Of a DNA stretch of 64,000 nucleotides, positions 1-64,000 are shown one piece after another (position 1 is the stretch's first letter; the number at the start of each line of letters is the position of its first letter). The notes under the pieces are model-generated. The model did no database searches. It was not told the DNA's origin and worked only from the letters and a program-made list of their open reading frames with translations. Source of the stretch: Deltaproteobacteria bacterium (GTDB taxonomy: Bacteria > Desulfobacterota > GWC2-55-46 > UBA9637). Location: positions 36,089 through 100,088 of the forward strand of contig JACRNJ010000010.1 in NCBI GenBank assembly GCA_016219285.1, in the 5' to 3' direction. The position numbers were made by a program, and so were the translations under genes.

Positions 1-465
1 ATTCATGATATAGATATTATCATGAATTTTGTTAAATCAGAGGTTGAATCAGTGGATGTAGTCAGCATGCCTGTTATAACTGATAAGGCTGACATAGCAA
101 ATGCGCGTATAAGATTTGCAAATGGGTGTATTGCAAGTGTTACGGCAAGCAGGGTTTCAAATGAAAGGGCAAGAAAAATAACATTATTTCAGCGCGATGC
201 CTATATTATAATTGATTACGCAAATCAGAATATGGCAGTTTTCAGAAAGGCTTCCCCAAAAAACGGAGAACCGGCATATATTATGGAAGAAGATGTGAAA
301 ATAAAAAAGAATGACATCCTATTGGAGGAGATAAAGGCATTTGTCAGTTCAGTTATTACCAGAACTCCCCCTCTGGTTTCTGGAGAAGGCGGCAGAAGGG
401 CGCTTAAAGTTGCGCAGATGATACAAAAGGAAGTCAGGAGTCAGGAGTCAAGACTAAACATATGA
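1..465 (+). CDS. Gfo/Idh/MocA-family oxidoreductase, C-terminal part (5' end outside window)
   Basis: Open in frame from base 1 (IHDIDII...), so the start lies upstream of the window. C-terminal alpha/beta domain pattern of Gfo/Idh/MocA enzymes. Sits directly upstream of lpxB as in lipid A clusters. The last residues (EVRSQESRLNI) are encoded by a heptamer-array repeat. Confidence 0.6.
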   Translation: MHDIDIIMNFVKSEVESVDVVSMPVITDKADIANARIRFANGCIASVTASRVSNERARKITLFQRDAYIIIDYANQNMAVFRKASPKNGEPAYIMEEDVKIKKNDILLEEIKAFVSSVITRTPPLVSGEGGRRALKVAQMIQKEVRSQESRLNI

Positions 466-496
466 GAGATTTTCTCCTGACTTCTGACTCATGACT
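432..496. repeat. Inverted heptamer-array hairpin (AGTCAGG-type)
   Basis: agtcaggagtcaggagtcaag ... loop ... ctcctgacttctgactcatgact. Both arms are arrays of AGTCANN heptamers. Spans the stop of the upstream CDS and the lpxB start region. Confidence 0.7.
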
Positions 497-497
497 T

Positions 498-1646
498 ATG
501 ACTGTCTTTATAGTTGCTGGCGAAGCATCCGGAGATCTTCATGGTTCTAATCTCATAAAGGCCCTTAAAGAGGCGGATCCGTCACTTGAATTTTATGGTG
601 TTGGAGGGGAAAGGATGAGAGGTCTTGGTTTTCATGCGTTGGAAGACTCACGGGAACTTGCAGTGGTTGGTATTTCAGAGGTTGTTTTAAAATTAGGCAA
701 ACTTTTTTCTGTATTCAACAGACTCAAAAAAACTCTTGATGCAATAAGACCGGATGTTGTTGTCCTTATAGATTTTCCTGATTTTAACCTCCATGTTGCA
801 AAAGAGGCAAGAAAAAGAAAAATCCCTGTAGTGTATTACATAGGTCCTCAGGTGTGGGCATGGAGAAAGGGGAGAGTCAAGAAGATAGCAAGGCTTGTAA
901 GTAAGATGCTTGTTGTCTTTCCGTTTGAGGAAGATATTTACAAAAGCGCTGGTGTAAATGTGGAGTATATTGGCCATCCGTTAATAGGCACGGTATCATG
1001 CCAATTCTCTAAAGACGATGCGTTGTCAAGTTTGGGTATGGGTAATGGGCCGACGGTTGCGCTTCTGCCAGGCAGCAGAAGGCATGAGGTTGAAAGACTC
1101 CTTCCTGTTATGCTCGATGCGGCAGGCCTTATCAGGAAAGAGGTCAAGGGTGTTCAATTTATTTTACCTTTGGCAGACACGATAGAAGAGACCTTTGTAG
1201 AAGGTATTATTTCGGATTTCGGATTTCGGATTTCGGATTTGAAATCTCAAATCCGTGTTGTAAGGGACCGTTTTTATGAGGTGTTGAAGGCCTCTGATGC
1301 TGCAATTGTTGCCTCTGGCACGGCAACTCTTGAGACTGCCTTAATGGAGATTCCGATGGTTATCGTGTACAAGGTTTCTTTGCTGACCGCTATTATCGGC
1401 AGGATGTTTATAAATATTAATTACATAGGCCTTCCTAATATTGTGGCCGAAAAGGAGGTAGTGCCTGAGCTTGTGCAAGGCAATGCTAATCCTATTTCAA
1501 TAGCAAGAGAGATTTTAAGGTTTTTAAATGATAGCAACGAAAGAAATAGGACTATTTCCGATCTTAAGGATGTCGCAAACAAACTGAGAAAAGGCAATGC
1601 ATCAAAAAGGGCAGCAGAAGTAATATATAAAATAATTAGGAATTAG
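498..1646 (+). CDS. lpxB: Lipid-A-disaccharide synthase
   Basis: 382 aa. N-terminal VAGEASGDLHG motif, with length and overall pattern typical of GT19 LpxB. Lipid A gene neighbourhood. Confidence 0.93.
   Translation: MTVFIVAGEASGDLHGSNLIKALKEADPSLEFYGVGGERMRGLGFHALEDSRELAVVGISEVVLKLGKLFSVFNRLKKTLDAIRPDVVVLIDFPDFNLHVAKEARKRKIPVVYYIGPQVWAWRKGRVKKIARLVSKMLVVFPFEEDIYKSAGVNVEYIGHPLIGTVSCQFSKDDALSSLGMGNGPTVALLPGSRRHEVERLLPVMLDAAGLIRKEVKGVQFILPLADTIEETFVEGIISDFGFRISDLKSQIRVVRDRFYEVLKASDAAIVASGTATLETALMEIPMVIVYKVSLLTAIIGRMFININYIGLPNIVAEKEVVPELVQGNANPISIAREILRFLNDSNERNRTISDLKDVANKLRKGNASKRAAEVIYKIIRN
1210..1255. repeat. In-frame heptamer-array hairpin inside lpxB
   Basis: (TTTCGGA)x4 at 1210-1237 followed by the near-complement gaaatctcaaatccg. 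Translated as SDFGFRISDLKSQIR. Confidence 0.75.
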
Positions 1647-1655
1647 AAATTATTT

Positions 1656-3464
1656 ATGCAGCTCTATTTTCGTTTATTAAAATTTTTATTCCACTATTGG
1701 GCGCAGTTGGCATTGGCCATATTCTTTATGATAACCCTTGCGCTTTCCAACGGCGCAATGGCATATCTGATAGGACCTGTGCTTAAGTTCCTGTTTACCA
1801 ATAATGCAGATGATACAATACGGCTTATTCCCATAGACCTCTTTACATTCAATCGGGCGCAAATGCTTATAGCCGTGCCGTTAATTATTATATTTGTTGC
1901 GCTCATTAAAGGCCTCTCATTTTTCTGGCAGGCCTATTTTATGGGCCATGTTGGCCAGAAAATGGTTGCAGACATCAGACTGCATTTGTACCGGCATATC
2001 CTGAATCTCCCTATTTCATATTTTAGCAAGAGTTCCACCGGGCAATTGATATCAAGGATGACAAATGATGTGGGTATGCTGCAGAATACGGCTTCAAACT
2101 CAGTTGCAACTATCTTGAGGGAGAGTTTTTCAATAATAGTTCTTGCGACTGTGGTTATTACCAGAGATTGGAAACTTGCCCTGGCTGCCTTTGTTACATT
2201 TCCTCTTGCAATATATCCATTGGTAAGATTCTCAAAAAAGATGCGTAAGGTTTCAACCCAGGGGCAGGCAACTATGGGAGCTATGACAATTCTTATGCAC
2301 GAAGCAATAGCAGGCATACGTATTGTCAAGGCCTTTTGCATGGAGAAATACGAAGAGATGAGGTTTGGCAAGGAAAACGATAGATTTACGAAGTTCAGCA
2401 TGAAATCAATAAAGGTTCGGTCTATTTCATCGCCACTTATGGAGACACTGAGAGCGATAGGCCTTGCCTTTGCCATATGGTATGCAGCATACAGGATTCA
2501 AAATGGTTCATTGACGCCTGACGACTTCATATCTTTTTCTGCCGCCCTTTTGATGCTCTATCCGTCAATAAAGGCGCTCAATGGCGTTAATATGAATATT
2601 CAGCAGGGCCTTGCCGCTGCAGCGCGTGTATTTGAGCTTTTGGACGCCCCTCAGGAAACAAAGGATAAGGATGACGCAAAGAGGATTGATACTATCCGTC
2701 AGGGCATTGAATTTAAGGATGTGTCATTCAGATACGGCGAGAAATTGATTCTTGAAGGCATTAATCTTAAAGTTAGAAAGGGAGAGATTATTGCAATAGT
2801 AGGAACAAGCGGCGCTGGCAAGACAACATTTATTAACTTGCTTCCAAGGTTTTATGATGTAACGGAAGGGATTATTCTTTTTGACGATGTAGATATTAGA
2901 GATATAATAAAAAATTCCCTCAGATCTCAAATTGCTATAGTATCACAACAGGTTATTTTGTTTAATGATAGTGTAAGTAAAAATATTGCCTATGGTGATG
3001 TTACAAGGGATAGCAGAGATATAATAAGTGCGGCAAAGGCCGCCAATGCAGACAGCTTTATCAGAAAGCTGCCACAGGGATACGATACTGTAATCGGCGA
3101 AGGCGGCGTCAGGCTTTCAGGCGGAGAGAGGCAGAGGCTTTCTATTGCAAGGGCAATCCTTAAAAACGCCCCAATACTTATACTGGATGAGGCAACATCG
3201 TCTCTGGATACTGAATCTGAAATGGAAGTTCAGAAGGGGCTAAATAATCTTGTGCATGGAAGAACCACGTTTGTCGTTGCGCACAGGCTTTCTACCGTAA
3301 GGAATGCAGACAGGATTATTGTTCTATCTGACGGCGGAATAAAAGAGATGGGCAGGCATGAAGAGCTTTTAAAATTTGGCGGAGAGTATTCTCGTATTTA
3401 TAATATGCAGTTTCAAGGAGGAGATGAAATAAATCTCAAATCTCAAATTACAAATTACAAATAA
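1656..3464 (+). CDS. msbA: Lipid A export ABC transporter, permease/ATPase fusion
   Basis: 602 aa. Six-TM N-terminal half plus ABC ATPase with Walker A GTSGAGKTT, signature LSGGERQR and Walker B ILILDEATS. Located between lpxB and waaA. Confidence 0.88.
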   Translation: MQLYFRLLKFLFHYWAQLALAIFFMITLALSNGAMAYLIGPVLKFLFTNNADDTIRLIPIDLFTFNRAQMLIAVPLIIIFVALIKGLSFFWQAYFMGHVGQKMVADIRLHLYRHILNLPISYFSKSSTGQLISRMTNDVGMLQNTASNSVATILRESFSIIVLATVVITRDWKLALAAFVTFPLAIYPLVRFSKKMRKVSTQGQATMGAMTILMHEAIAGIRIVKAFCMEKYEEMRFGKENDRFTKFSMKSIKVRSISSPLMETLRAIGLAFAIWYAAYRIQNGSLTPDDFISFSAALLMLYPSIKALNGVNMNIQQGLAAAARVFELLDAPQETKDKDDAKRIDTIRQGIEFKDVSFRYGEKLILEGINLKVRKGEIIAIVGTSGAGKTTFINLLPRFYDVTEGIILFDDVDIRDIIKNSLRSQIAIVSQQVILFNDSVSKNIAYGDVTRDSRDIISAAKAANADSFIRKLPQGYDTVIGEGGVRLSGGERQRLSIARAILKNAPILILDEATSSLDTESEMEVQKGLNNLVHGRTTFVVAHRLSTVRNADRIIVLSDGGIKEMGRHEELLKFGGEYSRIYNMQFQGGDEINLKSQITNYK

Positions 3465-3547
3465 ATTTCAAATCCCAATTTGAAAAGCAAATATTTTTGG
3501 TATTTGGAATTTTGGTTATTATTTGAGATTTGCAATTTGATTTTTGG
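3428..3547. repeat. Long composite inverted heptamer-array hairpin
   Basis: aaatctcaaatctcaaattacaaattacaaata ... tatttgagatttgcaatttgattt. The left arm encodes the MsbA C-terminus (INLKSQITNYK). Confidence 0.65.
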
Positions 3548-3554
3548 CGCTTTT

Positions 3555-4219
3555 ATGAAGAAGATACTAAATAAAATTACCATTGCCATAGCGCCGTTTT
3601 TGATATCGGTACTTATCAAATTTCTTGCCATGACCATGAGAATTTCCTATGTCAATTTTGCAAAGGATTGGAGAAGCGGTAGAAATGTAATCCTTGCATT
3701 CTGGCATGGAAGATTGTTGATGATGCCTGTTATGTGCTGTGGTGTCACAGTTCTTGTGAGCCAGCACAAGGATGGCGAGTTGATAGCAAGGGCGGTAAAG
3801 AGATTTAATATTGATTCTGTCAGGGGCTCTTCAACAAGGGGCTGGTTAGGCGGTGTAAGGGGGCTTTTAAATGCTGTCAAAAGAGGCAAGGATATAGCCA
3901 TAACGCCTGATGGTCCAAAAGGCCCAAAATTTAATGTACAGACTGGAATTATACATTTAGCAAAGCTAACAGGCCTTCCAATAATACCCATGACCTTCAG
4001 CGCTTCAAAAAAAAAACTTTTAAAAGCTGGGATGGTTTTATCATGCCTTATCCATTTTCCAAAGGCGTATTTATATGCGGCGCCCCCATCGTTGTAAATC
4101 GTGAGTCAACCGAACAAGAATTGGAACAAAAGAGGCTGATTTTGCAAAAAAGCCTTATAGAAATTACAGAAAGGGCGGATGATTATTTCAAAGTTAAAAT
4201 ATATGACTGCAATTCTTAA
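3555..4219 (+). pseudogene. DUF374-family (lysophospholipid acyltransferase-like) protein, interrupted by a frameshift in an A10 run
   Basis: ATG at 3555 (MKKILNKITIAIAP...). Conserved FWHGRLLMMP...SQHKDGELIARAV...ITPDGPKGP pattern of DUF374. After the A10 run (4007-4016) the family-like continuation SWDGFIMPYPFSKGVFICGAPI...* is in the -1 frame and ends at 4219. An 11th A would restore one ORF. Confidence 0.8.
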
Positions 4220-4244
4220 ATCCTAATGTCTAATTTCCAATGAA

Positions 4245-4273
4245 TCCTTGACAGGAATAATATCTGTCAAGGA
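4245..4273. repeat. YCCTTGACAG...CTGTCAAGGR hairpin
   Basis: tccttgacag-gaataatat-ctgtcaagga, a perfect 10-bp stem. Same stem family as 43890-44143 and 51506-51538. Confidence 0.7.
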
Positions 4274-4367
4274 TGAAATGTCCAATGACTAAATCTACAA
4301 TGTTTTGATTTTTATTTGACATTTGGTTTTTATTAGGAATTAGGATTTAGAAATTAGAAATTTTCTT

Positions 4368-5729
4368 ATGTATCTTTTCTACGACATCCTTCTTCACATC
4401 TCTCTCTTAATGCTTGCGCCGTATTTCCTTTTTAAGATGGCCTTTGCCGGGAAATATCGCAAGGGGGTTCTTGAAAGGTTTGGTTTTATAGGCGAAGAGA
4501 AACTTAAGAATCTTTACGACAAGAAAGTAGTTTGGTTTCATGCGGTTTCTGTTGGAGAGACAAAGGCGAGTATGCTGCTGCTGAAACATTTTAAAGAAAA
4601 ATATCCAGACGCAAAAATTATATTTTCCACTGTTACGGCAACCGGCAATGCAATTGCAATGAAGCAGGGGGCGCAATGGATTGACAGCCTTATCTATTTT
4701 CCATTTGACTTTCATTGGGTTGTTAACAGTGTTGTGAAAAGAATAAAACCAAAAGTTTTTATAGTAGTGGAGAAAGAGATATGGCCGAATATCCTCAAAG
4801 TCCTGAAAAAAAGCAATATTCCTGCATTGGTTATAAACGGAACCATATCTGACCGCTCCTTTAAGCGGTATAAAATGTTTGGATTTTTCTTTAAAAGGAT
4901 ATTCGGCAATATATCATGTTTTTTGTGCCAAACAAAAATGGACGGTGATAAGGCAATAGCCCTTGGAATAGAGCCTTCGAGGGTTATTGCTACAGGCAAT
5001 ATAAAATTTGATATAGAGTCTGCTCAGTGGAGCCCTTCTGAAAGGGATGTTGTTATGCGAGGGCTTAATATAACAGGCTATGATGATATCATTATTGCAG
5101 GAAGCACCCATGCAGGCGAGGAGGAGATTGTACTGGATGTTTTTAAAAGACTTAAGCAGGAGGTTTCAAATTTAAGAGTGATAATTGCGCCAAGACACCC
5201 GGAAAGGTTTAATGAGGTGGAAAGGCTTATAAAGGGAATGGGGTTTTCTATTACAAGAAGGTCTGTGATAAGAAGTCAGAAGCAAGAAGCAAGAAGCAAG
5301 AAGCAAGAAGCCCAAAAAAGTCTTGCCTCTTACCTCTTACCTATTGTCTCTCATCCGAAATCAGAAGTCATCCTTTTGGATACCATTGGCGAGCTTTGTA
5401 ATTTTTACAGTATTGCAACAATTGCCTTTGTTGGCGGCACCCTTGTAGATATCGGCGGGCATAATCTACTTGAGCCTGCCTTTTATAAGAAGCCTGTAAT
5501 TTACGGTAATTACCTTAAAGGCTATACTGGAATGGCAAATATGCTTGAAACAGCCGGCGGCGGCATACGAATAAAAAATGGAGAGGAATTTTTTGAGAAG
5601 GCGAAACAGCTGCTCATGGATGATGTATATAGCCAGAAGGTTGGCAGTGCGGCTTACAGCGTGGTTCTTGCCAACAAAGGCGCAACAGATAAATGTCTGA
5701 AGATTTTGGAAGGGTTATTTGGGGAATGA
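4368..5729 (+). CDS. waaA: 3-deoxy-D-manno-octulosonic acid (Kdo) transferase
   Basis: 453 aa. N-terminal membrane anchor, WFHAVSVGE motif, GT30-like C-terminal half. Lipid A/Kdo context. Confidence 0.9.
   Translation: MYLFYDILLHISLLMLAPYFLFKMAFAGKYRKGVLERFGFIGEEKLKNLYDKKVVWFHAVSVGETKASMLLLKHFKEKYPDAKIIFSTVTATGNAIAMKQGAQWIDSLIYFPFDFHWVVNSVVKRIKPKVFIVVEKEIWPNILKVLKKSNIPALVINGTISDRSFKRYKMFGFFFKRIFGNISCFLCQTKMDGDKAIALGIEPSRVIATGNIKFDIESAQWSPSERDVVMRGLNITGYDDIIIAGSTHAGEEEIVLDVFKRLKQEVSNLRVIIAPRHPERFNEVERLIKGMGFSITRRSVIRSQKQEARSKKQEAQKSLASYLLPIVSHPKSEVILLDTIGELCNFYSIATIAFVGGTLVDIGGHNLLEPAFYKKPVIYGNYLKGYTGMANMLETAGGGIRIKNGEEFFEKAKQLLMDDVYSQKVGSAAYSVVLANKGATDKCLKILEGLFGE
5272..5350. repeat. In-frame heptamer-array hairpin inside waaA
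   Basis: (AGCAAGA)x4 at 5281-5308, with imperfect complement tcttgcctcttacctcttacc at 5321-5341. Translated as RSQKQEARSKKQEAQKSLASYLLPIV. Confidence 0.7.
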
Positions 5730-5877
5730 AGGGCGATTTTTAGCTTGACACCTGAAAGCATGGCATTATAAATTGAGGTATATGGAAGAACAGGTTATAA
5801 ACTTGATTATTCCCTGTAGTCTTGCTGCAGGGTTACCACTAATCCCCTCCCATCAAGGGGTGGGGTGGGATTTTTAG

Positions 5878-6478
5878 ATGAGGATGGGAATGCAAACAAC
5901 TATTTCGCAGGTTGATTACAAAAAACAGTATACTTACGCTGATTACTTTGCCATCAACGATGACAAGAGATATGAGGTTATGGAGGGGCGTATTATGATG
6001 GTTCCTGCGCCAAATACCTTTCATCAGAGGATTTCCTCGGAAATAGGATATCTTTTCGTTAAATATGTAAAAGGAAACGACCTTGGGTCTGTTTTTCTTG
6101 CCCCGACTGATGTGGTTTTGAGCGATGACGTGGTTGTTCAGCCGGACATCCTGTTTATAAGCAAGGAAAAGGCCGGGATTATAGGGGAGCAAGCCATAAT
6201 GGGGGGCCCCGGACATTGTTGTCGAGATTATCTCTCCATCGTCGTCGTTTAATGATTCGGTAAGAAAGAGAGAGATTTATCAGAGGTTTGGCGTGAAAGA
6301 ATACTGGCTTGTCTTTCCGGAGGAGAAGGCCATAGAAATTATGTGTCTTGAGGCTTGTCCCCGCACGTCTGAAGCGGGGAACGGCATTTACAGGGAGCTT
6401 TGCTCGGCAAAAGAGCAAGGAACCGTAAGGTCTAAATTCCTTCAGGGGCTTGAGGTTGAGTTGAAAGGAGTGTTTTAG
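5878..6478 (+). pseudogene. Uma2-family (DUF820) endonuclease, frameshifted in a G6C4 run
   Basis: The first ORF carries YEVMEGRIMMVPAP...HQRI...QPDILFISK. After ggggggcccc (6201-6210) the expected continuation APDIVVEIISPSSSFNDSVRKREIYQRFGVKEYWLVFP is in another frame. Removing one G restores it. Confidence 0.75.
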
Positions 6479-6552
6479 CAGTCCATAATTTTTGGTGTTT
6501 TTCGCTTGAAAAGTAAAAAATATTATGATTTACCCATAAAAAAAGGAAATTT

Positions 6553-6930
6553 ATGAAAAGAGAGGCTTTAAGATATTTAGATAATGCAAAGGAGATATTG
6601 GGTAAATCTCCTATTGAAGACAATACCTATCTGGATATTAAGTATGTAAAGACAGCCTGCGGTGTTGCTTATCTGGGAGTATTAGAGGCGATAAATGAAG
6701 TGCTGCTTAAAAAAGGGTTTACAAAGAAGGAGTTGCCTAAAAAGGTAGAGGAGTATAGAAAGGCCTTGCAGAAACATGTATCAGCGCATAATGGAAAATT
6801 GCTGCGGGAATTTGAGATGCTTTATGACGCCCTGCACATAGCAGGATACTACAGAGGGCTTATCTATAACACAGATGCTATCAAAGACTATTTAAAGGCG
6901 GCAAAGGACTTTATAGGTAAACTGCATTAA
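6553..6930 (+). CDS. Small helical protein, DUF5618-like (HEPN-like fold?)
   Basis: 125 aa, ATG preceded by aaaggaaa. The pattern Y.D.KYV..A.G.AYLGVL.A......YDALHIAGYY resembles my recollection of DUF5618. Weak call. Confidence 0.4.
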   Translation: MKREALRYLDNAKEILGKSPIEDNTYLDIKYVKTACGVAYLGVLEAINEVLLKKGFTKKELPKKVEEYRKALQKHVSAHNGKLLREFEMLYDALHIAGYYRGLIYNTDAIKDYLKAAKDFIGKLH

Positions 6931-7030
6931 AAAAACAAGGACAACGAAGTTTTTCCCTGTCTGTTGTAGTCAGGCAGTATATGGTTAAGAGAATAGTTTG
7001 CAAGGGAGTTCTGAAATGGTACGAATCCTG

Positions 7031-7079
7031 CAACTCAACTCAACTCAACTCAACTCAACTCAACTCAACTCAACTCAAC
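7031..7079. repeat. Pentanucleotide microsatellite (CAACT)n, about 9.8 units
   Basis: Perfect caact repeats read directly from 7031 to 7079. Intergenic, at the left edge of the GC-richer block. Confidence 0.95.
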
Positions 7080-7121
7080 AATAATCTCTTTTTTAAAAAT
7101 CTTAAAAATTTCGTTTATAAA

Positions 7122-7147
7122 GGCAGACTTCACGGTCTGCCTTTTTT
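7122..7147 (+). terminator. Rho-independent terminator-like hairpin
   Basis: ggcagac-ttcac-ggtctgcc followed by tttttt. Confidence 0.6.
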
Positions 7148-7254
7148 GTTTCTGCCGGTTCAGGTTTGCAAACCTGAACCACAACATTCCTGTCTGCGTG
7201 CCTGCCTGTGCTACGGCAGACAGGCGCAGAACTAAAATCAAGGAGAATAAGAAA

Positions 7255-8049
7255 ATGAAAACTGTGAAAAGATGGTTGAAACCAATTTTCTGCTTCGCAA
7301 TGCTCGTGCTGGTAGCTTCATGCGGCGCCAAAATTTACATACCCAACATAAACTCGATGGGAAACATGAGCGTCAAAGAGGCACGCAAGGTGCTTGCTAC
7401 AGAGTTACCAGAGAATGCGGAGGTGTTTGTTGATGGTCGTAGCTATCATTTAACGGGCGTGAGTGTGGCACCAACTACGTTAATTATATTGAACGAAAGT
7501 GGCAAAAATCGTGTTTTTAAAATCGGTGAGCTTGACCAAATCACCCATACATACGCATTTGGAATTCCTGACAAATACACCATCTCCTTAAAAAACGAAT
7601 TAATATTCATAACTCAATGTAAGGTTCCGTATACGGCTAATACGAATATTCCTATCGCCCTTTACGTGCTCAAGCAGAACGCAATAAAGGCGGAAAAAGA
7701 TGCTGACGAAGAACATGCCCGCTTTTCGGCATCAATAGCAGACTATCGCAAAAAGGCAGCGTCAAACGCTGCGATTCCTGAAGAGGCAAATAGATACAAG
7801 GTGCAGGCAGAGGGTGCAGTGCGCGACAAGGAGTTCTACGATGCGGCTGACTTTTATGCCGAGGCACTGAAAATAGTCCCGTGGTGGTCCGTCGGGCACT
7901 TCAACAGGGCGCTGGTGCTTGGCGAGACCGGCGAATACGAAGAGGCCATTCGCGAGATGAAGCATTACCTGCAACTCGTGCCAGACGCCCCTAACGTCCG
8001 CGCGGCGCAAGATAAGATATACGACTGGGAGAGGTTAGAGGCAAAATAG
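7255..8049 (+). CDS. Lipoprotein with unknown N-terminal domain and a conserved ~90-aa TPR-like C-terminal module (paralogue 1)
   Basis: ATG 7255 after aaggagaa. Lipobox LVASCG. The C-terminus EEANRYKVQAEGA...VPWWSVGHFNRALVLGE...MKHYLQLVPDAPNVRAAQDKIYDWE is shared with the proteins ending at 9015 and 11359. Confidence 0.75.
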   Translation: MKTVKRWLKPIFCFAMLVLVASCGAKIYIPNINSMGNMSVKEARKVLATELPENAEVFVDGRSYHLTGVSVAPTTLIILNESGKNRVFKIGELDQITHTYAFGIPDKYTISLKNELIFITQCKVPYTANTNIPIALYVLKQNAIKAEKDADEEHARFSASIADYRKKAASNAAIPEEANRYKVQAEGAVRDKEFYDAADFYAEALKIVPWWSVGHFNRALVLGETGEYEEAIREMKHYLQLVPDAPNVRAAQDKIYDWERLEAK

Positions 8050-8107
8050 TAGCACAGTAATCAAATAAACTGTCCACATAGTAAGTAGGGACATAAAGGG
8101 GGTTGAC

Positions 8108-9015
8108 ATGATTAAGGCATTACGCAGGGCAATGTTTTTGTGCATATCAACGATTGCTGTTGTCTATCTTTCAGGGTGTGCGACTGTTAGCCCGCTTCAT
8201 GAAGCAGCAAAGAGTGGTAGCCTTGCCGAAGTAGAAAGGCTTATCAAAGAGGGCGCGGATGTGAATGCGAAGAATGAATCTGCCAGGACCCCGCTGCATA
8301 TGGCGACAAGTAAAGACATAGCTGAACTGCTCATTGCCAAAGGTGCGGACGTGCATGCGAGGAATGACATTGCCGGAACGCCGCTGTATCAGGCGACAAG
8401 TAAAGACATAACTGAACTGCTCATTGCCAAAGGTGCGAACGTGAATGAAAAGGACAGAGATCACTGGACCCCCCTGCATTCTGCAGCAATGAATGGCAAA
8501 AAGGAAGTCGCAGAGTTTCTTATAGTCAAAGGCTCGGACGTGAATGCGAGGAACATATACGGCTATACGCCTTCGGACTTGGCGGCAAGTGAAGGCCAAA
8601 CAGAAGTAGCAAGTTTTTTAAAAGATGTTATGACCGGGAAGGTGAAAGTAGCTGTTCCCTCGCCTCCTGAAGACCCGAAGGAAGCAGCCGCCTTTGAGGC
8701 AGAGGCAAAAAATGCCTTGCATTGGCAGTTAAACCGACGCTGCCGGAAGAGGCGCGTAATTATAAGGTGCGGGCAGTGGCCGCGATTAAGGATAAACAAT
8801 TCGACAAGGCCGCCGAGCTTTACGCAAACGCATCGAAGGCGGCCACGTGTTGGCCCGAGGGTCACTTCAACAGGGCGCTCATATTGGGCGAGTTGAACCG
8901 CTTCGCAGAGGCCCAACGCGAGATGAAGCGTTACCTGCAACTCGTGACAGACGCACCGAACGCCCGTGCGGCGCAGGATAAGATTTACGAGTGGGAGCGG
9001 TTTACATCCAAGTAG
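8108..9015 (+). pseudogene. Ankyrin-repeat lipoprotein with the same C-terminal TPR-like module (paralogue 2), frameshifted at an A6 run
   Basis: Lipobox LSGCA. About four ANK repeats (TPLH..A....ELLIAKGADVN). After the A6 run at 8707-8712 the conserved module (AVKPTLPEEARNYKV...DKIYEWE) continues in the -1 frame. A seventh A would restore one ORF. Confidence 0.75.
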
Positions 9016-9043
9016 GAGGCTGACAGCAAAAGGAGGTATTACC

Positions 9044-10546
9044 ATGAAACGAATCATTGCATTGTTTATTATTTTATTTTTTGCCTTTCCTCTCGCATCC
9101 ATAGCAGGCGCGCCTGCGTGGTGGACACAAAAGAAACAAGAGTGCGGATTGCCTTCAAGTCTTGCTTACAACACATGGGAGTCGCAAGGCTCGCCGTGCA
9201 ATAAAAGCGGTAGTTCATCAAGCGGTAGTACGTCGTCAGGGGACTTGGGCAAGGCTCTCGGTCAGGCGCTTGGCAATGCGATAGCCGATTCGATACGCAA
9301 AAACAGGGAAGAGGCTGCCAGGCAAGCGGTAGAAGAGCAAGCCCGGGCCGCAGAGGAAAGCCGTCGCCAAGAGGAAGAGACGCTCAAATGGCACGAGGAG
9401 ATGAAGAACCGGCTCCTCGGCAACATGATGGGCGTCGGCGACTCATCACAGCTTGGCCTCATGGGTGCCGATTCCGGCTCCGGGCTTAGCCTGATGACCG
9501 ACGACCTTCAGGTCAGGGAAACCAGCGGCGCCTTTGGGCAAAAGGAATTAAAACCCATCATAGGAGACGATCAGACCACCTCGATCCACGTTGACACTTC
9601 GGTCGTGGATTTAAGCGACACGAGCTTGGCCGATGCCAACAAGGCTTTGATGAGGCATCAATGGGCTATGTCGATCGACCCGCGTTATATGGATGATCCG
9701 GCGGTACAACAATACATCCGCGACCTCTGGAAGAACGCTTCCTCCAAGGATGACGCAGAAGCAAAGATTAAATCAATTCTGGAGGATCAATTAAAGGTAA
9801 GCGGTCTGACCAAGCAACAGGTTGACGATTTTTTTGCCACATTCGACACATTCGTTACAGGACAAGGTCCCATGCCAAAAGGGTGGGGCAATGCGTCAAA
9901 GCTTGCGCATGAAATCGACGCCACAATAAATAATGACGCGTTGCAGAAGCCTTACTACGACACATTGTCAAAATCCTTGGGGAAAACCAAGAATATCAAG
10001 GCAGATGTTTCGTATATGGGAACTGGCCCGCAAACCTCGGAAGATTGTGTCCTGCATGCCATCTCAAATGGCGCGCAAGTGCCTTTGGCTCAAGTGAAGG
10101 CTCAGTTGGAACCCACCCTGAAAAGTCTGGCTATCGCCCGCAGCGAAGTTCGCAAAAACCCTGATCTTGCCGTCACCTCTCAGGACAAGGGCGGAACCGG
10201 CGGGCTGAATATTTTCGAGGAGATACTGATAGCCAAAAAAGTGGGCAATGTCATCGCGGTTCCCGATAAAAACTTTGCCAAGGCGATTGAAAGCACGGGC
10301 AGACCGGTCATTACCTCAGTCTTTATTGATGCCTATGACAAAAAAAAGAACCTCGTGAATATCGGCAATCACGAGGTTGCCGTCACGGGTGTTTATCGCG
10401 CGGAGAATGGCAAGGTCTACTACTCCGTTATGGATTCCAACTTAAAAAAGTATGCCAACTATACGGCGTATATAGAAAAGACAGATTTTGAAAATCATAT
10501 GTTATTTGGCGGTGGCTACGTTGTGATTCCAAGCGAAAAACATTGA
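9044..10546 (+). CDS. Secreted protein with Ser/Gly-rich and charged coiled-coil-like N-terminal half and a C-terminal papain-fold (C39-like) putative cysteine peptidase domain
   Basis: ATG 9044 after aggagg. Signal peptide MKRIIALFIILFFAFPLASIAG. Candidate catalytic residues are Q-x4-C (PQTSEDCVLHA), H (IGNHEVAVTGV) and D/N (SVMDSN), in the order and spacing style of C39/papain-like peptidases. Confidence 0.45.
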   Translation: MKRIIALFIILFFAFPLASIAGAPAWWTQKKQECGLPSSLAYNTWESQGSPCNKSGSSSSGSTSSGDLGKALGQALGNAIADSIRKNREEAARQAVEEQARAAEESRRQEEETLKWHEEMKNRLLGNMMGVGDSSQLGLMGADSGSGLSLMTDDLQVRETSGAFGQKELKPIIGDDQTTSIHVDTSVVDLSDTSLADANKALMRHQWAMSIDPRYMDDPAVQQYIRDLWKNASSKDDAEAKIKSILEDQLKVSGLTKQQVDDFFATFDTFVTGQGPMPKGWGNASKLAHEIDATINNDALQKPYYDTLSKSLGKTKNIKADVSYMGTGPQTSEDCVLHAISNGAQVPLAQVKAQLEPTLKSLAIARSEVRKNPDLAVTSQDKGGTGGLNIFEEILIAKKVGNVIAVPDKNFAKAIESTGRPVITSVFIDAYDKKKNLVNIGNHEVAVTGVYRAENGKVYYSVMDSNLKKYANYTAYIEKTDFENHMLFGGGYVVIPSEKH

Positions 10547-10611
10547 ACTGCTTTTAAGATAGCAGGGTGGGCTGTGCCCCACAGTTTTAAAGGTTCACTA
10601 AGATTTCTCTA

Positions 10612-11359
10612 TTGCTTCTCTTTGCCACGGCTCTACTCTTCGCCGGGTGCGCTACGCCACTCATGCGCGCTACAGAGAGAGGCGACATAAAAGAGATGGA
10701 GAGGCTAATAGCCGCAGGCGTGGATGTTAATCGCGAGGGACAGAATACCGAATTTGGTGGGGCAACAGGGTTTACGGCGTTAGGGAAAGCCTTGGAGAAA
10801 GGGCATGTTGAGGCCGCCCGTCTCCTCATTGAAAAGGGCGCTGACGTGAATGCAAAGAAAGGAACTCGCTGTGCTTCTCATTTCCAAAGGCGCGGACGTA
10901 AATATGCAGGATTACTACGGCCATACCCCGTTATATTATGCTAAAAAACGTGGTCACACCTCCATTGTCAGTCTCCTTGAAAAGGCAAAGACTATAAGTG
11001 CCGTGACAGACCCAAGCAGCCCCGCTGAAGAGGCGGCATTTACAGAGGCAGCACGAAGCTACCGTGCAGCTACAGTCAAACCAACATTGCCTGAGGAAGC
11101 TCGCAAATTCAAGGTTCAGGCGGAGTTTGCCTTCAGTAAAAAAGAGTTTGCTAACGCGGCTGAACGCTATAAAAAGGCTCTGGACATGGCCCCGTGGTGG
11201 CCTGAGGGACGCTTTAACCGCGCCCTCATCCTCGGCGAGCTATCCCGCTATGGCGATGCGATCAGGGAAATGAAGAGGTATCTGACGCTCGTCCCCGATG
11301 CGCCCAATGCCCGCGCCGCACAGGATAAGATATACCAGTGGGAAGGCGAGCTGAAATAG
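10612..11359 (+). pseudogene. Ankyrin-repeat lipoprotein with the C-terminal TPR-like module (paralogue 3), disrupted inside the ANK array
   Basis: TTG start, lipobox FAGCA. The frame changes near 10850-10860. The junction DVNAK/KELAVLLISKGADVN lacks most of one ANK repeat, which suggests a repeat-to-repeat deletion that is not a multiple of 3. The C-terminal module is intact in the second frame. Confidence 0.65.
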
Positions 11360-11520
11360 CTGTTTTCGCCGCCAATTGATGTACGGAACTAAAGGGGACG
11401 GATCTCTTTATTTCACAAATTCGGCATGTGATAATATTTTTGACATATGCCAAGGACTGCAAGAGTAGCTCCAAAAGAGCATGTCTATCATGGGAAAGTA
11501 AAGGGGACAACTTGCCTTTG

Positions 11521-12807
11521 TCAGTTGTGTTCTGCCCCAAACAAATACCAGTCAGGCACAGCCCATATATTTTTCCTGACCTCTGCTATTTCTCTGCCTT
11601 GATATACAATGATTCCCATTTTCGCTTTTCCCCTATGTTCTTTAATAAAGGCTTCTATGTTTCGCCCATCTGCGGATGTTGCTTTGTCATTAGCCTTGAC
11701 CTCAACAGGGATAATGCGCCCTTCACCGGCTATGAGAAAATCTATCTTCCTTCCGGCGCTTGTCCGGTAGAAGAAAAGTTCCAGCTCTACAGGTTGAAGC
11801 TGTTTCCATTTAACGAACTCTGAGAAAACCCATGTTTCATAAGACGCCCCTTTATTTATCGTAATATCCCCAAGTATTGCCCTGTTTAGTCCCACATCAG
11901 GAAAATACAGCTTGGGGCTCTTGATAAGCCTCTTGCCTGTATTCTCAAAGTATGGAGGAAGCAGAAAACACTGGAAAGATATATTGAGGAGGTTAAGGTA
12001 TCGCTTCACCGTATTTACGGCAAGAGAAACATCCCTTGCCACCTCGCTAATGGAAAGGATATTTGCCGTCCGGCTGCAAAGCAGTTTCTGGACGGCGGCA
12101 AACATATCTATATCTGCCACCTGTCCTATATCTGAGATGTCGCGCTCAAGATAGGTCTTGCGATAGTCTTTAAGCCAATTCAGCTTATCAGCAGGTTCTT
12201 TCCTGCTCCAGACAGGAGGATAGCCGCCCCATGCCAGGCTTTTATCCCTGTCCCTGACAAGATTCCTTATCCTGTCCGATGAAAGTGTATAAAAGCCCTC
12301 TGTCAACCTGCCGGGCATCCTATTTTTCTGCCATAATTCAGTCAACAAAGGAGTTCCGGTTTCACCGGTCAACTCATGAAGGGATAGCGGATACATATGG
12401 CACAGGGCTGCCCGGCCTGCAAGGGTCTCTCTGATATTTTTCAGAAGGAGCAATTGAGAAGAGCCTGTAAGGATGAAGGTCTTGCGAATGCCGCCTTTTA
12501 TCTTCCTATGTCTGTCTATCACGAGCTTTAACGGATCGAAAATAGACGGTATCTTTTGCACTTCGTCAAGGATTACAAGGGGCGTCTCAATTGTTTCAAG
12601 GATGGAAACCGCTGCTTTTTGGAAACGGTAACGCTCGTCAGGATCGTCAAAGGAGATATATGTAAAAGGCAGGTCAAGGGCTTCCGGCAATTGAAACTCG
12701 CAAAGGGTTGTTTTCCCGGTCTGCCTCGCCCCGGTAATCACAATAACCGGGTCATGCTTCATACGGGAAGCGATAATCGGCAGGATGTCTCTCTTGAAAT
12801 ATTCCAT
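11521..12807 (-). CDS. AAA-family ATPase with DUF4143 C-terminal domain
   Basis: 428 aa. Walker A GARQTGKTT, Walker B LVILDEVQ. Length and C-terminal pattern match the AAA_14 + DUF4143 proteins common in accessory regions. Confidence 0.8.
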   Translation of the reverse strand: MEYFKRDILPIIASRMKHDPVIVITGARQTGKTTLCEFQLPEALDLPFTYISFDDPDERYRFQKAAVSILETIETPLVILDEVQKIPSIFDPLKLVIDRHRKIKGGIRKTFILTGSSQLLLLKNIRETLAGRAALCHMYPLSLHELTGETGTPLLTELWQKNRMPGRLTEGFYTLSSDRIRNLVRDRDKSLAWGGYPPVWSRKEPADKLNWLKDYRKTYLERDISDIGQVADIDMFAAVQKLLCSRTANILSISEVARDVSLAVNTVKRYLNLLNISFQCFLLPPYFENTGKRLIKSPKLYFPDVGLNRAILGDITINKGASYETWVFSEFVKWKQLQPVELELFFYRTSAGRKIDFLIAGEGRIIPVEVKANDKATSADGRNIEAFIKEHRGKAKMGIIVYQGREIAEVRKNIWAVPDWYLFGAEHN

Positions 12808-12979
12808 GCGGTAAATATATCAATGTCGTTGCAAAATTGCAAGGTAATTTTGCAGAGCAATTTTGCAAATTGAACCCAAATATACTAACTCGCCGCATAA
12901 ATATGCCGCAAATATGCTCTTGATTTTATCAAAAGTAGGTGATAACGTCTTTTTATAAATCCATTCGAAAGGAGTAAAC

Positions 12980-13249
12980 ATGCCTATTATAAAGCCCATT
13001 TCAAGCCTGCGCAATCAAACAAGAGAGATTGCTTCATTATGCCATGAGCAAAACGAGCCTGTCTATCTTACCACAAACGGCGAGGGCGACCTTGTTGTTA
13101 TGAGCATAGAACATTACGAAAGACTCAATGCGCGGGTAGAACTCTTCGGAAAGCTTGCCGTAGCTCAAGCCCAGGCCGCTGCCGGGGAAAAGGGTTTTAC
13201 CCATGATCAGGTGATGAAAAAACTCAGGCAACGTTTGCATGGCAAATAA
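12980..13249 (+). CDS. Type II antitoxin, Phd/YefM family
   Basis: 89 aa. N-terminal IKPISSLRNQ...EPVYLTTNGEGDLVVMSIEHYE pattern. Overlaps the downstream toxin gene by 11 nt. Confidence 0.8.
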   Translation: MPIIKPISSLRNQTREIASLCHEQNEPVYLTTNGEGDLVVMSIEHYERLNARVELFGKLAVAQAQAAAGEKGFTHDQVMKKLRQRLHGK

Positions 13250-13544
13250 ATACATCATTCGTTATCTTCCGGCGGCGGTTGATGACCTTATCTCAATCTT
13301 AGACTGGATTGCCGGCGACAGTCCAGCCAATGCCGCAAAATTTGTCGAAAAACTTGACCGGCGTATCGGCGTTCTCATGACTCATCCGTTTCTTGGCCAT
13401 ATACCAAGGGATGACAAACTCAAAAGCACAGGTTATAGCGTCCTTGTTGTAGAATCCTATCTTGCGTTCTACATTGTTTATGGCAAAACAGTTGAAATTC
13501 ACCGGGTTGTTCATGGCTCCCGCAGTTTGGATGATCTGATTTAG
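13239..13544 (+). CDS. Type II toxin, RelE/ParE family
   Basis: 101 aa. ParE-like pattern (YLPAAVDDL..I..WI........A..F...L...I..L...P..G) and C-terminal IHRVVHGSR. Coupled to the Phd-like gene. Confidence 0.8.
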   Translation: MANKYIIRYLPAAVDDLISILDWIAGDSPANAAKFVEKLDRRIGVLMTHPFLGHIPRDDKLKSTGYSVLVVESYLAFYIVYGKTVEIHRVVHGSRSLDDLI

Positions 13545-13574
13545 ATTTAAAAAGGGGCGATTATAAGAGTAACG

Positions 13575-13868
13575 ATGCTGGTATTAGCGTACACATTCGG
13601 TAACAACCAAATCGCCAAGAAACGCGCGGAAACACTCATCGTTGCCGTCAAGTCTTTCAAAGAAAAACACCACCGATATCCAGAAAAGCTGGAGGAGTTG
13701 ACGCCTGATTTCATAGACCGCGTGCCGAAAGCCAAGGATACCCTCATGTTCAACGCATTCTTTTATAACTCGACTTCGGGAGACCATGTCCTGTTTTACG
13801 TTACAATGCCGCCGTTTGGCCGCAAGGTTTACAGCTTTGAACGTAACGAATGGTTTACTATGGACTGA
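13575..13868 (+). CDS. Hypothetical protein
   Basis: 97-aa ORF in a co-directional gene string. No recognisable motif. Confidence 0.3.
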   Translation: MLVLAYTFGNNQIAKKRAETLIVAVKSFKEKHHRYPEKLEELTPDFIDRVPKAKDTLMFNAFFYNSTSGDHVLFYVTMPPFGRKVYSFERNEWFTMD

Positions 13869-14066
13869 TACTAAAAAAATGGAATGGGTGATTCCACTCG
13901 CGGTTTTGCTCCGAAAATCTTCCTTCTCTGTCATTCCCGCATGTCTCAAGCGGGAATCCAGCCTTTTAAAACAATGGATTCCCGATAAAAGCACTCGGGA
14001 ATGACAACCGGGTTAATTTTCATCCCCCATTGTGAGCCAAGGGCTCATGGATGTTTCATTTAGAGC

Positions 14067-14522
14067 GTGGAGGCACTTATGGCACAAGACCTGTTGCCTG
14101 ATAGACGCTATATCGCCGAACTGACGCGTCCGTGGAAGGTTTTAAGCCTTGCGGCTGGAATGGCTTGGCTGCTATTTGGCGCGCTCAATTACGGCATCTC
14201 CGACTGGGATGTTGGGATAAGCCTGCTGATGGGCGGATTAACCTACCTTTGCGCGCCATGGAGCGTAAGGGTAATACTGCATTACATCAGGATCCGTCCT
14301 TCATATTGGCCGTTGTGGATTGGAGTCGCTGTTGCTGTGGCGCTGTTCGTAATAGACGGAGTTTATGTTTTGTATCACACAATCGTGGGAAATCAGATGC
14401 TTCGGCGCGAAAACTTCTACGCATCAACAGCCCTGTACTTCTTGGCAGGGACGATTTGGCTATACAGGGGTTCGCTCCATAATTTCATTGCCGATTTAAG
14501 GAGATTGAGGTCGGAAAAATAA
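14067..14522 (+). CDS. Hypothetical integral membrane protein (about 4 TM segments)
   Basis: Hydrophobic segments visible (LSLAAGMAWLLFGAL, ISLLMGGLTYLCAPW, LWIGVAVAVALFVIDGVYVLY, ALYFLAGTIWLY). The start may be the ATG at 14079. Confidence 0.45.
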   Translation: MEALMAQDLLPDRRYIAELTRPWKVLSLAAGMAWLLFGALNYGISDWDVGISLLMGGLTYLCAPWSVRVILHYIRIRPSYWPLWIGVAVAVALFVIDGVYVLYHTIVGNQMLRRENFYASTALYFLAGTIWLYRGSLHNFIADLRRLRSEK

Positions 14523-14540
14523 AGATAGAGGGGGATAGGA

Positions 14541-14580
14541 GTAGAATCGTTGGGTTTCGCGCTGCGGAGCCGCAACCTAC
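14541..14580. repeat. GTAG...CTAC REP-like element (single unit)
   Basis: gtagaatcgttgggtttcgcgctgcggagccgcaacctac. GTAG at the 5' end, CTAC at the 3' end, imperfect internal palindrome. Confidence 0.5.
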
Positions 14581-14797
14581 CCCTCCCACCGCAAAAAGCA
14601 AGCATTCAGCAGGGTGTATGCCTGCGCGTCTGTAAACAAATTTTCCTCATAAAGACAATTCAATCATTCAGCCGTTATGCTGCTTCTATACGCCCGGATA
14701 AAACCGGCCAATACTCTCCTGTTGCATTGACAAGAGATGGTATGCTATAAAAATACAGTGAGTAGGTTGGGTTTGCTGACAAATAATGCCATCTTGA

Positions 14798-15112
14798 ATG
14801 AAGACACCTGTTGACATACTGAAACAATTATCTTTAGGAGAGTTTGACTTTACCAGACATGCCTTTAAACGAACGATTGAACGGAATATCAGCGAGATTG
14901 AGATAAGAGAAGCCGGTGAAAAAGCGGAGTGTATTGAAGATTATCCTGATGATAAATATTCGCCGAGCTGCCTGCTTTTGGGTTTTACAAAATCCGGGAG
15001 ACCATTGCATGTACAGGCGTCATACGCTGATACGGAATTGGTAAAAATCATTACGCTCTATGAGCCTGACGAAACTGAGTGGACTGATAACTATTCAAGA
15101 AGGAGGATGTAG
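14798..15112 (+). CDS. DUF4258-domain putative toxin
   Basis: 104 aa. The FTRHAFKRTIERNIS...DYPDDKYSPSCLLLGFT..GRPLHV pattern is typical of DUF4258. Followed 2 nt later by a YgiT-type zinc-finger gene. Confidence 0.7.
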   Translation: MKTPVDILKQLSLGEFDFTRHAFKRTIERNISEIEIREAGEKAECIEDYPDDKYSPSCLLLGFTKSGRPLHVQASYADTELVKIITLYEPDETEWTDNYSRRRM

Positions 15113-15114
15113 CC

Positions 15115-15360
15115 ATGTTTAAATGTCATGTATGTAATTCAGCGGAATTCAGAGAAGATGTTGTTGATGAAATTTTTGATATTGAAGGCAAGCATGTTTT
15201 GGTTGAACAAATTCCTGCAAAGGTTTGCGGAAGATGCGGCGAGATGACCTTTAGCCGTGAAACAACGGAAAGAATCAGACGTTTGCTTCATGGAGAAGGG
15301 AAGACAAAGAAAACTATAACCATTGATGTTTTTGCTTATGAAACATCAATGGGCTTTTAG
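15115..15360 (+). CDS. YgiT-type zinc-finger (MqsA-like N-terminal domain) putative antitoxin
   Basis: 81 aa. CxxC...CxxC (CHVCNS ... CGRCGE) with the family-typical spacing. Confidence 0.7.
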   Translation: MFKCHVCNSAEFREDVVDEIFDIEGKHVLVEQIPAKVCGRCGEMTFSRETTERIRRLLHGEGKTKKTITIDVFAYETSMGF

Positions 15361-15363
15361 ACG

Positions 15364-15400
15364 GTTGAGTTGGTTTTTCAACCCAACGGTTTATTTAAAG
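15364..15400 (+). terminator. Possible terminator hairpin after the toxin-antitoxin pair
   Basis: gttgagttg-gttttt-caacccaac (8 of 9 pairs) followed by a T-rich tract. Confidence 0.4.
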
Positions 15401-15445
15401 TAATTATAGCCTGAAGGCAAAAGATAAAAGGGAGACTTTAACCAC

Positions 15446-18184
15446 ATGATAGGCACAACGTTAAAAAAGATATTCGGAAGCAAAAATGAGAGGGAACTGA
15501 AAAAGATTCAGCCCATCGTTGAAAAAATCAACAGCCTTGAACCTGATATGCAGAAGCGGGCGGATGCTGAATTGGCGGCGTTTACGCCGAAATTCAAGGA
15601 GCGGCTTAAAAACGGCGAAACATTGGACGATATTTTGCCTGAGGCATTTGCCGTTGTGAGAGAAATGTCAAAGCGGAAACTCAATATGAGGCACTTTGAT
15701 GTCCAACTCATGGGCGGGATTGTTCTGCATCAGGGAAAGATTTCAGAGATGAAAACCGGCGAGGGAAAAACCCTTGTGGCAACATTGCTGCTTTATCTGA
15801 ATGCGCTGGAGAGCAAAGGCTGTCATCTTATTACGGTGAATGATTATCTGGCAAAAAGGGACACGCAGTGGATGGGGCCGCTCTATCACAGCCTCGGTTT
15901 GTCTGTCGGAGTCATACAGCACGATGCTTCTTTTCTCTATGACCCGGCTTATTCGCCAAAGGATGAACGGCTCTTTCATCTGAGGCCGTGCAGCCGCAGA
16001 GAGGCGTATCAGGCAGATATTACCTACGGCACAAACAATGAATATGGTTTTGATTATCTCAGGGATAATATGAAGTTCTCCCTTGAAGAGTATGTTCAGA
16101 GGGAGCTTAATTTTGCGATAGTTGACGAGGTGGACTCTATCCTCATAGATGAGGCAAGGACGCCGCTTATCATATCAGGCCCTGCAGAGGAATCAACGGA
16201 TAAATATTATACCATTGACAGGATAATTCCCGGACTTGCAAAAGATACACATTTTACAGTTGATGAAAAGGCAAGACAGGTTATTCTGACCGAAGAAGGG
16301 GTTGAAAAGGTTGAGCGGCTTTTGAATATAGAAAACCTCTATGACCCGCGCCAGATTGAGACACTGCATCATGTAAATCAGGGTTTGAGGGCGCATGTGC
16401 TCTTTCACCTGGATGTTGACTATGTTGTGAAGGATGACCAGGTTATTATCGTGGATGAGTTCACCGGAAGGCTCATGCCGGGAAGACGTTGGAGCGACGG
16501 GCTTCATCAGGCAATTGAGGCAAAGGAAAAGGCAAAGATAGAAAACGAAAACCAAACCCTTGCAACGATTACATTCCAGAACTATTTCAGGATGTATAAA
16601 AAACTTGCAGGCATGACAGGGACAGCAGACACAGAGGCGGCCGAGTTTCATTCAATTTATAAACTTGAAGTGATGATTATGCCTCCCAACAAGCCAATGA
16701 GGAGAGATGACAACCCTGATTTGATTTATAAGACTGAAAAGGAAAAGTTTAATGCAGTTATAAGAGAAATAGAGGAGTGGAGTGAAAAAGGGAGGCCGGT
16801 ATTAGTCGGCACGATTTCCATAGAAAAGTCTGAAAGGCTTGCCACTCTTCTGTCAAAACGCGGCGTCAAACATCATGTTCTAAATGCAAAGCACCATGAA
16901 AAAGAGGCGGAGATAATATCGCAGGCAGGCAGGGTCGGCGCTGTGACACTCTCAACCAATATGGCTGGAAGGGGAACAGATATTGTACTTGGCGGAAACC
17001 CTGAGTCAATGGCAGCGCAAAAGGCTGGAAAGGACGACACCACAGCGGAATATAAATCCGCGTTAGAGGTTGCTCGCAAGGTTTGCGAAGATGAGAAAAA
17101 GCAGGTTATTGATTTGGGCGGTCTGCATATCATAGGCACGGAGCGGCACGAGTCGCGCAGAATAGACAACCAGCTTCGCGGGCGCGCAGGGAGGCAGGGA
17201 GATCCTGGTTCGTCAAGGTTTTATCTGTCTATGGAAGATGACCTGCTGCGCATATTTGGTTCTGACAGGATTTCTTCCATCATGGACAGACTTGGCATGG
17301 AAGAGGATGTTCCTATTGAGCATGGCCTTGTCAGCAAGGCAATAGAAAATGCCCAGAAAAAAGTAGAGGCCCATAACTTTGATATAAGGAAGCACCTCCT
17401 TGAATATGATGATGTAATGAATCAACAGAGGGTGGTTGTCTATAAATATAGACGGCAGATCCTTGCGCAGGAAGGCCTGAAAGACATGGTAGCCGATTTT
17501 ATTGACGATATGGCTGAGGAGACTGGATTTACATACGTTGATGAAAAGACACACCCTGATGAGTGGGATACTAAGGCAATAAAGGATGCTGTTTACAAAC
17601 AGTTTGATGCGCAGCTTGATGATAAGCTGTTTGAGGAGATCCAATCACGGGATGCCTTGATAGGCCTTATTTCGGATGAGGCAAAGAAGACATATCAGGA
17701 AAAGCTAGGAGCAATAGGCGCAGAGTCATTTAAGCATCTTGAAAAGATTGTAATGCTTCATACATTGGACACACTTTGGAAAGACCATCTTCTTGCAATG
17801 GACCATTTGAAAGAAGGCATAGGGCTTCGCGGTTACGGCCAGAAAAATCCTTTGCAGGAATATAAAAAAGAAGGGTTTGATCTTTTTCAAGACATGATAT
17901 TCAGGCTGAAGCAAGAGGTATGCGAGAGATTGTTTAAGGTTCAGATTGCGCGGGAAGAACAAGTCTCAACCCTTGAGCCGGTAAAAAGGCCGCAGAGTTT
18001 TGTGTTGAGCAGAGGGGAAGAAAATCAGTGGCAAAGGCCTGCCCCTGCAGGCTTTAAGCAGGGGGCAATGGACAAGGGGCAGGAAGAAAAGCCAAAACCC
18101 GTGCATGTTGCGGAAAAAGTCGGCAGGAATGAACCATGTCCGTGCGGGAGCGGGAAGAAATATAAGAAGTGCTGTGGAAAGTGA
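15446..18184 (+). CDS. secA: Preprotein translocase ATPase SecA
   Basis: 912 aa. MKTGEGKT Walker [21 protein letters not shown]-terminal zinc finger [15 protein letters not shown]. Confidence 0.97.
18036..18066 (+). repeat. PAGFKQG hairpin element, copy a (in frame in secA)
   Basis: ggcctgcccctgcaggctttaagcagggggc. Identical over 31 nt to the sense strand of the copy at 57089-57119. Confidence 0.85.
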
Positions 18185-18191
18185 TAACAAG

Positions 18192-19517
18192 ATGATGAAA
18201 CGGAGAAGCGGAGATAGGGAGAATCGGAGAAAGGGAAAGTCTTTATTCCCCGCTTCCCCGCTTTCCCGCTTCTCCGGTTCACGGTTTTCTGTCCCCGGTT
18301 TTAAAGCTGCCGGTATTGCCTGTGGCATCAAGCATGTCCCCGCAGGCTTTAAGCAGGGAAAGAACGGCAATAAAGACCTTGCCATGATATATTCGGAGTC
18401 GGCTGCTGTTGCAGCAGCCGTGTTTACAAAAAATAAAGTAAAGGCAGCGCCTGTCTTGCTTGATATGCAGAGGCTCAAAAAAGGTTTGTGTCAGGCAATA
18501 ATTATAAACAGCGGAAATGCAAATGCCTGCACAGGCAAAAAAGGCATGGAAGATGCGGCGCGGATGGCTGCGACAGTTGAAGATGTGCTTGGAATAAAAA
18601 AGGGTTTTGTCATGGTTGCGTCAACAGGCGTTATTGGACAGAATCTTCCGATTGACAAGATAGAAAAGGGGATCTCAAAACTTGTTTCGTCTCTTTCAGC
18701 AAAAGGGTGGAATGATGCGGTTCATGCCATTATGACCACAGATGCCTTTCCTAAAGCTGTGTTTGAAAAATGCAGGCTCGGCGGAAAAGAGATTTCTGTT
18801 TTAGGCATTGCCAAAGGCGCGGGCATGATATGCCCGGACATGGCTACTATGCTGGCGTTTCTGGCAACTGATGCTGCAATAGAACAAAAGACTTTGCAAG
18901 CGATGTTGAAGTTATCGGTTGATAATTCGTTTAACTGCATTACTGTTGACGGAGATACATCTACGAATGATACTGTGCTGATACTTGCAAATGGAAAGGC
19001 CGGGAATAAAGAAGTCAGGAGCCAGAAGTCAGGAGTCAGGAGTAAAGACTATAAAACCTTTTCTGAGATGTTGGAAAGAGCCTGTTTGAAACTTGCAAAG
19101 ATGGTTGTCATGGACGGCGAAGGCTCGACAAAGCTGTTGAAGCTTCATGTGAGCGGCGCAAAGACAGATAGTGACGCAAAAAAGATTGCTGAGACTGTTG
19201 CAAATTCGCCGCTTGTGAAGACGGCATTTTTCGGGGAAGACGCAAATTGGGGAAGGATTATGGCGGCAATAGGCCGTTCAGGCGCGGATATGAAACAAGA
19301 AAAGATTAATGTGTATTTCAATAATGTGCCTGTTGTAATGAAGGGGCAGGGGGCAGCATGCAAGGGGCAAGATAGAGAAAAGATGGCTGCAAAGGCTGTG
19401 AAGCAAAAAGAGGTTTGTATAAGGATTGAACTGGGTATGGGCAGGGGGATTGCAACTGTCTGGGCAAGCGATCTGTCGTATGAATATGTTAGGATAAATG
19501 CAGCGTACAGAACGTAG
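18192..19517 (+). CDS. argJ: Bifunctional ornithine acetyltransferase / N-acetylglutamate synthase
   Basis: VPGFKAAGIACGIK near the N-terminus, autoprocessing-region ATMLAF/TDA pattern, C-terminal SYEYVRINAAYRT. Start placed at ATG 18192, because the ORF-track start at 18105 overlaps secA and is unlikely. Confidence 0.9.
   Translation: MMKRRSGDRENRRKGKSLFPASPLSRFSGSRFSVPGFKAAGIACGIKHVPAGFKQGKNGNKDLAMIYSESAAVAAAVFTKNKVKAAPVLLDMQRLKKGLCQAIIINSGNANACTGKKGMEDAARMAATVEDVLGIKKGFVMVASTGVIGQNLPIDKIEKGISKLVSSLSAKGWNDAVHAIMTTDAFPKAVFEKCRLGGKEISVLGIAKGAGMICPDMATMLAFLATDAAIEQKTLQAMLKLSVDNSFNCITVDGDTSTNDTVLILANGKAGNKEVRSQKSGVRSKDYKTFSEMLERACLKLAKMVVMDGEGSTKLLKLHVSGAKTDSDAKKIAETVANSPLVKTAFFGEDANWGRIMAAIGRSGADMKQEKINVYFNNVPVVMKGQGAACKGQDREKMAAKAVKQKEVCIRIELGMGRGIATVWASDLSYEYVRINAAYRT
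18201..18276. repeat. Inverted purine/pyrimidine-rich array hairpin at the argJ 5' end
   Basis: cggagaagcggagatagggagaatcggagaaagggaaag ... ttccccgcttccccgctttcccgcttctccg. A related arm occurs at about 50905-50935. Confidence 0.65.
18330..18359 (+). repeat. PAGFKQG hairpin element, copy b (in frame in argJ)
   Basis: aagcatgtccccgcaggctttaagcaggga. Differs at two positions from the sense strand of the lysA copy. Confidence 0.85.
19012..19045. repeat. GTCAGGA-type heptamer array inside argJ
   Basis: aagtcaggagccagaagtcaggagtcaggagtaa, translated EVRSQKSGVRSK. No obvious complementary arm nearby. Confidence 0.6.
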
Positions 19518-19566
19518 TTGCCCATTTATGGGTGTGTTTAAGAACGCCGATAAATCGGCAGGCTGC
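19514..19566 (+). repeat. GTAG...CTRC REPIN-like doublet
   Basis: GTAG-ttgcccatttatgggt ... cgccgataaatcggcagg-CTGC. The GTAG overlaps the argJ stop codon. Confidence 0.75.
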
Positions 19567-19580
19567 AAACCGGAGGTTTT

Positions 19581-20003
19581 ATGGAAGGCTTGGCAAAAGA
19601 AGCAGACAGGTGGTTCAGGCAGGCGGAGAATGATATGAGGGCTGCAGATTGGTGTCAGCAGGGCGGCTTTTATGCACAGGCATGTTTCTGGGCGCAGCAG
19701 TCAGCGGCAAAGATGTTAAGGGCATTTCTCTTTATGAATAAGGAAGATGCAAAGGAAACCAGATCCGTGAGCGAGCTTCTTGAAAGATGCCTGACCTATG
19801 ATGAAGATTTTAAAACAGTTCTTGAAAACAGCAGCAGGCTGGACATCTATTATAAAACAACCCGTTATCCTGACACTCTTCCTGGCGGCATACCGGCAGA
19901 GCTTATTTCCAACAAAGATTCCAAGGAGGCTATCAAGATTGCGGCAGACATGCTGATCCTTGTAGAAGAAAAACGAAAGGTCTATGTGCCGGAGAAGATG
20001 TGA
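19581..20003 (+). CDS. HEPN-domain protein (solitary, no adjacent nucleotidyltransferase)
   Basis: 140 aa. WFRQAENDMRAA ... ACFWAQQSAAKMLRAFL ... YYKTTRYPD pattern of the HEPN (PF05168-type) family. Confidence 0.7.
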   Translation: MEGLAKEADRWFRQAENDMRAADWCQQGGFYAQACFWAQQSAAKMLRAFLFMNKEDAKETRSVSELLERCLTYDEDFKTVLENSSRLDIYYKTTRYPDTLPGGIPAELISNKDSKEAIKIAADMLILVEEKRKVYVPEKM

Positions 20004-20006
20004 TTT

Positions 20007-20079
20007 GTAGCTGCCGATTCATCGGCGTTTTCAAAAGCGCCCATGGGGCGCTCAACAGAAGGTTGGGTCGGGCAACTAC
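20007..20079 (-). repeat. GTAG...CTAC three-module REPIN-like element (inverse orientation relative to 34979-35055)
   Basis: GTAG-ctgccgattcatcggc-...-gcgcccatggggcgc-tcaacagaaggttgggtcgggcaa-CTAC. It is the reverse complement of the 34979-35055 element with a few substitutions. Confidence 0.8.
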
Positions 20080-20087
20080 AGCTAAAA

Positions 20088-20864
20088 ATGACAAATAGCC
20101 TGATGTATATCTTCAGCTTTATCTTCGGCTCTATTGTTGGCAGTTTCTTGAATGTCTGCATTTATCGTATTCCAGAAGACAAATCAATTATATTCCCTCC
20201 ATCATCATGTCCAAATTGCAATAAGCAAATTGCCTTCTACGATAATATTCCAATTATAAGCTATATTATTCTTCTAGGCAGATGCCGCAATTGTAAAAAT
20301 CCAATCTCACAGCGCTATCCTTTGGTAGAATTTTTAACAGGTTTTTTTTCCGTGATATTATTTAAGGCATTTGGTCTTTCAATAGAGATCCCAATCTACT
20401 TTGTCTTTGTATCAAGCCTCATTGTAATAACCTTTATAGACCTGCGATATCAGATAATACCGGATGTGATAACTCTTCCCGGCATTGCCGTTGGTTTTTT
20501 AGCTTCGTATTTTTTGCCGTACGGCATATTAAATTCCATGATTGGCATATTGGTTGGCGGCGGAAGCCTCTTGCTCGTGGCAGCTGGTTATCAACTTGTT
20601 ACAGGCAGAGAGGGTATGGGCGGTGGAGATATAAAAATGCTCGCAATGATAGGCGCATTTCTGGGATGGAAGGGTGTTATCATAACCATATTTACAGGCT
20701 CCTTTATCGGCGCTGTTGTCGGTTCTGCATTGATGCTGGCAAAAGGCAAGGATACTAAATATGCCATACCTTTTGGCCCTTTTCTTGCCGTTGGCGCAGT
20801 GGTCTCTCTTTTTTTTGGAGATGCTATTATAGATTGGTACATAATGGGTATATGGATGCGCTAA
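20088..20864 (+). CDS. pilD: Prepilin peptidase / N-methyltransferase (A24 family)
   Basis: Zinc-binding CPNC...CRNC pairs, catalytic-region GGGDIKML motif, multiple TM segments. Start moved to ATG 20088 because 20043-20087 is repeat sequence. Confidence 0.9.
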   Translation: MTNSLMYIFSFIFGSIVGSFLNVCIYRIPEDKSIIFPPSSCPNCNKQIAFYDNIPIISYIILLGRCRNCKNPISQRYPLVEFLTGFFSVILFKAFGLSIEIPIYFVFVSSLIVITFIDLRYQIIPDVITLPGIAVGFLASYFLPYGILNSMIGILVGGGSLLLVAAGYQLVTGREGMGGGDIKMLAMIGAFLGWKGVIITIFTGSFIGAVVGSALMLAKGKDTKYAIPFGPFLAVGAVVSLFFGDAIIDWYIMGIWMR

Positions 20865-20876
20865 AGGAGAGTCAGG

Positions 20877-20905
20877 GGCCTGTCCCTGCAGACTTTAAGC
20901 AAGGG
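20877..20905 (+). repeat. PAGFKQG hairpin element, copy c (intergenic)
   Basis: ggcctgtccctgcagactttaagcaaggg, embedded between gtcaggg and gtcagga heptamers. Confidence 0.75.
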
Positions 20906-20967
20906 TCAGGAAGTATAATGTTTTCCATGTCGCTTTCGGATATAATGGAAGAGGTGTCAAATTTTAG

Positions 20968-21480
20968 ATGAAATATGAAAAGGGATTTTCATTGATAGAG
21001 TTGCTTATAACCATTGCCATATTAGCCACATTATCGGCAATAGCGATATTATACATTCCTGATATGATGGATGGTTACAAGGTAAGAGGTGCTGGAAGAC
21101 TTGTTTATTCAGATATGCAGATGGCGAGATTAAGGGCAATAAAAGAAGGGAAGCAGTGGGCAGTGGAGTTTACAAGCGCAAGCGCCACGACCTATTGTGT
21201 TAAAAGTGAGGTTAATACAACCAACAATGCAATGGATGGTTTCAGCACAGGTTGCGCCACACCTAATGATACTATCGTTAAGACAGTAGATATCAATAAT
21301 GAGCATTCCGGAGTTACAGGCGATTCATCAAATGTCAGCAGCAACAGGGTAGAATTTAATCCTAATGGCACGGCGACAAGCGGCAGGATAATAATTTCCA
21401 AGGGGTCAAGGACACAATCACTCTGTCTTAATAGCAGCACTGGCAACATAAGGATTGTTAATGCATCAACCTGTTCATAA
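20968..21480 (+). CDS. fimT: GspH/FimT-family minor (pseudo)pilin
   Basis: Type IV prepilin N-terminus KG/FSLIELLITIAIL. GspH/FimT-like pattern downstream (RLVYSDMQMARLRAI). Confidence 0.7.
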   Translation: MKYEKGFSLIELLITIAILATLSAIAILYIPDMMDGYKVRGAGRLVYSDMQMARLRAIKEGKQWAVEFTSASATTYCVKSEVNTTNNAMDGFSTGCATPNDTIVKTVDINNEHSGVTGDSSNVSSNRVEFNPNGTATSGRIIISKGSRTQSLCLNSSTGNIRIVNASTCS

Positions 21481-21513
21481 GAAGGAGATAATATTAATAC
21501 GGTAAACAATAAA

Positions 21514-21981
21514 GTGATAAACAATAAAGGCTTTACCCTTCTTGAAGTTCTTATAGCAATTGTCGTTGTATCTATAGGCCTTTTGGCTGTGGCAGGTATG
21601 CAGACTATTGCAATAAGAGGCAATGCCTCTGCAAGTGAAGGAACCATTGCAATCCAACTTGCAGAGGAAATGGTTGACAGGATAAGGCTGAATGCAGGCG
21701 CTGCGCCTGCTATTTATAATGGCCTTGACACTAACGGCGGCACCTCCACCACTTGCGCCGGTTTGACTGCCCAAAATGATCCGGCCCTCGGTGACTGTAT
21801 CCAGTGGCGGTCAAGACTGCAGGATGTAAATTTAGGGCTTTCCAATGCAAGAGGGCAAGTTGCGGTGACAGCAGACTCTCCAATCAGCAAAACAGCAACA
21901 ATTACTGTTACAGTTACATGGGGCGCTGTTTCAACCAGAACTGTGCAGTTTATTACCATAATGGAGACATGGCTGACATAA
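21514..21981 (+). CDS. pilV: Type IV pilus minor pilin PilV
   Basis: GTG start. KG/FTLLEVLIAIVVVSIGLLAVAGMQ N-terminus typical of PilV. Confidence 0.75.
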   Translation: MINNKGFTLLEVLIAIVVVSIGLLAVAGMQTIAIRGNASASEGTIAIQLAEEMVDRIRLNAGAAPAIYNGLDTNGGTSTTCAGLTAQNDPALGDCIQWRSRLQDVNLGLSNARGQVAVTADSPISKTATITVTVTWGAVSTRTVQFITIMETWLT

Positions 21982-21984
21982 GGA

Positions 21985-22066
21985 AAATGCAAAAATGAAA
22001 AATGAAAAATTAAAAATTAAAAATAAAAATTTGCAATCTAAAATTTGCAATTTGCAATTTGCAATT
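21985..22066. repeat. A-rich and ATTTGCA heptamer tandem arrays at the pilW 5' end
   Basis: aaaatgcaaaaatgaaaaatgaaaaattaaaaattaaaaat ... aatttgcaatttgcaatttgcaatt. Encodes the unusually long PilW leader. Confidence 0.6.
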
Positions 22067-23086
22067 AAACAACAAGGCTTTTCCCTCGTTGAACTTTTAG
22101 TTGCAATGGTTGTTGCTTCAATTGTGGGTATGGCAGGGTATGTTATATTTTCATCCAGCAGCTGGTCTTATAAGGTTCAGGAGGATGTCTCTGAGGTACA
22201 GCAGAATGTGCGGGTGGCGACTGACATGCTTGCAAAGGATATAAGATTAGCTGGTTTTGGCCTGCCTGACCCGCCTTTTTCACTTACCATAGGCAGTCAA
22301 ACTTTCACATCTCCTATAACCGTTACTAACAGCTCAACAGGGCCTGATACAATAACGGTAGTTGGTATTGGATTTGAGGCAGGAACGCTCCTTATAGGCG
22401 CTGCTACTGATTGTAATAACAGCGGAACGGGTAAGATATGCCTTGATAGTGTTGAGAGCGCTAATAATTTTTTTGGCTCTTCGCCTTCTTATGTTTATAA
22501 TACCGATAAAAAATATATAAGCCTTAACGGCACAACTTTTATAGAACTCTCTATCACACAAACCGAGAGGACATCTGCCAAACTAACATTAGAAACTCCA
22601 TCTGCCCTTGACATAAACTACCCTGACGGCACCACTGTCTATATTATCCAGGCGATTACCTATACAATAAATACCGCCCTAACCGGATGCTCAGCAACAA
22701 ATCCATGTCTTGCAAGGCAAGACCTTGCTGGCAATAATACAGTCTTTGCTTCAGGCATAGAAGACATCCAGTTTGCCTATGGCATAGATGAAAGTCCGAG
22801 GGATGGGAAGTTAGATGACACTGCGGATGGAACTGCTGGTTATGCGGCTACAGATTTCCTCAATGCCCCGACAGACCCTTCCAGCATAATAGCAGTGAAG
22901 GCAAATATAGTGGGAAAGACAAGGAATACAGATTCAAGAGGGGGAACATTTAGAAGGCAATGTCTGGAAGACCGTTCTGCTGATACGACAACATGCGGCA
23001 CAGCGCAGGCGCCTGTAACTGACGGCTACAGACGCAGGGCGCTTACAAAGATGATAAAACTCAGAAATCCAAGACAAGGGGCATAG
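21995..23086 (+). CDS. pilW: Type IV pilus assembly protein PilW
   Basis: QG/FSLVELLVAMVVASIVGMAGY prepilin-like segment. Size and operon position fit PilW. The true start is uncertain because the leader is repeat-encoded. Confidence 0.7.
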   Translation: MKNEKLKIKNKNLQSKICNLQFAIKQQGFSLVELLVAMVVASIVGMAGYVIFSSSSWSYKVQEDVSEVQQNVRVATDMLAKDIRLAGFGLPDPPFSLTIGSQTFTSPITVTNSSTGPDTITVVGIGFEAGTLLIGAATDCNNSGTGKICLDSVESANNFFGSSPSYVYNTDKKYISLNGTTFIELSITQTERTSAKLTLETPSALDINYPDGTTVYIIQAITYTINTALTGCSATNPCLARQDLAGNNTVFASGIEDIQFAYGIDESPRDGKLDDTADGTAGYAATDFLNAPTDPSSIIAVKANIVGKTRNTDSRGGTFRRQCLEDRSADTTTCGTAQAPVTDGYRRRALTKMIKLRNPRQGA

Positions 23087-23111
23087 GAAGATTCAAGATT
23101 CAAGATTCAAG

Positions 23112-23684
23112 ATGAAAGCGGTGATTATTATGAAATTACTAAACAATGAAAGGGGCGCAATCCTTATCACCATGCTCCTCCTTATGGTCATTGTTACACT
23201 TATAGGGGTCATAGCCATAAATACAACAACAGTGGATATGCAGATAACAGGGAATTTAAAGAGGGTCTCAACAGCCTTTGAGGGCGCAGAGGCAGGGATT
23301 GACCTCGCCATTCCTATTATAGAAAATTCATTAGCATCTGGCCAGCTTACAACGTCAAACACGGCCATTTCAACTGCCTTTAATTTTACATCAGGTTCAG
23401 GAACCACTGCAAGTCTCGATACAACCAATTCGCCATCTCTTGGCGATGAAATAACAGGTAGTTCAAGTTATAATACTGATACTCCAAATTCATCCCCGCC
23501 GGATTTATCCATCACCAATCTCAACGGGGTTGCAGTCAATGTAGATATAGACCGGCTCTATTCATATGCGCTGCCAGGCGGTTCGCTTGAGTTTGCCGCA
23601 GGGTATGAAGGTGTTGGCGTAGGCGCCGCAGGAGGCGGCGCTGGTGTGCTTTATTCAATAGATAGCCAAGGAACAATAGAGTGA
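23112..23684 (+). CDS. pilX: PilX-like minor pilin
   Basis: ERGAILITMLLLMVIVTLIGVIAINTTTVDMQI matches the PilX N-terminal domain pattern. The start may be ATG 23130. Confidence 0.65.
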   Translation: MKAVIIMKLLNNERGAILITMLLLMVIVTLIGVIAINTTTVDMQITGNLKRVSTAFEGAEAGIDLAIPIIENSLASGQLTTSNTAISTAFNFTSGSGTTASLDTTNSPSLGDEITGSSSYNTDTPNSSPPDLSITNLNGVAVNVDIDRLYSYALPGGSLEFAAGYEGVGVGAAGGGAGVLYSIDSQGTIE

Positions 23685-23705
23685 TGATTTAGGAGAAAAC
23701 TCAAT

Positions 23706-24020
23706 ATGAAAAACAACAAATTATTATTAGTGTGCATGGTAATTTTAAGCATATTTTTAATAAGCAGCGAGGCGCTTGCAGCCTCTAAAATTATTAAGGG
23801 TAGGGGAACATTGACCTCAATAGAAGAGGATGGGACTGTTATAATTGATAAAAAAGGATATAATATAGACCCATCAGTAAAAATCATTGACAAGAAAGGA
23901 AAGAAGAGCGCCATTTATGGCATCTTCCCTCCAACTAAAGTATATTTTGAATACAAATATGATAGAAATGGGTTTGTTATAAAACGGATAAAGGAGTTTC
24001 CTGATGAGGTTCATAGATAA
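23706..24020 (+). CDS. Small secreted hypothetical protein within the pilus operon
   Basis: 104 aa with signal peptide (LLLVCMVILSIFLISSEALA). Tightly packed between pilX and pilY1. Confidence 0.5.
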   Translation: MKNNKLLLVCMVILSIFLISSEALAASKIIKGRGTLTSIEEDGTVIIDKKGYNIDPSVKIIDKKGKKSAIYGIFPPTKVYFEYKYDRNGFVIKRIKEFPDEVHR

Positions 24021-24034
24021 AAGGGCTGAACATT

Positions 24035-27000
24035 ATGAAAGTGAAAGGCCATAAAAATATCTTTAAAGGCGTCTGTCTGGCAATCATGTTTGCATGGTCG
24101 CAGGCATTGGCGCAAACCAATAGCGACTATACCTCTGTCCCGCCTTTTATAGGAACTGCTATTCAGCCCAATGTCCTTATAGTCCTTGATAACTCAGGGA
24201 GTATGTGCGACCAGGCTTATGCAGGGTCTTATAACGCATCCCAGTTTGCCAATGGGCAATACTACGGGTATTTTGACGGCTCAAAGAATTATAAATATAC
24301 CAACAATAACAGGTGGGAAGAAACAACAGATGCGATGACCACAGGCACTACTGCCAACCCCATTGCCAACGGAAGTTTTCTGAATTGGGCAACAATGCGC
24401 AGGGTTGAAGTGGCAAAAAAACTCTTAATCGGCGGCAAGGCAAATCCGCGTTCATGGAACGGTTCGGTTACTGTAAAGCTCACTGGCGAGACTGCCTGCG
24501 ACGACGACTGGGATTTTCAGAAAGACCATGATACCAGCGCAGGGGGCCTCATATATCCATTCGCAGGGAATTACCGTTTTAAGAGGGAGGGCGATGATTT
24601 GGAGATAAGCCCTATTAGCGGCGGTTCTAATACATTTTATATATATCCCAATTCTGATATCTCTGTCCCGTCAGGCTGGAGCGAGTATCCATCCGGTGGA
24701 ACTGTCACTGCATGGGATAAGGTTGATGAAAGTTCATCAGACGAAGACTCAACCTATATCCAGAATAACAATACCACCAGTCCTGTTATATTGGGTTACA
24801 GTTACACACAGGCAGAACCTGCCGGCGCTATTACTGTTACAGTAAAGGTCAGGGCAAAAAAGACAGACAGCGACAGCACGAGAAAGATACGAGGGGCGCT
24901 GAGGATAGATGGTGCTGATTATGCCTCTAATTATGTGAATTTAGACGACGACTATGATGCCTATTCATTTGCATGGACAAGCAACCCTGCAACAGGGGCG
25001 GCATGGAACTGGAATGAGATTAAAGGGACAGCCGCCTCAGGAAATTTACAAGGTTTTGGGGTTAAGGCTGATGGTAACTATACATCCAAATATCCCCGTG
25101 TGACACAGGTCTATCTTGATGTTTCTGTTACTGCCCCCTCTGGAGGGCCTTATAATACCATAGTTGACCGGGGGATGATAAATGCAACAGGGATTATAGA
25201 CAACCTGAGCAGTGATGTCAGGTTCGGGTTGGCGTATTATCAGCCTGAAAGCGCTAACCATGGCGGAAAGGTAGATACCCATGTTGATTTCAGCGCCTCC
25301 TCAAGCATGATTACCTCTATTAATAATAAGGTTCCCTCCACATCGACGCCCCTGGCAGAAACCCTTTATGAGATGACAAGATACTTTAGACAGGATGCGC
25401 CGTATTATAGTAATTCCCCTGCTGACTACCAGACAGGTATTAACTACGACCCTTATTATTTCAACTATTCAGACCCCGGCGCTACAGACCAGTATGCCCC
25501 TTGCGCTAAATCCTTTATCCTATTCCTTACAGACGGCGAATCAACGCGGGATACGAGCATTCCAGGAACATCTACATCTCCTCCGTACTCAGCATGCTCC
25601 CTTACAAATATAAAGGCATGCTCAGGTTACGGTGAGCTTCCAAACCCCAGATTTGCAGGCACACCTATTGGACAGACATATTCATCAGACGGGAGGGACT
25701 ATCTTATTGATGTCGCATACTGGGCAAGGACAAGCGATGCCCGTCCAGGCTCATGCACTGCTACCCCAACCTCATGGCAGCAGTGTCTGCCAGGCGCTCA
25801 GAATATAACCTTCTATTCTGTATTTATGTTTGGCACGGATTCTACTTTATTGAAGGATGCGGCAATATACGGCGGTTTTGAGGATATGAATGGCAATAAT
25901 AAGCCAGATTGTACTACAGAGCCGAGGGAGTGTTACAGGGATAGCGACGGCGACGGAACTGTGGAATCCAATGGTCAGGATGACCCGATTACATATTTTG
26001 AAGGCAATGATGGTTATCAATTAGAAACAAGCATCACAAACGCCATAGCGAGTATTTTAAAGAGGAGCGCATCAGGGACATCGGTTTCCATTCTTGCCAC
26101 CTCTGCTGAGGGAGAGGGCGCCCTCTATCAGGCATATTTCTACCCTGAAAAAATTATGTCAGATGCTACAAATAGGACATGGCTTGGCTATTGCAGGGGG
26201 CTTTTTGTGGATGTGGATGGAAACCTGAGGGATGATTATACCAATGGAGGCGCAAAGGATGCCGCGCTCATCTACTCGCAGGATAGAATCTTGAGGATGC
26301 GCCTTGACACCTCTACCAATGAGGTAAATACAGACCTTTATGTTGATGCAGATGAGAATGGACAGCCTGATGGTTCGCCCACAACAGCGCTGATTGATGA
26401 TGTTGCGGCGCTATGGGAGGCAGGCGAAAAGCTTGCCATGAGGGATAAGGGTACACGGAATATCTACACATGGATAGACAGCGACAATGACGGCGCGGTT
26501 GATAACGGCGATTTTGGCAGCCCTGCAGGCGAGGCAATGTTGTTTGCATCTGCAAATGCCTCACTTTTACAGCCTTATCTCCGCGCCTTGGATTCGACAG
26601 AGGCGGTAAATATCATAAACTTTATAAGGGGCTCTCATATTTCAGGTTACAGGAACAGGTGTCTGCCGATAACAGGGGCTTCTGCTGAATCAGGATGCTC
26701 ATCAGGAGAAAGGGTATGGACGTTGGGCGATATTATTTATTCAACGCCCACAACCGTTGGACCCACAAAGGAGCAGTACGACCAAATCTACGGTATAGCC
26801 TCATATACGGATTTCAGAAAAAAATATAACAATAGACGGCATATCGTGTATGTCGGCGCAAATGACGGCATGCTCCACGCCTTTAATGCAGGCATATATA
26901 TCCCGGGAGATAGAGCAGGCACTTCAGCTATAGAGCATGGCCGCTTTTTAGAAAACCCATCAAACAGCGACGGTATTGATACTGACGGTGATGGCGCTGA

Positions 27001-28630
27001 CAGTGATTTTGACGGATGGGGCGCTAGCCTGGGCAGCGAACTTTGGGCATTTATGCCCTACGATAACCTGCCGCATCTCAAATGGCAGACAAGCGCAAGC
27101 TATGCCCATGTCTACTATACAGACCTTAAGCCAAAGCCGACTGATGTGAGGATATTCTGCGATGCTACGAATACAGATACAGGCGCAAACTGCATTGACG
27201 GCCAGAGCGGTGTATCCCACCCGGGTGGATGGGGGACAATCCTTATCGTGGGTATGAAGTATGGCGGCGGCGCAATGAATGTTACTGCAGATTTTGATTA
27301 TAATGCAGGCACCTCTGATACAACAAGGACATTCAGGTCTGCCTATTATGCCCTTGATATAACAAATCCGGAAAAACCGCCGAGGCTTCTTTGGAGGTTT
27401 ACGGATGCCAACCTTGGTTTTACCACAAGCTACCCCGGAATAGCGCATATATGCAGCGGCGGCACATGCCCTGGCACAGGCACGGAAAAGTGGTTTATGG
27501 TGGTTGGCTCAGGTCCTGATAATAATGCGCCGGCCGGCACTCGGGGCTATGGCGGAACAAGCACGCAGAGGCCAAGTATGTATGTTGTAAACATCCTGAC
27601 AGGGGCAAAGACCTTTATATTTACCAATTTGGGCATAAACAACGGCGGAACACTTCTTGATGCAAATACCTTTATGGGCGACCCTACGATTGTGGACGGC
27701 GACCTTGATTTTACAACCGATGTTATCTATATGGGAAGCGTGATATCAACAACAGGCGGAAAGGTATTCAGGATAAACACCAATCAGAGCGCAGCGCCGG
27801 CTGACTGGGCGCTGTCAACCCTGTTTGACACCGGCAAGCCTGTCCTTGTCGCGCCGTCTGTTTCTAAAGACCGTTTCAACAATTTCTGGGTATTCTTCGG
27901 CACCGGCAGATTTATATCCACTGACGATAAGGTCAATTCTGACCCGCAAACCTTCTATGGTATAAAGGATGCGTGCTGGCAGAATAATACCGGAGCGACC
28001 CCATGCCCTGCTGCTGCAAACCCGTATTTACTCTCCTCGCTATTTAACAGCAGCGCTATAGCGGTGTGCACATCCGGGGCAGATGTTAACGCCGGTAAGA
28101 TTTATGATTCAAGCACCGGCGCCTGCGGGTCAGGCACTGTTGCCTACAGTTCATATAGCTCACTTCTTACGGCAGTGCGGGCAGCCTCCGGCTGGTATTT
28201 AAACTTAAATAATCCCGCCACCCCAAGCGAAAGGGTTATATCCAGAGGGGTTGTAATTGGCGGAATCCTCCTGTTTACCTCTTTTACGCCAAACAACGAT
28301 ATCTGCACCATGCTTGGCGACAGCAAGCTGTATGCCCTTTACTATGAAACCGGAACTGCATACTATAAATCTGTCATAGGCGAGACAGGAAGCGGCGCAT
28401 TTGAGACCGTATTACGTTCAACTGACCTTGGCAAAGGTATGCCTACAACCGTTAGCGTTGCTGTTGGCAAGAAGAGCAAGGGGTATATCCAGACATCCAC
28501 AGGCGCTATTGTCGAGGTTGAAACAGCACCGGCTATCGGTGTAAAGAGCGGTCCTGCAGCCTGGAGAGAAAAACAAAGCGGCGGAGGAACCATTGAATTA
28601 GAGGAGATATATAGACACATAGTAAAGTAG
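24035..28630 (+). CDS. pilY1: PilY1/PilC-like type IV pilus tip-associated adhesin with N-terminal vWA domain
   Basis: 1531 aa. Signal peptide, MIDAS-like VLIVLDNSGSM, several Asp-rich Ca-binding-like loops (DSDGDGTVESNGQDD, DSDNDGAVDNGD, DTDGDGADSDFDG), C-terminal beta-propeller-like region. Follows fimT-pilV-pilW-pilX. Confidence 0.8.
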   Translation: MKVKGHKNIFKGVCLAIMFAWSQALAQTNSDYTSVPPFIGTAIQPNVLIVLDNSGSMCDQAYAGSYNASQFANGQYYGYFDGSKNYKYTNNNRWEETTDAMTTGTTANPIANGSFLNWATMRRVEVAKKLLIGGKANPRSWNGSVTVKLTGETACDDDWDFQKDHDTSAGGLIYPFAGNYRFKREGDDLEISPISGGSNTFYIYPNSDISVPSGWSEYPSGGTVTAWDKVDESSSDEDSTYIQNNNTTSPVILGYSYTQAEPAGAITVTVKVRAKKTDSDSTRKIRGALRIDGADYASNYVNLDDDYDAYSFAWTSNPATGAAWNWNEIKGTAASGNLQGFGVKADGNYTSKYPRVTQVYLDVSVTAPSGGPYNTIVDRGMINATGIIDNLSSDVRFGLAYYQPESANHGGKVDTHVDFSASSSMITSINNKVPSTSTPLAETLYEMTRYFRQDAPYYSNSPADYQTGINYDPYYFNYSDPGATDQYAPCAKSFILFLTDGESTRDTSIPGTSTSPPYSACSLTNIKACSGYGELPNPRFAGTPIGQTYSSDGRDYLIDVAYWARTSDARPGSCTATPTSWQQCLPGAQNITFYSVFMFGTDSTLLKDAAIYGGFEDMNGNNKPDCTTEPRECYRDSDGDGTVESNGQDDPITYFEGNDGYQLETSITNAIASILKRSASGTSVSILATSAEGEGALYQAYFYPEKIMSDATNRTWLGYCRGLFVDVDGNLRDDYTNGGAKDAALIYSQDRILRMRLDTSTNEVNTDLYVDADENGQPDGSPTTALIDDVAALWEAGEKLAMRDKGTRNIYTWIDSDNDGAVDNGDFGSPAGEAMLFASANASLLQPYLRALDSTEAVNIINFIRGSHISGYRNRCLPITGASAESGCSSGERVWTLGDIIYSTPTTVGPTKEQYDQIYGIASYTDFRKKYNNRRHIVYVGANDGMLHAFNAGIYIPGDRAGTSAIEHGRFLENPSNSDGIDTDGDGADSDFDGWGASLGSELWAFMPYDNLPHLKWQTSASYAHVYYTDLKPKPTDVRIFCDATNTDTGANCIDGQSGVSHPGGWGTILIVGMKYGGGAMNVTADFDYNAGTSDTTRTFRSAYYALDITNPEKPPRLLWRFTDANLGFTTSYPGIAHICSGGTCPGTGTEKWFMVVGSGPDNNAPAGTRGYGGTSTQRPSMYVVNILTGAKTFIFTNLGINNGGTLLDANTFMGDPTIVDGDLDFTTDVIYMGSVISTTGGKVFRINTNQSAAPADWALSTLFDTGKPVLVAPSVSKDRFNNFWVFFGTGRFISTDDKVNSDPQTFYGIKDACWQNNTGATPCPAAANPYLLSSLFNSSAIAVCTSGADVNAGKIYDSSTGACGSGTVAYSSYSSLLTAVRAASGWYLNLNNPATPSERVISRGVVIGGILLFTSFTPNNDICTMLGDSKLYALYYETGTAYYKSVIGETGSGAFETVLRSTDLGKGMPTTVSVAVGKKSKGYIQTSTGAIVEVETAPAIGVKSGPAAWREKQSGGGTIELEEIYRHIVK

Positions 28631-28653
28631 AGGAGGGAGGAAGATGGGGAGGA

Positions 28654-28678
28654 CTGGGTCAGGGGTCAGACTTACTTA
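28654..28678 (-). repeat. Inverted copy of the 26-nt RAYT-flanking repeat
   Basis: ctgggtcaggggtcagacttactta is the reverse complement (23 of 25) of the unit repeated at 29652-29729. Confidence 0.8.
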
Positions 28679-28713
28679 TTGACAATATTATTGTCTTTTG
28701 TTACTTTGCTCTT

Positions 28714-29658
28714 ATGGCAAGGAAACCAAGGATAGAATTTAATGGGGCGTTCTATCATGTCATTACTCGCGGCAACCAACAGCAAAAGACATTCAAAGAA
28801 CGGAATGACTTTCAAAAATACATGGAAATCTTGTCAAGCTATAAACAAAAATACAACTTTCTTGTTTACGCCTATATTCTTATGAGCAACCATGTGCATT
28901 TGCTAATAGAAACCGCGCAAACGCCGCTATCCAAGATACTTCAAGGAATAAACCAAAGCTACACCATGTATTTTAACAGGAAATACAAAACATCAGGGCA
29001 TCTTTTTCAGGGAAGATATAAAGCAATCCTGTGTGATAGAGATGAATACCTGTTGGTACTGATAAAATATATCCATCACAATCCTGTAAGGGCGAAAATA
29101 GTGGAGAGGCCTGACGAATATGAGTGGAGCAGTTACCGGCATTATGTCCAAAGACAAGAACAGGCAGGCATCGTAGATACAGACCATGTTCTCAGGATGT
29201 TTTCAGAGGATAAAACAACAGCCAGAAAGCTTTTTAGGGCGTATATATCTGAAAGGGCAGGCATGGGCGGAGATGAGATATACCGGACTGTTGACCAGCG
29301 TATATTGGGCGATGAAGAATTCATAGAAAAGGTGAAAGAAAAAAGCAATGGCAATATAAATAGTGGTAAAAGACCCTGGCAATACAGCCTGAATACTATC
29401 ATGGGGGTGATAGAGATAGCATACGGGGTTTCATTGAAAGAAATCCGCAGTTCGGGCAAGGATAGAGCCTTGACAAAAGCGAAAACAGTTTTAAGCCTGG
29501 TTGCCGGAGAATACGGATATAAAAACAAGGAGATAGCGGATTTTATACAAAAAGACCCTGTAGTTATAACAAGACATTTAAAGGAAAGGGCTAATTTACA
29601 GAAAGATATGGAGAAGGTTATGGGGCTATTGAATGGAAAACTAATTGTCAATAAGTAA
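28714..29658 (+). CDS. REP-associated tyrosine transposase (RAYT; IS200-like Y1/HUH transposase) with DnaA-C-like HTH tail
   Basis: 314 aa. FYHVITRGN, HUH motif SNHVHLLI, catalytic Tyr region YIHHNPVRA. The C-terminal SSGKDRALTKAKTVLSLVAGEYGYKNKEIADFI..DPVVITRHL resembles DnaA domain IV. Confidence 0.85.
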   Translation: MARKPRIEFNGAFYHVITRGNQQQKTFKERNDFQKYMEILSSYKQKYNFLVYAYILMSNHVHLLIETAQTPLSKILQGINQSYTMYFNRKYKTSGHLFQGRYKAILCDRDEYLLVLIKYIHHNPVRAKIVERPDEYEWSSYRHYVQRQEQAGIVDTDHVLRMFSEDKTTARKLFRAYISERAGMGGDEIYRTVDQRILGDEEFIEKVKEKSNGNINSGKRPWQYSLNTIMGVIEIAYGVSLKEIRSSGKDRALTKAKTVLSLVAGEYGYKNKEIADFIQKDPVVITRHLKERANLQKDMEKVMGLLNGKLIVNK

Positions 29659-29729
29659 GTCTGACCCCTGCCCCACCTAAGTAAGTCTGACCCCTGCCCC
29701 ACCTAAGTAAGTCTGACCCCTGCCCCACC
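29652..29729 (+). repeat. Tandem 26-nt repeat x3 (taagtaagtctgacccctgccccacc)
   Basis: Three perfect head-to-tail copies. The first overlaps the RAYT stop codon. Confidence 0.95.
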
Positions 29730-29869
29730 TTGGGGTTCTTTACAGCCGTAAGGGGTTTATGGATAAGGCAATTAATGCATTCTCTGAGGCATTACGGATT
29801 AAACCTTACGACACTGAGGCTCAGGAAGGTTTGAAAAAGGCATTGTATTTCAAACAGATCCAGAGGTAG
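29729..29869 (+). pseudogene. 3' remnant of a TPR-protein gene (TMTC-like paralogue?)
   Basis: Open frame LGVLYSRKGFMDKAINAFSEALRIKPYDTEAQEGLKKALYFKQIQR* with no 5' part. Resembles the C-terminus of the next gene (YARKGLFEEAIKNYANALKIAPDD). Confidence 0.55.
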
Positions 29870-29884
29870 GGGACATATAAACTT

Positions 29885-31552
29885 TTGTTGAGTATCAAAA
29901 AGCTATTTAAGATGAGACAATTTTACAACTCAAAATCCATCGCCATAATCATTATCCTGGTAGTCTCTTTCGGGGTGTATGCCAACACCCTTTTGAATGG
30001 ATTTGTGTTCGATGACACTGACCAGGTTCTGAAAAATAGGTGGATTACCGGTATTCGCCACATACCCGATATATTTTTATCATCAGTATGGTCTTTTTCA
30101 GACGACAGTTCCAAGTTTAATTATTACCGGCCAATTATGCATTTAATATATATGGCTGAATATCATGTCTTTGGTCTAAAACCATGGGGATGGCATCTGG
30201 TCAATATTATCTTTCATAGCATGAACAGTGTTATGGTATTCCTGATTGCATCTATATTCATCAATACGGCAGGGGCTAGAGGCAAAGAACAAGAGGCAAG
30301 TGTAAACCCTCACACATCACATATCTCTCATCTCACATCTCCAACCATCGGCAATCAGTTGCCTGCCATTATGGCTGCCATAATCTTTGCCACCCATCCT
30401 ATAAATACCGAGGCGGTAGCATGGGTAGCATGCATACCAGAACTTTCATTCACCCTATTTTATATGCTTTCATTTTATTTTTATGTAAAATTGAACAATC
30501 GCAACGATGATAAAAAAACAGCAAAAATAGGTTATTATCTTTTGTCTATTGCAGCTTTTTTCCCAGCCATCCTTTCAAAGGAAACAGGCCTGACCTTGTT
30601 GTTGTTTATAGTTATTTATGATTATTCAAGAATGGGAAAAACCTTTATCAGGAATTGGAGGCAATATCTTCCCTATATCACAGCAATCATAATATATGTT
30701 GCTGTAAAAATATACATGCCGAAAGGTACAATGACAGCAGAATCTGCATCTTTTCCTCTAACTCCATATCAGTGGTTTATCAATATACCTCCAATTTTCA
30801 TACAGTATATGAGCAAACTCCTGTTTCCTGTGAACCTTACTGCCCTCTATGTCTGGCAAACCTCTTTCTCTATTACTGAACCAAAGGCCTTTGCCTCATT
30901 TTTGGCGGTAATCGTTATTGGTTTCCTGCTGTTCATTTTTAGAAAGAATCAGACCGTATGTATCTCATTTGGATTGATATTAATGCCACTTCTTCCTGTC
31001 CTTTATTTGCCAGGTTTGACAACAGCTTTTGCCGAAAGGTATCTATATCTGCCTTCCGCAGGATTCGCCATGCTTTTTTCTTACATGCTGCAAAAGTTGT
31101 GGTATGCCTATAAACCATTTAACATTTTAGCCGTTTTCATATCATTAGCAGCAATAGTATTCTATACAACAGCAACAATAAAGAGAAACCCGGTATGGCA
31201 TGATGAATATATATTGTGGTCGGATACAGCAACAAAATCGCCGTACAGTCCGATGGCTCACTACAATCTTGGACTCATATATTATGATAAAGGGCTTGTA
31301 GATGAAGCTATAGCTTCATACAAGAAGGCATTAGACCTCTTCACCAGACCATCGGACCGTAAGGATGCCTTTACTAACATTGGGAATACATATGCCAGAA
31401 AGGGTCTTTTTGAAGAAGCCATAAAGAACTATGCGAATGCACTGAAGATTGCCCCGGATGATGCTGATATCCTTCACAACTTAAAGATTGCCAGAAGGAT
31501 GCTAGAACAAAGGAGACATCAGAAATTACCCAAAGGAGAGCAAGAACAATAG
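29885..31552 (+). CDS. TMTC-like GT-C fold membrane protein with DUF1736-type motif and C-terminal TPRs
   Basis: Multi-TM N-terminal region, FAERYLYLPSAGF motif, C-terminal TPR repeats. The start is possibly ATG 29912. Confidence 0.7.
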   Translation: MLSIKKLFKMRQFYNSKSIAIIIILVVSFGVYANTLLNGFVFDDTDQVLKNRWITGIRHIPDIFLSSVWSFSDDSSKFNYYRPIMHLIYMAEYHVFGLKPWGWHLVNIIFHSMNSVMVFLIASIFINTAGARGKEQEASVNPHTSHISHLTSPTIGNQLPAIMAAIIFATHPINTEAVAWVACIPELSFTLFYMLSFYFYVKLNNRNDDKKTAKIGYYLLSIAAFFPAILSKETGLTLLLFIVIYDYSRMGKTFIRNWRQYLPYITAIIIYVAVKIYMPKGTMTAESASFPLTPYQWFINIPPIFIQYMSKLLFPVNLTALYVWQTSFSITEPKAFASFLAVIVIGFLLFIFRKNQTVCISFGLILMPLLPVLYLPGLTTAFAERYLYLPSAGFAMLFSYMLQKLWYAYKPFNILAVFISLAAIVFYTTATIKRNPVWHDEYILWSDTATKSPYSPMAHYNLGLIYYDKGLVDEAIASYKKALDLFTRPSDRKDAFTNIGNTYARKGLFEEAIKNYANALKIAPDDADILHNLKIARRMLEQRRHQKLPKGEQEQ

Positions 31553-32286
31553 TGGGTCCTTATCTTTCCATAGTTATACCTGCCTATAATGAGGAAACAG
31601 TTATCGAGAATACTTTGAAAGAGGTAGTTAAATATCTTGAGGAAAAAAGTTTTTTCTACGAAGTAGTTGTTGTGTGCGACGGGTGCAAGGATAAAACTGC
31701 CATGTTGGCAGTGGAAATTGCAAAGAAGAACAATAAGGTAAGGGTTATTGACAGAAAGGCCAATATGGGAAAGGGGTTTTCTGTGAGGGAAGGGTGCCTT
31801 GAGGCAAGGGGCGATTATGTCATTTTTACCGATGCAGACCTTTCCACCCCTATACAAGAGATTGAAAAACTCCTTAAATGTTTACAGGAGGATTATGATA
31901 TTGCCATAGGCTCAAGGGCGCTCAAAGAATCTGATATACAAATCCATCAACCATGGTATAGAGAGACTATGGGAAAGACATTCAATCTCTTTGTGCAGAC
32001 CATTGCTATGAAAGGGATAAAAGACACGCAGTGCGGTTTTAAAGGTTTTAAAAAAGAGGTCATCCGAAAGGTTTTCCCAAGGCAGACTATCAATGGCTTT
32101 GGTTTTGATGTGGAAGTTCTCTACATTGCCGGAAAATTTGGATACAAGATAAAAGAGGTTCCTATCCACTGGCTGAACAGAAAAGAATCTAAGGTCAACC
32201 CCCTCACACATTCCTTGCAGATGATGACTGATCTAATCAGGATCAGGATATTGGACTGGAAGGGGGCTTATAAAAAAAGTGACTAA
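31552..32286 (+). CDS. GT2 polyprenyl-phosphate glycosyltransferase (Dpm1/GtrB/ALG5-like)
   Basis: GTG start overlapping the upstream stop. LSIVIPAYNEE, DxD-type FTDADLSTP. Size 244 aa. Confidence 0.75.
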   Translation: MGPYLSIVIPAYNEETVIENTLKEVVKYLEEKSFFYEVVVVCDGCKDKTAMLAVEIAKKNNKVRVIDRKANMGKGFSVREGCLEARGDYVIFTDADLSTPIQEIEKLLKCLQEDYDIAIGSRALKESDIQIHQPWYRETMGKTFNLFVQTIAMKGIKDTQCGFKGFKKEVIRKVFPRQTINGFGFDVEVLYIAGKFGYKIKEVPIHWLNRKESKVNPLTHSLQMMTDLIRIRILDWKGAYKKSD

Positions 32287-34075
32287 AAACAGCCTGCTGC
32301 GCGAAATTATATTTCCCACCTCCGTCATCATATTGCTGACTGCAATAGCCTATTCCAACACATTCTCCAATTCCTTTCATTTTGACGACAGGTATGCAAT
32401 CTTCGAAGACAGGGCAATCAGGGATATAGGAAATATCCCGTCCATGTTTAAAGATATGTTGAACAGACCTCTTCTCAGGATTACCTTTGCCCTTAACTAT
32501 CACTTTGGAGGCTTTGATGTCTTTGGTTATCACCTCGTCAATCTGTTGCTACATATAATTGCAGGCATAAGTGTATATTTCCTTGCAAAACTTTTATTTG
32601 AGCGAATGGGCGGTCATGGGAATTCCGTATCATTTGCGCTGCTTGCCGGTTTGATATTTGCCCTGCATCCCGTTCAAACCGGTTCTGTCACATATATAGC
32701 CAGCAGGTCTGCCGTGCTAGCCGCTATTTTCTATGTCCTTTCCGTTATTCTCTTTATATTAGGCAGTGAAAGAAATGGTAGCAAGATGGTATTTTTTCAT
32801 ATAGGGGCGTTTTTAAGTTTTCTTATGGCATTGGGGTCTAAGGAGACAGCTGCAACGGTTCCTTTTATAGTGCTAATGCTTCCTTTTTTTCTAATGACTG
32901 CAAAACACAGAAGAAATATCACGCTGCCCTTATTGTGGTTAATGGCGCTTCCAGTGTACGCGCTGATAAGATACCTTGTGTCACAGAACGTTGTTCCTGT
33001 AGACACAAGATTTAGCTACAGTGAAATACTTCCTCCGTATCAATACCTTCTGACAGAGGTAAATGTCGTAATATACTACTATCTTAAGTGGCTTTTCTTT
33101 CCTGTAAATGGACCGAATGCAGATCCAGACATACCAGCAGAGACATCATTTATTGACATATCTACAATAGCCGCATCTCTTGTAATAGCATGTATTGTTT
33201 ATATGGCCATCCGTTTCAGGAGAGAGGTTACTGTTGTCTCATTTGGAATATTCTGGTATTTCATCACATTGATTCCAACCTCAAGCATCTTTCCAATTGC
33301 GGACGTTGCCGTAGAACGTCACCTGTATCTGCCGTCTATAGGCTTTGCATTTGTTTCGGCATATCTGCTTATGAAGATTAAGGAATTGCTCCCCTCAAAG
33401 ATATGGTTCCTCCCTTATATAATTCCCCTTATAATGATTGTTATAACCATACAGACAAACTCTGTATGGAAAAACGGGATCACCTTATGGGAGGATGCCG
33501 CAAGGAAATCTCCCAACAAGATAAGAGCGCTTGGCAACAGGGCGTTTGCCTATCTGGAAAGCGGCAATCTCAACATGGCGGAGATGCTTTATCATGATTT
33601 TTTAAAACGTTTCCCCAACGACCCGTTTGGATATAATAATACGGGCCTGATCCTTGAAAAAAAGGGGGATGTTTTGTCGGCAATAAAATACTACAGGGAG
33701 GCTGTTAATCTTAAGCCAAAATACTGGCGGTTTCATATGCACCTTGGAAATGCATACAGTCAAAACGGTTTCATGGTCGAGGCAGTAAGTGAGCTGCAAA
33801 TTGCTGTAAATCTTGAACCATTAAATCCTGAACCTATGATTATGCTTGCATCTCTACTGGCAAAACAGGGGGAAACAGACAGTGTCATTATTATTGCAAA
33901 TAAAGCGCTTTCCATAGAAAGTGAGAACGTAGAGGCATACTTGCTTCTTGGCATCTCATATGAAAAAAAAGGTATGAGGGAAGAGGCAATTAAATTTTAC
34001 AAAAAGGCGCTGGAGCTAAATCCAGGATGGAGGGAATCTTTGACCGAAAGAATAAAAACAATGACAGGCAATTAA
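32279..34075 (+). CDS. Second TMTC-like GT-C membrane protein with C-terminal TPRs
   Basis: Multi-TM region, VERHLYLPSIGF motif, about five C-terminal TPRs. Overlaps the GT2 gene by 8 nt. Confidence 0.7.
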   Translation: MTKNSLLREIIFPTSVIILLTAIAYSNTFSNSFHFDDRYAIFEDRAIRDIGNIPSMFKDMLNRPLLRITFALNYHFGGFDVFGYHLVNLLLHIIAGISVYFLAKLLFERMGGHGNSVSFALLAGLIFALHPVQTGSVTYIASRSAVLAAIFYVLSVILFILGSERNGSKMVFFHIGAFLSFLMALGSKETAATVPFIVLMLPFFLMTAKHRRNITLPLLWLMALPVYALIRYLVSQNVVPVDTRFSYSEILPPYQYLLTEVNVVIYYYLKWLFFPVNGPNADPDIPAETSFIDISTIAASLVIACIVYMAIRFRREVTVVSFGIFWYFITLIPTSSIFPIADVAVERHLYLPSIGFAFVSAYLLMKIKELLPSKIWFLPYIIPLIMIVITIQTNSVWKNGITLWEDAARKSPNKIRALGNRAFAYLESGNLNMAEMLYHDFLKRFPNDPFGYNNTGLILEKKGDVLSAIKYYREAVNLKPKYWRFHMHLGNAYSQNGFMVEAVSELQIAVNLEPLNPEPMIMLASLLAKQGETDSVIIIANKALSIESENVEAYLLLGISYEKKGMREEAIKFYKKALELNPGWRESLTERIKTMTGN

Positions 34076-34380
34076 TAAGAGCTTGTTGAAAAACCCGACA
34101 ACCTCGGATTACACAGATAAATAAGATTACACCGATTAAAATTCCTTGCCGAGTAGAATTCCCGCCATTTACAGGTTGGGTTCTTCAATTATTTTAGTGG
34201 TGGTTTTCCGCCACATATCGGTTTTCCCGCCGATTTCCTTATAAAATCAGACTCAAAACCATAGACTGAAAATATAAGAATTCTCCGACTATTTTCTGCA
34301 TCTACTTGATTTAATTAGTTCTTATATCTGCGGTCTGTAGTCTGGTACTATTTGGCACACTTGTTGCGAGCATAAAGGGT

Positions 34381-34977
34381 ATGACCCTTAGTGTGTTGAT
34401 ATATCTATCCCAAAGGTGTTTTAAGACGTTGGTGCTATGCATAATTCTATTTGCGGGCCTCTCGGTTGGGTTTACACCTGTTTTTGGCATGGATATAACA
34501 AAAGTACGGACAATTGCAGGCAAGCTGGAACAATTGACAGGCCAGAATATTAAAATTGTAGTAGAAAACTCCATTAAACCAGATGCATACCTTCACCCAA
34601 TGGGATATATAGTTATAACCAGTGGTCTGATGAGATTTTTTGAAGATGATGCGGAAATGGTTTTTATAATAGGCCATGAATGGGCGCATGTTATAAAAGG
34701 GCATTATAAAGACGAGCAAGATATCCTGGGTATTTCAAAGAATATATCCAACCCTGATAAATTAAAAGCAGATAAACTTAAAAAAGAGATGGATGCTGAT
34801 GCCTATGGGCTGGGTGTTATGAAGGCTCTTGGTTATGACTCTGCAGCCTCTCTTAAGGTGTTAGCCAAATTGCGTCAGGTAATGGGCCAAAATGGAATGG
34901 AGGGATATTCATCTATAGAAGAAAGGATGAATATCTTGAATGGACTGCTGAACTATAGTGGAGGACAAAATAAGTAG
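34381..34977 (+). CDS. Small HExxH metallopeptidase (M48-like)
   Basis: 198 aa, N-terminal hydrophobic segment, FIIGHEWAHVIKGHY zinc-binding motif. Confidence 0.6.
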   Translation: MTLSVLIYLSQRCFKTLVLCIILFAGLSVGFTPVFGMDITKVRTIAGKLEQLTGQNIKIVVENSIKPDAYLHPMGYIVITSGLMRFFEDDAEMVFIIGHEWAHVIKGHYKDEQDILGISKNISNPDKLKADKLKKEMDADAYGLGVMKALGYDSAASLKVLAKLRQVMGQNGMEGYSSIEERMNILNGLLNYSGGQNK

Positions 34978-34978
34978 A

Positions 34979-35055
34979 TGTGGTTTGCCCGACCCAACCT
35001 TCTGTTGGGCGCCCCATGGGCGTATTTTAAAATAGCCGATAAATCGGCAGACTAC
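34979..35055 (+). repeat. Three-module REPIN-like element (GTGG...CTAC)
   Basis: tgtggtttgcccgacccaaccttctgttgggcgccccatgggcg...gccgataaatcggcagactac. Starts right after the M48-like stop codon, which itself lies in a GTAG. Confidence 0.8.
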
Positions 35056-35135
35056 AAATTTATGTCGCCGACTATATTTTGAATTGAAGGCAATAGGGAA
35101 GGAGCCGTAGGGCGGCCCCTTCCCTATCCATTTGA

Positions 35136-35519
35136 TTAAAGATTAACTTTAACGCTGGTAATTGTATTCTCTGATTGGATAAGGGTTGTGTTGCTGCCTT
35201 TGGGCGTAATGCCATACGCTTCAAAAGCTGCATATTCATTTGCCAGATTGAACCCTTCAACTCTTTCCTTTTCCACACACTGCCCGGAGAGGCATACCGT
35301 CCATTTAACATTACTGTCAAGGGCGAAGTTTACTGCCTTTTTCTCCTGGCCGGCTAATCCAAGAACCTCAACATTCACTATTATGCTATTCTGCTGAGAA
35401 TCCATTGATAGCATTTGCCCTTTTATTTTTTTTGCGTCAGCAGCAAATGTTGTTGCAGCAGCAGCCAGCGCTATCGCAACAAATAAAAAAAGGCTTGTTA
35501 TTTTCTTGATTGTTTGCAT
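35136..35519 (-). CDS. Small secreted hypothetical protein
   Basis: 127 aa. Strong RBS (gaaaggagg) and signal peptide ending AATTFA-AD. Confidence 0.6.
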   Translation of the reverse strand: MQTIKKITSLFLFVAIALAAAATTFAADAKKIKGQMLSMDSQQNSIIVNVEVLGLAGQEKKAVNFALDSNVKWTVCLSGQCVEKERVEGFNLANEYAAFEAYGITPKGSNTTLIQSENTITSVKVNL

Positions 35520-35564
35520 TTGTATTCACCTCCTTTCAGGTTATTTAAAATTGTTTACATTGTA

Positions 35565-35605
35565 ATTTTACATCAAAGGCATACCTGATAATGTGATAAA
35601 TATCA
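35565..35605 (-). promoter_or_regulatory. Predicted class II FNR/CRP-family (DNR/NNR-type) dependent promoter
   Basis: TGAT-AAAT-ATCA at 35594-35605 (8 of 10 matches to TTGAT-N4-ATCAA). On the minus strand a TAAAAT -10 hexamer lies at 35570-35565, 29.5 nt from the box centre. That is the geometry of a box centred at -41.5. Confidence 0.5.
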
Positions 35606-35916
35606 TGTTTTAGGTTTTTAAGGCTTAAATCTGAAACAGCCAATTTTCCGTGCGATCACCTGCTTTTTCTCCCCTTAACACATAAATGGTGCTTACTTAA
35701 TTTACTTGGCAACAAAATAAATTGGCGGCGGTATGCCGCCAAAATGGCTGATTTGCGCCGTTTTTGATGGACGGTAAGATATTCACATTTTTCAAATACA
35801 AGCGCTATTGTCAAGAAATATCTAATATTTTTTTATTACATCTGCTTCACCAAGGGGATGGCATGATTATTGCTTCTTAATGAATAACAAATAACAGCGC
35901 AATTATTATCCCCTTT

Positions 35917-36306
35917 ATGAAGAGAAAGGCACATTACTCTGCAGAAAATAAATGTGTAGGGCTTTTGAGAAGGCTTCGGTGGCCCAGCGGGGTGAAATGC
36001 CCCAGATGTGATGGAGAGCATATTATAGGGGTTGGGCAGATGAGAACCTTTCCGGAACATAAACGTTATTACTGCTCCGGGTGTAGATATACCTTTTCCG
36101 ATACATCAATGACCCTGTTTCACGGCAGCAGGCTGCCTCTCAGCAAGTGGTTTGACGCTATCATCCTTGGGGCAAACGGCTCGTCAGCCATGGGTATTAA
36201 AAAAGAACTGCATATTACCTATAAGGCGGCATGGAGGATAAAGCATCTTATGGGTGAGGATTATCTTGTTCATGAGATAAGGCGAAGGTTGTTAAGAAAG
36301 GGTTAA
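35917..36306 (+). CDS. IS1595-family transposase N-terminal region only (zinc ribbon + HTH), no catalytic domain
   Basis: 129 aa. LRWPSGVKCPRCDG...YYCSGCRYTFSDTSMTLFHGSRLPLSKWF is the IS1595/ISXO2-like N-terminal pattern, and the DDE part is absent. The stop codon lies in the target duplication of the adjacent MITE. Confidence 0.6.
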   Translation: MKRKAHYSAENKCVGLLRRLRWPSGVKCPRCDGEHIIGVGQMRTFPEHKRYYCSGCRYTFSDTSMTLFHGSRLPLSKWFDAIILGANGSSAMGIKKELHITYKAAWRIKHLMGEDYLVHEIRRRLLRKG

Positions 36307-36392
36307 ACCCCGTTAGAAGCTAGCCTATAAAAAAACTGTTTGCTTCCAACAAGGACTTGTCTGTGGGAGGAAAAGTTTCTAACGGGGTTAAA
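36303..36392. mobile_element. 80-nt MITE with 14-bp TIRs, flanked by TTAAA direct repeats (intergenic copy)
   Basis: ttaaa-CCCCGTTAGAAGCT...AGTTTCTAACGGGG-ttaaa. Core 36308-36387. Confidence 0.8.
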
Positions 36393-36424
36393 TATAAAAG
36401 AAGGAGGTGAAATAATTATTTTCA

Positions 36425-36490
36425 TTTACGATTTACGAATTACGATTTAAGATTTTAAATTCCTCAATCTGAAATCGTAAATCTCAAATC
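36425..36490. repeat. Inverted heptamer-array hairpin (TACGATT-type) upstream of nirS
   Basis: tttacgatttacgaattacgatttaag ... ctgaaatcgtaaatctcaaatc. Confidence 0.65.
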
Positions 36491-36510
36491 ACAATAAGGA
36501 GGTTAAACAG

Positions 36511-38151
36511 ATGTTAGTTCAATACAAGAAAAGAGTAATGGCGGCAATTGAGAAAGTGGTAATGTCAGTAGTCTTGTCTGCTCTTATGATAATAGGCGCA
36601 GCTTACAATGCTCAGGCAAACCCAGACTTAACACCTGAGGAGCTTATGAAGGCAAAAGGCCTGTATTTTAACAGGTGTGCCGGATGTCATGGAACATTAA
36701 GAAAAGGCGCTACAGGACCTAATATTACCGATGTAAATCTAAAACAGAAGAATTACGACACAAACATAATAAAGGCATTTGTTACTAATGGAACCGGCGG
36801 CGGTATGCCGAGCTTCGGCAGTGACTTTTCTGCTGAGGATATAGAGCTTATAGCGAACTTCCTCCAACAGGCGCCTCCTGCCCCGCCAGAATTTTCACTG
36901 GCAGAGATGAAGGAGACATGGAGGCTTATAGTCCCGGAGGCTCAAAGACCAAAAAAACCTGAGCATAGCAGAAATTGGCAGAATTTTTTCGGCATTGTCC
37001 TGAGAGACGCTGGCAAGGTGGCTATACTTGATGGAGATACCAAGGAGCTTGTAAGTGTTGTAGATACAGGTTTTGCGGTGCACATACTCCGTTCCTCTGC
37101 GTCAGGCAGATACTTTTATTCCATAGGAAGGGACGGCAAGTCAACCATGATTGATTTATGGATGGCAAAACCTGACAAGGTGGCAGAGGTAAAGACATGC
37201 TATGATGCGAGAAGTATAGACTCCAGCAAATATAAAGGTAAAAAGGGGAATTTTGAAGATAAGCTGGCTATAGTTGGATGCTACTGGCCGCCTCATTTTG
37301 TGGTCATTGACGGTCAGACCCTGGAGCCTAAAAAAGTAGTAAGCACCAGGTCTTATTCATACGATACAAACGAATATATAGCTGAGGCGAGGGTTGCCGC
37401 AATTATTTCTGCGCATAAAGAGCCTGAGTGGATAATCAATATTAAAGAGGCCGGTTATATATGGGCCATTGACTATTCTGATATAAAGAACCTCAAGATT
37501 ACACAGGTAGAGACCGAAAGATTTCTGCACGATGGCGGGTGGGATGCAAGCAAGAGATATATCCAGATGGCAGCCAACATGAGAAACAAGATGGTAATTG
37601 TGGACAGCGAGACAAAGAAGCAGATTGCCCAGATAGAGACAGGCAATAAACCACATCCTGGCAGGGGCGCAAACTGGACAGACCCTGAATTTGGCCCGGT
37701 TACGGCTACGCCGCATCTCGGAGAAGGTCTGGTTGCTGCGTGGGGCAGTGATCCAAAAGGTCATGCTAAAAATGCGTGGAAGGTTGTAAGAAAGGTAGAA
37801 ACACTTGGCGGCGGCGGTCTGTTTGTAAAGACTCACCCAAAGGCAAAGCATGTGTGGGTTGACCATACCTTAAATCCTGATGACAAGATAAAGAGGAGCC
37901 TCTGTGTCTTTGACAAAAACGCCCCTGGCGAAAAGGCGCAGTGCTGGCAGGTCGCTGACCATGGCAGGGTTGTGCATCTTGAATACAACAAGGCAGGCAA
38001 TGAGGTATGGGTTGCTGTGTGGGATAAGGCGGGAGAGATTGTAATCTTTGATGATAAGACCCTGAAAGAGAAATCAAGGATTAAGGGAGATTGGCTTGTA
38101 ACGCCTACAGGCCATTTTAATGTCTATAATACAATGACGGATACTTACTAA
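36511..38151 (+). CDS. nirS: Cytochrome cd1 nitrite reductase
   Basis: 546 aa. Signal peptide, heme c site CAGCHG in the N-terminal domain, then a long d1 beta-propeller region. RBS aaggagg. Followed by heme d1 maturation genes. Confidence 0.88.
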   Translation: MLVQYKKRVMAAIEKVVMSVVLSALMIIGAAYNAQANPDLTPEELMKAKGLYFNRCAGCHGTLRKGATGPNITDVNLKQKNYDTNIIKAFVTNGTGGGMPSFGSDFSAEDIELIANFLQQAPPAPPEFSLAEMKETWRLIVPEAQRPKKPEHSRNWQNFFGIVLRDAGKVAILDGDTKELVSVVDTGFAVHILRSSASGRYFYSIGRDGKSTMIDLWMAKPDKVAEVKTCYDARSIDSSKYKGKKGNFEDKLAIVGCYWPPHFVVIDGQTLEPKKVVSTRSYSYDTNEYIAEARVAAIISAHKEPEWIINIKEAGYIWAIDYSDIKNLKITQVETERFLHDGGWDASKRYIQMAANMRNKMVIVDSETKKQIAQIETGNKPHPGRGANWTDPEFGPVTATPHLGEGLVAAWGSDPKGHAKNAWKVVRKVETLGGGGLFVKTHPKAKHVWVDHTLNPDDKIKRSLCVFDKNAPGEKAQCWQVADHGRVVHLEYNKAGNEVWVAVWDKAGEIVIFDDKTLKEKSRIKGDWLVTPTGHFNVYNTMTDTY

Positions 38152-38163
38152 AAATTAGGATAT

Positions 38164-38216
38164 GGGATGTGGGAAGTGGGATGTGGAAAAAATCGCGTCC
38201 CACAAACCACACATCC
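38164..38216. repeat. Inverted heptamer-array hairpin (GGGATGT-type)
   Basis: gggatgtgggaagtgggatgtgg ... tcccacaaaccacacatcc. A related arm lies at about 54485-54530. Confidence 0.65.
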
Positions 38217-38240
38217 AATAAATCAAACAAAGGAGAAAAC

Positions 38241-38786
38241 ATGAAAAGGATATTTTTATCAGCATTAGCAGCGGTAATGATTTTAGCAGTAATGACCGGC
38301 GGTAGTTTTGCGGCAGAAAAAAAGGGAGCAAAGGCAGCAGCTTCTGCAGAAAAGGCGCCCTCAAATTACTGGGACAAATGGACAAAGACAATATCCCTGG
38401 ATATATTTCCTGACTGCGGTGTGAATGTGCTCGGCGCAGGCGGGGATGACATATTACAGGCTACGGTGGATATCTACTGCGGTGTAAAGCCAGGCGGATA
38501 TGTAGGCTATGTCAATCCGAAAGTGCACGATATCTACAAGAAGAAGGGCAGCAAATATCCTGACGGTAAAACCGCTGTTCTTGTGTTTAAAAAGATTGGC
38601 GCTGCATTTACAACCGACCATAAAGACGGCCAGCCGATTTACGATGTCGTTGCCATTAAAGACGGCAAATCAATTGCATCAAAAGATGCAGGCCATCCAT
38701 TAAACCCACAAACCTGCGCTAAATGCCATGTCGGTTTTAAGGATGTATGCAAAAAGTTGGGTTATCTCTGCGGCAACAGGCTGTAA
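38241..38786 (+). CDS. Small secreted mono-heme c-type cytochrome, CxxCH near the C-terminus (beta-rich; P460 / c'-beta-like topology?)
   Basis: ATG 38241 after aggag. Signal peptide ...GGSFA-AE. Single CAKCH about 20 residues from the C-terminus. The body looks beta-strand rich. Confidence 0.5.
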   Translation: MKRIFLSALAAVMILAVMTGGSFAAEKKGAKAAASAEKAPSNYWDKWTKTISLDIFPDCGVNVLGAGGDDILQATVDIYCGVKPGGYVGYVNPKVHDIYKKKGSKYPDGKTAVLVFKKIGAAFTTDHKDGQPIYDVVAIKDGKSIASKDAGHPLNPQTCAKCHVGFKDVCKKLGYLCGNRL

Positions 38787-38788
38787 AT

Positions 38789-38843
38789 ACAGACTACAGA
38801 TTGCAGACTACAGACTGAAGTTTCTATAGTCTGTAGTCTGTGG
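38789..38843. repeat. Inverted heptamer-array hairpin (CAGACTA-type)
   Basis: acagactacagattgcagactacagactg ... tagtctgtagtctgtgg. Confidence 0.7.
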
Positions 38844-38861
38844 TTTAGCTAACAGGGACCC

Positions 38862-40385
38862 ATGAAGAAAAATTTTACTCTTATTGCTGCATTTATAATC
38901 TTTACAACCGGTCTTGCAATGGCTGATGATGGCAAAGGACTTTATATGAAACACTGCGCATCCTGCCACCATGTTGAAAGATATGGCCTAAAGGCCCCGG
39001 CCTTAATACCGGAAACCTTGAAGGCATATAAAAATGAGGAGCTTGCAAAGATTATAAAAGAGGGTCTTCCGGCAAGCCAGATGCCGCCGTTTAAAGAACT
39101 TTTGGCAGACGGCGATATTGATAAAATCATATCTTACATAACCCTGCCTCTGAGCAATGCCAGATGGACAAAGGAAGATATTGTAAAAAGCAGAGAGGTT
39201 TTTACAGAACCTGCGCATCAAAAACCAATATCCAATCTTGACTATGAAAATATCACACTGGTTGTAGAAAGCAGCAGAAGCATAACAGTTATGGATGGCA
39301 ATAATTTTAAATCATTAGATAAATTTCAGGCAGGGGCCATTCACGGCGGACCTAAATTCTCTTATTCGCTCCGTTACATATATGCCCCGACAAGGGACGG
39401 CGTAATAACAAAATACGACCTTTATACATTGAAAAAAATTGGAAGCGTAAAAACTGGCATAAATACGAGAAACATAGCCATCTCTGATGATGATAAATGG
39501 GTGGCTGCAGCCAACTACTTGCCCAGTAATATTGTATTTTTAAATGATGAATTAACCCCAACTTATGTTTTAGAAACCTCAGGAAAGATAGGAGGGATAT
39601 ACACTCTGATTTCAGAAAAAAAGTTTGTATGCGCTTTTAGGGATGTGCCAAATCTATGGCTCATAAATTATACAAAGGGTTTTGAAATAGAAAGTCTTGC
39701 CCTGCCTGAGCCATTTGAAGATATATCAATAAATCCATTTGAAGACATTATTATCGGCTCTTCAAGAAAAGGGACCAGAATTTATATTTACAGTTTAAAA
39801 CAAAGAAGGGTTGTAAACAACTTTGAAACAGACGGTATGCCGCACCTTGCCTCAGCCACATACTGGGTTGACCCCGTTAGAAGCTCGCCTATTGATAAGC
39901 AGTCTACTCTCAATACAAACTTGTCTCCGATTGAGAAAGCTTCTAACGGGGTTGACAAGGGTGTGCTTTACACCGCTATAAATCACCTGAAGAGGCCTGT
40001 TTTAACTATTCTGGATTTGAATAGCGGGAAGGTAGTTAAGGAGATTAGTCTTAATGGGGCAGGTTTTTTTGTAAGGACGCATCAGAATACGCCGTTTATC
40101 TGGGTTGATACAAATACAGATGCAATCCAGATTATAGACAAAGCCGCACTTCAGGTTGTAAAAACGCTTGTTCCATCAAAGGGTAAAAAGGCTATGCACA
40201 TTGAATTCACAAAGGACGGAAGATATGCAATGGCCAGCATTTATGAGGAAGAAGGATCCCTTGTAATCTATGATGCGGTTACCCTGACTGAGATAATGAG
40301 AATACCGCTCAGGAAACCTGCCGGCAAATATAATGCGTTGAACAAAACATATCCAAAGATACAGGCAAGAGGCGATGGGCTATAG
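38862..40385 (+). CDS. nirN: NirN-like heme d1 maturation protein (c-type heme domain + cd1 beta-propeller)
   Basis: 507 aa. Signal peptide, CASCHH heme c site, propeller domain homologous to the NirS d1 domain. Position between nirS and nirJ. Carries the 84-bp MITE insertion. Confidence 0.7.
   Translation: MKKNFTLIAAFIIFTTGLAMADDGKGLYMKHCASCHHVERYGLKAPALIPETLKAYKNEELAKIIKEGLPASQMPPFKELLADGDIDKIISYITLPLSNARWTKEDIVKSREVFTEPAHQKPISNLDYENITLVVESSRSITVMDGNNFKSLDKFQAGAIHGGPKFSYSLRYIYAPTRDGVITKYDLYTLKKIGSVKTGINTRNIAISDDDKWVAAANYLPSNIVFLNDELTPTYVLETSGKIGGIYTLISEKKFVCAFRDVPNLWLINYTKGFEIESLALPEPFEDISINPFEDIIIGSSRKGTRIYIYSLKQRRVVNNFETDGMPHLASATYWVDPVRSSPIDKQSTLNTNLSPIEKASNGVDKGVLYTAINHLKRPVLTILDLNSGKVVKEISLNGAGFFVRTHQNTPFIWVDTNTDAIQIIDKAALQVVKTLVPSKGKKAMHIEFTKDGRYAMASIYEEEGSLVIYDAVTLTEIMRIPLRKPAGKYNALNKTYPKIQARGDGL
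39868..39955. mobile_element. Same 80-nt MITE, in-frame copy inside nirN, flanked by TTGA direct repeats
   Basis: ttga-CCCCGTTAGAAGCT...AGCTTCTAACGGGG-ttga. Core 39872-39951. 80 + 4 = 84 nt = 28 codons, translated PVRSSPIDKQSTLNTNLSPIEKASNGVD. Confidence 0.8.
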
Positions 40386-40467
40386 GCAAGGGGTAAATAG
40401 TCGATTGTCGATTTTCGATTGTCGAATTTAAAATCGTAAATCGTAAATCAAAAAACGAGGTTTATCT

Positions 40468-41715
40468 ATGCTGGGCGTTACAAAACTTTTATGCGAAACC
40501 ATGACGACGGAGAGAGGTGTTGCCGGTAAAGGGCACGGTCACGGCGTATCTCCAAGGCTTCTCCAGTTTTCAGAAGTCAAGAGACCCATCGTTGTCTGGA
40601 ATATTACCAAGAGATGCAACTTGAGGTGTATTCACTGTTACTCCGATTCACTCAATCAGGATTATCAGGGTGAATTGATGACCGAAGAGGCAAAGCAGGT
40701 AATAGACGACCTGGCTGGTTTTGGGGCGCCTGTTATAATCTTTTCAGGCGGCGACCCGCTTTTGAGAAATGATATATTTGAAATTGCAAACTATGCAGGC
40801 TCAAAGGGCATAAGGTGCGCGCTATCCACAAATGGTGTTTTGATAGACAAGGCAACTGCAAAGGCGATTAAGGATGCAAACTTTGCCTATGTTGGTGTGA
40901 GTATAGACGGCATTGGTGAATTTAATGACAGGTTCAGGGGTATGATTGGCGCTTATAATATGGCATTAGAAGGCATACGAAACAGCAGAGACGCGGGTGT
41001 GAGGACAGGCCTGCGTCTTACCCTGAATAAGAGGACACTGCCTCAGCTTCCGGCCATATTTGATTTGGCAGAGGCGGAAAACATCCCCAGGGTTTATATA
41101 TCACATCTTGTATATGCAGGTCGTGGAAATAAAATTAAAAAGGATGATTTAAGCCATGAAGAGACAAGGAAGGCATTGGATTTCATATTTGAAAAGGCAA
41201 TTGAATTTCATCAAAAGGGATTAGAGAAGGATGTGCTTACAGGCAATAACGATGCAGATGGAGTTTATCTTTATCTCAAAGTAAAGAGAGAAGATGAAGC
41301 AAAGGCTGAAAAGATTTACAAGCTTTTAAAGATGAGGGGAGGGAACAGCTCAGGCACTGCCATTGGCTGTATTGATAATATAGGCAATGTGCATGCAGAC
41401 CAGTTTTGGAGCCGCTACTCATTTGGCAATGTGAAAGAGAAAACCTTTAGCCAGATATGGACAGACACAAAAGACCCTGTCATGTGCGGGCTTAAGAATA
41501 AAAAAGAGTCTGTAAGGGGCAGGTGCGGCCACTGTTCATATCTTGATATATGCGGTGGAAACTATAGGGTGAGGGCAGAGGCAATATATGGAGATGTATG
41601 GGCAGAAGACCCTGCTTGCTATTTGGCAGACGAGGAAATAGGGATAAAGAGGCAGGCAATAGGCAATGGGCAAGAGGCAATAGGAGAAGAGAAACGATAT
41701 GCAGAAATTGTATAA
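40468..41715 (+). CDS. nirJ: Heme d1 biosynthesis radical SAM protein NirJ
   Basis: 415 aa. CNLRCIHC radical SAM cluster motif, C-terminal Cys-rich auxiliary cluster region (CGHCSYLDICGG). The last ~25 residues are encoded by a GGCAATR heptamer array (41651-41684). Confidence 0.85.
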   Translation: MLGVTKLLCETMTTERGVAGKGHGHGVSPRLLQFSEVKRPIVVWNITKRCNLRCIHCYSDSLNQDYQGELMTEEAKQVIDDLAGFGAPVIIFSGGDPLLRNDIFEIANYAGSKGIRCALSTNGVLIDKATAKAIKDANFAYVGVSIDGIGEFNDRFRGMIGAYNMALEGIRNSRDAGVRTGLRLTLNKRTLPQLPAIFDLAEAENIPRVYISHLVYAGRGNKIKKDDLSHEETRKALDFIFEKAIEFHQKGLEKDVLTGNNDADGVYLYLKVKREDEAKAEKIYKLLKMRGGNSSGTAIGCIDNIGNVHADQFWSRYSFGNVKEKTFSQIWTDTKDPVMCGLKNKKESVRGRCGHCSYLDICGGNYRVRAEAIYGDVWAEDPACYLADEEIGIKRQAIGNGQEAIGEEKRYAEIV

Positions 41716-43006
41716 AAAAAATATTCAAGGTAGTTGCCGATTTATCGGCGTTTTTAAACCTGTCCCCGCAGGCTTTAAGCGTGGATACGCCCATAAATGG
41801 GCAGCTACAATTTTATTTGCATGTTTTAGCCTTTTAATATTCTCAAAGGCCATAGCATTTGCCGCAGACAAGGATGCTTACGGCACTGCCTCTTTAATGG
41901 TGATTGTTGAAAGAGAGGCAGGAAGTGTGATTGTTATTGATTCTTCAAGGCATAAATTATTAGGCCGGATTTCGAATCTTGGCAATCTCATACATGCTAC
42001 CGTCAAGTTTTCAAAGGATGCAAGGTTCGCCTATGTGATAGGCAGGGATGCATCCGTAAGCAAGATAGACCTGTTGAAATTAAAACTTGTGAAAAAGGTG
42101 AGGGCAGGGGATGACTCTGTAGGCGGCGTAATGACTCAGGACGGCAAATATGTCGCCCTAAGCAACTATGTGCCGGGCGAGGTCAGAATACTTGATGCGG
42201 AGACATTGGAAACAGTAAAGATAATTCCGGCAGAGAGAGAGTATCCTGACGGCAAAAAAATAGCGGCAAGGGTTGTCGGCCTGGTGGATGCGCCTGGAAA
42301 TCTCCTTGTATTTTCAATGATGGATAATGACGGAATATGGGTTGTAGATGCAGGCAAAAAGGATTTTCCAGTAACAAAGAAATTCTGGGATATTGGCGAA
42401 ACTCCCTATGACGGGCTTATAACCCCTGACGGCAGATATTATATCTCAGGCCTTTTAAACTCCAATTGGGTTGGACTTCTGGATATTTGGGATATGACAG
42501 AGGTTAAAAGGATTTCAACTATAAAGACGAAAGATGCGAGGGGGACAGGAGAAGATATTGTCCCTTTGTGGAAGATACCGCATCTAAAAGGATGGGCTAT
42601 TGCAGGCGATTACGCAGTGATTCCTGCTATTAAGAGAGAGGTGGCATTGGTTTACAATATAAGGGATTGGAGCATAATAAAGGAAGTGCCTCTGGTTGGC
42701 ACTGCGCTCTATACAGTTGCAGGCCCTGATGGAAGATATGTGTGGGTTGATTTGGTCGGAAAGAACGGAGACACAATTCAGGTTATAGACCTTAAAACCC
42801 TTGAGGTTGTAAAAACCTTTTCGCCGGGTAAAGGCGCAACCCATCCCCAGTTTACGCCAAAAGGCGATGCGGTTTATATATCGTTGATGGATGAATACAA
42901 GGTGGTGGTTTATAATCCGGTTACTTTTGAAAAGATAACAGAATTTCCGGCGGAAAAACCGTCAGGCATATTTTCAACAGAAAGGGCGCATAAGTTTGGC
43001 ATGTAA
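41699..43006 (+). CDS. nirF: NirF-like cd1 beta-propeller protein without heme c
   Basis: 435 aa. Signal-like segment AATILFACFSLLIFSKAIAFA, propeller homologous to the NirS/NirN d1 domains, no CxxCH. The N-terminal ~35 residues are encoded by a composite repeat element. Confidence 0.7.
   Translation: MQKLYKKNIQGSCRFIGVFKPVPAGFKRGYAHKWAATILFACFSLLIFSKAIAFAADKDAYGTASLMVIVEREAGSVIVIDSSRHKLLGRISNLGNLIHATVKFSKDARFAYVIGRDASVSKIDLLKLKLVKKVRAGDDSVGGVMTQDGKYVALSNYVPGEVRILDAETLETVKIIPAEREYPDGKKIAARVVGLVDAPGNLLVFSMMDNDGIWVVDAGKKDFPVTKKFWDIGETPYDGLITPDGRYYISGLLNSNWVGLLDIWDMTEVKRISTIKTKDARGTGEDIVPLWKIPHLKGWAIAGDYAVIPAIKREVALVYNIRDWSIIKEVPLVGTALYTVAGPDGRYVWVDLVGKNGDTIQVIDLKTLEVVKTFSPGKGATHPQFTPKGDAVYISLMDEYKVVVYNPVTFEKITEFPAEKPSGIFSTERAHKFGM
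41730..41808 (+). repeat. GTAG...CTAC composite element carrying a PAGFK hairpin module, inside the nirF 5' coding region
   Basis: GTAG-ttgccgatttatcggc-gtttttaaa-cctgtccccgcaggctttaagcgtgga-tacgcccataaatgggcag-CTAC. Confidence 0.8.
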
Positions 43007-43016
43007 AAGTGAAAAC

Positions 43017-43084
43017 GATTACATAGATTTTGAAATACGATTACACAGATTTAAAACAGTTTTATCTATGTAATCTGTTTTTTT
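43017..43084 (+). terminator. Terminator-like hairpin after the nir operon
   Basis: Perfect 12-bp stem gattacatagat (43017-43028) / atctatgtaatc (43064-43075), then tg and a T7 run. The loop is long (35 nt). Confidence 0.5.
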
Positions 43085-43202
43085 AACAGTCTTTCCTGAG
43101 ATAGCCGGGGCCGCTGTCTCATAGAAAGAGGGGAGGCTCTTTATAGAATACTCTATAGAGACCTCCCCTATTTATTTATAAGTCTATACGTTTACAATGA
43201 CT

Positions 43203-43396
43203 AAAAACCTATCTTTACCTTTGCCTTTTCGTCAAAATTCCCTCTCATTTCCTCGTTGCAGGCCATTACAAAATCAGCCATAGAAACCTCTTTATTGCCC
43301 CTTCTGACTGCCCTTGCAGCAGCATTTTGTATTATAACCGGCCTCCTGACAGGTCGTAATGCTCAGCGAGATGCTGGAGATTTACATCATCCGACA
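43203..43396 (-). pseudogene. Possible C-terminal remnant of an AAA+ (FtsH/Cdc48-type) ATPase gene
   Basis: The minus strand reads LSDDVNLQHLAEHYDLSGGRL, then after a frameshift IIQNAAARAVRRGNKEVSMADFVMACNEEMRGNFDEKAKVKIGF*. This resembles the AAA lid region (..G.SGAD..N..NEAAL.A.R.....V...DF..A). No Walker motifs remain. Confidence 0.3.
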
Positions 43397-43518
43397 GTTA
43401 AAACTTCTTTTTTCTTTTGTTTTATGCTATGTTGCACATGTTCTATGGTTCTCTTTTACCCACACTCTTTCACGATGAGCCAGTTTAACCTTAATATTAG
43501 CCTTAACCTGTATTTTAT

Positions 43519-43848
43519 ATGTCCAAACTTCTAGTCATTACATATCCGGATACATCTCTTGGTTTTAACCTTGCAGGCGTTGAGGTTAAGGAAACGGAAG
43601 AGGGTGGTGATATTACACCCATGCTGCTGGAAATTATACAGGCCGGCAATTACGGCCTTCTGGCTATAGAAGAAAAACTGCTGGCCAAGGTTGATGAAGG
43701 TATTCTAAAAAGGATTAGAAAGACAGGCATTCCTGTTATCGTTCCGATAAATACGCCAAAATCGTGGCATGGCGAAGCAGATATGGAATCGTATATAGCG
43801 CGGCTTATTAGAAGGGCGATTGGGTATCAGGTGAAGATCAAAAGGTAA
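43519..43848 (+). CDS. atpF: V/A-type ATP synthase subunit F
   Basis: 109 aa. LVITYPDTSLGFNLAGVEV ... YGLLAIEEKL ... IPVIVPI pattern typical of V-type subunit F. Confidence 0.75.
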   Translation: MSKLLVITYPDTSLGFNLAGVEVKETEEGGDITPMLLEIIQAGNYGLLAIEEKLLAKVDEGILKRIRKTGIPVIVPINTPKSWHGEADMESYIARLIRRAIGYQVKIKR

Positions 43849-43889
43849 TTCATGCTGAAAATGCCCATCTGCTGCGGTTTCTGCGTTCA

Positions 43890-43959
43890 ACCCTTGACAA
43901 AGCTGTCCTTGGCCAAAGCCAAGGGCTTGCCTTTGGCAAGCCACAGATTTGTCAAGGGT
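43890..43959. repeat. Composite palindrome closed by ACCCTTGACAAA / TTTGTCAAGGGT with two inner hairpins
   Basis: Outer 12-bp inverted repeat. Inner ccttggc-caaa-gccaagg and gcttgcc-tttg-gcaagc hairpins. Confidence 0.8.
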
Positions 43960-43969
43960 CAACATACCT

Positions 43970-44050
43970 GTAGCTTGCCCATCCCCGCTAAAAATCTGCG
44001 GGAACATGTTTATGGGCATATTTAAAAGCGCCGATAAATCGGCCGACTAC
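43970..44050 (+). repeat. GTAG...CTAC doublet whose first hairpin loop is interrupted by a PAGFK-type hairpin (antisense)
   Basis: GTAG-cttgcccat[ccccgctaaaaatctgcgggaacatg]tttatgggc...gccgataaatcggccga-CTAC. Confidence 0.75.
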
Positions 44051-44053
44051 AGC

Positions 44054-44143
44054 GCCTTGCCCTTGACAAACTATCTCCTTTGCCAAAGGCAAAAGAGTTT
44101 TGTGTTTTGCTTCGTAAAAACACATAATTTGTCAAGGGCTTGC
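44054..44143. repeat. Second CCCTTGACAAA / TTTGTCAAGGG composite palindrome
   Basis: gccttgcccttgacaaa ... atttgtcaagggcttgc with inner hairpins (cctttgcc-aaa-ggcaaaag; tgtgtttt...aaaacaca). Confidence 0.75.
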
Positions 44144-44209
44144 ATCTGGACAATTTTTGAGCATGAACTGCGATATAATATATCGCAGAGTGTTGGTTAT
44201 TTTTAGACT

Positions 44210-45970
44210 ATGCAAATTATCAAAGGCATAATCTGCGGCATCTCCGGTCCCACGGTTACCGCTAGAGGCATGAATGGCGCCAAGATGCACACAACCGCCT
44301 TTGTGGGTAAAGACGGGCTTCTTGGGGAAATTGTAAAAATTCAGGGCGAGCAGGCAATACTGCAAGTCTATGAAGACACAACAGGACTTTCCATTGGCGA
44401 AGATGTTGTAAGTCAAGGTAAACCGCTTACTACCAGGCTTGGCCCAGGCATTCTCTCCAATGTTTTTGATGGCATTCAAAGACCGCTTGAATCATTAAAA
44501 TTAAAGTCAGGCGATTTTATAAAAAAAGGGATTAGCTTTGATGTGCTGTTGGATAAGACATGGGAGTTTGTTCCTATAGTAAAAAATGGCGATGCAATCG
44601 GGGCAGGGGATGTTATTGGCATTGTCAAAGAAAATAAAACCGTAGAACATAAAATCCTTGTGCCGCCCAATCTCCTGGTGTCCCCTTTTAGTAAAGCGGG
44701 GGGAAAATTTAAAGGTGTTGTCAAAGAAGTCCGCAAAGGCGCTATCACAGGCGATGAGCCTGTTGTTGTCCTTGAAGATAGCAACGTTATTTCTTTATAT
44801 CATGAGTGGCCTGTAAGAGAGGCAAGGCCGTTTAATGAAAGGCTGTCACCAGACACGCCATTTCTTACAGGCCAGCGCATATTTGACACCATGTTTCCGG
44901 TGGCAGAGGGCGGCACAGCCATTGTGCCAGGTGGTTTCGGAACAGGCAAGACCATTGTGGAGCAGACCCTCGCCAGATATGCAAAATCAGACATTATTGT
45001 TTATGTCGGCTGTGGAGAGCGTGGAAATGAAATGACTGAGGTCCTGACAGATTTCCCAAAACTAATTGACCCATCCACAGGCCTGCCTTTAAGTTTACGG
45101 GCTGTTCTTATTGTAAATACCTCAAATATGCCTGTTGCAGCGAGAGAGGCATCTATATTTATTGGCGCAACCATAGCTGAGTATTACAGAGATATGGGAT
45201 ACAATGTTGCGCTTATGACAGATTCAATCTCCAGATGGGCGGAGGCCTTGAGGGAAATATCGTCAAGGATGGAAGAGATGCCCGGAGAAGAAGGGTACCC
45301 GCCGTATATTGCAACCCGTCTCGGAAATTTTTATGAAAGGGCAGGAAAGGTAAAATGCTTCGGCAAAGATAACAGAACAGGCTCTGTTACCATAGTCAGC
45401 TCGGTATCGCCGCCGGGCGGTGATTTTTCCGAGCCGGTAACGCAGGCATCATTAAGGGTTGCAGGCGCTCTATGGGCTCTGGACACAGACCTTGCATACA
45501 GGAGGCACTTTCCGGCAGTTGACTGGAATAAAAGTTTCAGCCTTTATTATAATTCATTGAAAGAGTGGTTTAGGAGAGAAGTGGCAGAAGATGCTATTTT
45601 ACTCCGAGATAGTATTATGAAAATACTTGAGCGGGAGGGGGAACTCAAAGAAGTTGTTCAGATAATAGGCCTTGAGGCATTGCAGGATGCAGACAGGCTT
45701 ACCATGGAACTGGGAAGGATTGTCAAAGAGGTGTTTTTAAGGCAGAGCGTATTCAATGACGCAGATGCATTCTGCACCATGGAAAAGCAGTATTGGATGA
45801 TGGTGTGCATAATCCAATTTTACAATAAAGCTAAAAACACACTTGCCAAGGGAGTATATCTGGAAAAGATTCTATCAAGCCCTGTTGTAGCAAGACTTAT
45901 GCGTATGCAGGATATACCGAGCAATGTGTTCAAGCAAAGGGCAGGGGAGATGATTAGGGAGATGGAGTGA
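44210..45970 (+). CDS. atpA: V/A-type ATP synthase catalytic subunit A
   Basis: 586 aa. GPGILSNVFDGIQRPL, P-loop GGFGTGKT, the non-homologous region characteristic of A subunits, VSPPGGDFSEPVT. Confidence 0.92.
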   Translation: MQIIKGIICGISGPTVTARGMNGAKMHTTAFVGKDGLLGEIVKIQGEQAILQVYEDTTGLSIGEDVVSQGKPLTTRLGPGILSNVFDGIQRPLESLKLKSGDFIKKGISFDVLLDKTWEFVPIVKNGDAIGAGDVIGIVKENKTVEHKILVPPNLLVSPFSKAGGKFKGVVKEVRKGAITGDEPVVVLEDSNVISLYHEWPVREARPFNERLSPDTPFLTGQRIFDTMFPVAEGGTAIVPGGFGTGKTIVEQTLARYAKSDIIVYVGCGERGNEMTEVLTDFPKLIDPSTGLPLSLRAVLIVNTSNMPVAAREASIFIGATIAEYYRDMGYNVALMTDSISRWAEALREISSRMEEMPGEEGYPPYIATRLGNFYERAGKVKCFGKDNRTGSVTIVSSVSPPGGDFSEPVTQASLRVAGALWALDTDLAYRRHFPAVDWNKSFSLYYNSLKEWFRREVAEDAILLRDSIMKILEREGELKEVVQIIGLEALQDADRLTMELGRIVKEVFLRQSVFNDADAFCTMEKQYWMMVCIIQFYNKAKNTLAKGVYLEKILSSPVVARLMRMQDIPSNVFKQRAGEMIREME

Positions 45971-46419
45971 GCCTAATGGTGCATCACTTTATTCATGCTA
46001 TTGACAGAGATTTTACTGTTGCGGATATAGAAAGGAAATGTTGTTCATGCTCACTAATTAAGTATCTCTTTTGACAGTAGAAATGTTTCAAAAACAAGAT
46101 ATTGTCTCTTTGCCGGAGAGATTTGACAAGGAAACTTGAAGATAATAAAAGGGGCCTGCTAAAAAATACCTTCCAATTGTCTTGCAGAATGTATTGGACA
46201 TTTTCTAAATCGGGATTACCGGGGATAGACAAGCGGTTGACAAACCATTAGGACATAGTGTAGCCTATAATTCTTTTTAATCTAATGGCAATTGATGAAC
46301 CTATTATTAATTTATAGCCTAATATTGAGGAAAGTTCGGGAAGTTACATTTCCATTTAAGTTTTTAAAAATGGCAAATATTGCTTAAAAACACTTCACCA
46401 TAATGAGAGGTCTAACAAA

Positions 46420-47076
46420 GTGAAAAAGATTGCGCCATCTATACTATCTGCTGATTTTACAAAACTGGCAAAGGAGATAAGGGCTGTTGAGGATGCAAAG
46501 GCAGATTATATACATATAGATGTGATGGATGGTCACTTCGTGCCTAATATAACGGTAGGGCCGTTTATTGTAGAGGCGGCAAGAAGGGCAACAAGGCTGC
46601 CTCTTGATGTCCACCTGATGATAGAAAATCCTGATAAGTTTATTCCTGATTTTGCCAAGGCTGGGAGCGATATAATCACTGTTCATGCAGAGGCATGTAA
46701 ACACTTACATAGGACTATCCAGCATATCAAAGAACAAGGTATACGGGCCGGTATATCCTTAAACCCAACAACACCGTTACATGTGCTTGACCATATACTG
46801 GGAGATATTGATATGATATTGATTATGACTGTAAACCCTGGTTTCAGCGGCCAAAGCTTTATAAATTCATGCCTTCCAAAGATAACGCTCATGAGAAGGA
46901 TTCTTGACCAAGGCAATTACAAGGCAGAGCTTGAGATTGACGGAGGGATAAAGGTTTCCAACATAGGTACGGCAGCGAAGGCGGGGGCGGATGTATTTGT
47001 TGCAGGGTCTGCCATATTCGGAAGCGAAAGTTATAAAAAGACAATATCAGCAATGAGGCTGGAGATAGAGGGATAA
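46420..47076 (+). CDS. rpe: Ribulose-phosphate 3-epimerase
   Basis: 218 aa, GTG start. PSILSADF...HIDVMDGHFVPN...MTVNPGFSGQ motifs. Confidence 0.93.
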   Translation: MKKIAPSILSADFTKLAKEIRAVEDAKADYIHIDVMDGHFVPNITVGPFIVEAARRATRLPLDVHLMIENPDKFIPDFAKAGSDIITVHAEACKHLHRTIQHIKEQGIRAGISLNPTTPLHVLDHILGDIDMILIMTVNPGFSGQSFINSCLPKITLMRRILDQGNYKAELEIDGGIKVSNIGTAAKAGADVFVAGSAIFGSESYKKTISAMRLEIEG

Positions 47077-47179
47077 ACGCTATTGTAAATTGCAAGGTGC
47101 AAATTTTTAATAAGATTTTATCTTGCTTATGGCCGCTTGTTTTTGATATCTTATACTTTTCATAGTGGCGCTAAACAAT

Positions 47180-47256
<77 letters not shown>

Positions 47257-47343
47257 ATCAAGACATATGGAATACACAGTATGTAATTTGACATAATATA
47301 CATTATGCGACAAATATAATTGATTCTACTATTCAGAAAAACT

Positions 47344-48078
47344 CTATATTCCCTCTATTTTATCTTTACTATCTATTTTTATCCCTCTTTTTCTCATAGT
47401 ATCCTTTATAACCTTAAGTTTCCAATCCCTGTGGTTATTTATTATTGATAAAACCTCTTTTGGTTTATCGGTTATTTTGACAAGCTCCATATCCTCTGCT
47501 GATATGGTTTTGCTCTTCAACATTGTTGTCTTCATCCAATGGAGCAGGCCGCTCCAATAATCCTTTCCAACAAGAATCAAAGGCAATGGATATATCTTGT
47601 GGGTTTGGATAAGCGTGAGCGCTTCAAAGAACTCATCAAGGGTCCCAAACCCGCCAGGCATACAGACATAGCCCATAGCATATTTTATAAACATCACCTT
47701 TCTGGCGAAGAAGTATTTAAATGTCAAAGATTTGTTCTGAAACGGATTAGGTTTTTGTTCTTTTGGCAAAAGTATATTTAAACCTACAGAGGCGCCGTCA
47801 TTGGTTATAGCGCCTTTGTTGGCTGCCTCCATGACACCAGGCCCCCCGCCAGTTATAATGGTATACCCGTTTTTTACAAGAAGAGTGGAAATTTCCAGAG
47901 TCTGTTTATAATATTTATGATTTCTATGAAATCTTGCTGAACCGAATATGGATACAGCCGGTCCTAGTGTTGAGAGCTCTTCAAAACCCTCCACAAATTC
48001 ACTTATTATCTTGAATATGCGCCATGTTTCCTGACCCTTCAAATCCTCAACCATGTTTCCGGAAAACTCAAATCCCAA
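47344..48078 (-). CDS. LOG-family (TIGR00730) nucleotide phosphoribohydrolase
   Basis: PGGFGTLDEFFE and GGGPGVMEAAN motifs. The first residues overlap a repeat hairpin, so the start may be the downstream ATG (MVEDLKG). Confidence 0.85.
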   Translation of the reverse strand: MGFEFSGNMVEDLKGQETWRIFKIISEFVEGFEELSTLGPAVSIFGSARFHRNHKYYKQTLEISTLLVKNGYTIITGGGPGVMEAANKGAITNDGASVGLNILLPKEQKPNPFQNKSLTFKYFFARKVMFIKYAMGYVCMPGGFGTLDEFFEALTLIQTHKIYPLPLILVGKDYWSGLLHWMKTTMLKSKTISAEDMELVKITDKPKEVLSIINNHRDWKLKVIKDTMRKRGIKIDSKDKIEGI

Positions 48079-48219
48079 ATTACAAATCCCAAATAATAAT
48101 TAATTATTCAATAAACAAAGCTTGAAGCAGCATGGTTATTGAAATTTGATTATTGGCTATTATTTGTTATTTGATATTTGTTTATTGAAATTTTCATCCC
48201 CCTTTCTATCATATATATT

Positions 48220-49779
48220 TTATTCCCATTCTATTGTGCTCGGGGGTTTACTGCTTATATCATAAACCACCCTATTGATTCCCCGCACCTCATTTATTAT
48301 CCTGCCTGAAATTTTTGCCATTAAATCATAAGGCAGTCTTACCCAATCCGCTGTCATGCCATCCACACTTTCTACCGCCCTTATTGCCATTACATTTTCA
48401 TAAGTCCTTTCATCACCCATAACACCGACTGTCTTTATTGGCAAAAGCACAGCAAATGCCTGCCACATCTTTGTATAAAGCCCTGCGCCTTTTATCTCTT
48501 CCAGCACAATACTGTCTGCCTTTCTTAGTATATCACACCTTTCTTTAGTAACCTCGCCCAAAACCCTTATGGCAAGACCTGGTCCAGGGAATGGATGTCT
48601 ATTTATTATCTCATCAGGCATTTTCAATGCCCTACCTAAATCCCTGACCTCATCCTTAAACAACTCCCTCAAAGGCTCTACCAGTTTTAGCTTCATCTTT
48701 TTTAAAAGTCCGCCCACATTATGATGGCTCTTGATAGTGGCTGAAGGGCCTTTGAATGACACGCTCTCAATCACATCAGGATACAAAGTCCCCTGGCCAA
48801 GAAAACCGGTATTTTTTAACTTCATAGCCTCGTCTTCAAAAACCCTGACGAATTCATTGCCGATAATCTTCCGCTTTTTTTCAGGGTCTTCCACACCTTT
48901 AAGTTTATCAAGAAACCTTGTTGAAGCATCTACGCAAATAAGTTTCATATGAAAATTTTTCCTTAACACATCTTCTACTTTTTTTGCCTCTCCCGTCCTT
49001 AACAAACCGTTATCAACAAATATACAGGTTAACTGTTTGCCAATGGCGCGGTGCAAGAGAACAGCGGCAACAGATGAATCCACACCGCCGCTTATGCCGC
49101 ACACAACACCTCTCTCCCCTACCCTCGTCCTTATCTCTGCAACAGCAGTGTCTATGAACGACTCCATTGTCCATGTGGGCTTGCATTTACATATTTTTAA
49201 AAGAAAATTCTTAAGAATCTGTGCGCCCTTTGGCGTATGAACAACTTCAGGATGAAATTGCACATTGAAGATTTTTCTTTTAAGATTACTCATTGCGCAT
49301 ATCGGCGAATTTTTGCTGTGGGCAATGGATACAAACCCATTTGGCATCTTCTTGATTCTGTCGCCGTGGCTCATCCAGACTTGGGTGACGCGTTGTGCGC
49401 TATGTGCGATGCGTGATAACAAATCAGAATCATCGTCAATAACCAGTTCTGCGCTGCCGTATTCTCTGTGAGAGGATTTTTCCACCTTGCCGCCGAGGAG
49501 ATGGGCGGTAAGCTGCATGCCGTAACAGATGCCGAGGATCGGAATACTGAGATTGAAAATTTCTTTGGAAATAAGCGGAGCATCTTTATCATACACGCTG
49601 GATGGCCCGCCGGAAAGGATGATACCTCTGGCATTCAAGACCTTTATCCTGTCAAGACCAATATTATACGGATGTATCTCACAATAAACCTTCTGTTCCC
49701 TGACTCGTCTTGCAATAAGCTGTGTGTATTGAGAACCGAAGTCTAATATCAGGATTTTTTGCTTATGGATGTCCGGCAT
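48220..49779 (-). CDS. guaA: GMP synthase (glutamine-hydrolysing)
   Basis: 519 aa. GATase domain (GICYGMQ), ATP-PPase SGGVDSS motif, C-terminal PPSTIEWE. Confidence 0.97.
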
Positions 49780-49850
49780 GAGAGAAAAATATATCTAAAA
49801 AAAATGAAATAAACAATCAAAAAATGGGGAGGCAAAAACAATGTGACAAG

Positions 49851-50321
49851 CTAAGTTTTATAGTGGTATGCTGTCAGAAATATAACTGCCAGCCCCAATA
49901 TCATAATGATGACATTCATTATTGTTGATTTCATGTGAACGGCCTTAAATTGAACCCTCAATGCCTCTTTTTGCGTCTGGTCTTCGGTCATGCGAATCTG
50001 AGCCTTGACCTCCACGGCATTTTTGCCGATTACCTTGCCTGAGTAAAACACAAGCACGGTCATCAAAGCTAACAACCCGATTCTTGCCCATGGATAAGCC
50101 TTTTCCTGAAACGATAATATCGCTATGGTTGCAACGGCTGTGACACTGCAAATATATCCTATTATCCAATACTTAGGAAATATATCTCCTACCACATCTC
50201 CTGCGGTCTCTCTGGGCAAGATTTTAAAGATGCTCGGCGCAGCAATGAAGGAAAAAAATATCATGCCGCCAAGCCAGACAACCAGAGAAAGGAGGTGGAT
50301 GAATCTAACAATTGTCATCAT
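49851..50321 (-). CDS. DUF4149-domain membrane protein
   Basis: 156 aa, four TM segments. FIHLLSLVVWLGGMIFFSFIAAPSIF pattern. Confidence 0.6.
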   Translation of the reverse strand: MMTIVRFIHLLSLVVWLGGMIFFSFIAAPSIFKILPRETAGDVVGDIFPKYWIIGYICSVTAVATIAILSFQEKAYPWARIGLLALMTVLVFYSGKVIGKNAVEVKAQIRMTEDQTQKEALRVQFKAVHMKSTIMNVIIMILGLAVIFLTAYHYKT

Positions 50322-50366
50322 ATAACATCTCTATCCATAAATTCTAAACTCAGAGACATTCCTCAT

Positions 50367-51002
50367 CTATTTCAACACTGCAACCAACCCATCTGCCGCT
50401 ACAAGTTGGACCTCAAGGGTCGCCTCTGCGCTGCCGTCATCCTTATATTCCTCTTTAACCACGATTGCGCCTTTTACAAAACCCTCTATGCGGGTTATTT
50501 CTATATGTTTTTCATCAAGGTATTCTTTCATGCCTTTGTCAGGCGGCGTTTTCATCTTCAATATTATCTCAAGCAGGTTTTTCTGTGCCTCTACAATTGC
50601 TGCGCGCATGACAAGTATTTTTGCCTGAGCTGGATTTGTAATGTGTTTCGGCGGCAGGCCGCGGCCGGTCGCACTTATTACACCCTTCTGCCAATTAACA
50701 CCAGTCACATCTGAGACAACCAGTGCGCCTTTATAAGCCTCCGCAGAAATAGCCTCGGCAGACGGCGCTACCTCGGCCTTTTTTTCCACTACTGAAATTT
50801 TAGTTTCTTCTTTTACAGGCTCCTCTTTCTTGCCACAGGCGGTTAATGATACAGCAAACAGGAAGCAGGAAACAGTAAACAGTAATAAAAATGAAAAACG
50901 AATTTCCCCGCTTCTCCCTTTCTCTGTTTCAGTCCTTTTCTTGAGGATCTGTTGCCCCTTGACTTCTGACACTACGGCACTCCGGCACTTTGACATTTTC
51001 AT
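50367..51002 (-). CDS. LPP20-like lipoprotein
   Basis: Lipobox SLTACG. Mature-part pattern (ISATGRG.P.......AQAKILVMRAAIVEAQKNLLE) resembles the LPP20 family. The N-terminal extension is repeat-encoded, so the start is uncertain. Confidence 0.5.
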   Translation of the reverse strand: MKMSKCRSAVVSEVKGQQILKKRTETEKGRSGEIRFSFLLLFTVSCFLFAVSLTACGKKEEPVKEETKISVVEKKAEVAPSAEAISAEAYKGALVVSDVTGVNWQKGVISATGRGLPPKHITNPAQAKILVMRAAIVEAQKNLLEIILKMKTPPDKGMKEYLDEKHIEITRIEGFVKGAIVVKEEYKDDGSAEATLEVQLVAADGLVAVLK

Positions 51003-51003
51003 T

Positions 51004-51351
51004 TCAATCCCCCTCTTTAACTTTTCTCAATACCTTCTTTCCTGCTATTTTTTTCTTATCCTCAAGCCGCCTCATCTTCTGAGAGCGAGAAAGTTTTGTA
51101 GGAATGCGCTTTTTAGGTTTAAAATACATCTTTGCAATAGCTTTCTCAAGCCTCTCCATTGCTATTTCCCTGTTTAAGTGCTGAGAACGTCTCTCCGTAG
51201 CCTGAACAACTATGCCTGTTGGAATATGGCGAATGCGCACAGCAGTGGCAGTCTTGTTCTTGTGCTGACCGCCCGGACCTGAACTGCGATAGAATTCTAT
51301 CTCAATGTCGGATTTTCTTATATTGATAGCAGAGTTTGCAGACATGTGCAA
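51004..51351 (-). CDS. arfB: ArfB-type peptidyl-tRNA hydrolase / class I release-factor-like ribosome rescue protein
   Basis: 115 aa. GGQ motif ([11 protein letters not shown]), RSQHLNRE, basic C-terminal tail. Confidence 0.7.
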
Positions 51352-51443
51352 TCCAATTTTCTTTCCGATTTACCTGCCATACTTCGTTATCGGACAATTT
51401 TTACTCCTCACCGTATCGGTGAATATACGGCTCATAGTAAATA

Positions 51444-51490
51444 ACACACCCCTTTAGTCCCCTCTCGAGAGGGGATTTAGGGGTGTGTTG
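51444..51490. repeat. Nested perfect palindrome
   Basis: acacacccctttagtcccctctcgagaggggatttaggggtgtgt. Confidence 0.8.
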
Positions 51491-51505
51491 TCTAACAACC
51501 AACTT

Positions 51506-51538
51506 GCCCTTGACAGGTGAAACGGTCTGTCAAGGGCT
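51506..51538. repeat. GCCCTTGACAG...CTGTCAAGGGC hairpin
   Basis: gcccttgacag-gtgaaacggt-ctgtcaagggc. Same stem family as 4245-4273 and 43890-44143. Confidence 0.75.
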
Positions 51539-51981
51539 TGCCAGTTTACACAAAAATCAAAGTCTATTTTTGGATCTTTCAAAATTCCCTTACAATCTTT
51601 GAAATTTCTTTAACAGGCAATACAGTGATATTTCGTGCTACAGGATAAGATTCTTTGCCCGGATAAAATAAGCACTTTCATTTTGCAAGGGTAAAACAGA
51701 GGCAAATTTTTGATGGCGATTCTTTTCCTTCATTGCCGCGACAGGTTATGTGGTAAACTAAATGGCATTGCTACCAAAGTCTATAGCATTTAAAAATCTA
51801 TTTTATCAATGTAAAGAATTGACCTCAAAAACCTTTTTGTCATCAATGCCAAAAGTTAATATGCCACGTCAATATGGCGGGCATACGGCAAGCTATGACA
51901 GTTAAATATGGTGTCCCATGAATTAGGGAAAATAAATCTGTCCCCTTTATTTTTATTTGTCACCATTATTTTCATTTTTTC

Positions 51982-53172
51982 TCACCTCTCAAAAAGCCTC
52001 TCTATGAGTTTATGTCCTTGCTCTACAAACAAACCGCTTGCCTTTGCATCTGCTTCTGTATATGCCTTGCCATTGCTTGTTTTTGCCGGATAAAGCACAA
52101 ACGGCACAGGGTCTCGGGTATGCGTTTTCTTTGCTATGGGCGTAGGATGATCAGGAAGCACAAGTATTTTATAATTCTTAAACTGAACAAGCCCATCAAT
52201 CACCCTGCCGACAACCTCTTTATCAAAATCCTCAATGGCCTTTATCTTGCCTTTTAAGTCGCCGTTATGCCCAGCCTCATCCGGCGCCTCTACATGAACG
52301 CATACAAAATCCTTTGTCTCCAACTCCTTGAGCGCATATTCTGCCTTGCCTTTGTAATTTGTATCAAGATAACCTGTAGCACCGGGAACATTAACCACCT
52401 TCAATCCGGCATATATGCCAAGACCTTTGAGCAGGTCAACTGCTGATATAATGGAACCTTCAATATCGAATCTCTGCTTTAATGTCGGCAGTTTTGGCGC
52501 CCTGCCCTGTCCCCACAACCAGATAGAGTTTGCAGGTTTATGCCCGCCTTCTTGTCTTTTAATATTTACCAGATGCTCTTTGAGGAGCATCTGCGAGGCA
52601 TTCATCAACTGAATGAACTTTTCCGAACCTTTGCCTTTGGGAAGATAATCCTTTATCTCTTTGCCTGTTATATCATGGGGCGGCGTTGTCTCAAGGCCGT
52701 CCGGGCCTCCGCTCCATACCATCAAATGCCTGTAGCTGACGCCGGGATAAAATCTGAGTCCTTGTTTGCCAAGCTCCTTATCAATATCTCTAATAATCTC
52801 TCTGGCCTCATCTGTGGTTATATGGTCTGCGCTGAAATCATTCATATAAACCTTGCCGTCCTTCTGACTGAGTGTAACAAGGTTACATCTCACCGCAAGA
52901 TCATCGGTTGCCAGTTTTACGCCGATGCTTGCAGCCTCCAGAGGCGACCTGCCGGTATAATACTGCGCTGGGTTGTAACCCAATACACTCAAAATGGCTA
53001 CATCGCTCCCCGGTGGATAACCGTCAGGCACATTCTTCACAAGACCGATAGAGCCCTTCTGCGCAAGCATATCCATATTAGCCGTCCTCGCAGCCTGGAG
53101 CGGTGTTTTGTTATCCAACTCTTTAATGGGATCATCAGACATCCCGTCGCCTATGAGAATGATGTATTTCAT
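51982..53172 (-). CDS. apgM: Cofactor-independent phosphoglycerate mutase family protein, archaeal ApgM type (possibly an alternative homoserine kinase given thrC adjacency)
   Basis: MKYIILIGDGMSD...TPLQ.A.T.NMD.LA..G N-terminus and metalloenzyme-superfamily motifs (HVEAPDEAGH, LPDHPTP). Start placed at ATG 53172. Confidence 0.75.
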   Translation of the reverse strand: MKYIILIGDGMSDDPIKELDNKTPLQAARTANMDMLAQKGSIGLVKNVPDGYPPGSDVAILSVLGYNPAQYYTGRSPLEAASIGVKLATDDLAVRCNLVTLSQKDGKVYMNDFSADHITTDEAREIIRDIDKELGKQGLRFYPGVSYRHLMVWSGGPDGLETTPPHDITGKEIKDYLPKGKGSEKFIQLMNASQMLLKEHLVNIKRQEGGHKPANSIWLWGQGRAPKLPTLKQRFDIEGSIISAVDLLKGLGIYAGLKVVNVPGATGYLDTNYKGKAEYALKELETKDFVCVHVEAPDEAGHNGDLKGKIKAIEDFDKEVVGRVIDGLVQFKNYKILVLPDHPTPIAKKTHTRDPVPFVLYPAKTSNGKAYTEADAKASGLFVEQGHKLIERLFER

Positions 53173-53222
53173 AGTAAAGTAAAGAATATTCATGCTCAAA
53201 AATTGCCCCGATGCAAAGCGTT

Positions 53223-53315
53223 GTAGTTTGCCGATTTACCTGTCTGCGTGCAACGCACAGGCAGGCGCACAGGCAGGTCGGCGCTTTTAAAGACGTCCAT
53301 AAATGGGCAAGCTAC
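53223..53315 (+). repeat. GTAG...CTAC doublet whose first hairpin is interrupted by a CCTGTCTGC...GCAGGCAGG hairpin
   Basis: GTAG-tttgccgattta[cctgtctgcgtgcaacgcacaggcaggcgcacaggcagg]tcggc...tccataaatgggcaag-CTAC. Confidence 0.75.
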
Positions 53316-53392
53316 AGATATGTGAAGCGCAGCAACGATGGCAACACGGCCTGGTGCCCTCTGGGCGCGGCATTTCTAGCGTGAGCTATCTA

Positions 53393-54463
53393 TCAAAACC
53401 CCAGCAACTTAACCACCTTACCCAGCTCAGTCTCCGCTGTTATAGGCTTGTCAGATGACTTTATTGCTGTATCAGGGTCTTTCAGGCCATGCCCTGTCAA
53501 TGTGCAGACAATTGTATCGCCGTTTTTAAATATACCTTTTTTGTGCATCTTTATAACACCTGCCAGAGATGCGGCAGACGCAGGTTCACAGAATACCCCT
53601 TCCCTTGCAAGAAGCTTATACGCATAAATAATTTCATCATCAGACACCATGTCTATTATCCCGCCCGATTCATCCTTTGCCTTTACTGCATTTTCCCAGC
53701 TTGAAGGATTGCCGATTCTTATGGCAGATGCTATTGTCTCAGGATTTTTTATAGGATGACCCCTTACAATAGGAGCGGAGCCCTCTGCCTCAAATCCCAT
53801 CATCTTTGGCAGACTATCTGTTACCCCTCGTTCCTTAAATTCCTTATAACCTCTCCAGTATGCGGTTATATTGCCGGCATTCCCAACAGGCAGAAAATGG
53901 TATGTGGGCGCAAAACCCAGATGATTGCACACCTCAAATGCCGCAGTCTTCTGGCCTTCAAGCCTGTACGGATTTATTGAATTAACCAATGTTACAGGAT
54001 ACATCATGGAAACCTCTTTCACAATTATCAGGGCTTCGTCAAAATTCCCTTGTATCTGCACAACTTTTGCCCCATGCATCATTGCCTGTGACAACTTGCC
54101 AAGCGCAATCTTTCCTTCTGGTATCAGAACATAGGCCCTTAATCCTCCTCTTGCCGCATACGCAGCGGCAGCAGCAGAAGTATTTCCGGTTGAGGCGCAT
54201 ATTATGGCGTGAGAACCTTCTTCCTTTGCCTTCGATACCGCCATGGTCATGCCCCTGTCCTTGAAGGAGCCTGTTGGGTTCAGCCCCTCATATTTGAGGA
54301 ATATGTTTAAGCCTCTTTCAAACAACTCCCCCATAGTCAAAACCTCTATCAAAGGGGTATTGCCTTCCCTCAGGGTAACTACTGAGTCATCTTTTACCTT
54401 TGGCAAAAATTCCTGAAACTCCCTGATTACTCCGTTCCAATTGCGCGTTTTTGTTGCCTGCAC
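53393..54463 (-). CDS. thrC: Threonine synthase
   Basis: 356 aa. PLP-lysine motif [21 protein letters not shown]. Confidence 0.95.
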
Positions 54464-54728
54464 AGATATCCTCCAAAATTATGGGGTGTGGAAAAATCCT
54501 TTACTGCCGCCTGCTTCCCACATCCGTAGTATTTAAAAAGACTATCAAAACAAGGTGAGAAAGTCATTAAGAATTTTCAACTTCCTTTTTACTATTTCTT
54601 TTACAGATGGCATAATAATGATGACAGCATTTTAAGGTTGAACTGCGATATTTAATTTGTTAAATTTGGATAGTGTAAAAACCAACATGAATTGTAGTCT
54701 GCCGATTTAATAAAAAAGGAGAACCAAT

Positions 54729-55061
54729 ATGAAAACATACTATGCGCCGGAAGATTTATCTAAATTTTCCACCATGGGCGAGGGTGCGCCAGAACTGTGG
54801 AAAAAATTTTCAGAATGGTATGGCGCTGTATTTGCCGAAGGCGCCCTTTCTGAAAGAGAAAAGGCCCTAATCGCACTGGGGGTTGCCCATGCTGTCCAGT
54901 GTCCCTATTGTATAGATGCCTATACTCAGACATGCCTTGAGAAAGGCTCAAATGAACAGCAGATGACAGAGGCCGTTCATGTGGCGGCAGCCATCAGGGG
55001 AGGCGCATCACTTGTTCACGGCGTGCAGATGAAGAATGTGGTAAAGAAGGTGTCTATCTAA
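54729..55061 (+). CDS. Carboxymuconolactone decarboxylase/AhpD-like protein (arsenosugar biosynthesis-associated peroxidase-like)
   Basis: 110 aa. CxxC in VQCPYCID. Directly upstream of arsS, the usual pairing. Confidence 0.6.
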   Translation: MKTYYAPEDLSKFSTMGEGAPELWKKFSEWYGAVFAEGALSEREKALIALGVAHAVQCPYCIDAYTQTCLEKGSNEQQMTEAVHVAAAIRGGASLVHGVQMKNVVKKVSI

Positions 55062-55077
55062 CTCCATAATCCAGCAG

Positions 55078-55134
55078 GTAGCCTGCCCATTTTATGGGCG
55101 CATTGTTACAAACGCCGATAAATCGGCAAACTAC
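55078..55134 (+). repeat. GTAG...CTAC REPIN-like doublet (cleanest copy)
   Basis: GTAG-cctgcccattttatgggcg-cattgttacaaa-cgccgataaatcggcaaa-CTAC. Confidence 0.85.
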
Positions 55135-55173
55135 TTTCATGTTTGATTTCTAAATTAATGTTAAAGGACAACT

Positions 55174-56160
55174 ATGAATAACCAATCCCATTACAAACCC
55201 TTTGACAACGCCTTACTGGAAAGTAGACTTTACCCTCTTACAGCAACCGGGATAAGCACCTTTCAGGTAAATGTCGGAAAACTGTGCAATCAGGCCTGCA
55301 AGCACTGCCATGTTGAAGCAGGGCCAAATAGGAATGAGGTAATGCGGAAAGAGACAATGGAGGCCTGCCTTACTGCCATTGAAAAAACCGATATCCCGAC
55401 CATTGACATAACAGGCGGGGCGCCTGAAATGAATCCAAATTTTCGCTGGCTTGTGCAAGAATTCAGAAATAGAAACCGCCATGTCATGGTTCGCTCAAAT
55501 CTGACAATCCTTACAGAACCTGATTATAAAAACCTTGCTGAATTTTTCGCGGAGAACAAAATAGAGGTGGTTGCCTCCCTCCCCTATTATCTGGAGCAGA
55601 CTTTAGACAGGCAGCGCGGGGAGGGCGTATTTAAAAAATCTATAGAAGCCATGAAACAACTAAACAGCATCGGCTACGGCAAAGAGGGTTCTGACCTGAT
55701 ATTGAATCTGGTTTATAATCCGGCGGGGGCGTTTCTCCCTCCTTCTCAAAAGCCGCTTGAGGCAGATTACAGGAGAGAGATGTTTAAAAGATATGGGATT
55801 GCATTTAACAACCTTTATACAATTACCAATATGCCAATAGGCCGCTTTTTGAAGTATCTCAATATATCCCAAAATTACAATTCATACATGGAAAAACTTG
55901 CCTCAACCTATAATCCGAATGCTGCATCTCAAGTGATGTGCAGATATACATTATCGGTTGCATGGGACGGCTCGCTGTATGACTGCGATTTTAACCAGAT
56001 GCTCGGCATGACCGTAAATCACGGCGCACCATCTAATATCAAAGAATTTAATTTAGCTAAACTGTGCAACAGGCGAATTGTAACCGGCACCCACTGCTAT
56101 GGCTGCACAGCAGGCGCAGGCTCAAGCTGCGGCGGGGCTCTGTGGTATAAAACACTATAA
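55174..56160 (+). CDS. arsS: Arsenosugar biosynthesis radical SAM protein ArsS (radical SAM / Cys-rich domain family)
   Basis: 328 aa. CNQACKHC radical SAM motif near the N-terminus, C-terminal Cys-rich tail (CYGCTAGAGSSCGG). Confidence 0.75.
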   Translation: MNNQSHYKPFDNALLESRLYPLTATGISTFQVNVGKLCNQACKHCHVEAGPNRNEVMRKETMEACLTAIEKTDIPTIDITGGAPEMNPNFRWLVQEFRNRNRHVMVRSNLTILTEPDYKNLAEFFAENKIEVVASLPYYLEQTLDRQRGEGVFKKSIEAMKQLNSIGYGKEGSDLILNLVYNPAGAFLPPSQKPLEADYRREMFKRYGIAFNNLYTITNMPIGRFLKYLNISQNYNSYMEKLASTYNPNAASQVMCRYTLSVAWDGSLYDCDFNQMLGMTVNHGAPSNIKEFNLAKLCNRRIVTGTHCYGCTAGAGSSCGGALWYKTL

Positions 56161-58176
56161 TATGGTTGGATCAGGAATAAATGCTGGCCGCCACTCATTG
56201 ATTTCCAGATGGCGGCGGATTTCCTGCTCAAATCCTTCTGGTATATCGTAATATGTCCTGATAAAGAGATTTATATCAGCAGGCAACGGTTCTTTTTTAC
56301 CCGCGCAAAGCTCTATATAGTTTTTTAATTTTATTTTCCTGCCTTCTGTCGTGTCGTTAGGCCTGATACAGAGTTTAGCTGCAAGAGGCAGGGCTTGCTC
56401 AATAGTTTCAGCAAAACATAAAAGGTGTTGCGGCGCAGGGCCTGTTGGGACTATATCCCCGAGTCTCGTATCCTTTACCTGCCAGAGTCTATCCTGCCCG
56501 ATAAGGTGAATACCATAGTTTTTGAACATCGGCCCGAAGATAACAGGGATGCCGAGCCTTGCCATACCCAGCGCAGAAGAGAATGCCTTCTGCGTGAATG
56601 CGCCCCAGAGTATTACTACTGCGCCAACCCTGTTTATTATATAGTCTGCAATTTCTTTGTAATTATTCTCCGGTTTTCTGTGGCACATTATCTGGGCGAT
56701 TTTTATGCAGGCCCCGATAAGATGAGAAGCAGATACACATGAACCAAGATTTGTTAGGTTTCTGCTGTCAAAAGAGTCAGGATTGTCTTTGAACAAATCT
56801 CCTTTTGCAACATCCATTGAGGCACAGCCGCCAGTGGAAACAATATATCCCCTATTTAGAAATTCTCGGGCAAACATATTAGCAATTGAATCTTCTGGCT
56901 TCTGACTTCTGACTTCTGACTTCTGACTTGCCTCCGGACATCCAAATATCCCTACAATTCCGGGAATCTCACCCATCACAATAGACGGCGCAACTCCCCT
57001 TATTTCACCATCTCGTATAGGGCCGCGGCCAATCCGTAAAAAAGAGTTCGGGGTTCGGAGTTCGGAGTTCGGAGTTTTACTGCCTGCTGCCCCCTGCTTA
57101 AAGCCTGCAGGGGCAGGCCCCTGCCCACTGCCTACTAACTTCAATGCTGCCTCTGCTGCCTTTTTCTTATCCAGAATAATACCCGTCCCATTCTTCAAAA
57201 TATATTCTGACGACTTGTCCAACGGCATGTCCGTTAAATCTCTAAGTCCAAGCGCCGTCTCTTGTGTTGTTGCAATAAGCATACTATTAACCTTACCCGC
57301 CTCGGCAACCACATCCGGCCTTATGCACTGTGTGTCCATAATAACAACATCCGCAATGCCTGATTTAATAACATCCAATTGCATAGCCTGATTGCCTATT
57401 ACCTTAAAACCATGACTATGCCTCGCTGAATCTGATGCTGCACAGCACAGGCCGCAGACCTCCACCTTATCCTTAATACCTCTACTTTCAAGAAGGTGCA
57501 TAATTTCATGGGCAACAGATGAGTTGTGACCAATTATAAGTATTACAGGCTTTGATGTATCAACAGTTTCTAATCCGATAGCTATTATTGGCGAATTGGA
57601 TTCGCCCTTTGGCATGTTCATGGCAGATATCTGCGCAATGTCTGCCACTTCCATGGCAAGGTTATCCAGCATACCTGCATGAAGCGTCTTGCTTACAAAA
57701 TCATCAGGGGATGCCTCTGTGCCGAAGTTTATGGAGGAGAGGAGGTGATTTAACTGGCCTTCTATATAGGTAAGAATATTTCTCAACTCACCCATGTTTT
57801 TTGGCTTACAGCCTGTTATAAGCGTTGTGATTGGAGTTGCTATAGCGGTATGCAGGCCGGTATCTACACGACACTCTTTATCGAACCTGTCTATTAAGTT
57901 TTCTATAAGTCTTACAGCGTGAGATGTATGACCCGATGTTCCTATAACAGCATCTAATAAAATCTCTCTTGCCTTGAAACCAGTTTCATCAATGCCGCAT
58001 TTTCCAACCCCCCCTCCCCCCCCCTTTGTTAAATGGGGGGCAGGGGGGGTTGGCCTGCACGGCCCCATGGCACACAGGTGGCAGGCCTTATTAGACTTTG
58101 AAAATATTGGCAGGTATCTTTCAAGCAGGGTTAAATCCCAGTCTCTTAAATCAAATATATCTAAATATGGTTTCAT
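56155..58176 (-). CDS. Ni-CODH (CooS)-like protein, prismane/CODH family, carrying several repeat-derived in-frame inserts
   Basis: 673 aa. The following line up with CooS B- and C-cluster regions: C-x2-C-x4-C (CHLCAMGPCR) then KCG, GTSGHTSHA, IIGHNSS, CGLCCAA, MDTQCIRPD, GGCASMD, LGSCVSA. Enzyme specificity not established. Confidence 0.55.
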   Translation of the reverse strand: MKPYLDIFDLRDWDLTLLERYLPIFSKSNKACHLCAMGPCRPTPPAPHLTKGGGGGVGKCGIDETGFKAREILLDAVIGTSGHTSHAVRLIENLIDRFDKECRVDTGLHTAIATPITTLITGCKPKNMGELRNILTYIEGQLNHLLSSINFGTEASPDDFVSKTLHAGMLDNLAMEVADIAQISAMNMPKGESNSPIIAIGLETVDTSKPVILIIGHNSSVAHEIMHLLESRGIKDKVEVCGLCCAASDSARHSHGFKVIGNQAMQLDVIKSGIADVVIMDTQCIRPDVVAEAGKVNSMLIATTQETALGLRDLTDMPLDKSSEYILKNGTGIILDKKKAAEAALKLVGSGQGPAPAGFKQGAAGSKTPNSELRTPNSFLRIGRGPIRDGEIRGVAPSIVMGEIPGIVGIFGCPEASQKSEVRSQKPEDSIANMFAREFLNRGYIVSTGGCASMDVAKGDLFKDNPDSFDSRNLTNLGSCVSASHLIGACIKIAQIMCHRKPENNYKEIADYIINRVGAVVILWGAFTQKAFSSALGMARLGIPVIFGPMFKNYGIHLIGQDRLWQVKDTRLGDIVPTGPAPQHLLCFAETIEQALPLAAKLCIRPNDTTEGRKIKLKNYIELCAGKKEPLPADINLFIRTYYDIPEGFEQEIRRHLEINEWRPAFIPDPTIL
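56892..56930. repeat. (TTCTGAC)n heptamer array inside the CooS-like gene
   Basis: cttctgacttctgacttctgacttctgactt. Sense-strand translation SQKSEVRSQKPE. Confidence 0.8.
57044..57078. repeat. (GTTCGGR)n heptamer array inside the CooS-like gene
   Basis: gagttcggggttcggagttcggagttcggagtttt. Sense translation KTPNSELRTPNS. Confidence 0.8.
57089..57119 (-). repeat. PAGFKQG hairpin element, copy e (in frame in the CooS-like gene)
   Basis: The reverse complement is ggcctgcccctgcaggctttaagcagggggc, identical to the secA copy. Confidence 0.85.
58004..58053. repeat. C-run/G-run hairpin in frame in the CooS-like gene
   Basis: ccaaccccccctccccccccctttgttaaatggggggcagggggggttgg. Sense translation PTPPAPHLTKGGGGGVG, located between the CxxCxxxxC motif and the next Cys. 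Confidence 0.7.
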
Positions 58177-58230
58177 CGGCAGGATGTATGATTGTAAGAA
58201 AATGCTATTGCATTTTCTGTGTTAAGTTCT

Positions 58231-59133
58231 TCATAAAAGGAATATTACTATCATGGCAATACCAGTTGTCAAATGGGCGACAACAGCAGCCTTTATGCAA
58301 GGAAGCATTTCTTTAAACTTGTCATAATTTTTAAACAGACCATTTACAGCCTTTATGCCAAATACGCCTGTGAATACGGCAAACAGCACAATGGCCGGCA
58401 GCAGATTTAACAAAACTCCGATTACAATACTGGCATAAGCCCCGACCATAAGCATGGCAAAACCCCATCTTGCGTTCTTCTTTCCAAGCCGCACGACCAT
58501 CTGATTCTTTGCCACAGCTTTATCAGCATCATAATCAGGGAATTCATTTATATACAGTATGGCTGCTATGAGAAATGACAAGGGCAGAGCGGCAAACACC
58601 GCGCTCACGGAAAAAGTCTGTGTCTGCACATAGTACGAACCAGCTACAGACAGAATACCGAAGTTAATGCCAACCAGCAGTTCTCCCACTCCCCTGCCTA
58701 CAAGGAAAAGCGGCGGCGCAGAATAGAAATAGCCGGATACAAACCCAAGGCAGCCAATCAGGAGCAACGGCAATCCTCTTTCATACACAAGATAGACTCC
58801 TATTGCACTCCCTATCATAAGGCAGGCGGCTCCAAGGAGATAGGTCTCTTGAGCCGTCATAATCTTATTTTGAATCATCCTGCTGCCGCCGGTAAAAGGC
58901 GTAATACCGGTGCGGTTTATATTGTCTGTCCCGTTGAGATAATCAAAGTAGTCATTTAATACATTCATACCGGCATGATAAAAGATGGCTGCGAGAATGG
59001 ATAACAGAAAATAGCCTAAGGTGAATATTTTGTGCTCATACCATGCAACTGCCGCACCCAAGGTAACAGGAAGTATAATTGCAGTAAAAAATTGAGGACG
59101 GGTAGCAAGGAAGTAGGTTTTTAATCTTTGCAA
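58231..59133 (-). CDS. UbiA-family prenyltransferase, MenA-like
   Basis: 300 aa, about 8-9 TM segments, NDYFDYLNGTD Asp-rich motif. Confidence 0.65.
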   Translation of the reverse strand: MQRLKTYFLATRPQFFTAIILPVTLGAAVAWYEHKIFTLGYFLLSILAAIFYHAGMNVLNDYFDYLNGTDNINRTGITPFTGGSRMIQNKIMTAQETYLLGAACLMIGSAIGVYLVYERGLPLLLIGCLGFVSGYFYSAPPLFLVGRGVGELLVGINFGILSVAGSYYVQTQTFSVSAVFAALPLSFLIAAILYINEFPDYDADKAVAKNQMVVRLGKKNARWGFAMLMVGAYASIVIGVLLNLLPAIVLFAVFTGVFGIKAVNGLFKNYDKFKEMLPCIKAAVVAHLTTGIAMIVIFLL

Positions 59134-59200
59134 GGATTGAACCTCTATAAAACATGGACTGGCGGCTAGGGATTAGGGGCTAGTAAATTACTACAGACAT

Positions 59201-60481
59201 CTAACTTTTTGCCAGATCCTCTCCCTTTATCAAATCCTTATAAGACTCCCTTTCTCTTATTACAGAGAATTTGTTCCCCTTTACCATAACCTCAGCAGCC
59301 CTCGGTCTTGAGTTATAGTTGCTGGACATGGAAAAACCATAGGCTCCTGCGCTCATTATGGCCATCAAATCGCCTGATTTAAAGTAGAGAAGCTCCCTAT
59401 CCTTCGCAAAGAAATCTCCGGATTCACATATAGGGCCTACCACATCGGCGGTAATCTCTCCCTGCTTAAAATCTGCGGGGACATGCTTGCCGGAATTTTT
59501 CCCGACCGCCTTTATTGCATGATAAGAACCGTAAAGGCTCGGCCTTGCAAGGTCGTTCATGGCAGCGTCAACAATGATAAAATTCTTCTCGGTGCCCTGT
59601 TTTGTGTATAACACCTTTGTAACTAATATACCGGCATTCCCCACCATGACCCTGCCCGGCTCAAATATCAGCGTCACACCCAAGCGCTTTGTCGCATCAA
59701 TCACCGCCTTGCCGTATTTGCTCGGATGCGGCGCATTCTCGTCCTTGTAAGTTATACCAAGGCCGCCGCCCATATCCAGATATTTTACCTCAATCCCCTC
59801 ACTCCCAAGCGTTGTGATAATCTCTTTTGTCTTTTTGAGGGCGTCAATAAACGGAGAAAGCTGCGTAAGCTGTGAACCGATATGGCAGTCAACGCCGATA
59901 GGGGTAAGATTTTTCAGATTGTTTTTTGCATAAACGTATTCCTTAATAGCCTGCTCTGTCTCTATACCGAATTTATTTTTCTTGAGCCCGGTTGAAACAT
60001 ACGGGTGCGTCTTTGGGTCAACATTCGGATTTACCCGTATGGCAAAGCCGGCCTTTTTCTTCAGCCTGCCTGCGATTTTATTTATTGCCCGCAGCTCTTC
60101 AGGGGATTCAACATTGAACATGAGTATGCCGGCCTTCAAGGCATATTCAATTTCATCTTCCCTCTTTCCGACACCTGAATAGACTATCTTTTTAGGATTC
60201 GCCCCGGCCTTTAGCGACCTGAAAAGCTCTCCGCCTGAAACAATATCAACACCGCTCCCTGCTTTGATAAAGGTATTCAGCACTGAAATATTTGAATTCG
60301 CCTTTACAGAATAGCAGATAAGATGCGGCACGGTTTCAAATGCCTCATCAAAGGCCGCGTAATGCCGAGTCAGTGTCTTGTGACTGTAAATATAACACGG
60401 CGTTCCAACCTCTTTAGCGATTTTTTCTATGGATACGGCTTCGGCGTAGAATTTATTTTTCTTGTAGGTGAAAAAGTGCAT
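59201..60481 (-). CDS. lysA: Diaminopimelate decarboxylase
   Basis: 426 aa. PLP-lysine region CYSVKAN, GGGLGI, ICESGD motif. Confidence 0.93.
   Translation of the reverse strand: MHFFTYKKNKFYAEAVSIEKIAKEVGTPCYIYSHKTLTRHYAAFDEAFETVPHLICYSVKANSNISVLNTFIKAGSGVDIVSGGELFRSLKAGANPKKIVYSGVGKREDEIEYALKAGILMFNVESPEELRAINKIAGRLKKKAGFAIRVNPNVDPKTHPYVSTGLKKNKFGIETEQAIKEYVYAKNNLKNLTPIGVDCHIGSQLTQLSPFIDALKKTKEIITTLGSEGIEVKYLDMGGGLGITYKDENAPHPSKYGKAVIDATKRLGVTLIFEPGRVMVGNAGILVTKVLYTKQGTEKNFIIVDAAMNDLARPSLYGSYHAIKAVGKNSGKHVPADFKQGEITADVVGPICESGDFFAKDRELLYFKSGDLMAIMSAGAYGFSMSSNYNSRPRAAEVMVKGNKFSVIRERESYKDLIKGEDLAKS
59459..59488 (-). repeat. PAGFKQG hairpin element, copy f (in frame in lysA; reads KHVPADFKQG)
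   Basis: The reverse complement is aagcatgtccccgcagattttaagcaggga. Differs at two positions from the argJ copy. Confidence 0.85.
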
Positions 60482-60595
60482 TGATTAAGATTCCTCCTTG
60501 TAAAAAGGCATGGGATGCCGGATGTTTGAACAACTGATATCAGCGGTTTGAAAGCGTCGGCTTTAAAATCCGCCTGAGCGAATTACTGGAAATGA

Positions 60596-60828
60596 TTAGA
60601 GTAAGTTCAAAAAATCTTCAACAGTTATTTCTGCATCTCTTAATAGTTTACGCAAGAGACCCTTACCGAGCCGAGCATTGCATGATTAGGGATAGTCAGA
60701 GGTTGTTTGCCCTTGTTTGTTTTATGACGCATTCTGATGTGGCTGCCTTTTTGACGAATAATTTGATAATCCAACTTCCCGAATGTTTTTATAGCTGCTT
60801 TTGCAGATATTAAAGGCAGTTTAGGCAT
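60596..60828 (-). pseudogene. hicA: HicA-family toxin, frameshifted near its 3' end
   Basis: The N-terminal 50 residues are HicA-like (GSHIRMRHK...LTIPNH). The annotated frame ends in MLGSVRVSCVNY*, whereas the family-like tail GKGLLRKLLRDAEITVEDFLNLL* is in another frame and ends at 60596. Confidence 0.7.
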
Positions 60829-61051
60829 AGGATAAAGTGGAGAAGATTAACTCTTGAGGATGAAAGTTTTTAAGGGCCTCTTTATTTTCTTTTTCTTCAA
60901 GACACAAATCTATTACTTCTCTTATATTTTCCATAGCCTCATCTATAGTTTTGCCCTGGGTGTAACAACCGCTAAAAAGAGGACATTCCACAACATAAAA
61001 GCCGTCTTCATCTTTTTCAATCAAAATAGGCAACTGATACTGTTTTTTCAT
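60821..61051 (-). CDS. hicB: HicB-family antitoxin
   Basis: 76 aa. ILIEKDEDGFYVVECPLFSGCYTQGKTIDEAMENIREVI is the UPF0150/HicB pattern. Overlaps hicA by 8 nt. Confidence 0.85.
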   Translation of the reverse strand: MKKQYQLPILIEKDEDGFYVVECPLFSGCYTQGKTIDEAMENIREVIDLCLEEKENKEALKNFHPQELIFSTLSYA

Positions 61052-61109
61052 TTCTCACCTCTCTTTTAAGACATCATATTAGCATTGAGATTTCAAGAGA
61101 TAAACTATT

Positions 61110-61331
61110 CTACTTTATCCATGCCGTCTCCTGCGGCGGCTTTGGCGGCGCCTTTTTGCCGCAACCTATAACTAGAGTGAACAGTGAAAAGTGAAGAGTG
61201 AATAGTAATAAAAATATTAAATACTTTGTAGTCTGCTGATTTATCAGCGATTTTAAATACGCCCAATGAATTGGGCAACTACACTCCTGACCTTTTAACT
61301 CTCTGCCACTTTGACTCTTTGACACTTTCAT
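61110..61331 (-). CDS. Putative small lipoprotein (LptM/YifL-like), start uncertain
   Basis: Lipobox VIGCGKK followed by a Pro-rich tail, in the usual position between argH and lysA. Most of the upstream ORF is repeat sequence. Confidence 0.4.
61228..61282 (+). repeat. GTAG...CTAC REPIN-like doublet (variant hairpins)
   Basis: GTAG-tctgctgatttatcagcg-attttaaatac-gcccaatgaattgggcaa-CTAC, itself enclosed by heptamer-array arms. Confidence 0.8.
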
Positions 61332-62704
61332 TTCAGCGCCCTTTCTATCTCCTTCAATCTCTTTTTAACAGCTTCCAGCGCTGTCCCGCCTTTCACCTTC
61401 CTGTTGTCGACGGAAGCCTCTACGGAAATTGCTTTTTTAATATCTTTATCAAACACCTTTGAAAAACCCTTCCATTCATCAACAGACAAATCCTCCAAAC
61501 CTTGCGATGTCTTAATGCAATAGGCAACTATCTTGCCGATAATGTGATGGCCTTCTCTGAACGGAATGCCTTTTTTAACCAGGTAATCCGCCGCATCGGT
61601 TGCGGTGAGAAAGCCGCCCTTTGTGGCATCAAGCATTCTCTCTTTATTTATTTTCATTGTCTGCAGCATTGGCGAAAAAATTTTGATGCACTTCTTTATT
61701 GTGTCTACGGTGTCAAACAAAGCCTCTTTGTCTTCCTGTATATCTTTATTGTATGCAAGAGGCAGGGATTTCATTGTTGTTAAGAGGGAAAAAAGATTTC
61801 CATACACTCTGCCTGTCTTTCCCCTTACAAGCTCCGGCACATCAGGATTCTTCTTTTGCGGCATGATGGATGAACCGGTGGAAAAAGCATCGGATAATTC
61901 TATAAAGTCAAATTCATGAGAAGACCATAAAATAAGTTCTTCGCTCAACCTGCTCAAGTGCATCATCACAAGAGAGGCAGCGCTGCAAAATTCTATGCAA
62001 AAATCCCTGTCGCTTACGCTGTCAAGGCTGTTATCTGTTGGTTTATCAAAACCAAGCTCATTTGCAACAAAATCCCTGTCCAGAGGATATGGACTGCCTG
62101 CCAATGCGCCTGCGCCAAGCGGCATGACGTTCACACGCTTATAGCAGCCTTCAAATCTTTCATAATCCCTTTTCATCATTTCATAATACGCAAGAAGGTG
62201 ATGGCTGAATAAAATCGGCTGCGCCTTCTGGAGATGGGTATAGCCAGGCATGATGCAGCCAAGGTTTTTCTTTGCAACATCCACCAACGTCTTTTGCAAA
62301 TTTTTTATTAAATTTTGAATCTCTTTAATCTCATCCCGTAAATACAACCTAATATCAAGCGCAACCTGATCGTTCCTAGACCTTGCAGTATGCAGTTTTC
62401 CACCCACAGGCCCGATCTTTTCCGTCAGCCTTTTTTCAATCGCCATATGTATATCTTCTAAATCATATGTAAATACAAATTTACTGGCATCAATCTCTTT
62501 TTCAATGCTCTTTAAGCCGCCAACAATTTTATCCGCCTCTTTCTTGGTAATAATTCCCGCCTTTGCCAGCATCTTCGCATGGGCAATAGAACCCATAATG
62601 TCGTGTTTATAGAGCCGCCTATCAAATGAGATAGAGGCATTGAACTCTTCTGCAAGTTTATCGGTCTTTTGTGTAAAACGGCCTGACCAGGGTTTCAGTG
62701 GCAT
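61328..62704 (-). CDS. argH: Argininosuccinate lyase
   Basis: 458 aa. Fumarate-lyase signature [12 protein letters not shown]. The start overlaps the lysC stop (TAATG). Confidence 0.96.
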
Positions 62705-63939
62705 TACCCCTCCTCCTCCACATCTCCCTTGCTAAGCCCGAATGCGTCATGCAATGTCCTTACCGCCAGTTCCGTATATTTTGCGTCAATGACTGCGGAT
62801 ATCTTTATTTCGGAGGTGGATATCATCTGGATATTGATATTCTCCTTTGACATGCTCTCGAACATCTTTGATGCAATACCGGCATGGCTTCTCATGCCTG
62901 CGCCTACGATGGATACCTTTGCGATGTTGGTATCGGAAAGCACCTTTCCTGCCTTTAATTCCTTTGCAGTCTTTTCTATAAGCTGTAATGCCTTTTTGAA
63001 ATCTCCCTTAGATACCGTGAATGTCAAATCCGTATGGCCGTCATGGCTTACATTCTGCACAATCATGTCCACATTTATATTTGCCTTTGTAAGCGGGGCA
63101 AAGAGTTTTGCGGCAATCCCCGGCTTGTCTGGCACCTTTGCAATCGTTATCTTTGCCTCATCTTTATTATATGTTACACCCGAAACTGCAACCTTTTCCA
63201 TGTCTTTATCCTCCTTTGTAACAAGCGTTCCTTCCGCATCGGTAAAGGACGACTTTACCATCACAGGGACATTATATTTTTTTGCAAATTCAACAGACCT
63301 TGTTTGCAGCACCTTAGCGCCGAGGCTTGCCATCTCCAGCATCTCGTCATAGGAAATCTTTTTCAGCTTCCTCGCATCCGGGCATATATTCGGGTCTGTG
63401 GTATAAACTCCTTCCACATCCGTAAATATCTCGCACACATCCGCCTTAAGAGCAGCCGCAAGGGCAACCGCGGTTGTGTCGGAACCGCCTCTGCCCAGTG
63501 TTGTGATATTCCCTTCCCTGTCAATACCTTGAAACCCTGCAACCACAACGATATTTCCTTTTTTAAGCTCGGACAATATGCCGCCTGTTTCTATCTCTTC
63601 AATCCTTGCCTTGCCAAATGCGTTGTCTGTTATTATAGGCACCTGACAACCCAGAAAAGATTTTGCGCCAAAACCCAAATCCTGAAGCGCCAGCGCCAGA
63701 AGCCCGATGGTAACCTGCTCCCCTGTTGATACCACCACATCATATTCCCTGCCTATGGGAAATTCCTTCATCTGATTTGTCAGGTCAACCAGCTTGTTGG
63801 TCTCGCCTGACATGGCAGATACAACCACAATAATCTTATGCCCTTTCCTCTTTGTCTGCGCAACCCGTATGGCAACATTCCTAATCCTTTCAACATTGCC
63901 GACCGATGTGCCGCCGTATTTCTGAACGATTAAGGCCAT
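62704..63939 (-). CDS. lysC: Aspartate kinase (monofunctional, with ACT domains)
   Basis: 411 aa. [10 protein letters not shown]-terminus, two C-terminal ACT-like regions. Confidence 0.95.
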
Positions 63940-63978
63940 ATCTATCCTCGCTTTGTTTAAATTGTAAATTTATTTTCT

Positions 63979-64000
63979 GTAGTTGCCCGACCCAACCTTC
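63979..64000 (+). repeat. Start of another three-module GTAG element, truncated by the window end
   Basis: gtagttgcccgacccaaccttc matches the first 22 nt of the 34979-35055 type. Confidence 0.6.

Follow-up and report, generated by a model that had tools for sequence, protein, structure and literature searches.

What splits the hairpins of short, GTAG-headed repeat doublets, and by what route does one tiny hairpin come to lie within another? The question is raised by the window (the whole 64,000-nt stretch of DNA that was analysed), in which a sequence-only reading had described three nested arrangements of this kind. Here, we propose that the doublets, which are REP elements, are split by separate and very small hairpin modules that would be inserted and lost on folded single-stranded DNA through an enzyme acting in trans, with the resulting composites spreading by REP amplification. 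This is the account that we lean towards, with modest confidence as to the whole and with more for some of its parts, as set out below. Loci fetched for comparison are cited by their L numbers.

The host doublets and the three nested arrangements

The host doublets are heterodimers of the REP/REPIN type, GTAG-GCCGATTTATCGGC / GCCCATTTATGGGC. A REP unit is made up of GTAG, 2-3 nt, an arm of 6-7 bp, a TT loop and the complementary arm, which is the GTAG head on a short stem-loop that characterises the GTAG super-family, and two units with slightly differing arms, GCCGAT in one and GCCCAT in the other, stand opposed as GTAG...CTAC, which is the inverted pairing of a REPIN. Families of GTAG-tagged REPs, REPINs and the associated RAYT have been described before (Bertels & Rainey 2011, PMC3116915; Di Nocera et al. 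2013, PMC3733652). Units with exact stems number about 200 in the first 857 kb of our material, with TT as the loop in some 90% of them, and 635 units are found in 1.7 Mb at one mismatch or fewer. The copies are dispersed: there are 8 doublets in the 64-kb window, one of which lies in frame within nirF, and the doublets have high repeat depth in sequencing runs. Some 30 doublets are present in the lineage set, and roughly half of these carry some extra hairpin. In the fold of 41730-41808 the two REPs pair end to end, and Rfam holds no known RNA family that matches at these sites.

The distribution of the host element is wide. In a scan that took one genome per species, the identical REP sequence was found in more than 10 phyla, with carriers that include Doudnabacteria, Saccharibacteria, Elusimicrobiota, Firestonebacteria, Ignavibacteria and Planctomycetia, as well as a group of groundwater 'Deltaproteobacteria' MAGs that are relatives of the window genome. 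That one REP family should occur in very distant phyla, CPR bacteria included, does not fit easily with the idea that vertical inheritance is the only route of REPIN-RAYT systems.

The nested arrangements, labelled (a) to (c), and the larger elements that carry two of them are as follows.

43970-44050, no strand assigned: case (a), a GTAG...CTAC doublet with GCCCAT and GCCGAT hairpins, the first of them split by a module
43982-44008, minus strand: insert of case (a), the PAGFK-type 27-nt module CATGTTCCCGCAGATTTTTAGCGGGGA
53223-53315, no strand assigned: case (b), a doublet with GCCGAT and GTCCAT/ATGGGC hairpins, the first of them split after GCCGATTTA
53239-53277, plus strand: insert of case (b), 39 nt, made up of a 27-nt module and a 12-nt tandem duplication
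41730-41808, no strand assigned: case (c), a doublet whose spacer contains a module; the doublet is in frame with nirF (41699-43006), in its N-terminal region
41759-41785, plus strand: module of case (c), CCTGTCCCCGCAGGCTTTAAGCGTGGA, 27 nt, between the two hairpins
43849-44167, no strand assigned: larger inverted-repeat element with the ends TTCATGCTSAAAAWTG..CAGATGC
53190-53400, no strand assigned: second, degenerate copy of this larger type of element, carrying doublet (b)

All three are present in the sequence as had been claimed, with small corrections of their coordinates. Case (a) consists of GTAGCTTGCCCAT, an insert of 26-27 nt, TTTATGGGC, a spacer, GCCGATAAATCGGC and CGA CTAC; the insert sits between GCCCATAA(A) and (A)TGGGC, and in the DNA fold its hairpin is nested in the host stem. 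Case (b) consists of GTAGTTTGCCGATTTA, the 39 nt of the insert, TCGGC, a spacer, GTCCATAAATGGGC and AAG CTAC, with the module CCTGTCTGCGTGCAACGCACAGGCAGG at 53239-53265 and the 12-nt tandem duplication CGCACAGGCAGG at 53266-53277. Joined contig alignments suggest a third locus in the same metagenome that has the 27-nt form of this module. Folds of the nested doublets show the nested hairpins (z = -2.7 to -4.1).

The larger element at 43849-44167 contains, besides doublet (a), two elements of the form CCCTTGACAAA...TTTGTCAAGGG. It takes up the spacer between atpF and atpA, which in relatives measures just 76-106 nt. When stepwise states of case (a) were sought at this spacer in relatives (83-86% amino acid identity), none was found, because those relatives are without the entire 319-nt element.

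For comparison, the window holds these further doublets and one half unit.

19514-19565, no strand assigned: uninterrupted doublet
55078-55134, no strand assigned: uninterrupted doublet
61228-61282, no strand assigned: uninterrupted doublet with GCTGAT and GCCCAAT arms
20007-20079, no strand assigned: variant doublet in which a further hairpin, CCCAAC-N5-GTTGGG, lies next to the second REP
34974-35055, no strand assigned: the CCCAAC-hairpin variant in the opposite orientation
54694-54709, plus strand: half REP, GTAGTCTGCCGATTTA, broken at the A^T junction as in the split REPs

The variant seen at 20007 also occurs in L025, L081, L082, L100 and L142; neither it nor the copy at 34974 could be resolved into a host and an insert. 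Whole REPs, too, are found nested within REP loops or spacers (L054, L026). Two chimeric hairpins, GCCGAT/ATGGGC in L043 and GCCGATTTATCAGC in a run contig, were considered as products of loop recombination and set aside, as one substitution explains each.

The modules and their points of entry

The inserts belong to separate families of 27-nt modules, in which a 5' tag, YNTGYC (that is, YNTGTC or YNTGCC), is followed by a hairpin whose core, TCCCYG...CRGGGA, is shared across phyla. The stem is of 5-7 bp and starts with CCC, the loop is of 7-9 nt and the 3' end is GGGA or GGGG. Modules measure 27 nt in the lineage of the window and 19-24 nt in some others. The window contains at least 8 copies of the PAGFK type and two loci of the CCTGTCTGC type, each copy of about 27 nt, and about two thirds of the module copies lie outside REPs. 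In addition to the inserts given above, these are:

6354-6380, plus strand: module copy CTTGTCCCCGCACGTCTGAAGCGGGGA
18038-18064, plus strand: module copy CCTGCCCCTGCAGGCTTTAAGCAGGGG, within ORF 15446-18184
18333-18359, plus strand: module in argJ, encoding the 9-aa insertion HVPAGFKQG
20879-20905, plus strand: module copy just 3' of ORF 20043-20864
57091-57117, minus strand: module copy in sense orientation within ORF 56155-58176
59459-59485, minus strand: module copy in sense orientation within ORF 59201-60481
7189-7230, plus strand: pair of interleaved CCTGTCTGC...CAGGCAGG family words that is not part of a REP

The last of these had been noticed earlier, at 7185-7225, as a word related to the insert of case (b); with its limits moved to 7189-7230 it is of the same CCTGTCTGC...CAGGCAGG family as that insert, and a 30-nt relative of the case (b) module, CCTGTCTGCGTGCATAGACGCACAGGCAGG, lies in L054, not within a REP. 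The five module copies within ORFs are all in sense orientation and share one common reading frame, and the modules rewrite proteins in frame, by 9 aa in ArgJ and at the N-terminus of NirF. ORF 15446-18184 appears to be SecA-like, judging from the neighbouring gene in L126.

Where, then, do inserts enter a REP? We searched the window and all fetched loci (~1.7 Mb) in a position-neutral manner, allowing the hairpin to be split anywhere by 12-70 extra bases, and recovered 10 interrupted REP hairpins: cases (a) and (b) of the window, three in L004, and one each in L008, L111, L067, L098 and L233. Their hosts are annotated as Deltaproteobacteria, Elusimicrobiota, Proteobacteria, Planctomycetia and Doudnabacteria and represent at least 4 phyla. 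The host arms differ (GCCCAT, GCCGAT, GCCCGAT and GCCCAAT), the inserts are of 19, 21, 24, 27, 31, 39 and 43 nt, and the differences in host arms and in module sequences argue for several independent events. In all 10 the split is in the loop or at the junction with the 3' arm, and in none is it in the outer stem, an outcome for which uniform insertion gives P ~7e-5. The sequence-only reading had held that different hairpin families settle preferentially in hairpin loops, an idea that random positions of interruption would have contradicted; over these ~1.7 Mb random placement was not seen, the polarity of the splits is fixed, and loop targeting is well supported. The same reading had put the split of (a) exactly at the loop, and that of (b) at the loop, and expected a concentration at loop centres. 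The loop stands, but the centre does not: read on the module strand, the break falls at the loop's 3' edge, with one base of the 3' arm ahead of it (...WWA^T...).

All 10 splits are compatible with a single junction on the strand that bears the YNTGYC tag, 5' arm-WW-A^T, with a looser fit for L098, the insert of which has no tag at its start, and for L233, which has a mismatch in its 3' arm. A calculation for 2 of 13 possible junctions gives ~7e-9, a figure that is post hoc and to which two of the events fit only loosely. Modules are found in either orientation relative to GTAG, and the junction flips accordingly. Their 5' flank is WWA in loops and AAG or AGG elsewhere. A version of the split search that allowed one mismatch was too noisy for counting and served to recover L233 only. 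A scan of metagenomes for lengthened doublets returned mostly a soil REP family of another architecture; it added L233 as a loop case and gave several insertions in spacers.

Insertions into the spacer are frequent in the lineage (case (c) of the window, L003, L022, L026, L043, L083 and L115), and their position is within A/T-rich sequence, which becomes the apical loop once the whole doublet folds into a single hairpin. Within the window, at least 3 of the ~10 module copies fall within the ~72 of 64,000 positions that make up REP loops or spacers (P ~2e-7), and the hairpin words are found 6 and 3 times where 0.03 and 0.09 are expected.

Presence, absence and copying

When orthologous sites are compared, a module is either there or missing, as a discrete unit. 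In nirF, the window has the first REP, the module and the second REP in the N-terminal region of NirF, and the orthologue in L114 shares the doublet but is exactly 27 nt shorter there (as seen in a nucleotide alignment, with the protein N-termini compared), while the orthologues in L115 and L116 have the module hairpin and the second REP without the first. Because the module is present in both the window and L115, the state of L114 is more likely to be a precise loss, and the module seems to be ancestral at this site. In argJ, HVPAGFKQG is missing from the 30 closest ArgJ proteins; the orthologues in L126 and L127 have an empty site from which exactly 27 nt are absent, and the orthologue in L125 has a 6-nt footprint, as a deletion between direct AAGCA repeats would leave. 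Flanking homology at the junctions of nirF and argJ is no more than 1-2 nt and there is no target duplication, an absence to which a GATTTAT repeat at the insert of L098 is a possible exception.

Empty-site alleles, for which a search had been suggested, therefore exist at nirF (L114) and argJ (L126 and L127), but at the own loci of cases (a) and (b) none was found in the contigs of four public groundwater sequencing runs or in relatives. The joints 53214>53278 and 53238>53278 were considered as empty sites of case (b) and judged to be probable paralogues, because the sequence to their left is the end of a repeat (TTCATGCTCAAAAATTG...), has 3-6 differences, and the alignments do not continue past the repeat boundary. 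One contig skips exactly the 39 nt of case (b); its left flank differs at about 6 of 50 positions, and it is probably a paralogue or from a related population. Contigs break at 43982 and 44009 in intact paralogues of case (a).

One option is that the nesting reflects amplification and not repeated targeting of loops, such that a module rarely enters a loop or spacer and the composite then multiplies as a REP/REPIN subfamily. Part of this is observed, in that a doublet together with its insert is also copied as one unit. Composite (c) has a second copy in L003, at a locus that is not orthologous, and the degenerate 3' arm is the same there, GCGTGGATAC; independent insertions must for this reason be fewer than nested copies; two further run contigs carry a case-(a)-like composite with 6 differences, and a large soil REP subfamily has a common loop expansion, GCCGATTA[TGNATTTTAACAAAT]TAATC. 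The description of self-complementary GTAG REP loops of up to 27 bp as sequence variants (PMC3733652) fits as well. With composites copied as units in L003 and in run contigs, independent insertion in every case is not supported. As an explanation of the whole, however, we consider composite subfamilies rather unlikely, since one module family occurs in host hairpins of different arms and in different phyla, modules are also found alone in genes and in intergenic DNA, exactly 27 nt have been gained or lost inside an otherwise conserved doublet, and a first loop-specific event with a fixed junction is still required.

A second option dispenses with a dedicated enzyme. Hairpin loops would be fragile, owing to structure-specific nucleases or to stalled replication, and template switching, filler capture or gene conversion would add and remove hairpins. 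The precise loss at nirF, where loss is likelier than gain, is an outcome that replication slippage at a hairpin could also give, and the option draws further support from the argJ footprint of L125, an exact deletion between 5-nt repeats (AAGCA...AAGCA), from the 12-nt tandem duplication in case (b) and from the half REP broken at the same junction. Yet neither an oriented tag YNTGYC joined to the same core across phyla nor the use of one junction, always with the same polarity, in all 10 splits is expected from unspecific repair, and the junctions at nirF and argJ have no flanking homology beyond the 1-2 nt given above; we regard this option as improbable.

Chance resemblance, or an artefact of assembly at repeats, can be dismissed for practical purposes: short repeats do assemble poorly and unitigs break at every copy, but the interrupted forms are present at genome depth in the raw assemblies of the four independent runs, and so are not artefacts of one assembly, with contigs of these runs reproducing case (b) without differences and giving case-(a)-like composites (~6 differences over the insert), the same architecture is found in unrelated public genomes, and word counts, module enrichment and junction position exclude chance.

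Related systems and candidate enzymes

How do the two partners of the nested arrangement compare with what has been described? The host doublets resemble REP/REPIN-RAYT systems in their GTAG head, short stem-loop and inverted heterodimeric layout, and in being abundant, mostly intergenic and sometimes in frame within genes; in addition, a 137-aa Y1_Tnp (RAYT-like) gene in L015 (Doudnabacteria) is directly flanked on both sides by these REPs. For GTAG REPs, Di Nocera et al. reported loops that are complex and self-complementary, with lengths of up to 27 bp, as well as REPs in frame and REP dimers located within other palindromes (PMC3733652), and loop variants were taken there as variation within a family and not as the insertion of a second dispersed element. 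By contrast, one REP sequence is here common to more than 10 phyla, and the inserts have a tag, a copy population and a presence/absence polymorphism of their own.

The small dispersed repeats (SDRs) of Nostocaceae, said to have been described by Elhai et al. in 2008 (Genome Res 18:1484), are reportedly mobile, 21-27 nt long and nested in other repeats. That work is cited in PMC3116915 and PMC5861425, and the passages of the latter that deal with SDRs report them only from Nostocaceae and give the palindrome HIP1 as the site of SDR5. Our modules are similar in their 27 nt, in their nesting in REP loops and spacers and in their empty sites at nirF and argJ, a comparison that covered SDR1-8 by description. 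They differ in being found in non-cyanobacterial phyla, the host of the window not being a cyanobacterium, and in having REP hairpin loops as a defined target.

A likeness also exists to the CGTC/TGTC REPs and the dRS3/NTS repeats, which are oriented hairpin repeats of 27-28 nt with a 5' tag (CGTC or TGTC, as against YNTGTC in the module) and a TCCCGCG...CGCGGGA-like core. Members of the CGTC family, Rickettsia RPE-4 and RPE-6, likewise lie in frame within genes (PMC3733652). The CGTC REPs, however, have a stem of 8-9 bp and a loop of 4-5 nt, as against 5-7 bp and 7-9 nt in the modules, which also lack the AT start of the stem and the CCA tail and do not flank any ssn gene. Stem, loop and tail rule out that the modules belong to the CGTC/TGTC-tagged REP families 1-4 (Di Nocera 2013), whose terminal tag is CGTC, TGTC or CCTC; the likeness of the tags is no more than a resemblance.

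Larger elements are known to seek out REPs. IS1397, ISKpn1, ISRm22 and IS621 of the IS110 family insert specifically in REP palindromes, with ISRm22 doing so at the axis of palindromy (Tobes & Pareja 2006, PMC1525189). Those are full-length elements with a transposase, and some make target duplications, whereas the modules are non-coding, 19-39 nt long and without a recognisable duplication. The 'peel and paste' elements of the IS200/IS605 group offer a closer parallel in behaviour, as they insert 3' of a short specific word on one strand, leave no target duplication and are precisely lost, and the hairpin of the module likewise has a short word on its 5' side, which might serve as a guide. 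They have two different subterminal hairpins and TnpA, however, whereas a module has one hairpin and no gene, and a lagging-strand bias of the modules is not demonstrable, strand bias being confounded with gene orientation and the two loop cases running the opposite way. Two derived classes were considered and rejected: a PATE of IS200/IS605 origin, which would have two different hairpins and a fixed tetra- or pentanucleotide on its 5' side, given the single hairpin and the lack of a fixed 5' flank (WWA in loops, AAG or AGG elsewhere), and a MITE, which would have the terminal inverted repeats of an IS, a target-site duplication and 70-300 bp, as against 19-39 nt and no duplication at nirF and argJ.

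What is new is a picture of two populations, in which a separately dispersed family of 27-nt modules lands in the loops of REPs, together with the rule of a single junction, the presence/absence evidence from orthologous loci and the spread beyond cyanobacteria. More tentatively, and with doubts of our own, we suggest that YNTGYC-hairpin modules may be a widespread, unnamed class of 19-27-nt 'nano-transposons', pasted by a trans-acting ssDNA enzyme at WWA^T (the 3' edge of the loop) and precisely removed, which would remodel both REPs and proteins in several phyla. If this is true, the module and its enzyme form a natural system for inserting DNA into hairpin loops, and such modules remodel the N-termini and loops of proteins in frame, in uncultivated groundwater lineages among others. 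It bears on the long-standing questions of how REPs diversify and what moves repeats far below the size of a MITE. The rule can be taken to the bench, as it specifies one junction and one polarity in a hairpin of 14-16 nt, a 27-nt substrate and candidate enzymes of the Y1, RAYT and GIY-YIG kinds.

In the explanation that we favour, which enzyme might be at work? Modules would be inserted and precisely lost on folded single-stranded DNA by a structure-specific nick-and-join enzyme supplied in trans, after which selection would retain the loop and in-frame insertions, and REP amplification would spread the composite doublets. The leading candidates would be a Y1 HUH transposase of the RAYT type, for which the window has a gene, or an ssDNA nuclease of the GIY-YIG Ssn type, and we treat the two as equally open.

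28714-29658, plus strand: Y1 HUH transposase gene, RAYT-like, with an HVH motif and the tyrosine in YIHHNPV

The product of this gene scores 60 bits on the Pfam model Y1_Tnp and 75.7 bits on the NCBIfam model of REP-associated tyrosine transposases, for which the cut-off is 80. An HUH/Y1 mechanism had been proposed from the sequence alone, and with it that the PAGFKQG module and the GTAG elements share one machinery; the evidence stops short of both. The Y1 gene exists, but it is flanked by a different inverted repeat, of 27 nt (28660-28686 and 29644-29670), and by three tandem 26-nt copies (29652-29730), repeats unrelated to the GTAG REPs and the modules, neither of which was found at its flanks. 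As to a shared machinery, the two thirds of module copies outside REPs do not speak for it, and the 5' tag and core of the module look more like repeats of the CGTC/NTS type, which in Neisseria have a GIY-YIG ssDNA nuclease as their partner. Ssn is known as a nuclease and is not known to join strands.

The RAYT of E. coli cleaves and joins REP single strands in vitro, linker sites included, and it cuts beside the hairpin and in linkers but not in loops (PMC3333891); insertion into a linker or spacer is plausible on account of this cutting and joining. Ssn enzymes, which are of the GIY-YIG kind, cut CGTC-tagged hairpin repeats of 28 nt on single-stranded DNA, the NTS of Neisseria being the example (PMC11893778). 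In size and orientation the modules would suit an NTS / Ssn-related motif, an oriented hairpin repeat of 20-50 nt beside a single-domain GIY-YIG gene. In the window, no Ssn-like or single-domain GIY-YIG gene was found, nor any flanked by the 27-nt modules. Among relatives, L060 encodes a RAYT, and L053 has a single-domain GIY-YIG gene with an NTS-like hairpin, ATTCCCCGG-TTTAT-CCGGGGAAT.

Transposase and Ssn-like genes with their flanking repeats and hairpins

Two candidate enzyme types for module movement, a Y1 HUH transposase and a GIY-YIG ssDNA nuclease, are represented by genes with repeats or hairpins at their borders, the first in the window and the second in L053, a relative:

28714-29658, + strand: Y1 HUH transposase gene, RAYT-like
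28660-28686 and 29644-29670: inverted 27-nt repeat ATTGTCAATAAGTAAGTCTGACCCCTG, bracketing the Y1 gene
29652-29730: three 26-nt tandem copies, also bracketing it
L053 1076-1426: single-domain GIY-YIG gene (Ssn-like)

The window transposase carries a C-terminal extension of ~175 aa, and its gene matches a described arrangement in which RAYT genes are flanked by TIRs instead of REPs. The GIY-YIG gene is preceded by the hairpin ATTCCCCGGTTTATCCGGGGAAT, with another hairpin, GCCCGAACAAGTCGGGC, at its end.

Range and variants of the REP doublets

In the scan of genome contigs (L001-L113), the same REP heterodimer, GTAG-GCCGATTTATCGGC / GCCCATTTATGGGC, was found in more than 10 phyla, CPR bacteria included, a range that is surprising if REPIN-RAYT inheritance is vertical only. 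The soil metagenome contigs L128-L247 yielded a large family of REPs built as GTAGGGGCCGATTTATCGYGCCCAYC + GCCGATTTATCGGC, including a subfamily whose loop is enlarged by 15-17 nt of non-hairpin sequence, GCCGATTA[TGNATTTTAACAAAT]TAATC.

Departures from the plain doublet in the window include:

20007-20079 and 34974-35055: doublet variant with an additional CCCAAC-N5-GTTGGG hairpin
54694-54709: half REP GTAGTCTGCCGATTTA

The variant is also present in loci L025, L081, L082, L100, and L142; ~30 nt of flank are conserved along with it in several MAGs, and one MAG that carries it, annotated as Ignavibacteriae, has 95% identity over 116 nt. The half REP is broken at A^T, the same junction as the module insertions, and is followed by unrelated sequence, namely the ribosome-binding site and start of the ORF at 54729-55061.

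Inverted-repeat elements

43849-44167 and 53190-53400: larger inverted-repeat element with ends TTCATGCTSAAAAWTG..CAGATGC, containing GTAG doublets
36307-36389 and 39871-39953: pair of inverted-repeat elements ACCCCGTTAGAAGC...GCTTCTAACGGGGTT, each 83 nt long, 73% alike

The first copy of the larger element also encloses two CCCTTGACAAA...TTTGTCAAGGG elements which, together with its GTAG doublet, give three to four levels of nesting. Between the 83-nt elements sits the nirS region. Directly before the first of them, 35917-36306 is a short ORF for a Zn-ribbon protein (IS1595-type), with conserved synteny in L115.

Repeats in NirF and at gene ends, and a possible replication terminus

Across NirF orthologues (window 41699-41880; P0001-P0030), the mature protein is conserved. 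The N-terminal regions are rebuilt by in-frame repeats that differ: a REP doublet, a module, and heptamer repeats. Heptamer and pentamer tandem repeats lie at gene ends at many window sites, for example:

430-456, 3431-3496, 7031-7084, 19007-19051, 48063-48110, 57040-57075: tandem heptamer/pentamer repeats

In relatives, such repeats are arranged as inverted arrays, filling the same intergenic slots as REP doublets (the argJ-HEPN and atpF-atpA spacers).

The sequence at ~47000-48000 looks like a replication terminus, where forks would converge: around a tRNA (47180-47253) the sign of the GC skew reverses, and genes on the + strand give way to genes on the - strand.

Follow-up and report, generated by a model that had tools for sequence, protein, structure and literature searches.

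REPs tagged with the tetranucleotide GTAG have been reported from more than 80 species in eight phyla, according to a survey that also describes HH dimers, heterodimers with different stems, conserved spacers and REPs within genes (PMC3733652). REPtrons, and RAYTs with unrelated inverted-repeat flanks, are described in the same survey. TnpA-REP recognises the folded single-stranded REP together with its GTAG and cleaves beside it (PMC8266576).

The window is the whole 64-kb stretch of DNA that was analysed; its G+C content is 43.5%. The relatives that match it best, all uncultured, are groundwater MAGs labelled 'Deltaproteobacteria bacterium', whose argJ proteins are at most 80% identical. It contains secA, argJ, a HEPN gene, a prepilin peptidase gene, genes for nirS-like cytochrome d1 proteins, a V-type ATPase and a CODH-like protein, and amino-acid biosynthesis genes. 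Dispersed through its intergenic regions are short hairpin doublets that begin with GTAG and end with CTAC. These doublets are very probably REPINs, or GTAG-REP 'HH heterodimers': the gene-less, non-autonomous form of a REPtron with a 137-aa RAYT-type Y1/HUH transposase.

The family has ten members in the window: eight full GTAG...CTAC doublets, one stub and one copy truncated by the window edge. The initial annotation of the window gave coordinates and described sequences that match the DNA, but its count of at least eleven copies is one too high; 14541-14580 drops out because, despite its GTAG/CTAC ends, it lacks all of the hairpin modules. Of the module strings given there, GCGCCCCATGGGCGC has no exact match in the window; the real strings in its place are GCGCCCCATGGGCG at 35009 and GCGCCCATGGGGCGC at 20037. 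All ten members are intergenic and none is found within 1-19.5 kb. Six copies are co-oriented with transcription and three are anti-oriented. Lack of enrichment had been named as grounds for abandoning the repeat family; instead, the core motif GCCSATWWATSGGC has six exact matches in the window against 0.01 expected by chance, and 12 matches with up to two mismatches against 2.9 expected.

An arm profile (GTAG, linker and hairpin) was trained on 202 arms from elsewhere and run on the whole window; significant arms are confined to family sites. Both arms are significant at 19514-19566, 41730-41808, 43970-44050, 53223-53315 and 55078-55134. A single canonical arm is found at 20007-20079, 34979-35055 and 61228-61282, where the partner arm is composite or variant and is read by eye. 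The 17-nt stub at 54693-54709 is also recovered by the profile; the copy at 63979-64000 is recognised through its repeat pair with the 20007 copy, not through the profile. The copies are fairly decayed or interrupted, and none fits the strict two-arm pattern used for genome scanning; the window doublets may be old. An Rfam search of the window at gathering thresholds returns tRNA only, with no match to a doublet.

An oriented arm has the form T-GTAG-(1-3 nt)-GCC[C/G]AT-TT-AT[G/C]GGC-G, and paired arms are inverted with their tags outward; this holds for 84 unique doublets. GTAG is invariant across the arm alignment. Almost always, one arm carries the stem GCCCAT-TT-ATGGGC and the other GCCGAT-TT-ATCGGC (6 bp, TT loop), so that the CAT and GAT hairpins differ by one compensated pair, C:G versus G:C. 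The search pattern permitted every combination of arms; 64 of the 84 unique doublets are heterotypic (CAT plus GAT) and seven are homotypic. In the lineage of the window the spacer is approximately G(T/C)TTTTAAAA(G/A)C. The flanks of the doublets are unrelated save for a T at -1 (64/72) and an A at +1 (55/72). A REP is defined as a short palindrome (20-50 nt) with a conserved tetranucleotide in front of it, in most cases GTAG, and the arms have this form. The doublets also have the features of REP dimers: intergenic copies in the window above chance, inverted pairs with short spacers, and compensatory stem change.

The stems co-vary, both inside lineages and from one lineage to another. In a set of 168 arms gathered without a stem-pairing requirement, intra-arm pairing is complete in 159; pairing from arm to arm is mostly 3/4 because of the swapped pair. 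Paired cells make up 94.3% of the stem alignment, compared with 73% in shuffles and 29-49% in slid-partner controls. There are 48 double-change cells against 14.6 in shuffles; the observed value is reached by none of 500 shuffles, and both-sided changes occur at five of seven pairs. As single-stranded DNA, the doublets are predicted to fold either into one long imperfect hairpin or into two hairpins closed by a GTAG/CTAC stem, with z from -1.7 to -4.3.

The doublet at 55078-55134 (+ strand) is near-canonical. It consists of GTAG-CC-TGCCCATTTTATGGGC, a 14-nt spacer and GCCGATAAATCGGCA-AA-CTAC (predicted ssDNA fold, z = -3.3), and is located 17 nt past the stop of a CMD-family gene and 40 nt ahead of an arsenosugar-type radical-SAM gene. 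At 19514-19566 (+), a CAT arm is followed by a GAT arm, with arm E-values of 0.006 and 1e-5; the right tag is degenerate (CTGC, 19563-19566). The argJ ORF ends at 19517, and its stop codon, 19515-19517, is the TAG of this element's GTAG, as the initial annotation had noticed. The variant doublet at 61228-61282 (-) consists of GTAG-TC-TGCTGATTTATCAGC, which has a compensated stem, a spacer and GCCCAATGAATTGGGCA-A-CTAC; it is predicted to form two hairpins and a closing stem (z = -4.3). Its right arm is identical to REPs which flank a RAYT in a Zixibacteria MAG (L237). The stub at 54693-54709 (+, E=0.0017) is TGTAG-TC-TGCCGATTTA and corresponds to the initial 17 nt of a GAT arm.

The remaining copies are interrupted. 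The doublet at 41730-41808 (-) has a GAT arm, a spacer and a CAT arm; a 28-nt hairpin element of the D7 family (41759-41786) lies within the spacer. At 43970-44050 (+) the GAT arm is intact and the CAT hairpin is split, its loop being interrupted by a 26-nt D7-family element in reverse orientation (43983-44008); the split halves are matched separately by the profile. At 53223-53315 (-), which is also found by the profile, the CAT arm has one mismatch (GTCCAT), and a 39-nt hairpin (53239-53277), which contains a 12-nt x2 repeat, is inserted in the loop of the GAT hairpin and splits it.

Three copies (20007, 34979 and 63979) share a 25-nt hairpin, GACCCAACCTTCTGTTGGGCGCCCC, in place of the CAT loop; this indicates that the composite spread as a unit after gaining the insert. 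The 20007-20079 copy (-) is a reversed doublet, with a GAT arm (loop TC), a spacer and a composite CAT arm that holds the insert (CCCAAC..GTTGGG); the profile finds the left arm only, and the copy is 92% complementary to 34985-35032 (repeat pair I1). The 34979-35055 copy (+) has a composite CAT arm, identified by eye, with the insert at 34991-35015 and a degenerate left tag (GTGG, 34980-34983), followed by a GAT arm (right arm E=7e-7). The 63979-64000 copy (+) is the left end of a composite-arm doublet cut by the window edge, and is 90% complementary to 20058-20088 (repeat pair I18).

The two- and three-hairpin architecture had been thought unusual. Other small repeats nested in the doublets explain it, and REP heterodimers are already known (PMC3733652). 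The modular look is explained by 25-40-nt hairpin elements in loops and spacers and by the location of one doublet inside a larger MITE. The D7 family is a 27-nt hairpin repeat, ccTGTCCCCGCAGGCTTTAAGCRGGG, with eight copies in the window (6356, 18040, 18335, 20881, 41761, 43983, 57092 and 59460); two of these are inside doublets, in the spacer of 41730 and the CAT loop of 43970. D7 repeats are also found within genes. The copy at 18040 is an in-frame nine-codon insertion in the C-terminal linker of secA; the L002 ortholog shares this insertion and the L001 ortholog lacks it; the copies at 57092 and 59460 lie within CODH-like and DAP-decarboxylase-like ORFs.

The MITE at 34954-35075 (~122 nt) has inverted ends TATAGTGG.. 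and encloses the 34979 doublet. The stop codon of the M48-like gene does lie in a GTAG (34974-34977), as had been observed; this tag, however, belongs to the enclosing MITE and not to the doublet. The MITE supplies the final eight codons of the M48-like ORF (34381-34977), including the stop. Copies of the MITE are ~103-122 nt long with inverted ends TATAGTGGACGACAAAAATAAG.. and ..GTCGCTGACTATA; besides the window copy, there are about ten copies in MGRL01 loci and one in an Ignavibacteriae MAG (L084, L098, L105, L107, L127, L132, L134, L163, L169 and L114), and the window copy was aligned with those of MGRL01 loci and L114. The Ignavibacteriae copy is 92-97% identical to the Deltaproteobacteria copies, which reflects either transfer or a binning error. 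The MITE end resembles the Neisseria Correia repeat (tatagtggattaacaaaaatcaggacaa).

Small hairpin modules of this kind can be compared with the small dispersed repeats (SDRs) of Nostoc and the palindromic elements of Rickettsia. The likeness concerns the nested modules only: 25-40-nt hairpins found in other repeats, beside heptamer arrays and in frame in genes. The host lineage and the sequences are different.

The strict two-arm pattern was scanned over 185,579 species genomes (596 Gb) and matches 89 loci; from the information content of the pattern, chance matches are estimated at ~0.005. The hosts include several Deltaproteobacteria MAGs, chiefly MGRL01 (the RIFCSPHIGHO2_02_FULL_43_33 genome), together with Doudnabacteria, Saccharibacteria, Kerfeldbacteria, Daviesbacteria, Firestonebacteria, Elusimicrobia and an Ignavibacteriae MAG. 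GTAG...CTAC ends are nearly universal among these loci. The CPR copies are without the T-rich spacer. A scan of viral contigs for the doublet gives no matches, and hence no sign of a phage vector.

The initial annotation proposed a search for RAYT genes flanked by exactly these modules, and such genes are present in other genomes. In at least eight loci from several phyla, a 137-aa Y1 (HUH) transposase is encoded between GTAG-..-GCCCATTTATGGGC and GCCGATAAATCGGC-..-CTAC arms; the hosts are Doudnabacteria, Kerfeldbacteria, Saccharibacteria, a gammaproteobacterial MAG and two Deltaproteobacteria-type contigs. The RAYT is directly flanked by matching REPs in L139, L180, L184, L176, L186, L194, L196 and L233. 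In intact REPtrons (L139, L180, L184, L176, L186 and L179) the gene has a CAT arm on its 5' side and a GAT arm on its 3' side. In the Doudnabacteria locus L139 the 137-aa ORF occupies the spacer exactly: GTAG-CG-TGCCCATTTATGGGCG, 15 nt, ATG...TAA, 6 nt, CGCCGATAAATCGGCA-CG-CTAC. Variants in which same-type arms or full doublets flank the RAYT are found in L175, L187, L188 and L154. A third master outside CPR is L196, whose host is a diderm organism that has an outer-membrane protein of the FadL type. In other genomes, the RAYT stop codon is itself supplied by the doublet.

The 137-aa protein scores 27.8 bits with Pfam Y1_Tnp (cut-off 23) and 74.4 bits with the NCBIfam model REP_Tyr_transpos, just under the equivalog cut-off of 80; the IS200 model gives 18.3. 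Its sole real PDB match is 4ER8, E. coli TnpA-REP (E=1.8e-7), with which its HUH motif (MPNHIH) and catalytic tyrosine (IREYI) align. Relatives of the protein are labelled 'REP element-mobilizing transposase RayT' by JGI. The window itself contains no RAYT of the 137-aa type in a tblastn search.

In four Doudnabacteria-type genomes, RAYTs of 72-84% identity lie between the same two neighbours; fixed neighbours despite this divergence point to vertical descent there. Deltaproteobacteria-type and CPR RAYTs are only 50-57% identical, while their arms are identical. Further members of the RAYT clade come from Brocadiales, Nitrospirae, Zixibacteria, WOR-3 and Omnitrophota. At the loci examined in the first three of these groups, the REPs on either side of the related RAYTs carry GTAG and have the same design, but their stems have co-varied (GCCTGATTTATCAGGC + GCCCCATAAATGGGGC; GCCCGATTCATCGGGC; GCTCGATTCATCGAGC + GCCCAATGAATTGGGC), and GCCCAATGAATTGGGC is identical to the 61262 arm of the window. 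Most non-CPR matches to an 'arm + ATG + YDY' pattern are due to chance.

A second RAYT type was considered as the cognate enzyme and rejected. It is encoded at 5477-5938 of locus L143, in a Deltaproteobacteria MAG which also has GTAG doublets; this 153-aa protein scores 119 bits with REP_Tyr_transpos, above the NCBIfam cut-off. Its flanking hairpins, GGCGGGGTTTTCTAACCCCGCC and GGCGGGACAGGAATGTCCCACC, differ from the doublet arms and are not repeated in the window.

On two metagenome contigs, L194 and L233, the RAYT is accompanied by linkers and T-rich spacers that are typical for the Deltaproteobacteria copies. At L194, which adjoins tRNA-tig-clpP-clpX, 15 arms surround the RAYT within 1.25 kb; the ClpX encoded there shows 90-93% identity to 'Deltaproteobacteria bacterium' MAG proteins at NCBI. 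In the relative L227, whose ClpX is 91% identical to that of L194, there are no arms in 13 kb, and no RAYT is called in the orthologous region. The L233 RAYT is 71% identical to that of L194 and has a 745-aa gene on one side and pgi on the other. In MGRL01 (L106), the orthologous junction has a 42-nt doublet only, without the gene; in both L233 and L106, the stop codon of the upstream gene is the TAG of GTAG. Such a pair of sites, one with and one without the gene, is directly expected if doublets are gene-less REPtrons. The scanned species-representative genomes of the closest lineage (MGRL01, MGPS01, JACRML01 and others) show no master copy, and a lineage-specific full-length pattern has no matches in metagenomes.

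A comparison of synteny with close relatives had also been proposed, and all three orthologous sites tested (in L001, L002 and L096) are without a doublet. The argJ/HEPN (19514) and HEPN/pilD (20007) junctions of L001 and L002 hold other hairpins, namely heptamer arrays and palindromes. L096 lacks any spacer at the CMD/radical-SAM junction, the site of the 55078 copy in the window. The initial annotation raised the possibility that the copies belong to a conserved structured RNA family with compensatory substitutions. Compensatory changes do occur; the mixed orientation, the three orthologous sites without a doublet and the absence of any Rfam match nevertheless point away from such a family.

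The identification of the doublets as Y1-associated REPINs, first proposed from the window alone, is supported by their enrichment, the presence of a RAYT between the same arms in other genomes, covariation, dispersal in both orientations and the three orthologous sites in relatives that have no doublet. Based on the biochemistry of TnpA-REP from E. coli, S. maltophilia and Marinomonas and of IS200/IS605, each arm would fold on single-stranded DNA. By the same analogy, the RAYT would bind the hairpin and its 5' GTAG, and would cleave beside it through a covalent 5'-phosphotyrosine link; strand transfer could then move or copy the whole doublet to a new site. Copying of whole doublets is supported by the composite sub-family, in which one extra insert is shared by three window copies. 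On this reading the apparent modules are later insertions of other 25-40-nt hairpin repeats into the single-stranded loops and spacer, and one doublet was captured by a larger MITE.

Secondary effects on the host, themselves putative, are likely. Doublets just downstream of genes can donate stop codons. The arms of this lineage resemble weak terminators because of the T-rich palindromic spacer (GTTTTTAAAA); two arms, 41735+ and 44047-, are called terminator-like owing to the GTTTTTAAA spacer, and their stems are short.

Three other explanations can be weighed against this one. The two ends of the element are systematically different, as are the left and right ends of IS200/IS605; identical arms occur across CPR, Deltaproteobacteria-type contigs and a gammaproteobacterial MAG, and the 72% identity between the RAYTs of L186 (from the gammaproteobacterial MAG) and L176 (Kerfeldbacteria) suggests transfer. 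These features would suit a minimal IS200-like IS of ~480 bp (left-end hairpin, tnpA, right-end hairpin), with the doublets as its horizontally spread, MITE-type deletion derivatives rather than products of a domesticated, vertically inherited RAYT/REPIN system. This is unlikely, since the protein scores 74 bits on the REP-transposase model and only 18 on IS200, every arm has the GTAG tag which distinguishes REPs (PMC8266576), the constant neighbours in the four Doudnabacteria-type genomes point to vertical descent, and the scans find gene-less doublets at 89 loci against seven full copies. Selection for function at the 3' ends of genes could also generate similar sequences if the doublets served the host mainly as regulatory hairpins, for instance by terminating transcription from both sides or by stabilising mRNA. 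Seven of the ten copies do lie within ~120 nt downstream of a stop codon, the stems co-vary, the GTTTTTAAAA spacer provides a T-run after each hairpin with terminator-like calls for two arms, and orthologous junctions in relatives hold other hairpins at the same places. However, the stems are only 6 bp, the CPR copies have no T-rich spacer, some copies (54693 and 63979) are upstream of genes, and the transposase link and the L233/L106 pair account for the origin of the doublets without invoking function. A primarily regulatory identity is very improbable; a regulatory role is possible as a secondary one.

The window also encodes its own Y1 transposase, the only Y1 enzyme so far seen in this genome, which might in principle mobilise the doublets here in place of the 137-aa RAYT. 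The ORF (28714-29658) specifies 314 aa, with an N-terminal Y1_Tnp domain (60 bits) and a C-terminal extension of ~170 aa; it scores 75.7 bits with REP_Tyr_transpos (cut-off 80). Its involvement is scarcely credible. The protein belongs to a different clade, with 22% identity to the L194 RAYT over the core; its gene is 5.3 kb from the nearest doublet, and instead of GTAG arms the flanks carry an unrelated pair of 32-nt inverted repeats (97% complementary, at 28655-28686 and 29644-29675) and, after the ORF, three perfect tandem copies of a 26-nt unit (29652-29730). It looks like a RAYT with unrelated inverted-repeat flanks. These flanks also hold GGGTCAG heptamers, similar to some of the dispersed heptamer arrays described below.

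Several other repeats are found in the window. Short period-7 tandem arrays occur at about 25 sites, with a different heptamer at each site; examples are located at 432-503, 3431-3546, 5270-5342, 21984-22069, 36424-36494, 38788-38841, 40400-40449, 48069-48193, 56892-56929 and 61176-61206. Several are inverted pairs across an intergenic region (for example TACAGAC/TCTGTAG and GTCGATT/AAATCGT), and relatives have heptamer arrays at junctions where the window has GTAG doublets. The arrays are reminiscent of the heptamer repeats of cyanobacteria. They prompted the idea that the window is cyanobacterial, which was dropped: both its genes and its relatives are of deltaproteobacterial type. An 83-nt element is present in two copies, 36307-36389 and 39871-39953, which are 73% identical and have perfectly complementary ends (ACCCCGTTAGAAGC...GCTTCTAACGGGGT). 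Each copy follows a gene of the cytochrome-d1 cluster and is predicted to fold into a long hairpin (z = -4.1 and -5.4); the 36307 copy comes after ORF 35917-36306, which has an IS1595-type transposase zinc-ribbon domain. At 7031-7079, in or beside a small ORF (6981-7235), there is a perfect pentanucleotide array, CAACT x 9.8, which could be a slippage-prone tract. The 40-mer at 14541-14580, bounded by GTAG...CTAC, is GTAGAATCGTTGGGTTTCGCGCTGCGGAGCCGCAACCTAC; ~80 nt downstream of it, 14657-14758 is 93% identical to L001, an unusual conservation for an apparently non-coding stretch.

REP/RAYT systems have been studied mainly in gamma-proteobacteria; the REPIN reading extends them to uncultured Deltaproteobacteria, CPR/Patescibacteria, Brocadiales, Nitrospirae and Zixibacteria. 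It also offers a compact model, consisting of a 137-aa enzyme and two 14-nt hairpins that are one swapped base pair apart. The swapped pair is convenient for asking how a Y1 transposase distinguishes the left end from the right. For annotation, it is relevant that doublets provide stop codons (for argJ in the window, for the RAYT elsewhere) and that they mislead ORF callers, as with the ATG at 20043 inside an element; they probably also break metagenome assemblies.

A wider interpretation is conceivable but doubtful. The 137-aa RAYT and its CAT/GAT pair would be one old REPtron lineage common to ultra-small CPR/Patescibacteria and diderm groundwater bacteria, with recognition sites frozen to the nucleotide; this would imply either exchange between episymbionts and their neighbours or very strong protein-DNA co-constraint. 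In the genome of the window, hairpin mini-elements of 25-40 nt, for example those of the 27-nt D7 family, would form a second tier, able to enter the loops of REPs and also, in frame, genes like secA. If this is true, these mini-elements are among the smallest mobile DNAs known.

The doublets are an ordinary, explainable repeat family and not a new kind of system. The family itself, its hosts and the very small RAYT are new here; otherwise, the scheme is as already described. A literature search with the exact hairpin strings returns one irrelevant primer match and no relevant paper, and no paper was found that links RAYT or REPIN with CPR.

IS200/IS605 elements and their MITE-like derivatives share with this family a transposase of the Y1/HUH type, sub-terminal hairpins that are not alike at the left and right ends, and gene-less derivatives; the 4-nt motif 5' of each hairpin is at the position of their 'guide' sequence. 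They differ in that their ends are recognised on one strand, whereas the GTAG tags here are on opposite strands, and in that the protein matches the REP-transposase model (74 bits) much better than the IS200 model (18 bits).

In the REPIN-RAYT systems of Pseudomonas and Enterobacteria (Bertels and Rainey 2011, PMC3116915; TnpA-REP groups 2 and 3, PMC8266576), two inverted REPs are likewise copied as a unit, and the RAYT is flanked by REPs and kept at a fixed locus in related genomes. Short perfect palindromes are shared with TnpA-REP group 3 (PMC8266576). The present family differs in that the two arms are not identical, so that the one-hairpin fold has a C.C and a G.G mismatch, and in that exact arms are common to several phyla with RAYTs that are only ~50-57% identical.

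The closest known system is that of the GTAG REPs and HH heterodimers, as described by Di Nocera et al. (2013, PMC3733652), together with the E. coli BIMEs with y/z REPs and the SMAGs of S. maltophilia. Those GTAG REPs have a terminal GTAG outside a short perfect stem-loop with a 2-nt loop, and the GTAG-1/2 families have few unpaired nucleotides between tag and stem, as do the arms described here. Inverted pairs with outward tags, a conserved short spacer and partners that differ in the stem are also common to both, as are location downstream of genes, clusters around a RAYT gene, and sub-families with complementary stem changes. The hairpin sequences of the doublets are absent from the main text of that paper, in which the hosts are mostly gamma and alpha Proteobacteria; in contrast, the present family is found in uncultured Deltaproteobacteria, CPR/Patescibacteria and other candidate phyla, and its RAYT, at ~137 aa, is very short compared with the systems presented there (PMC3733652).
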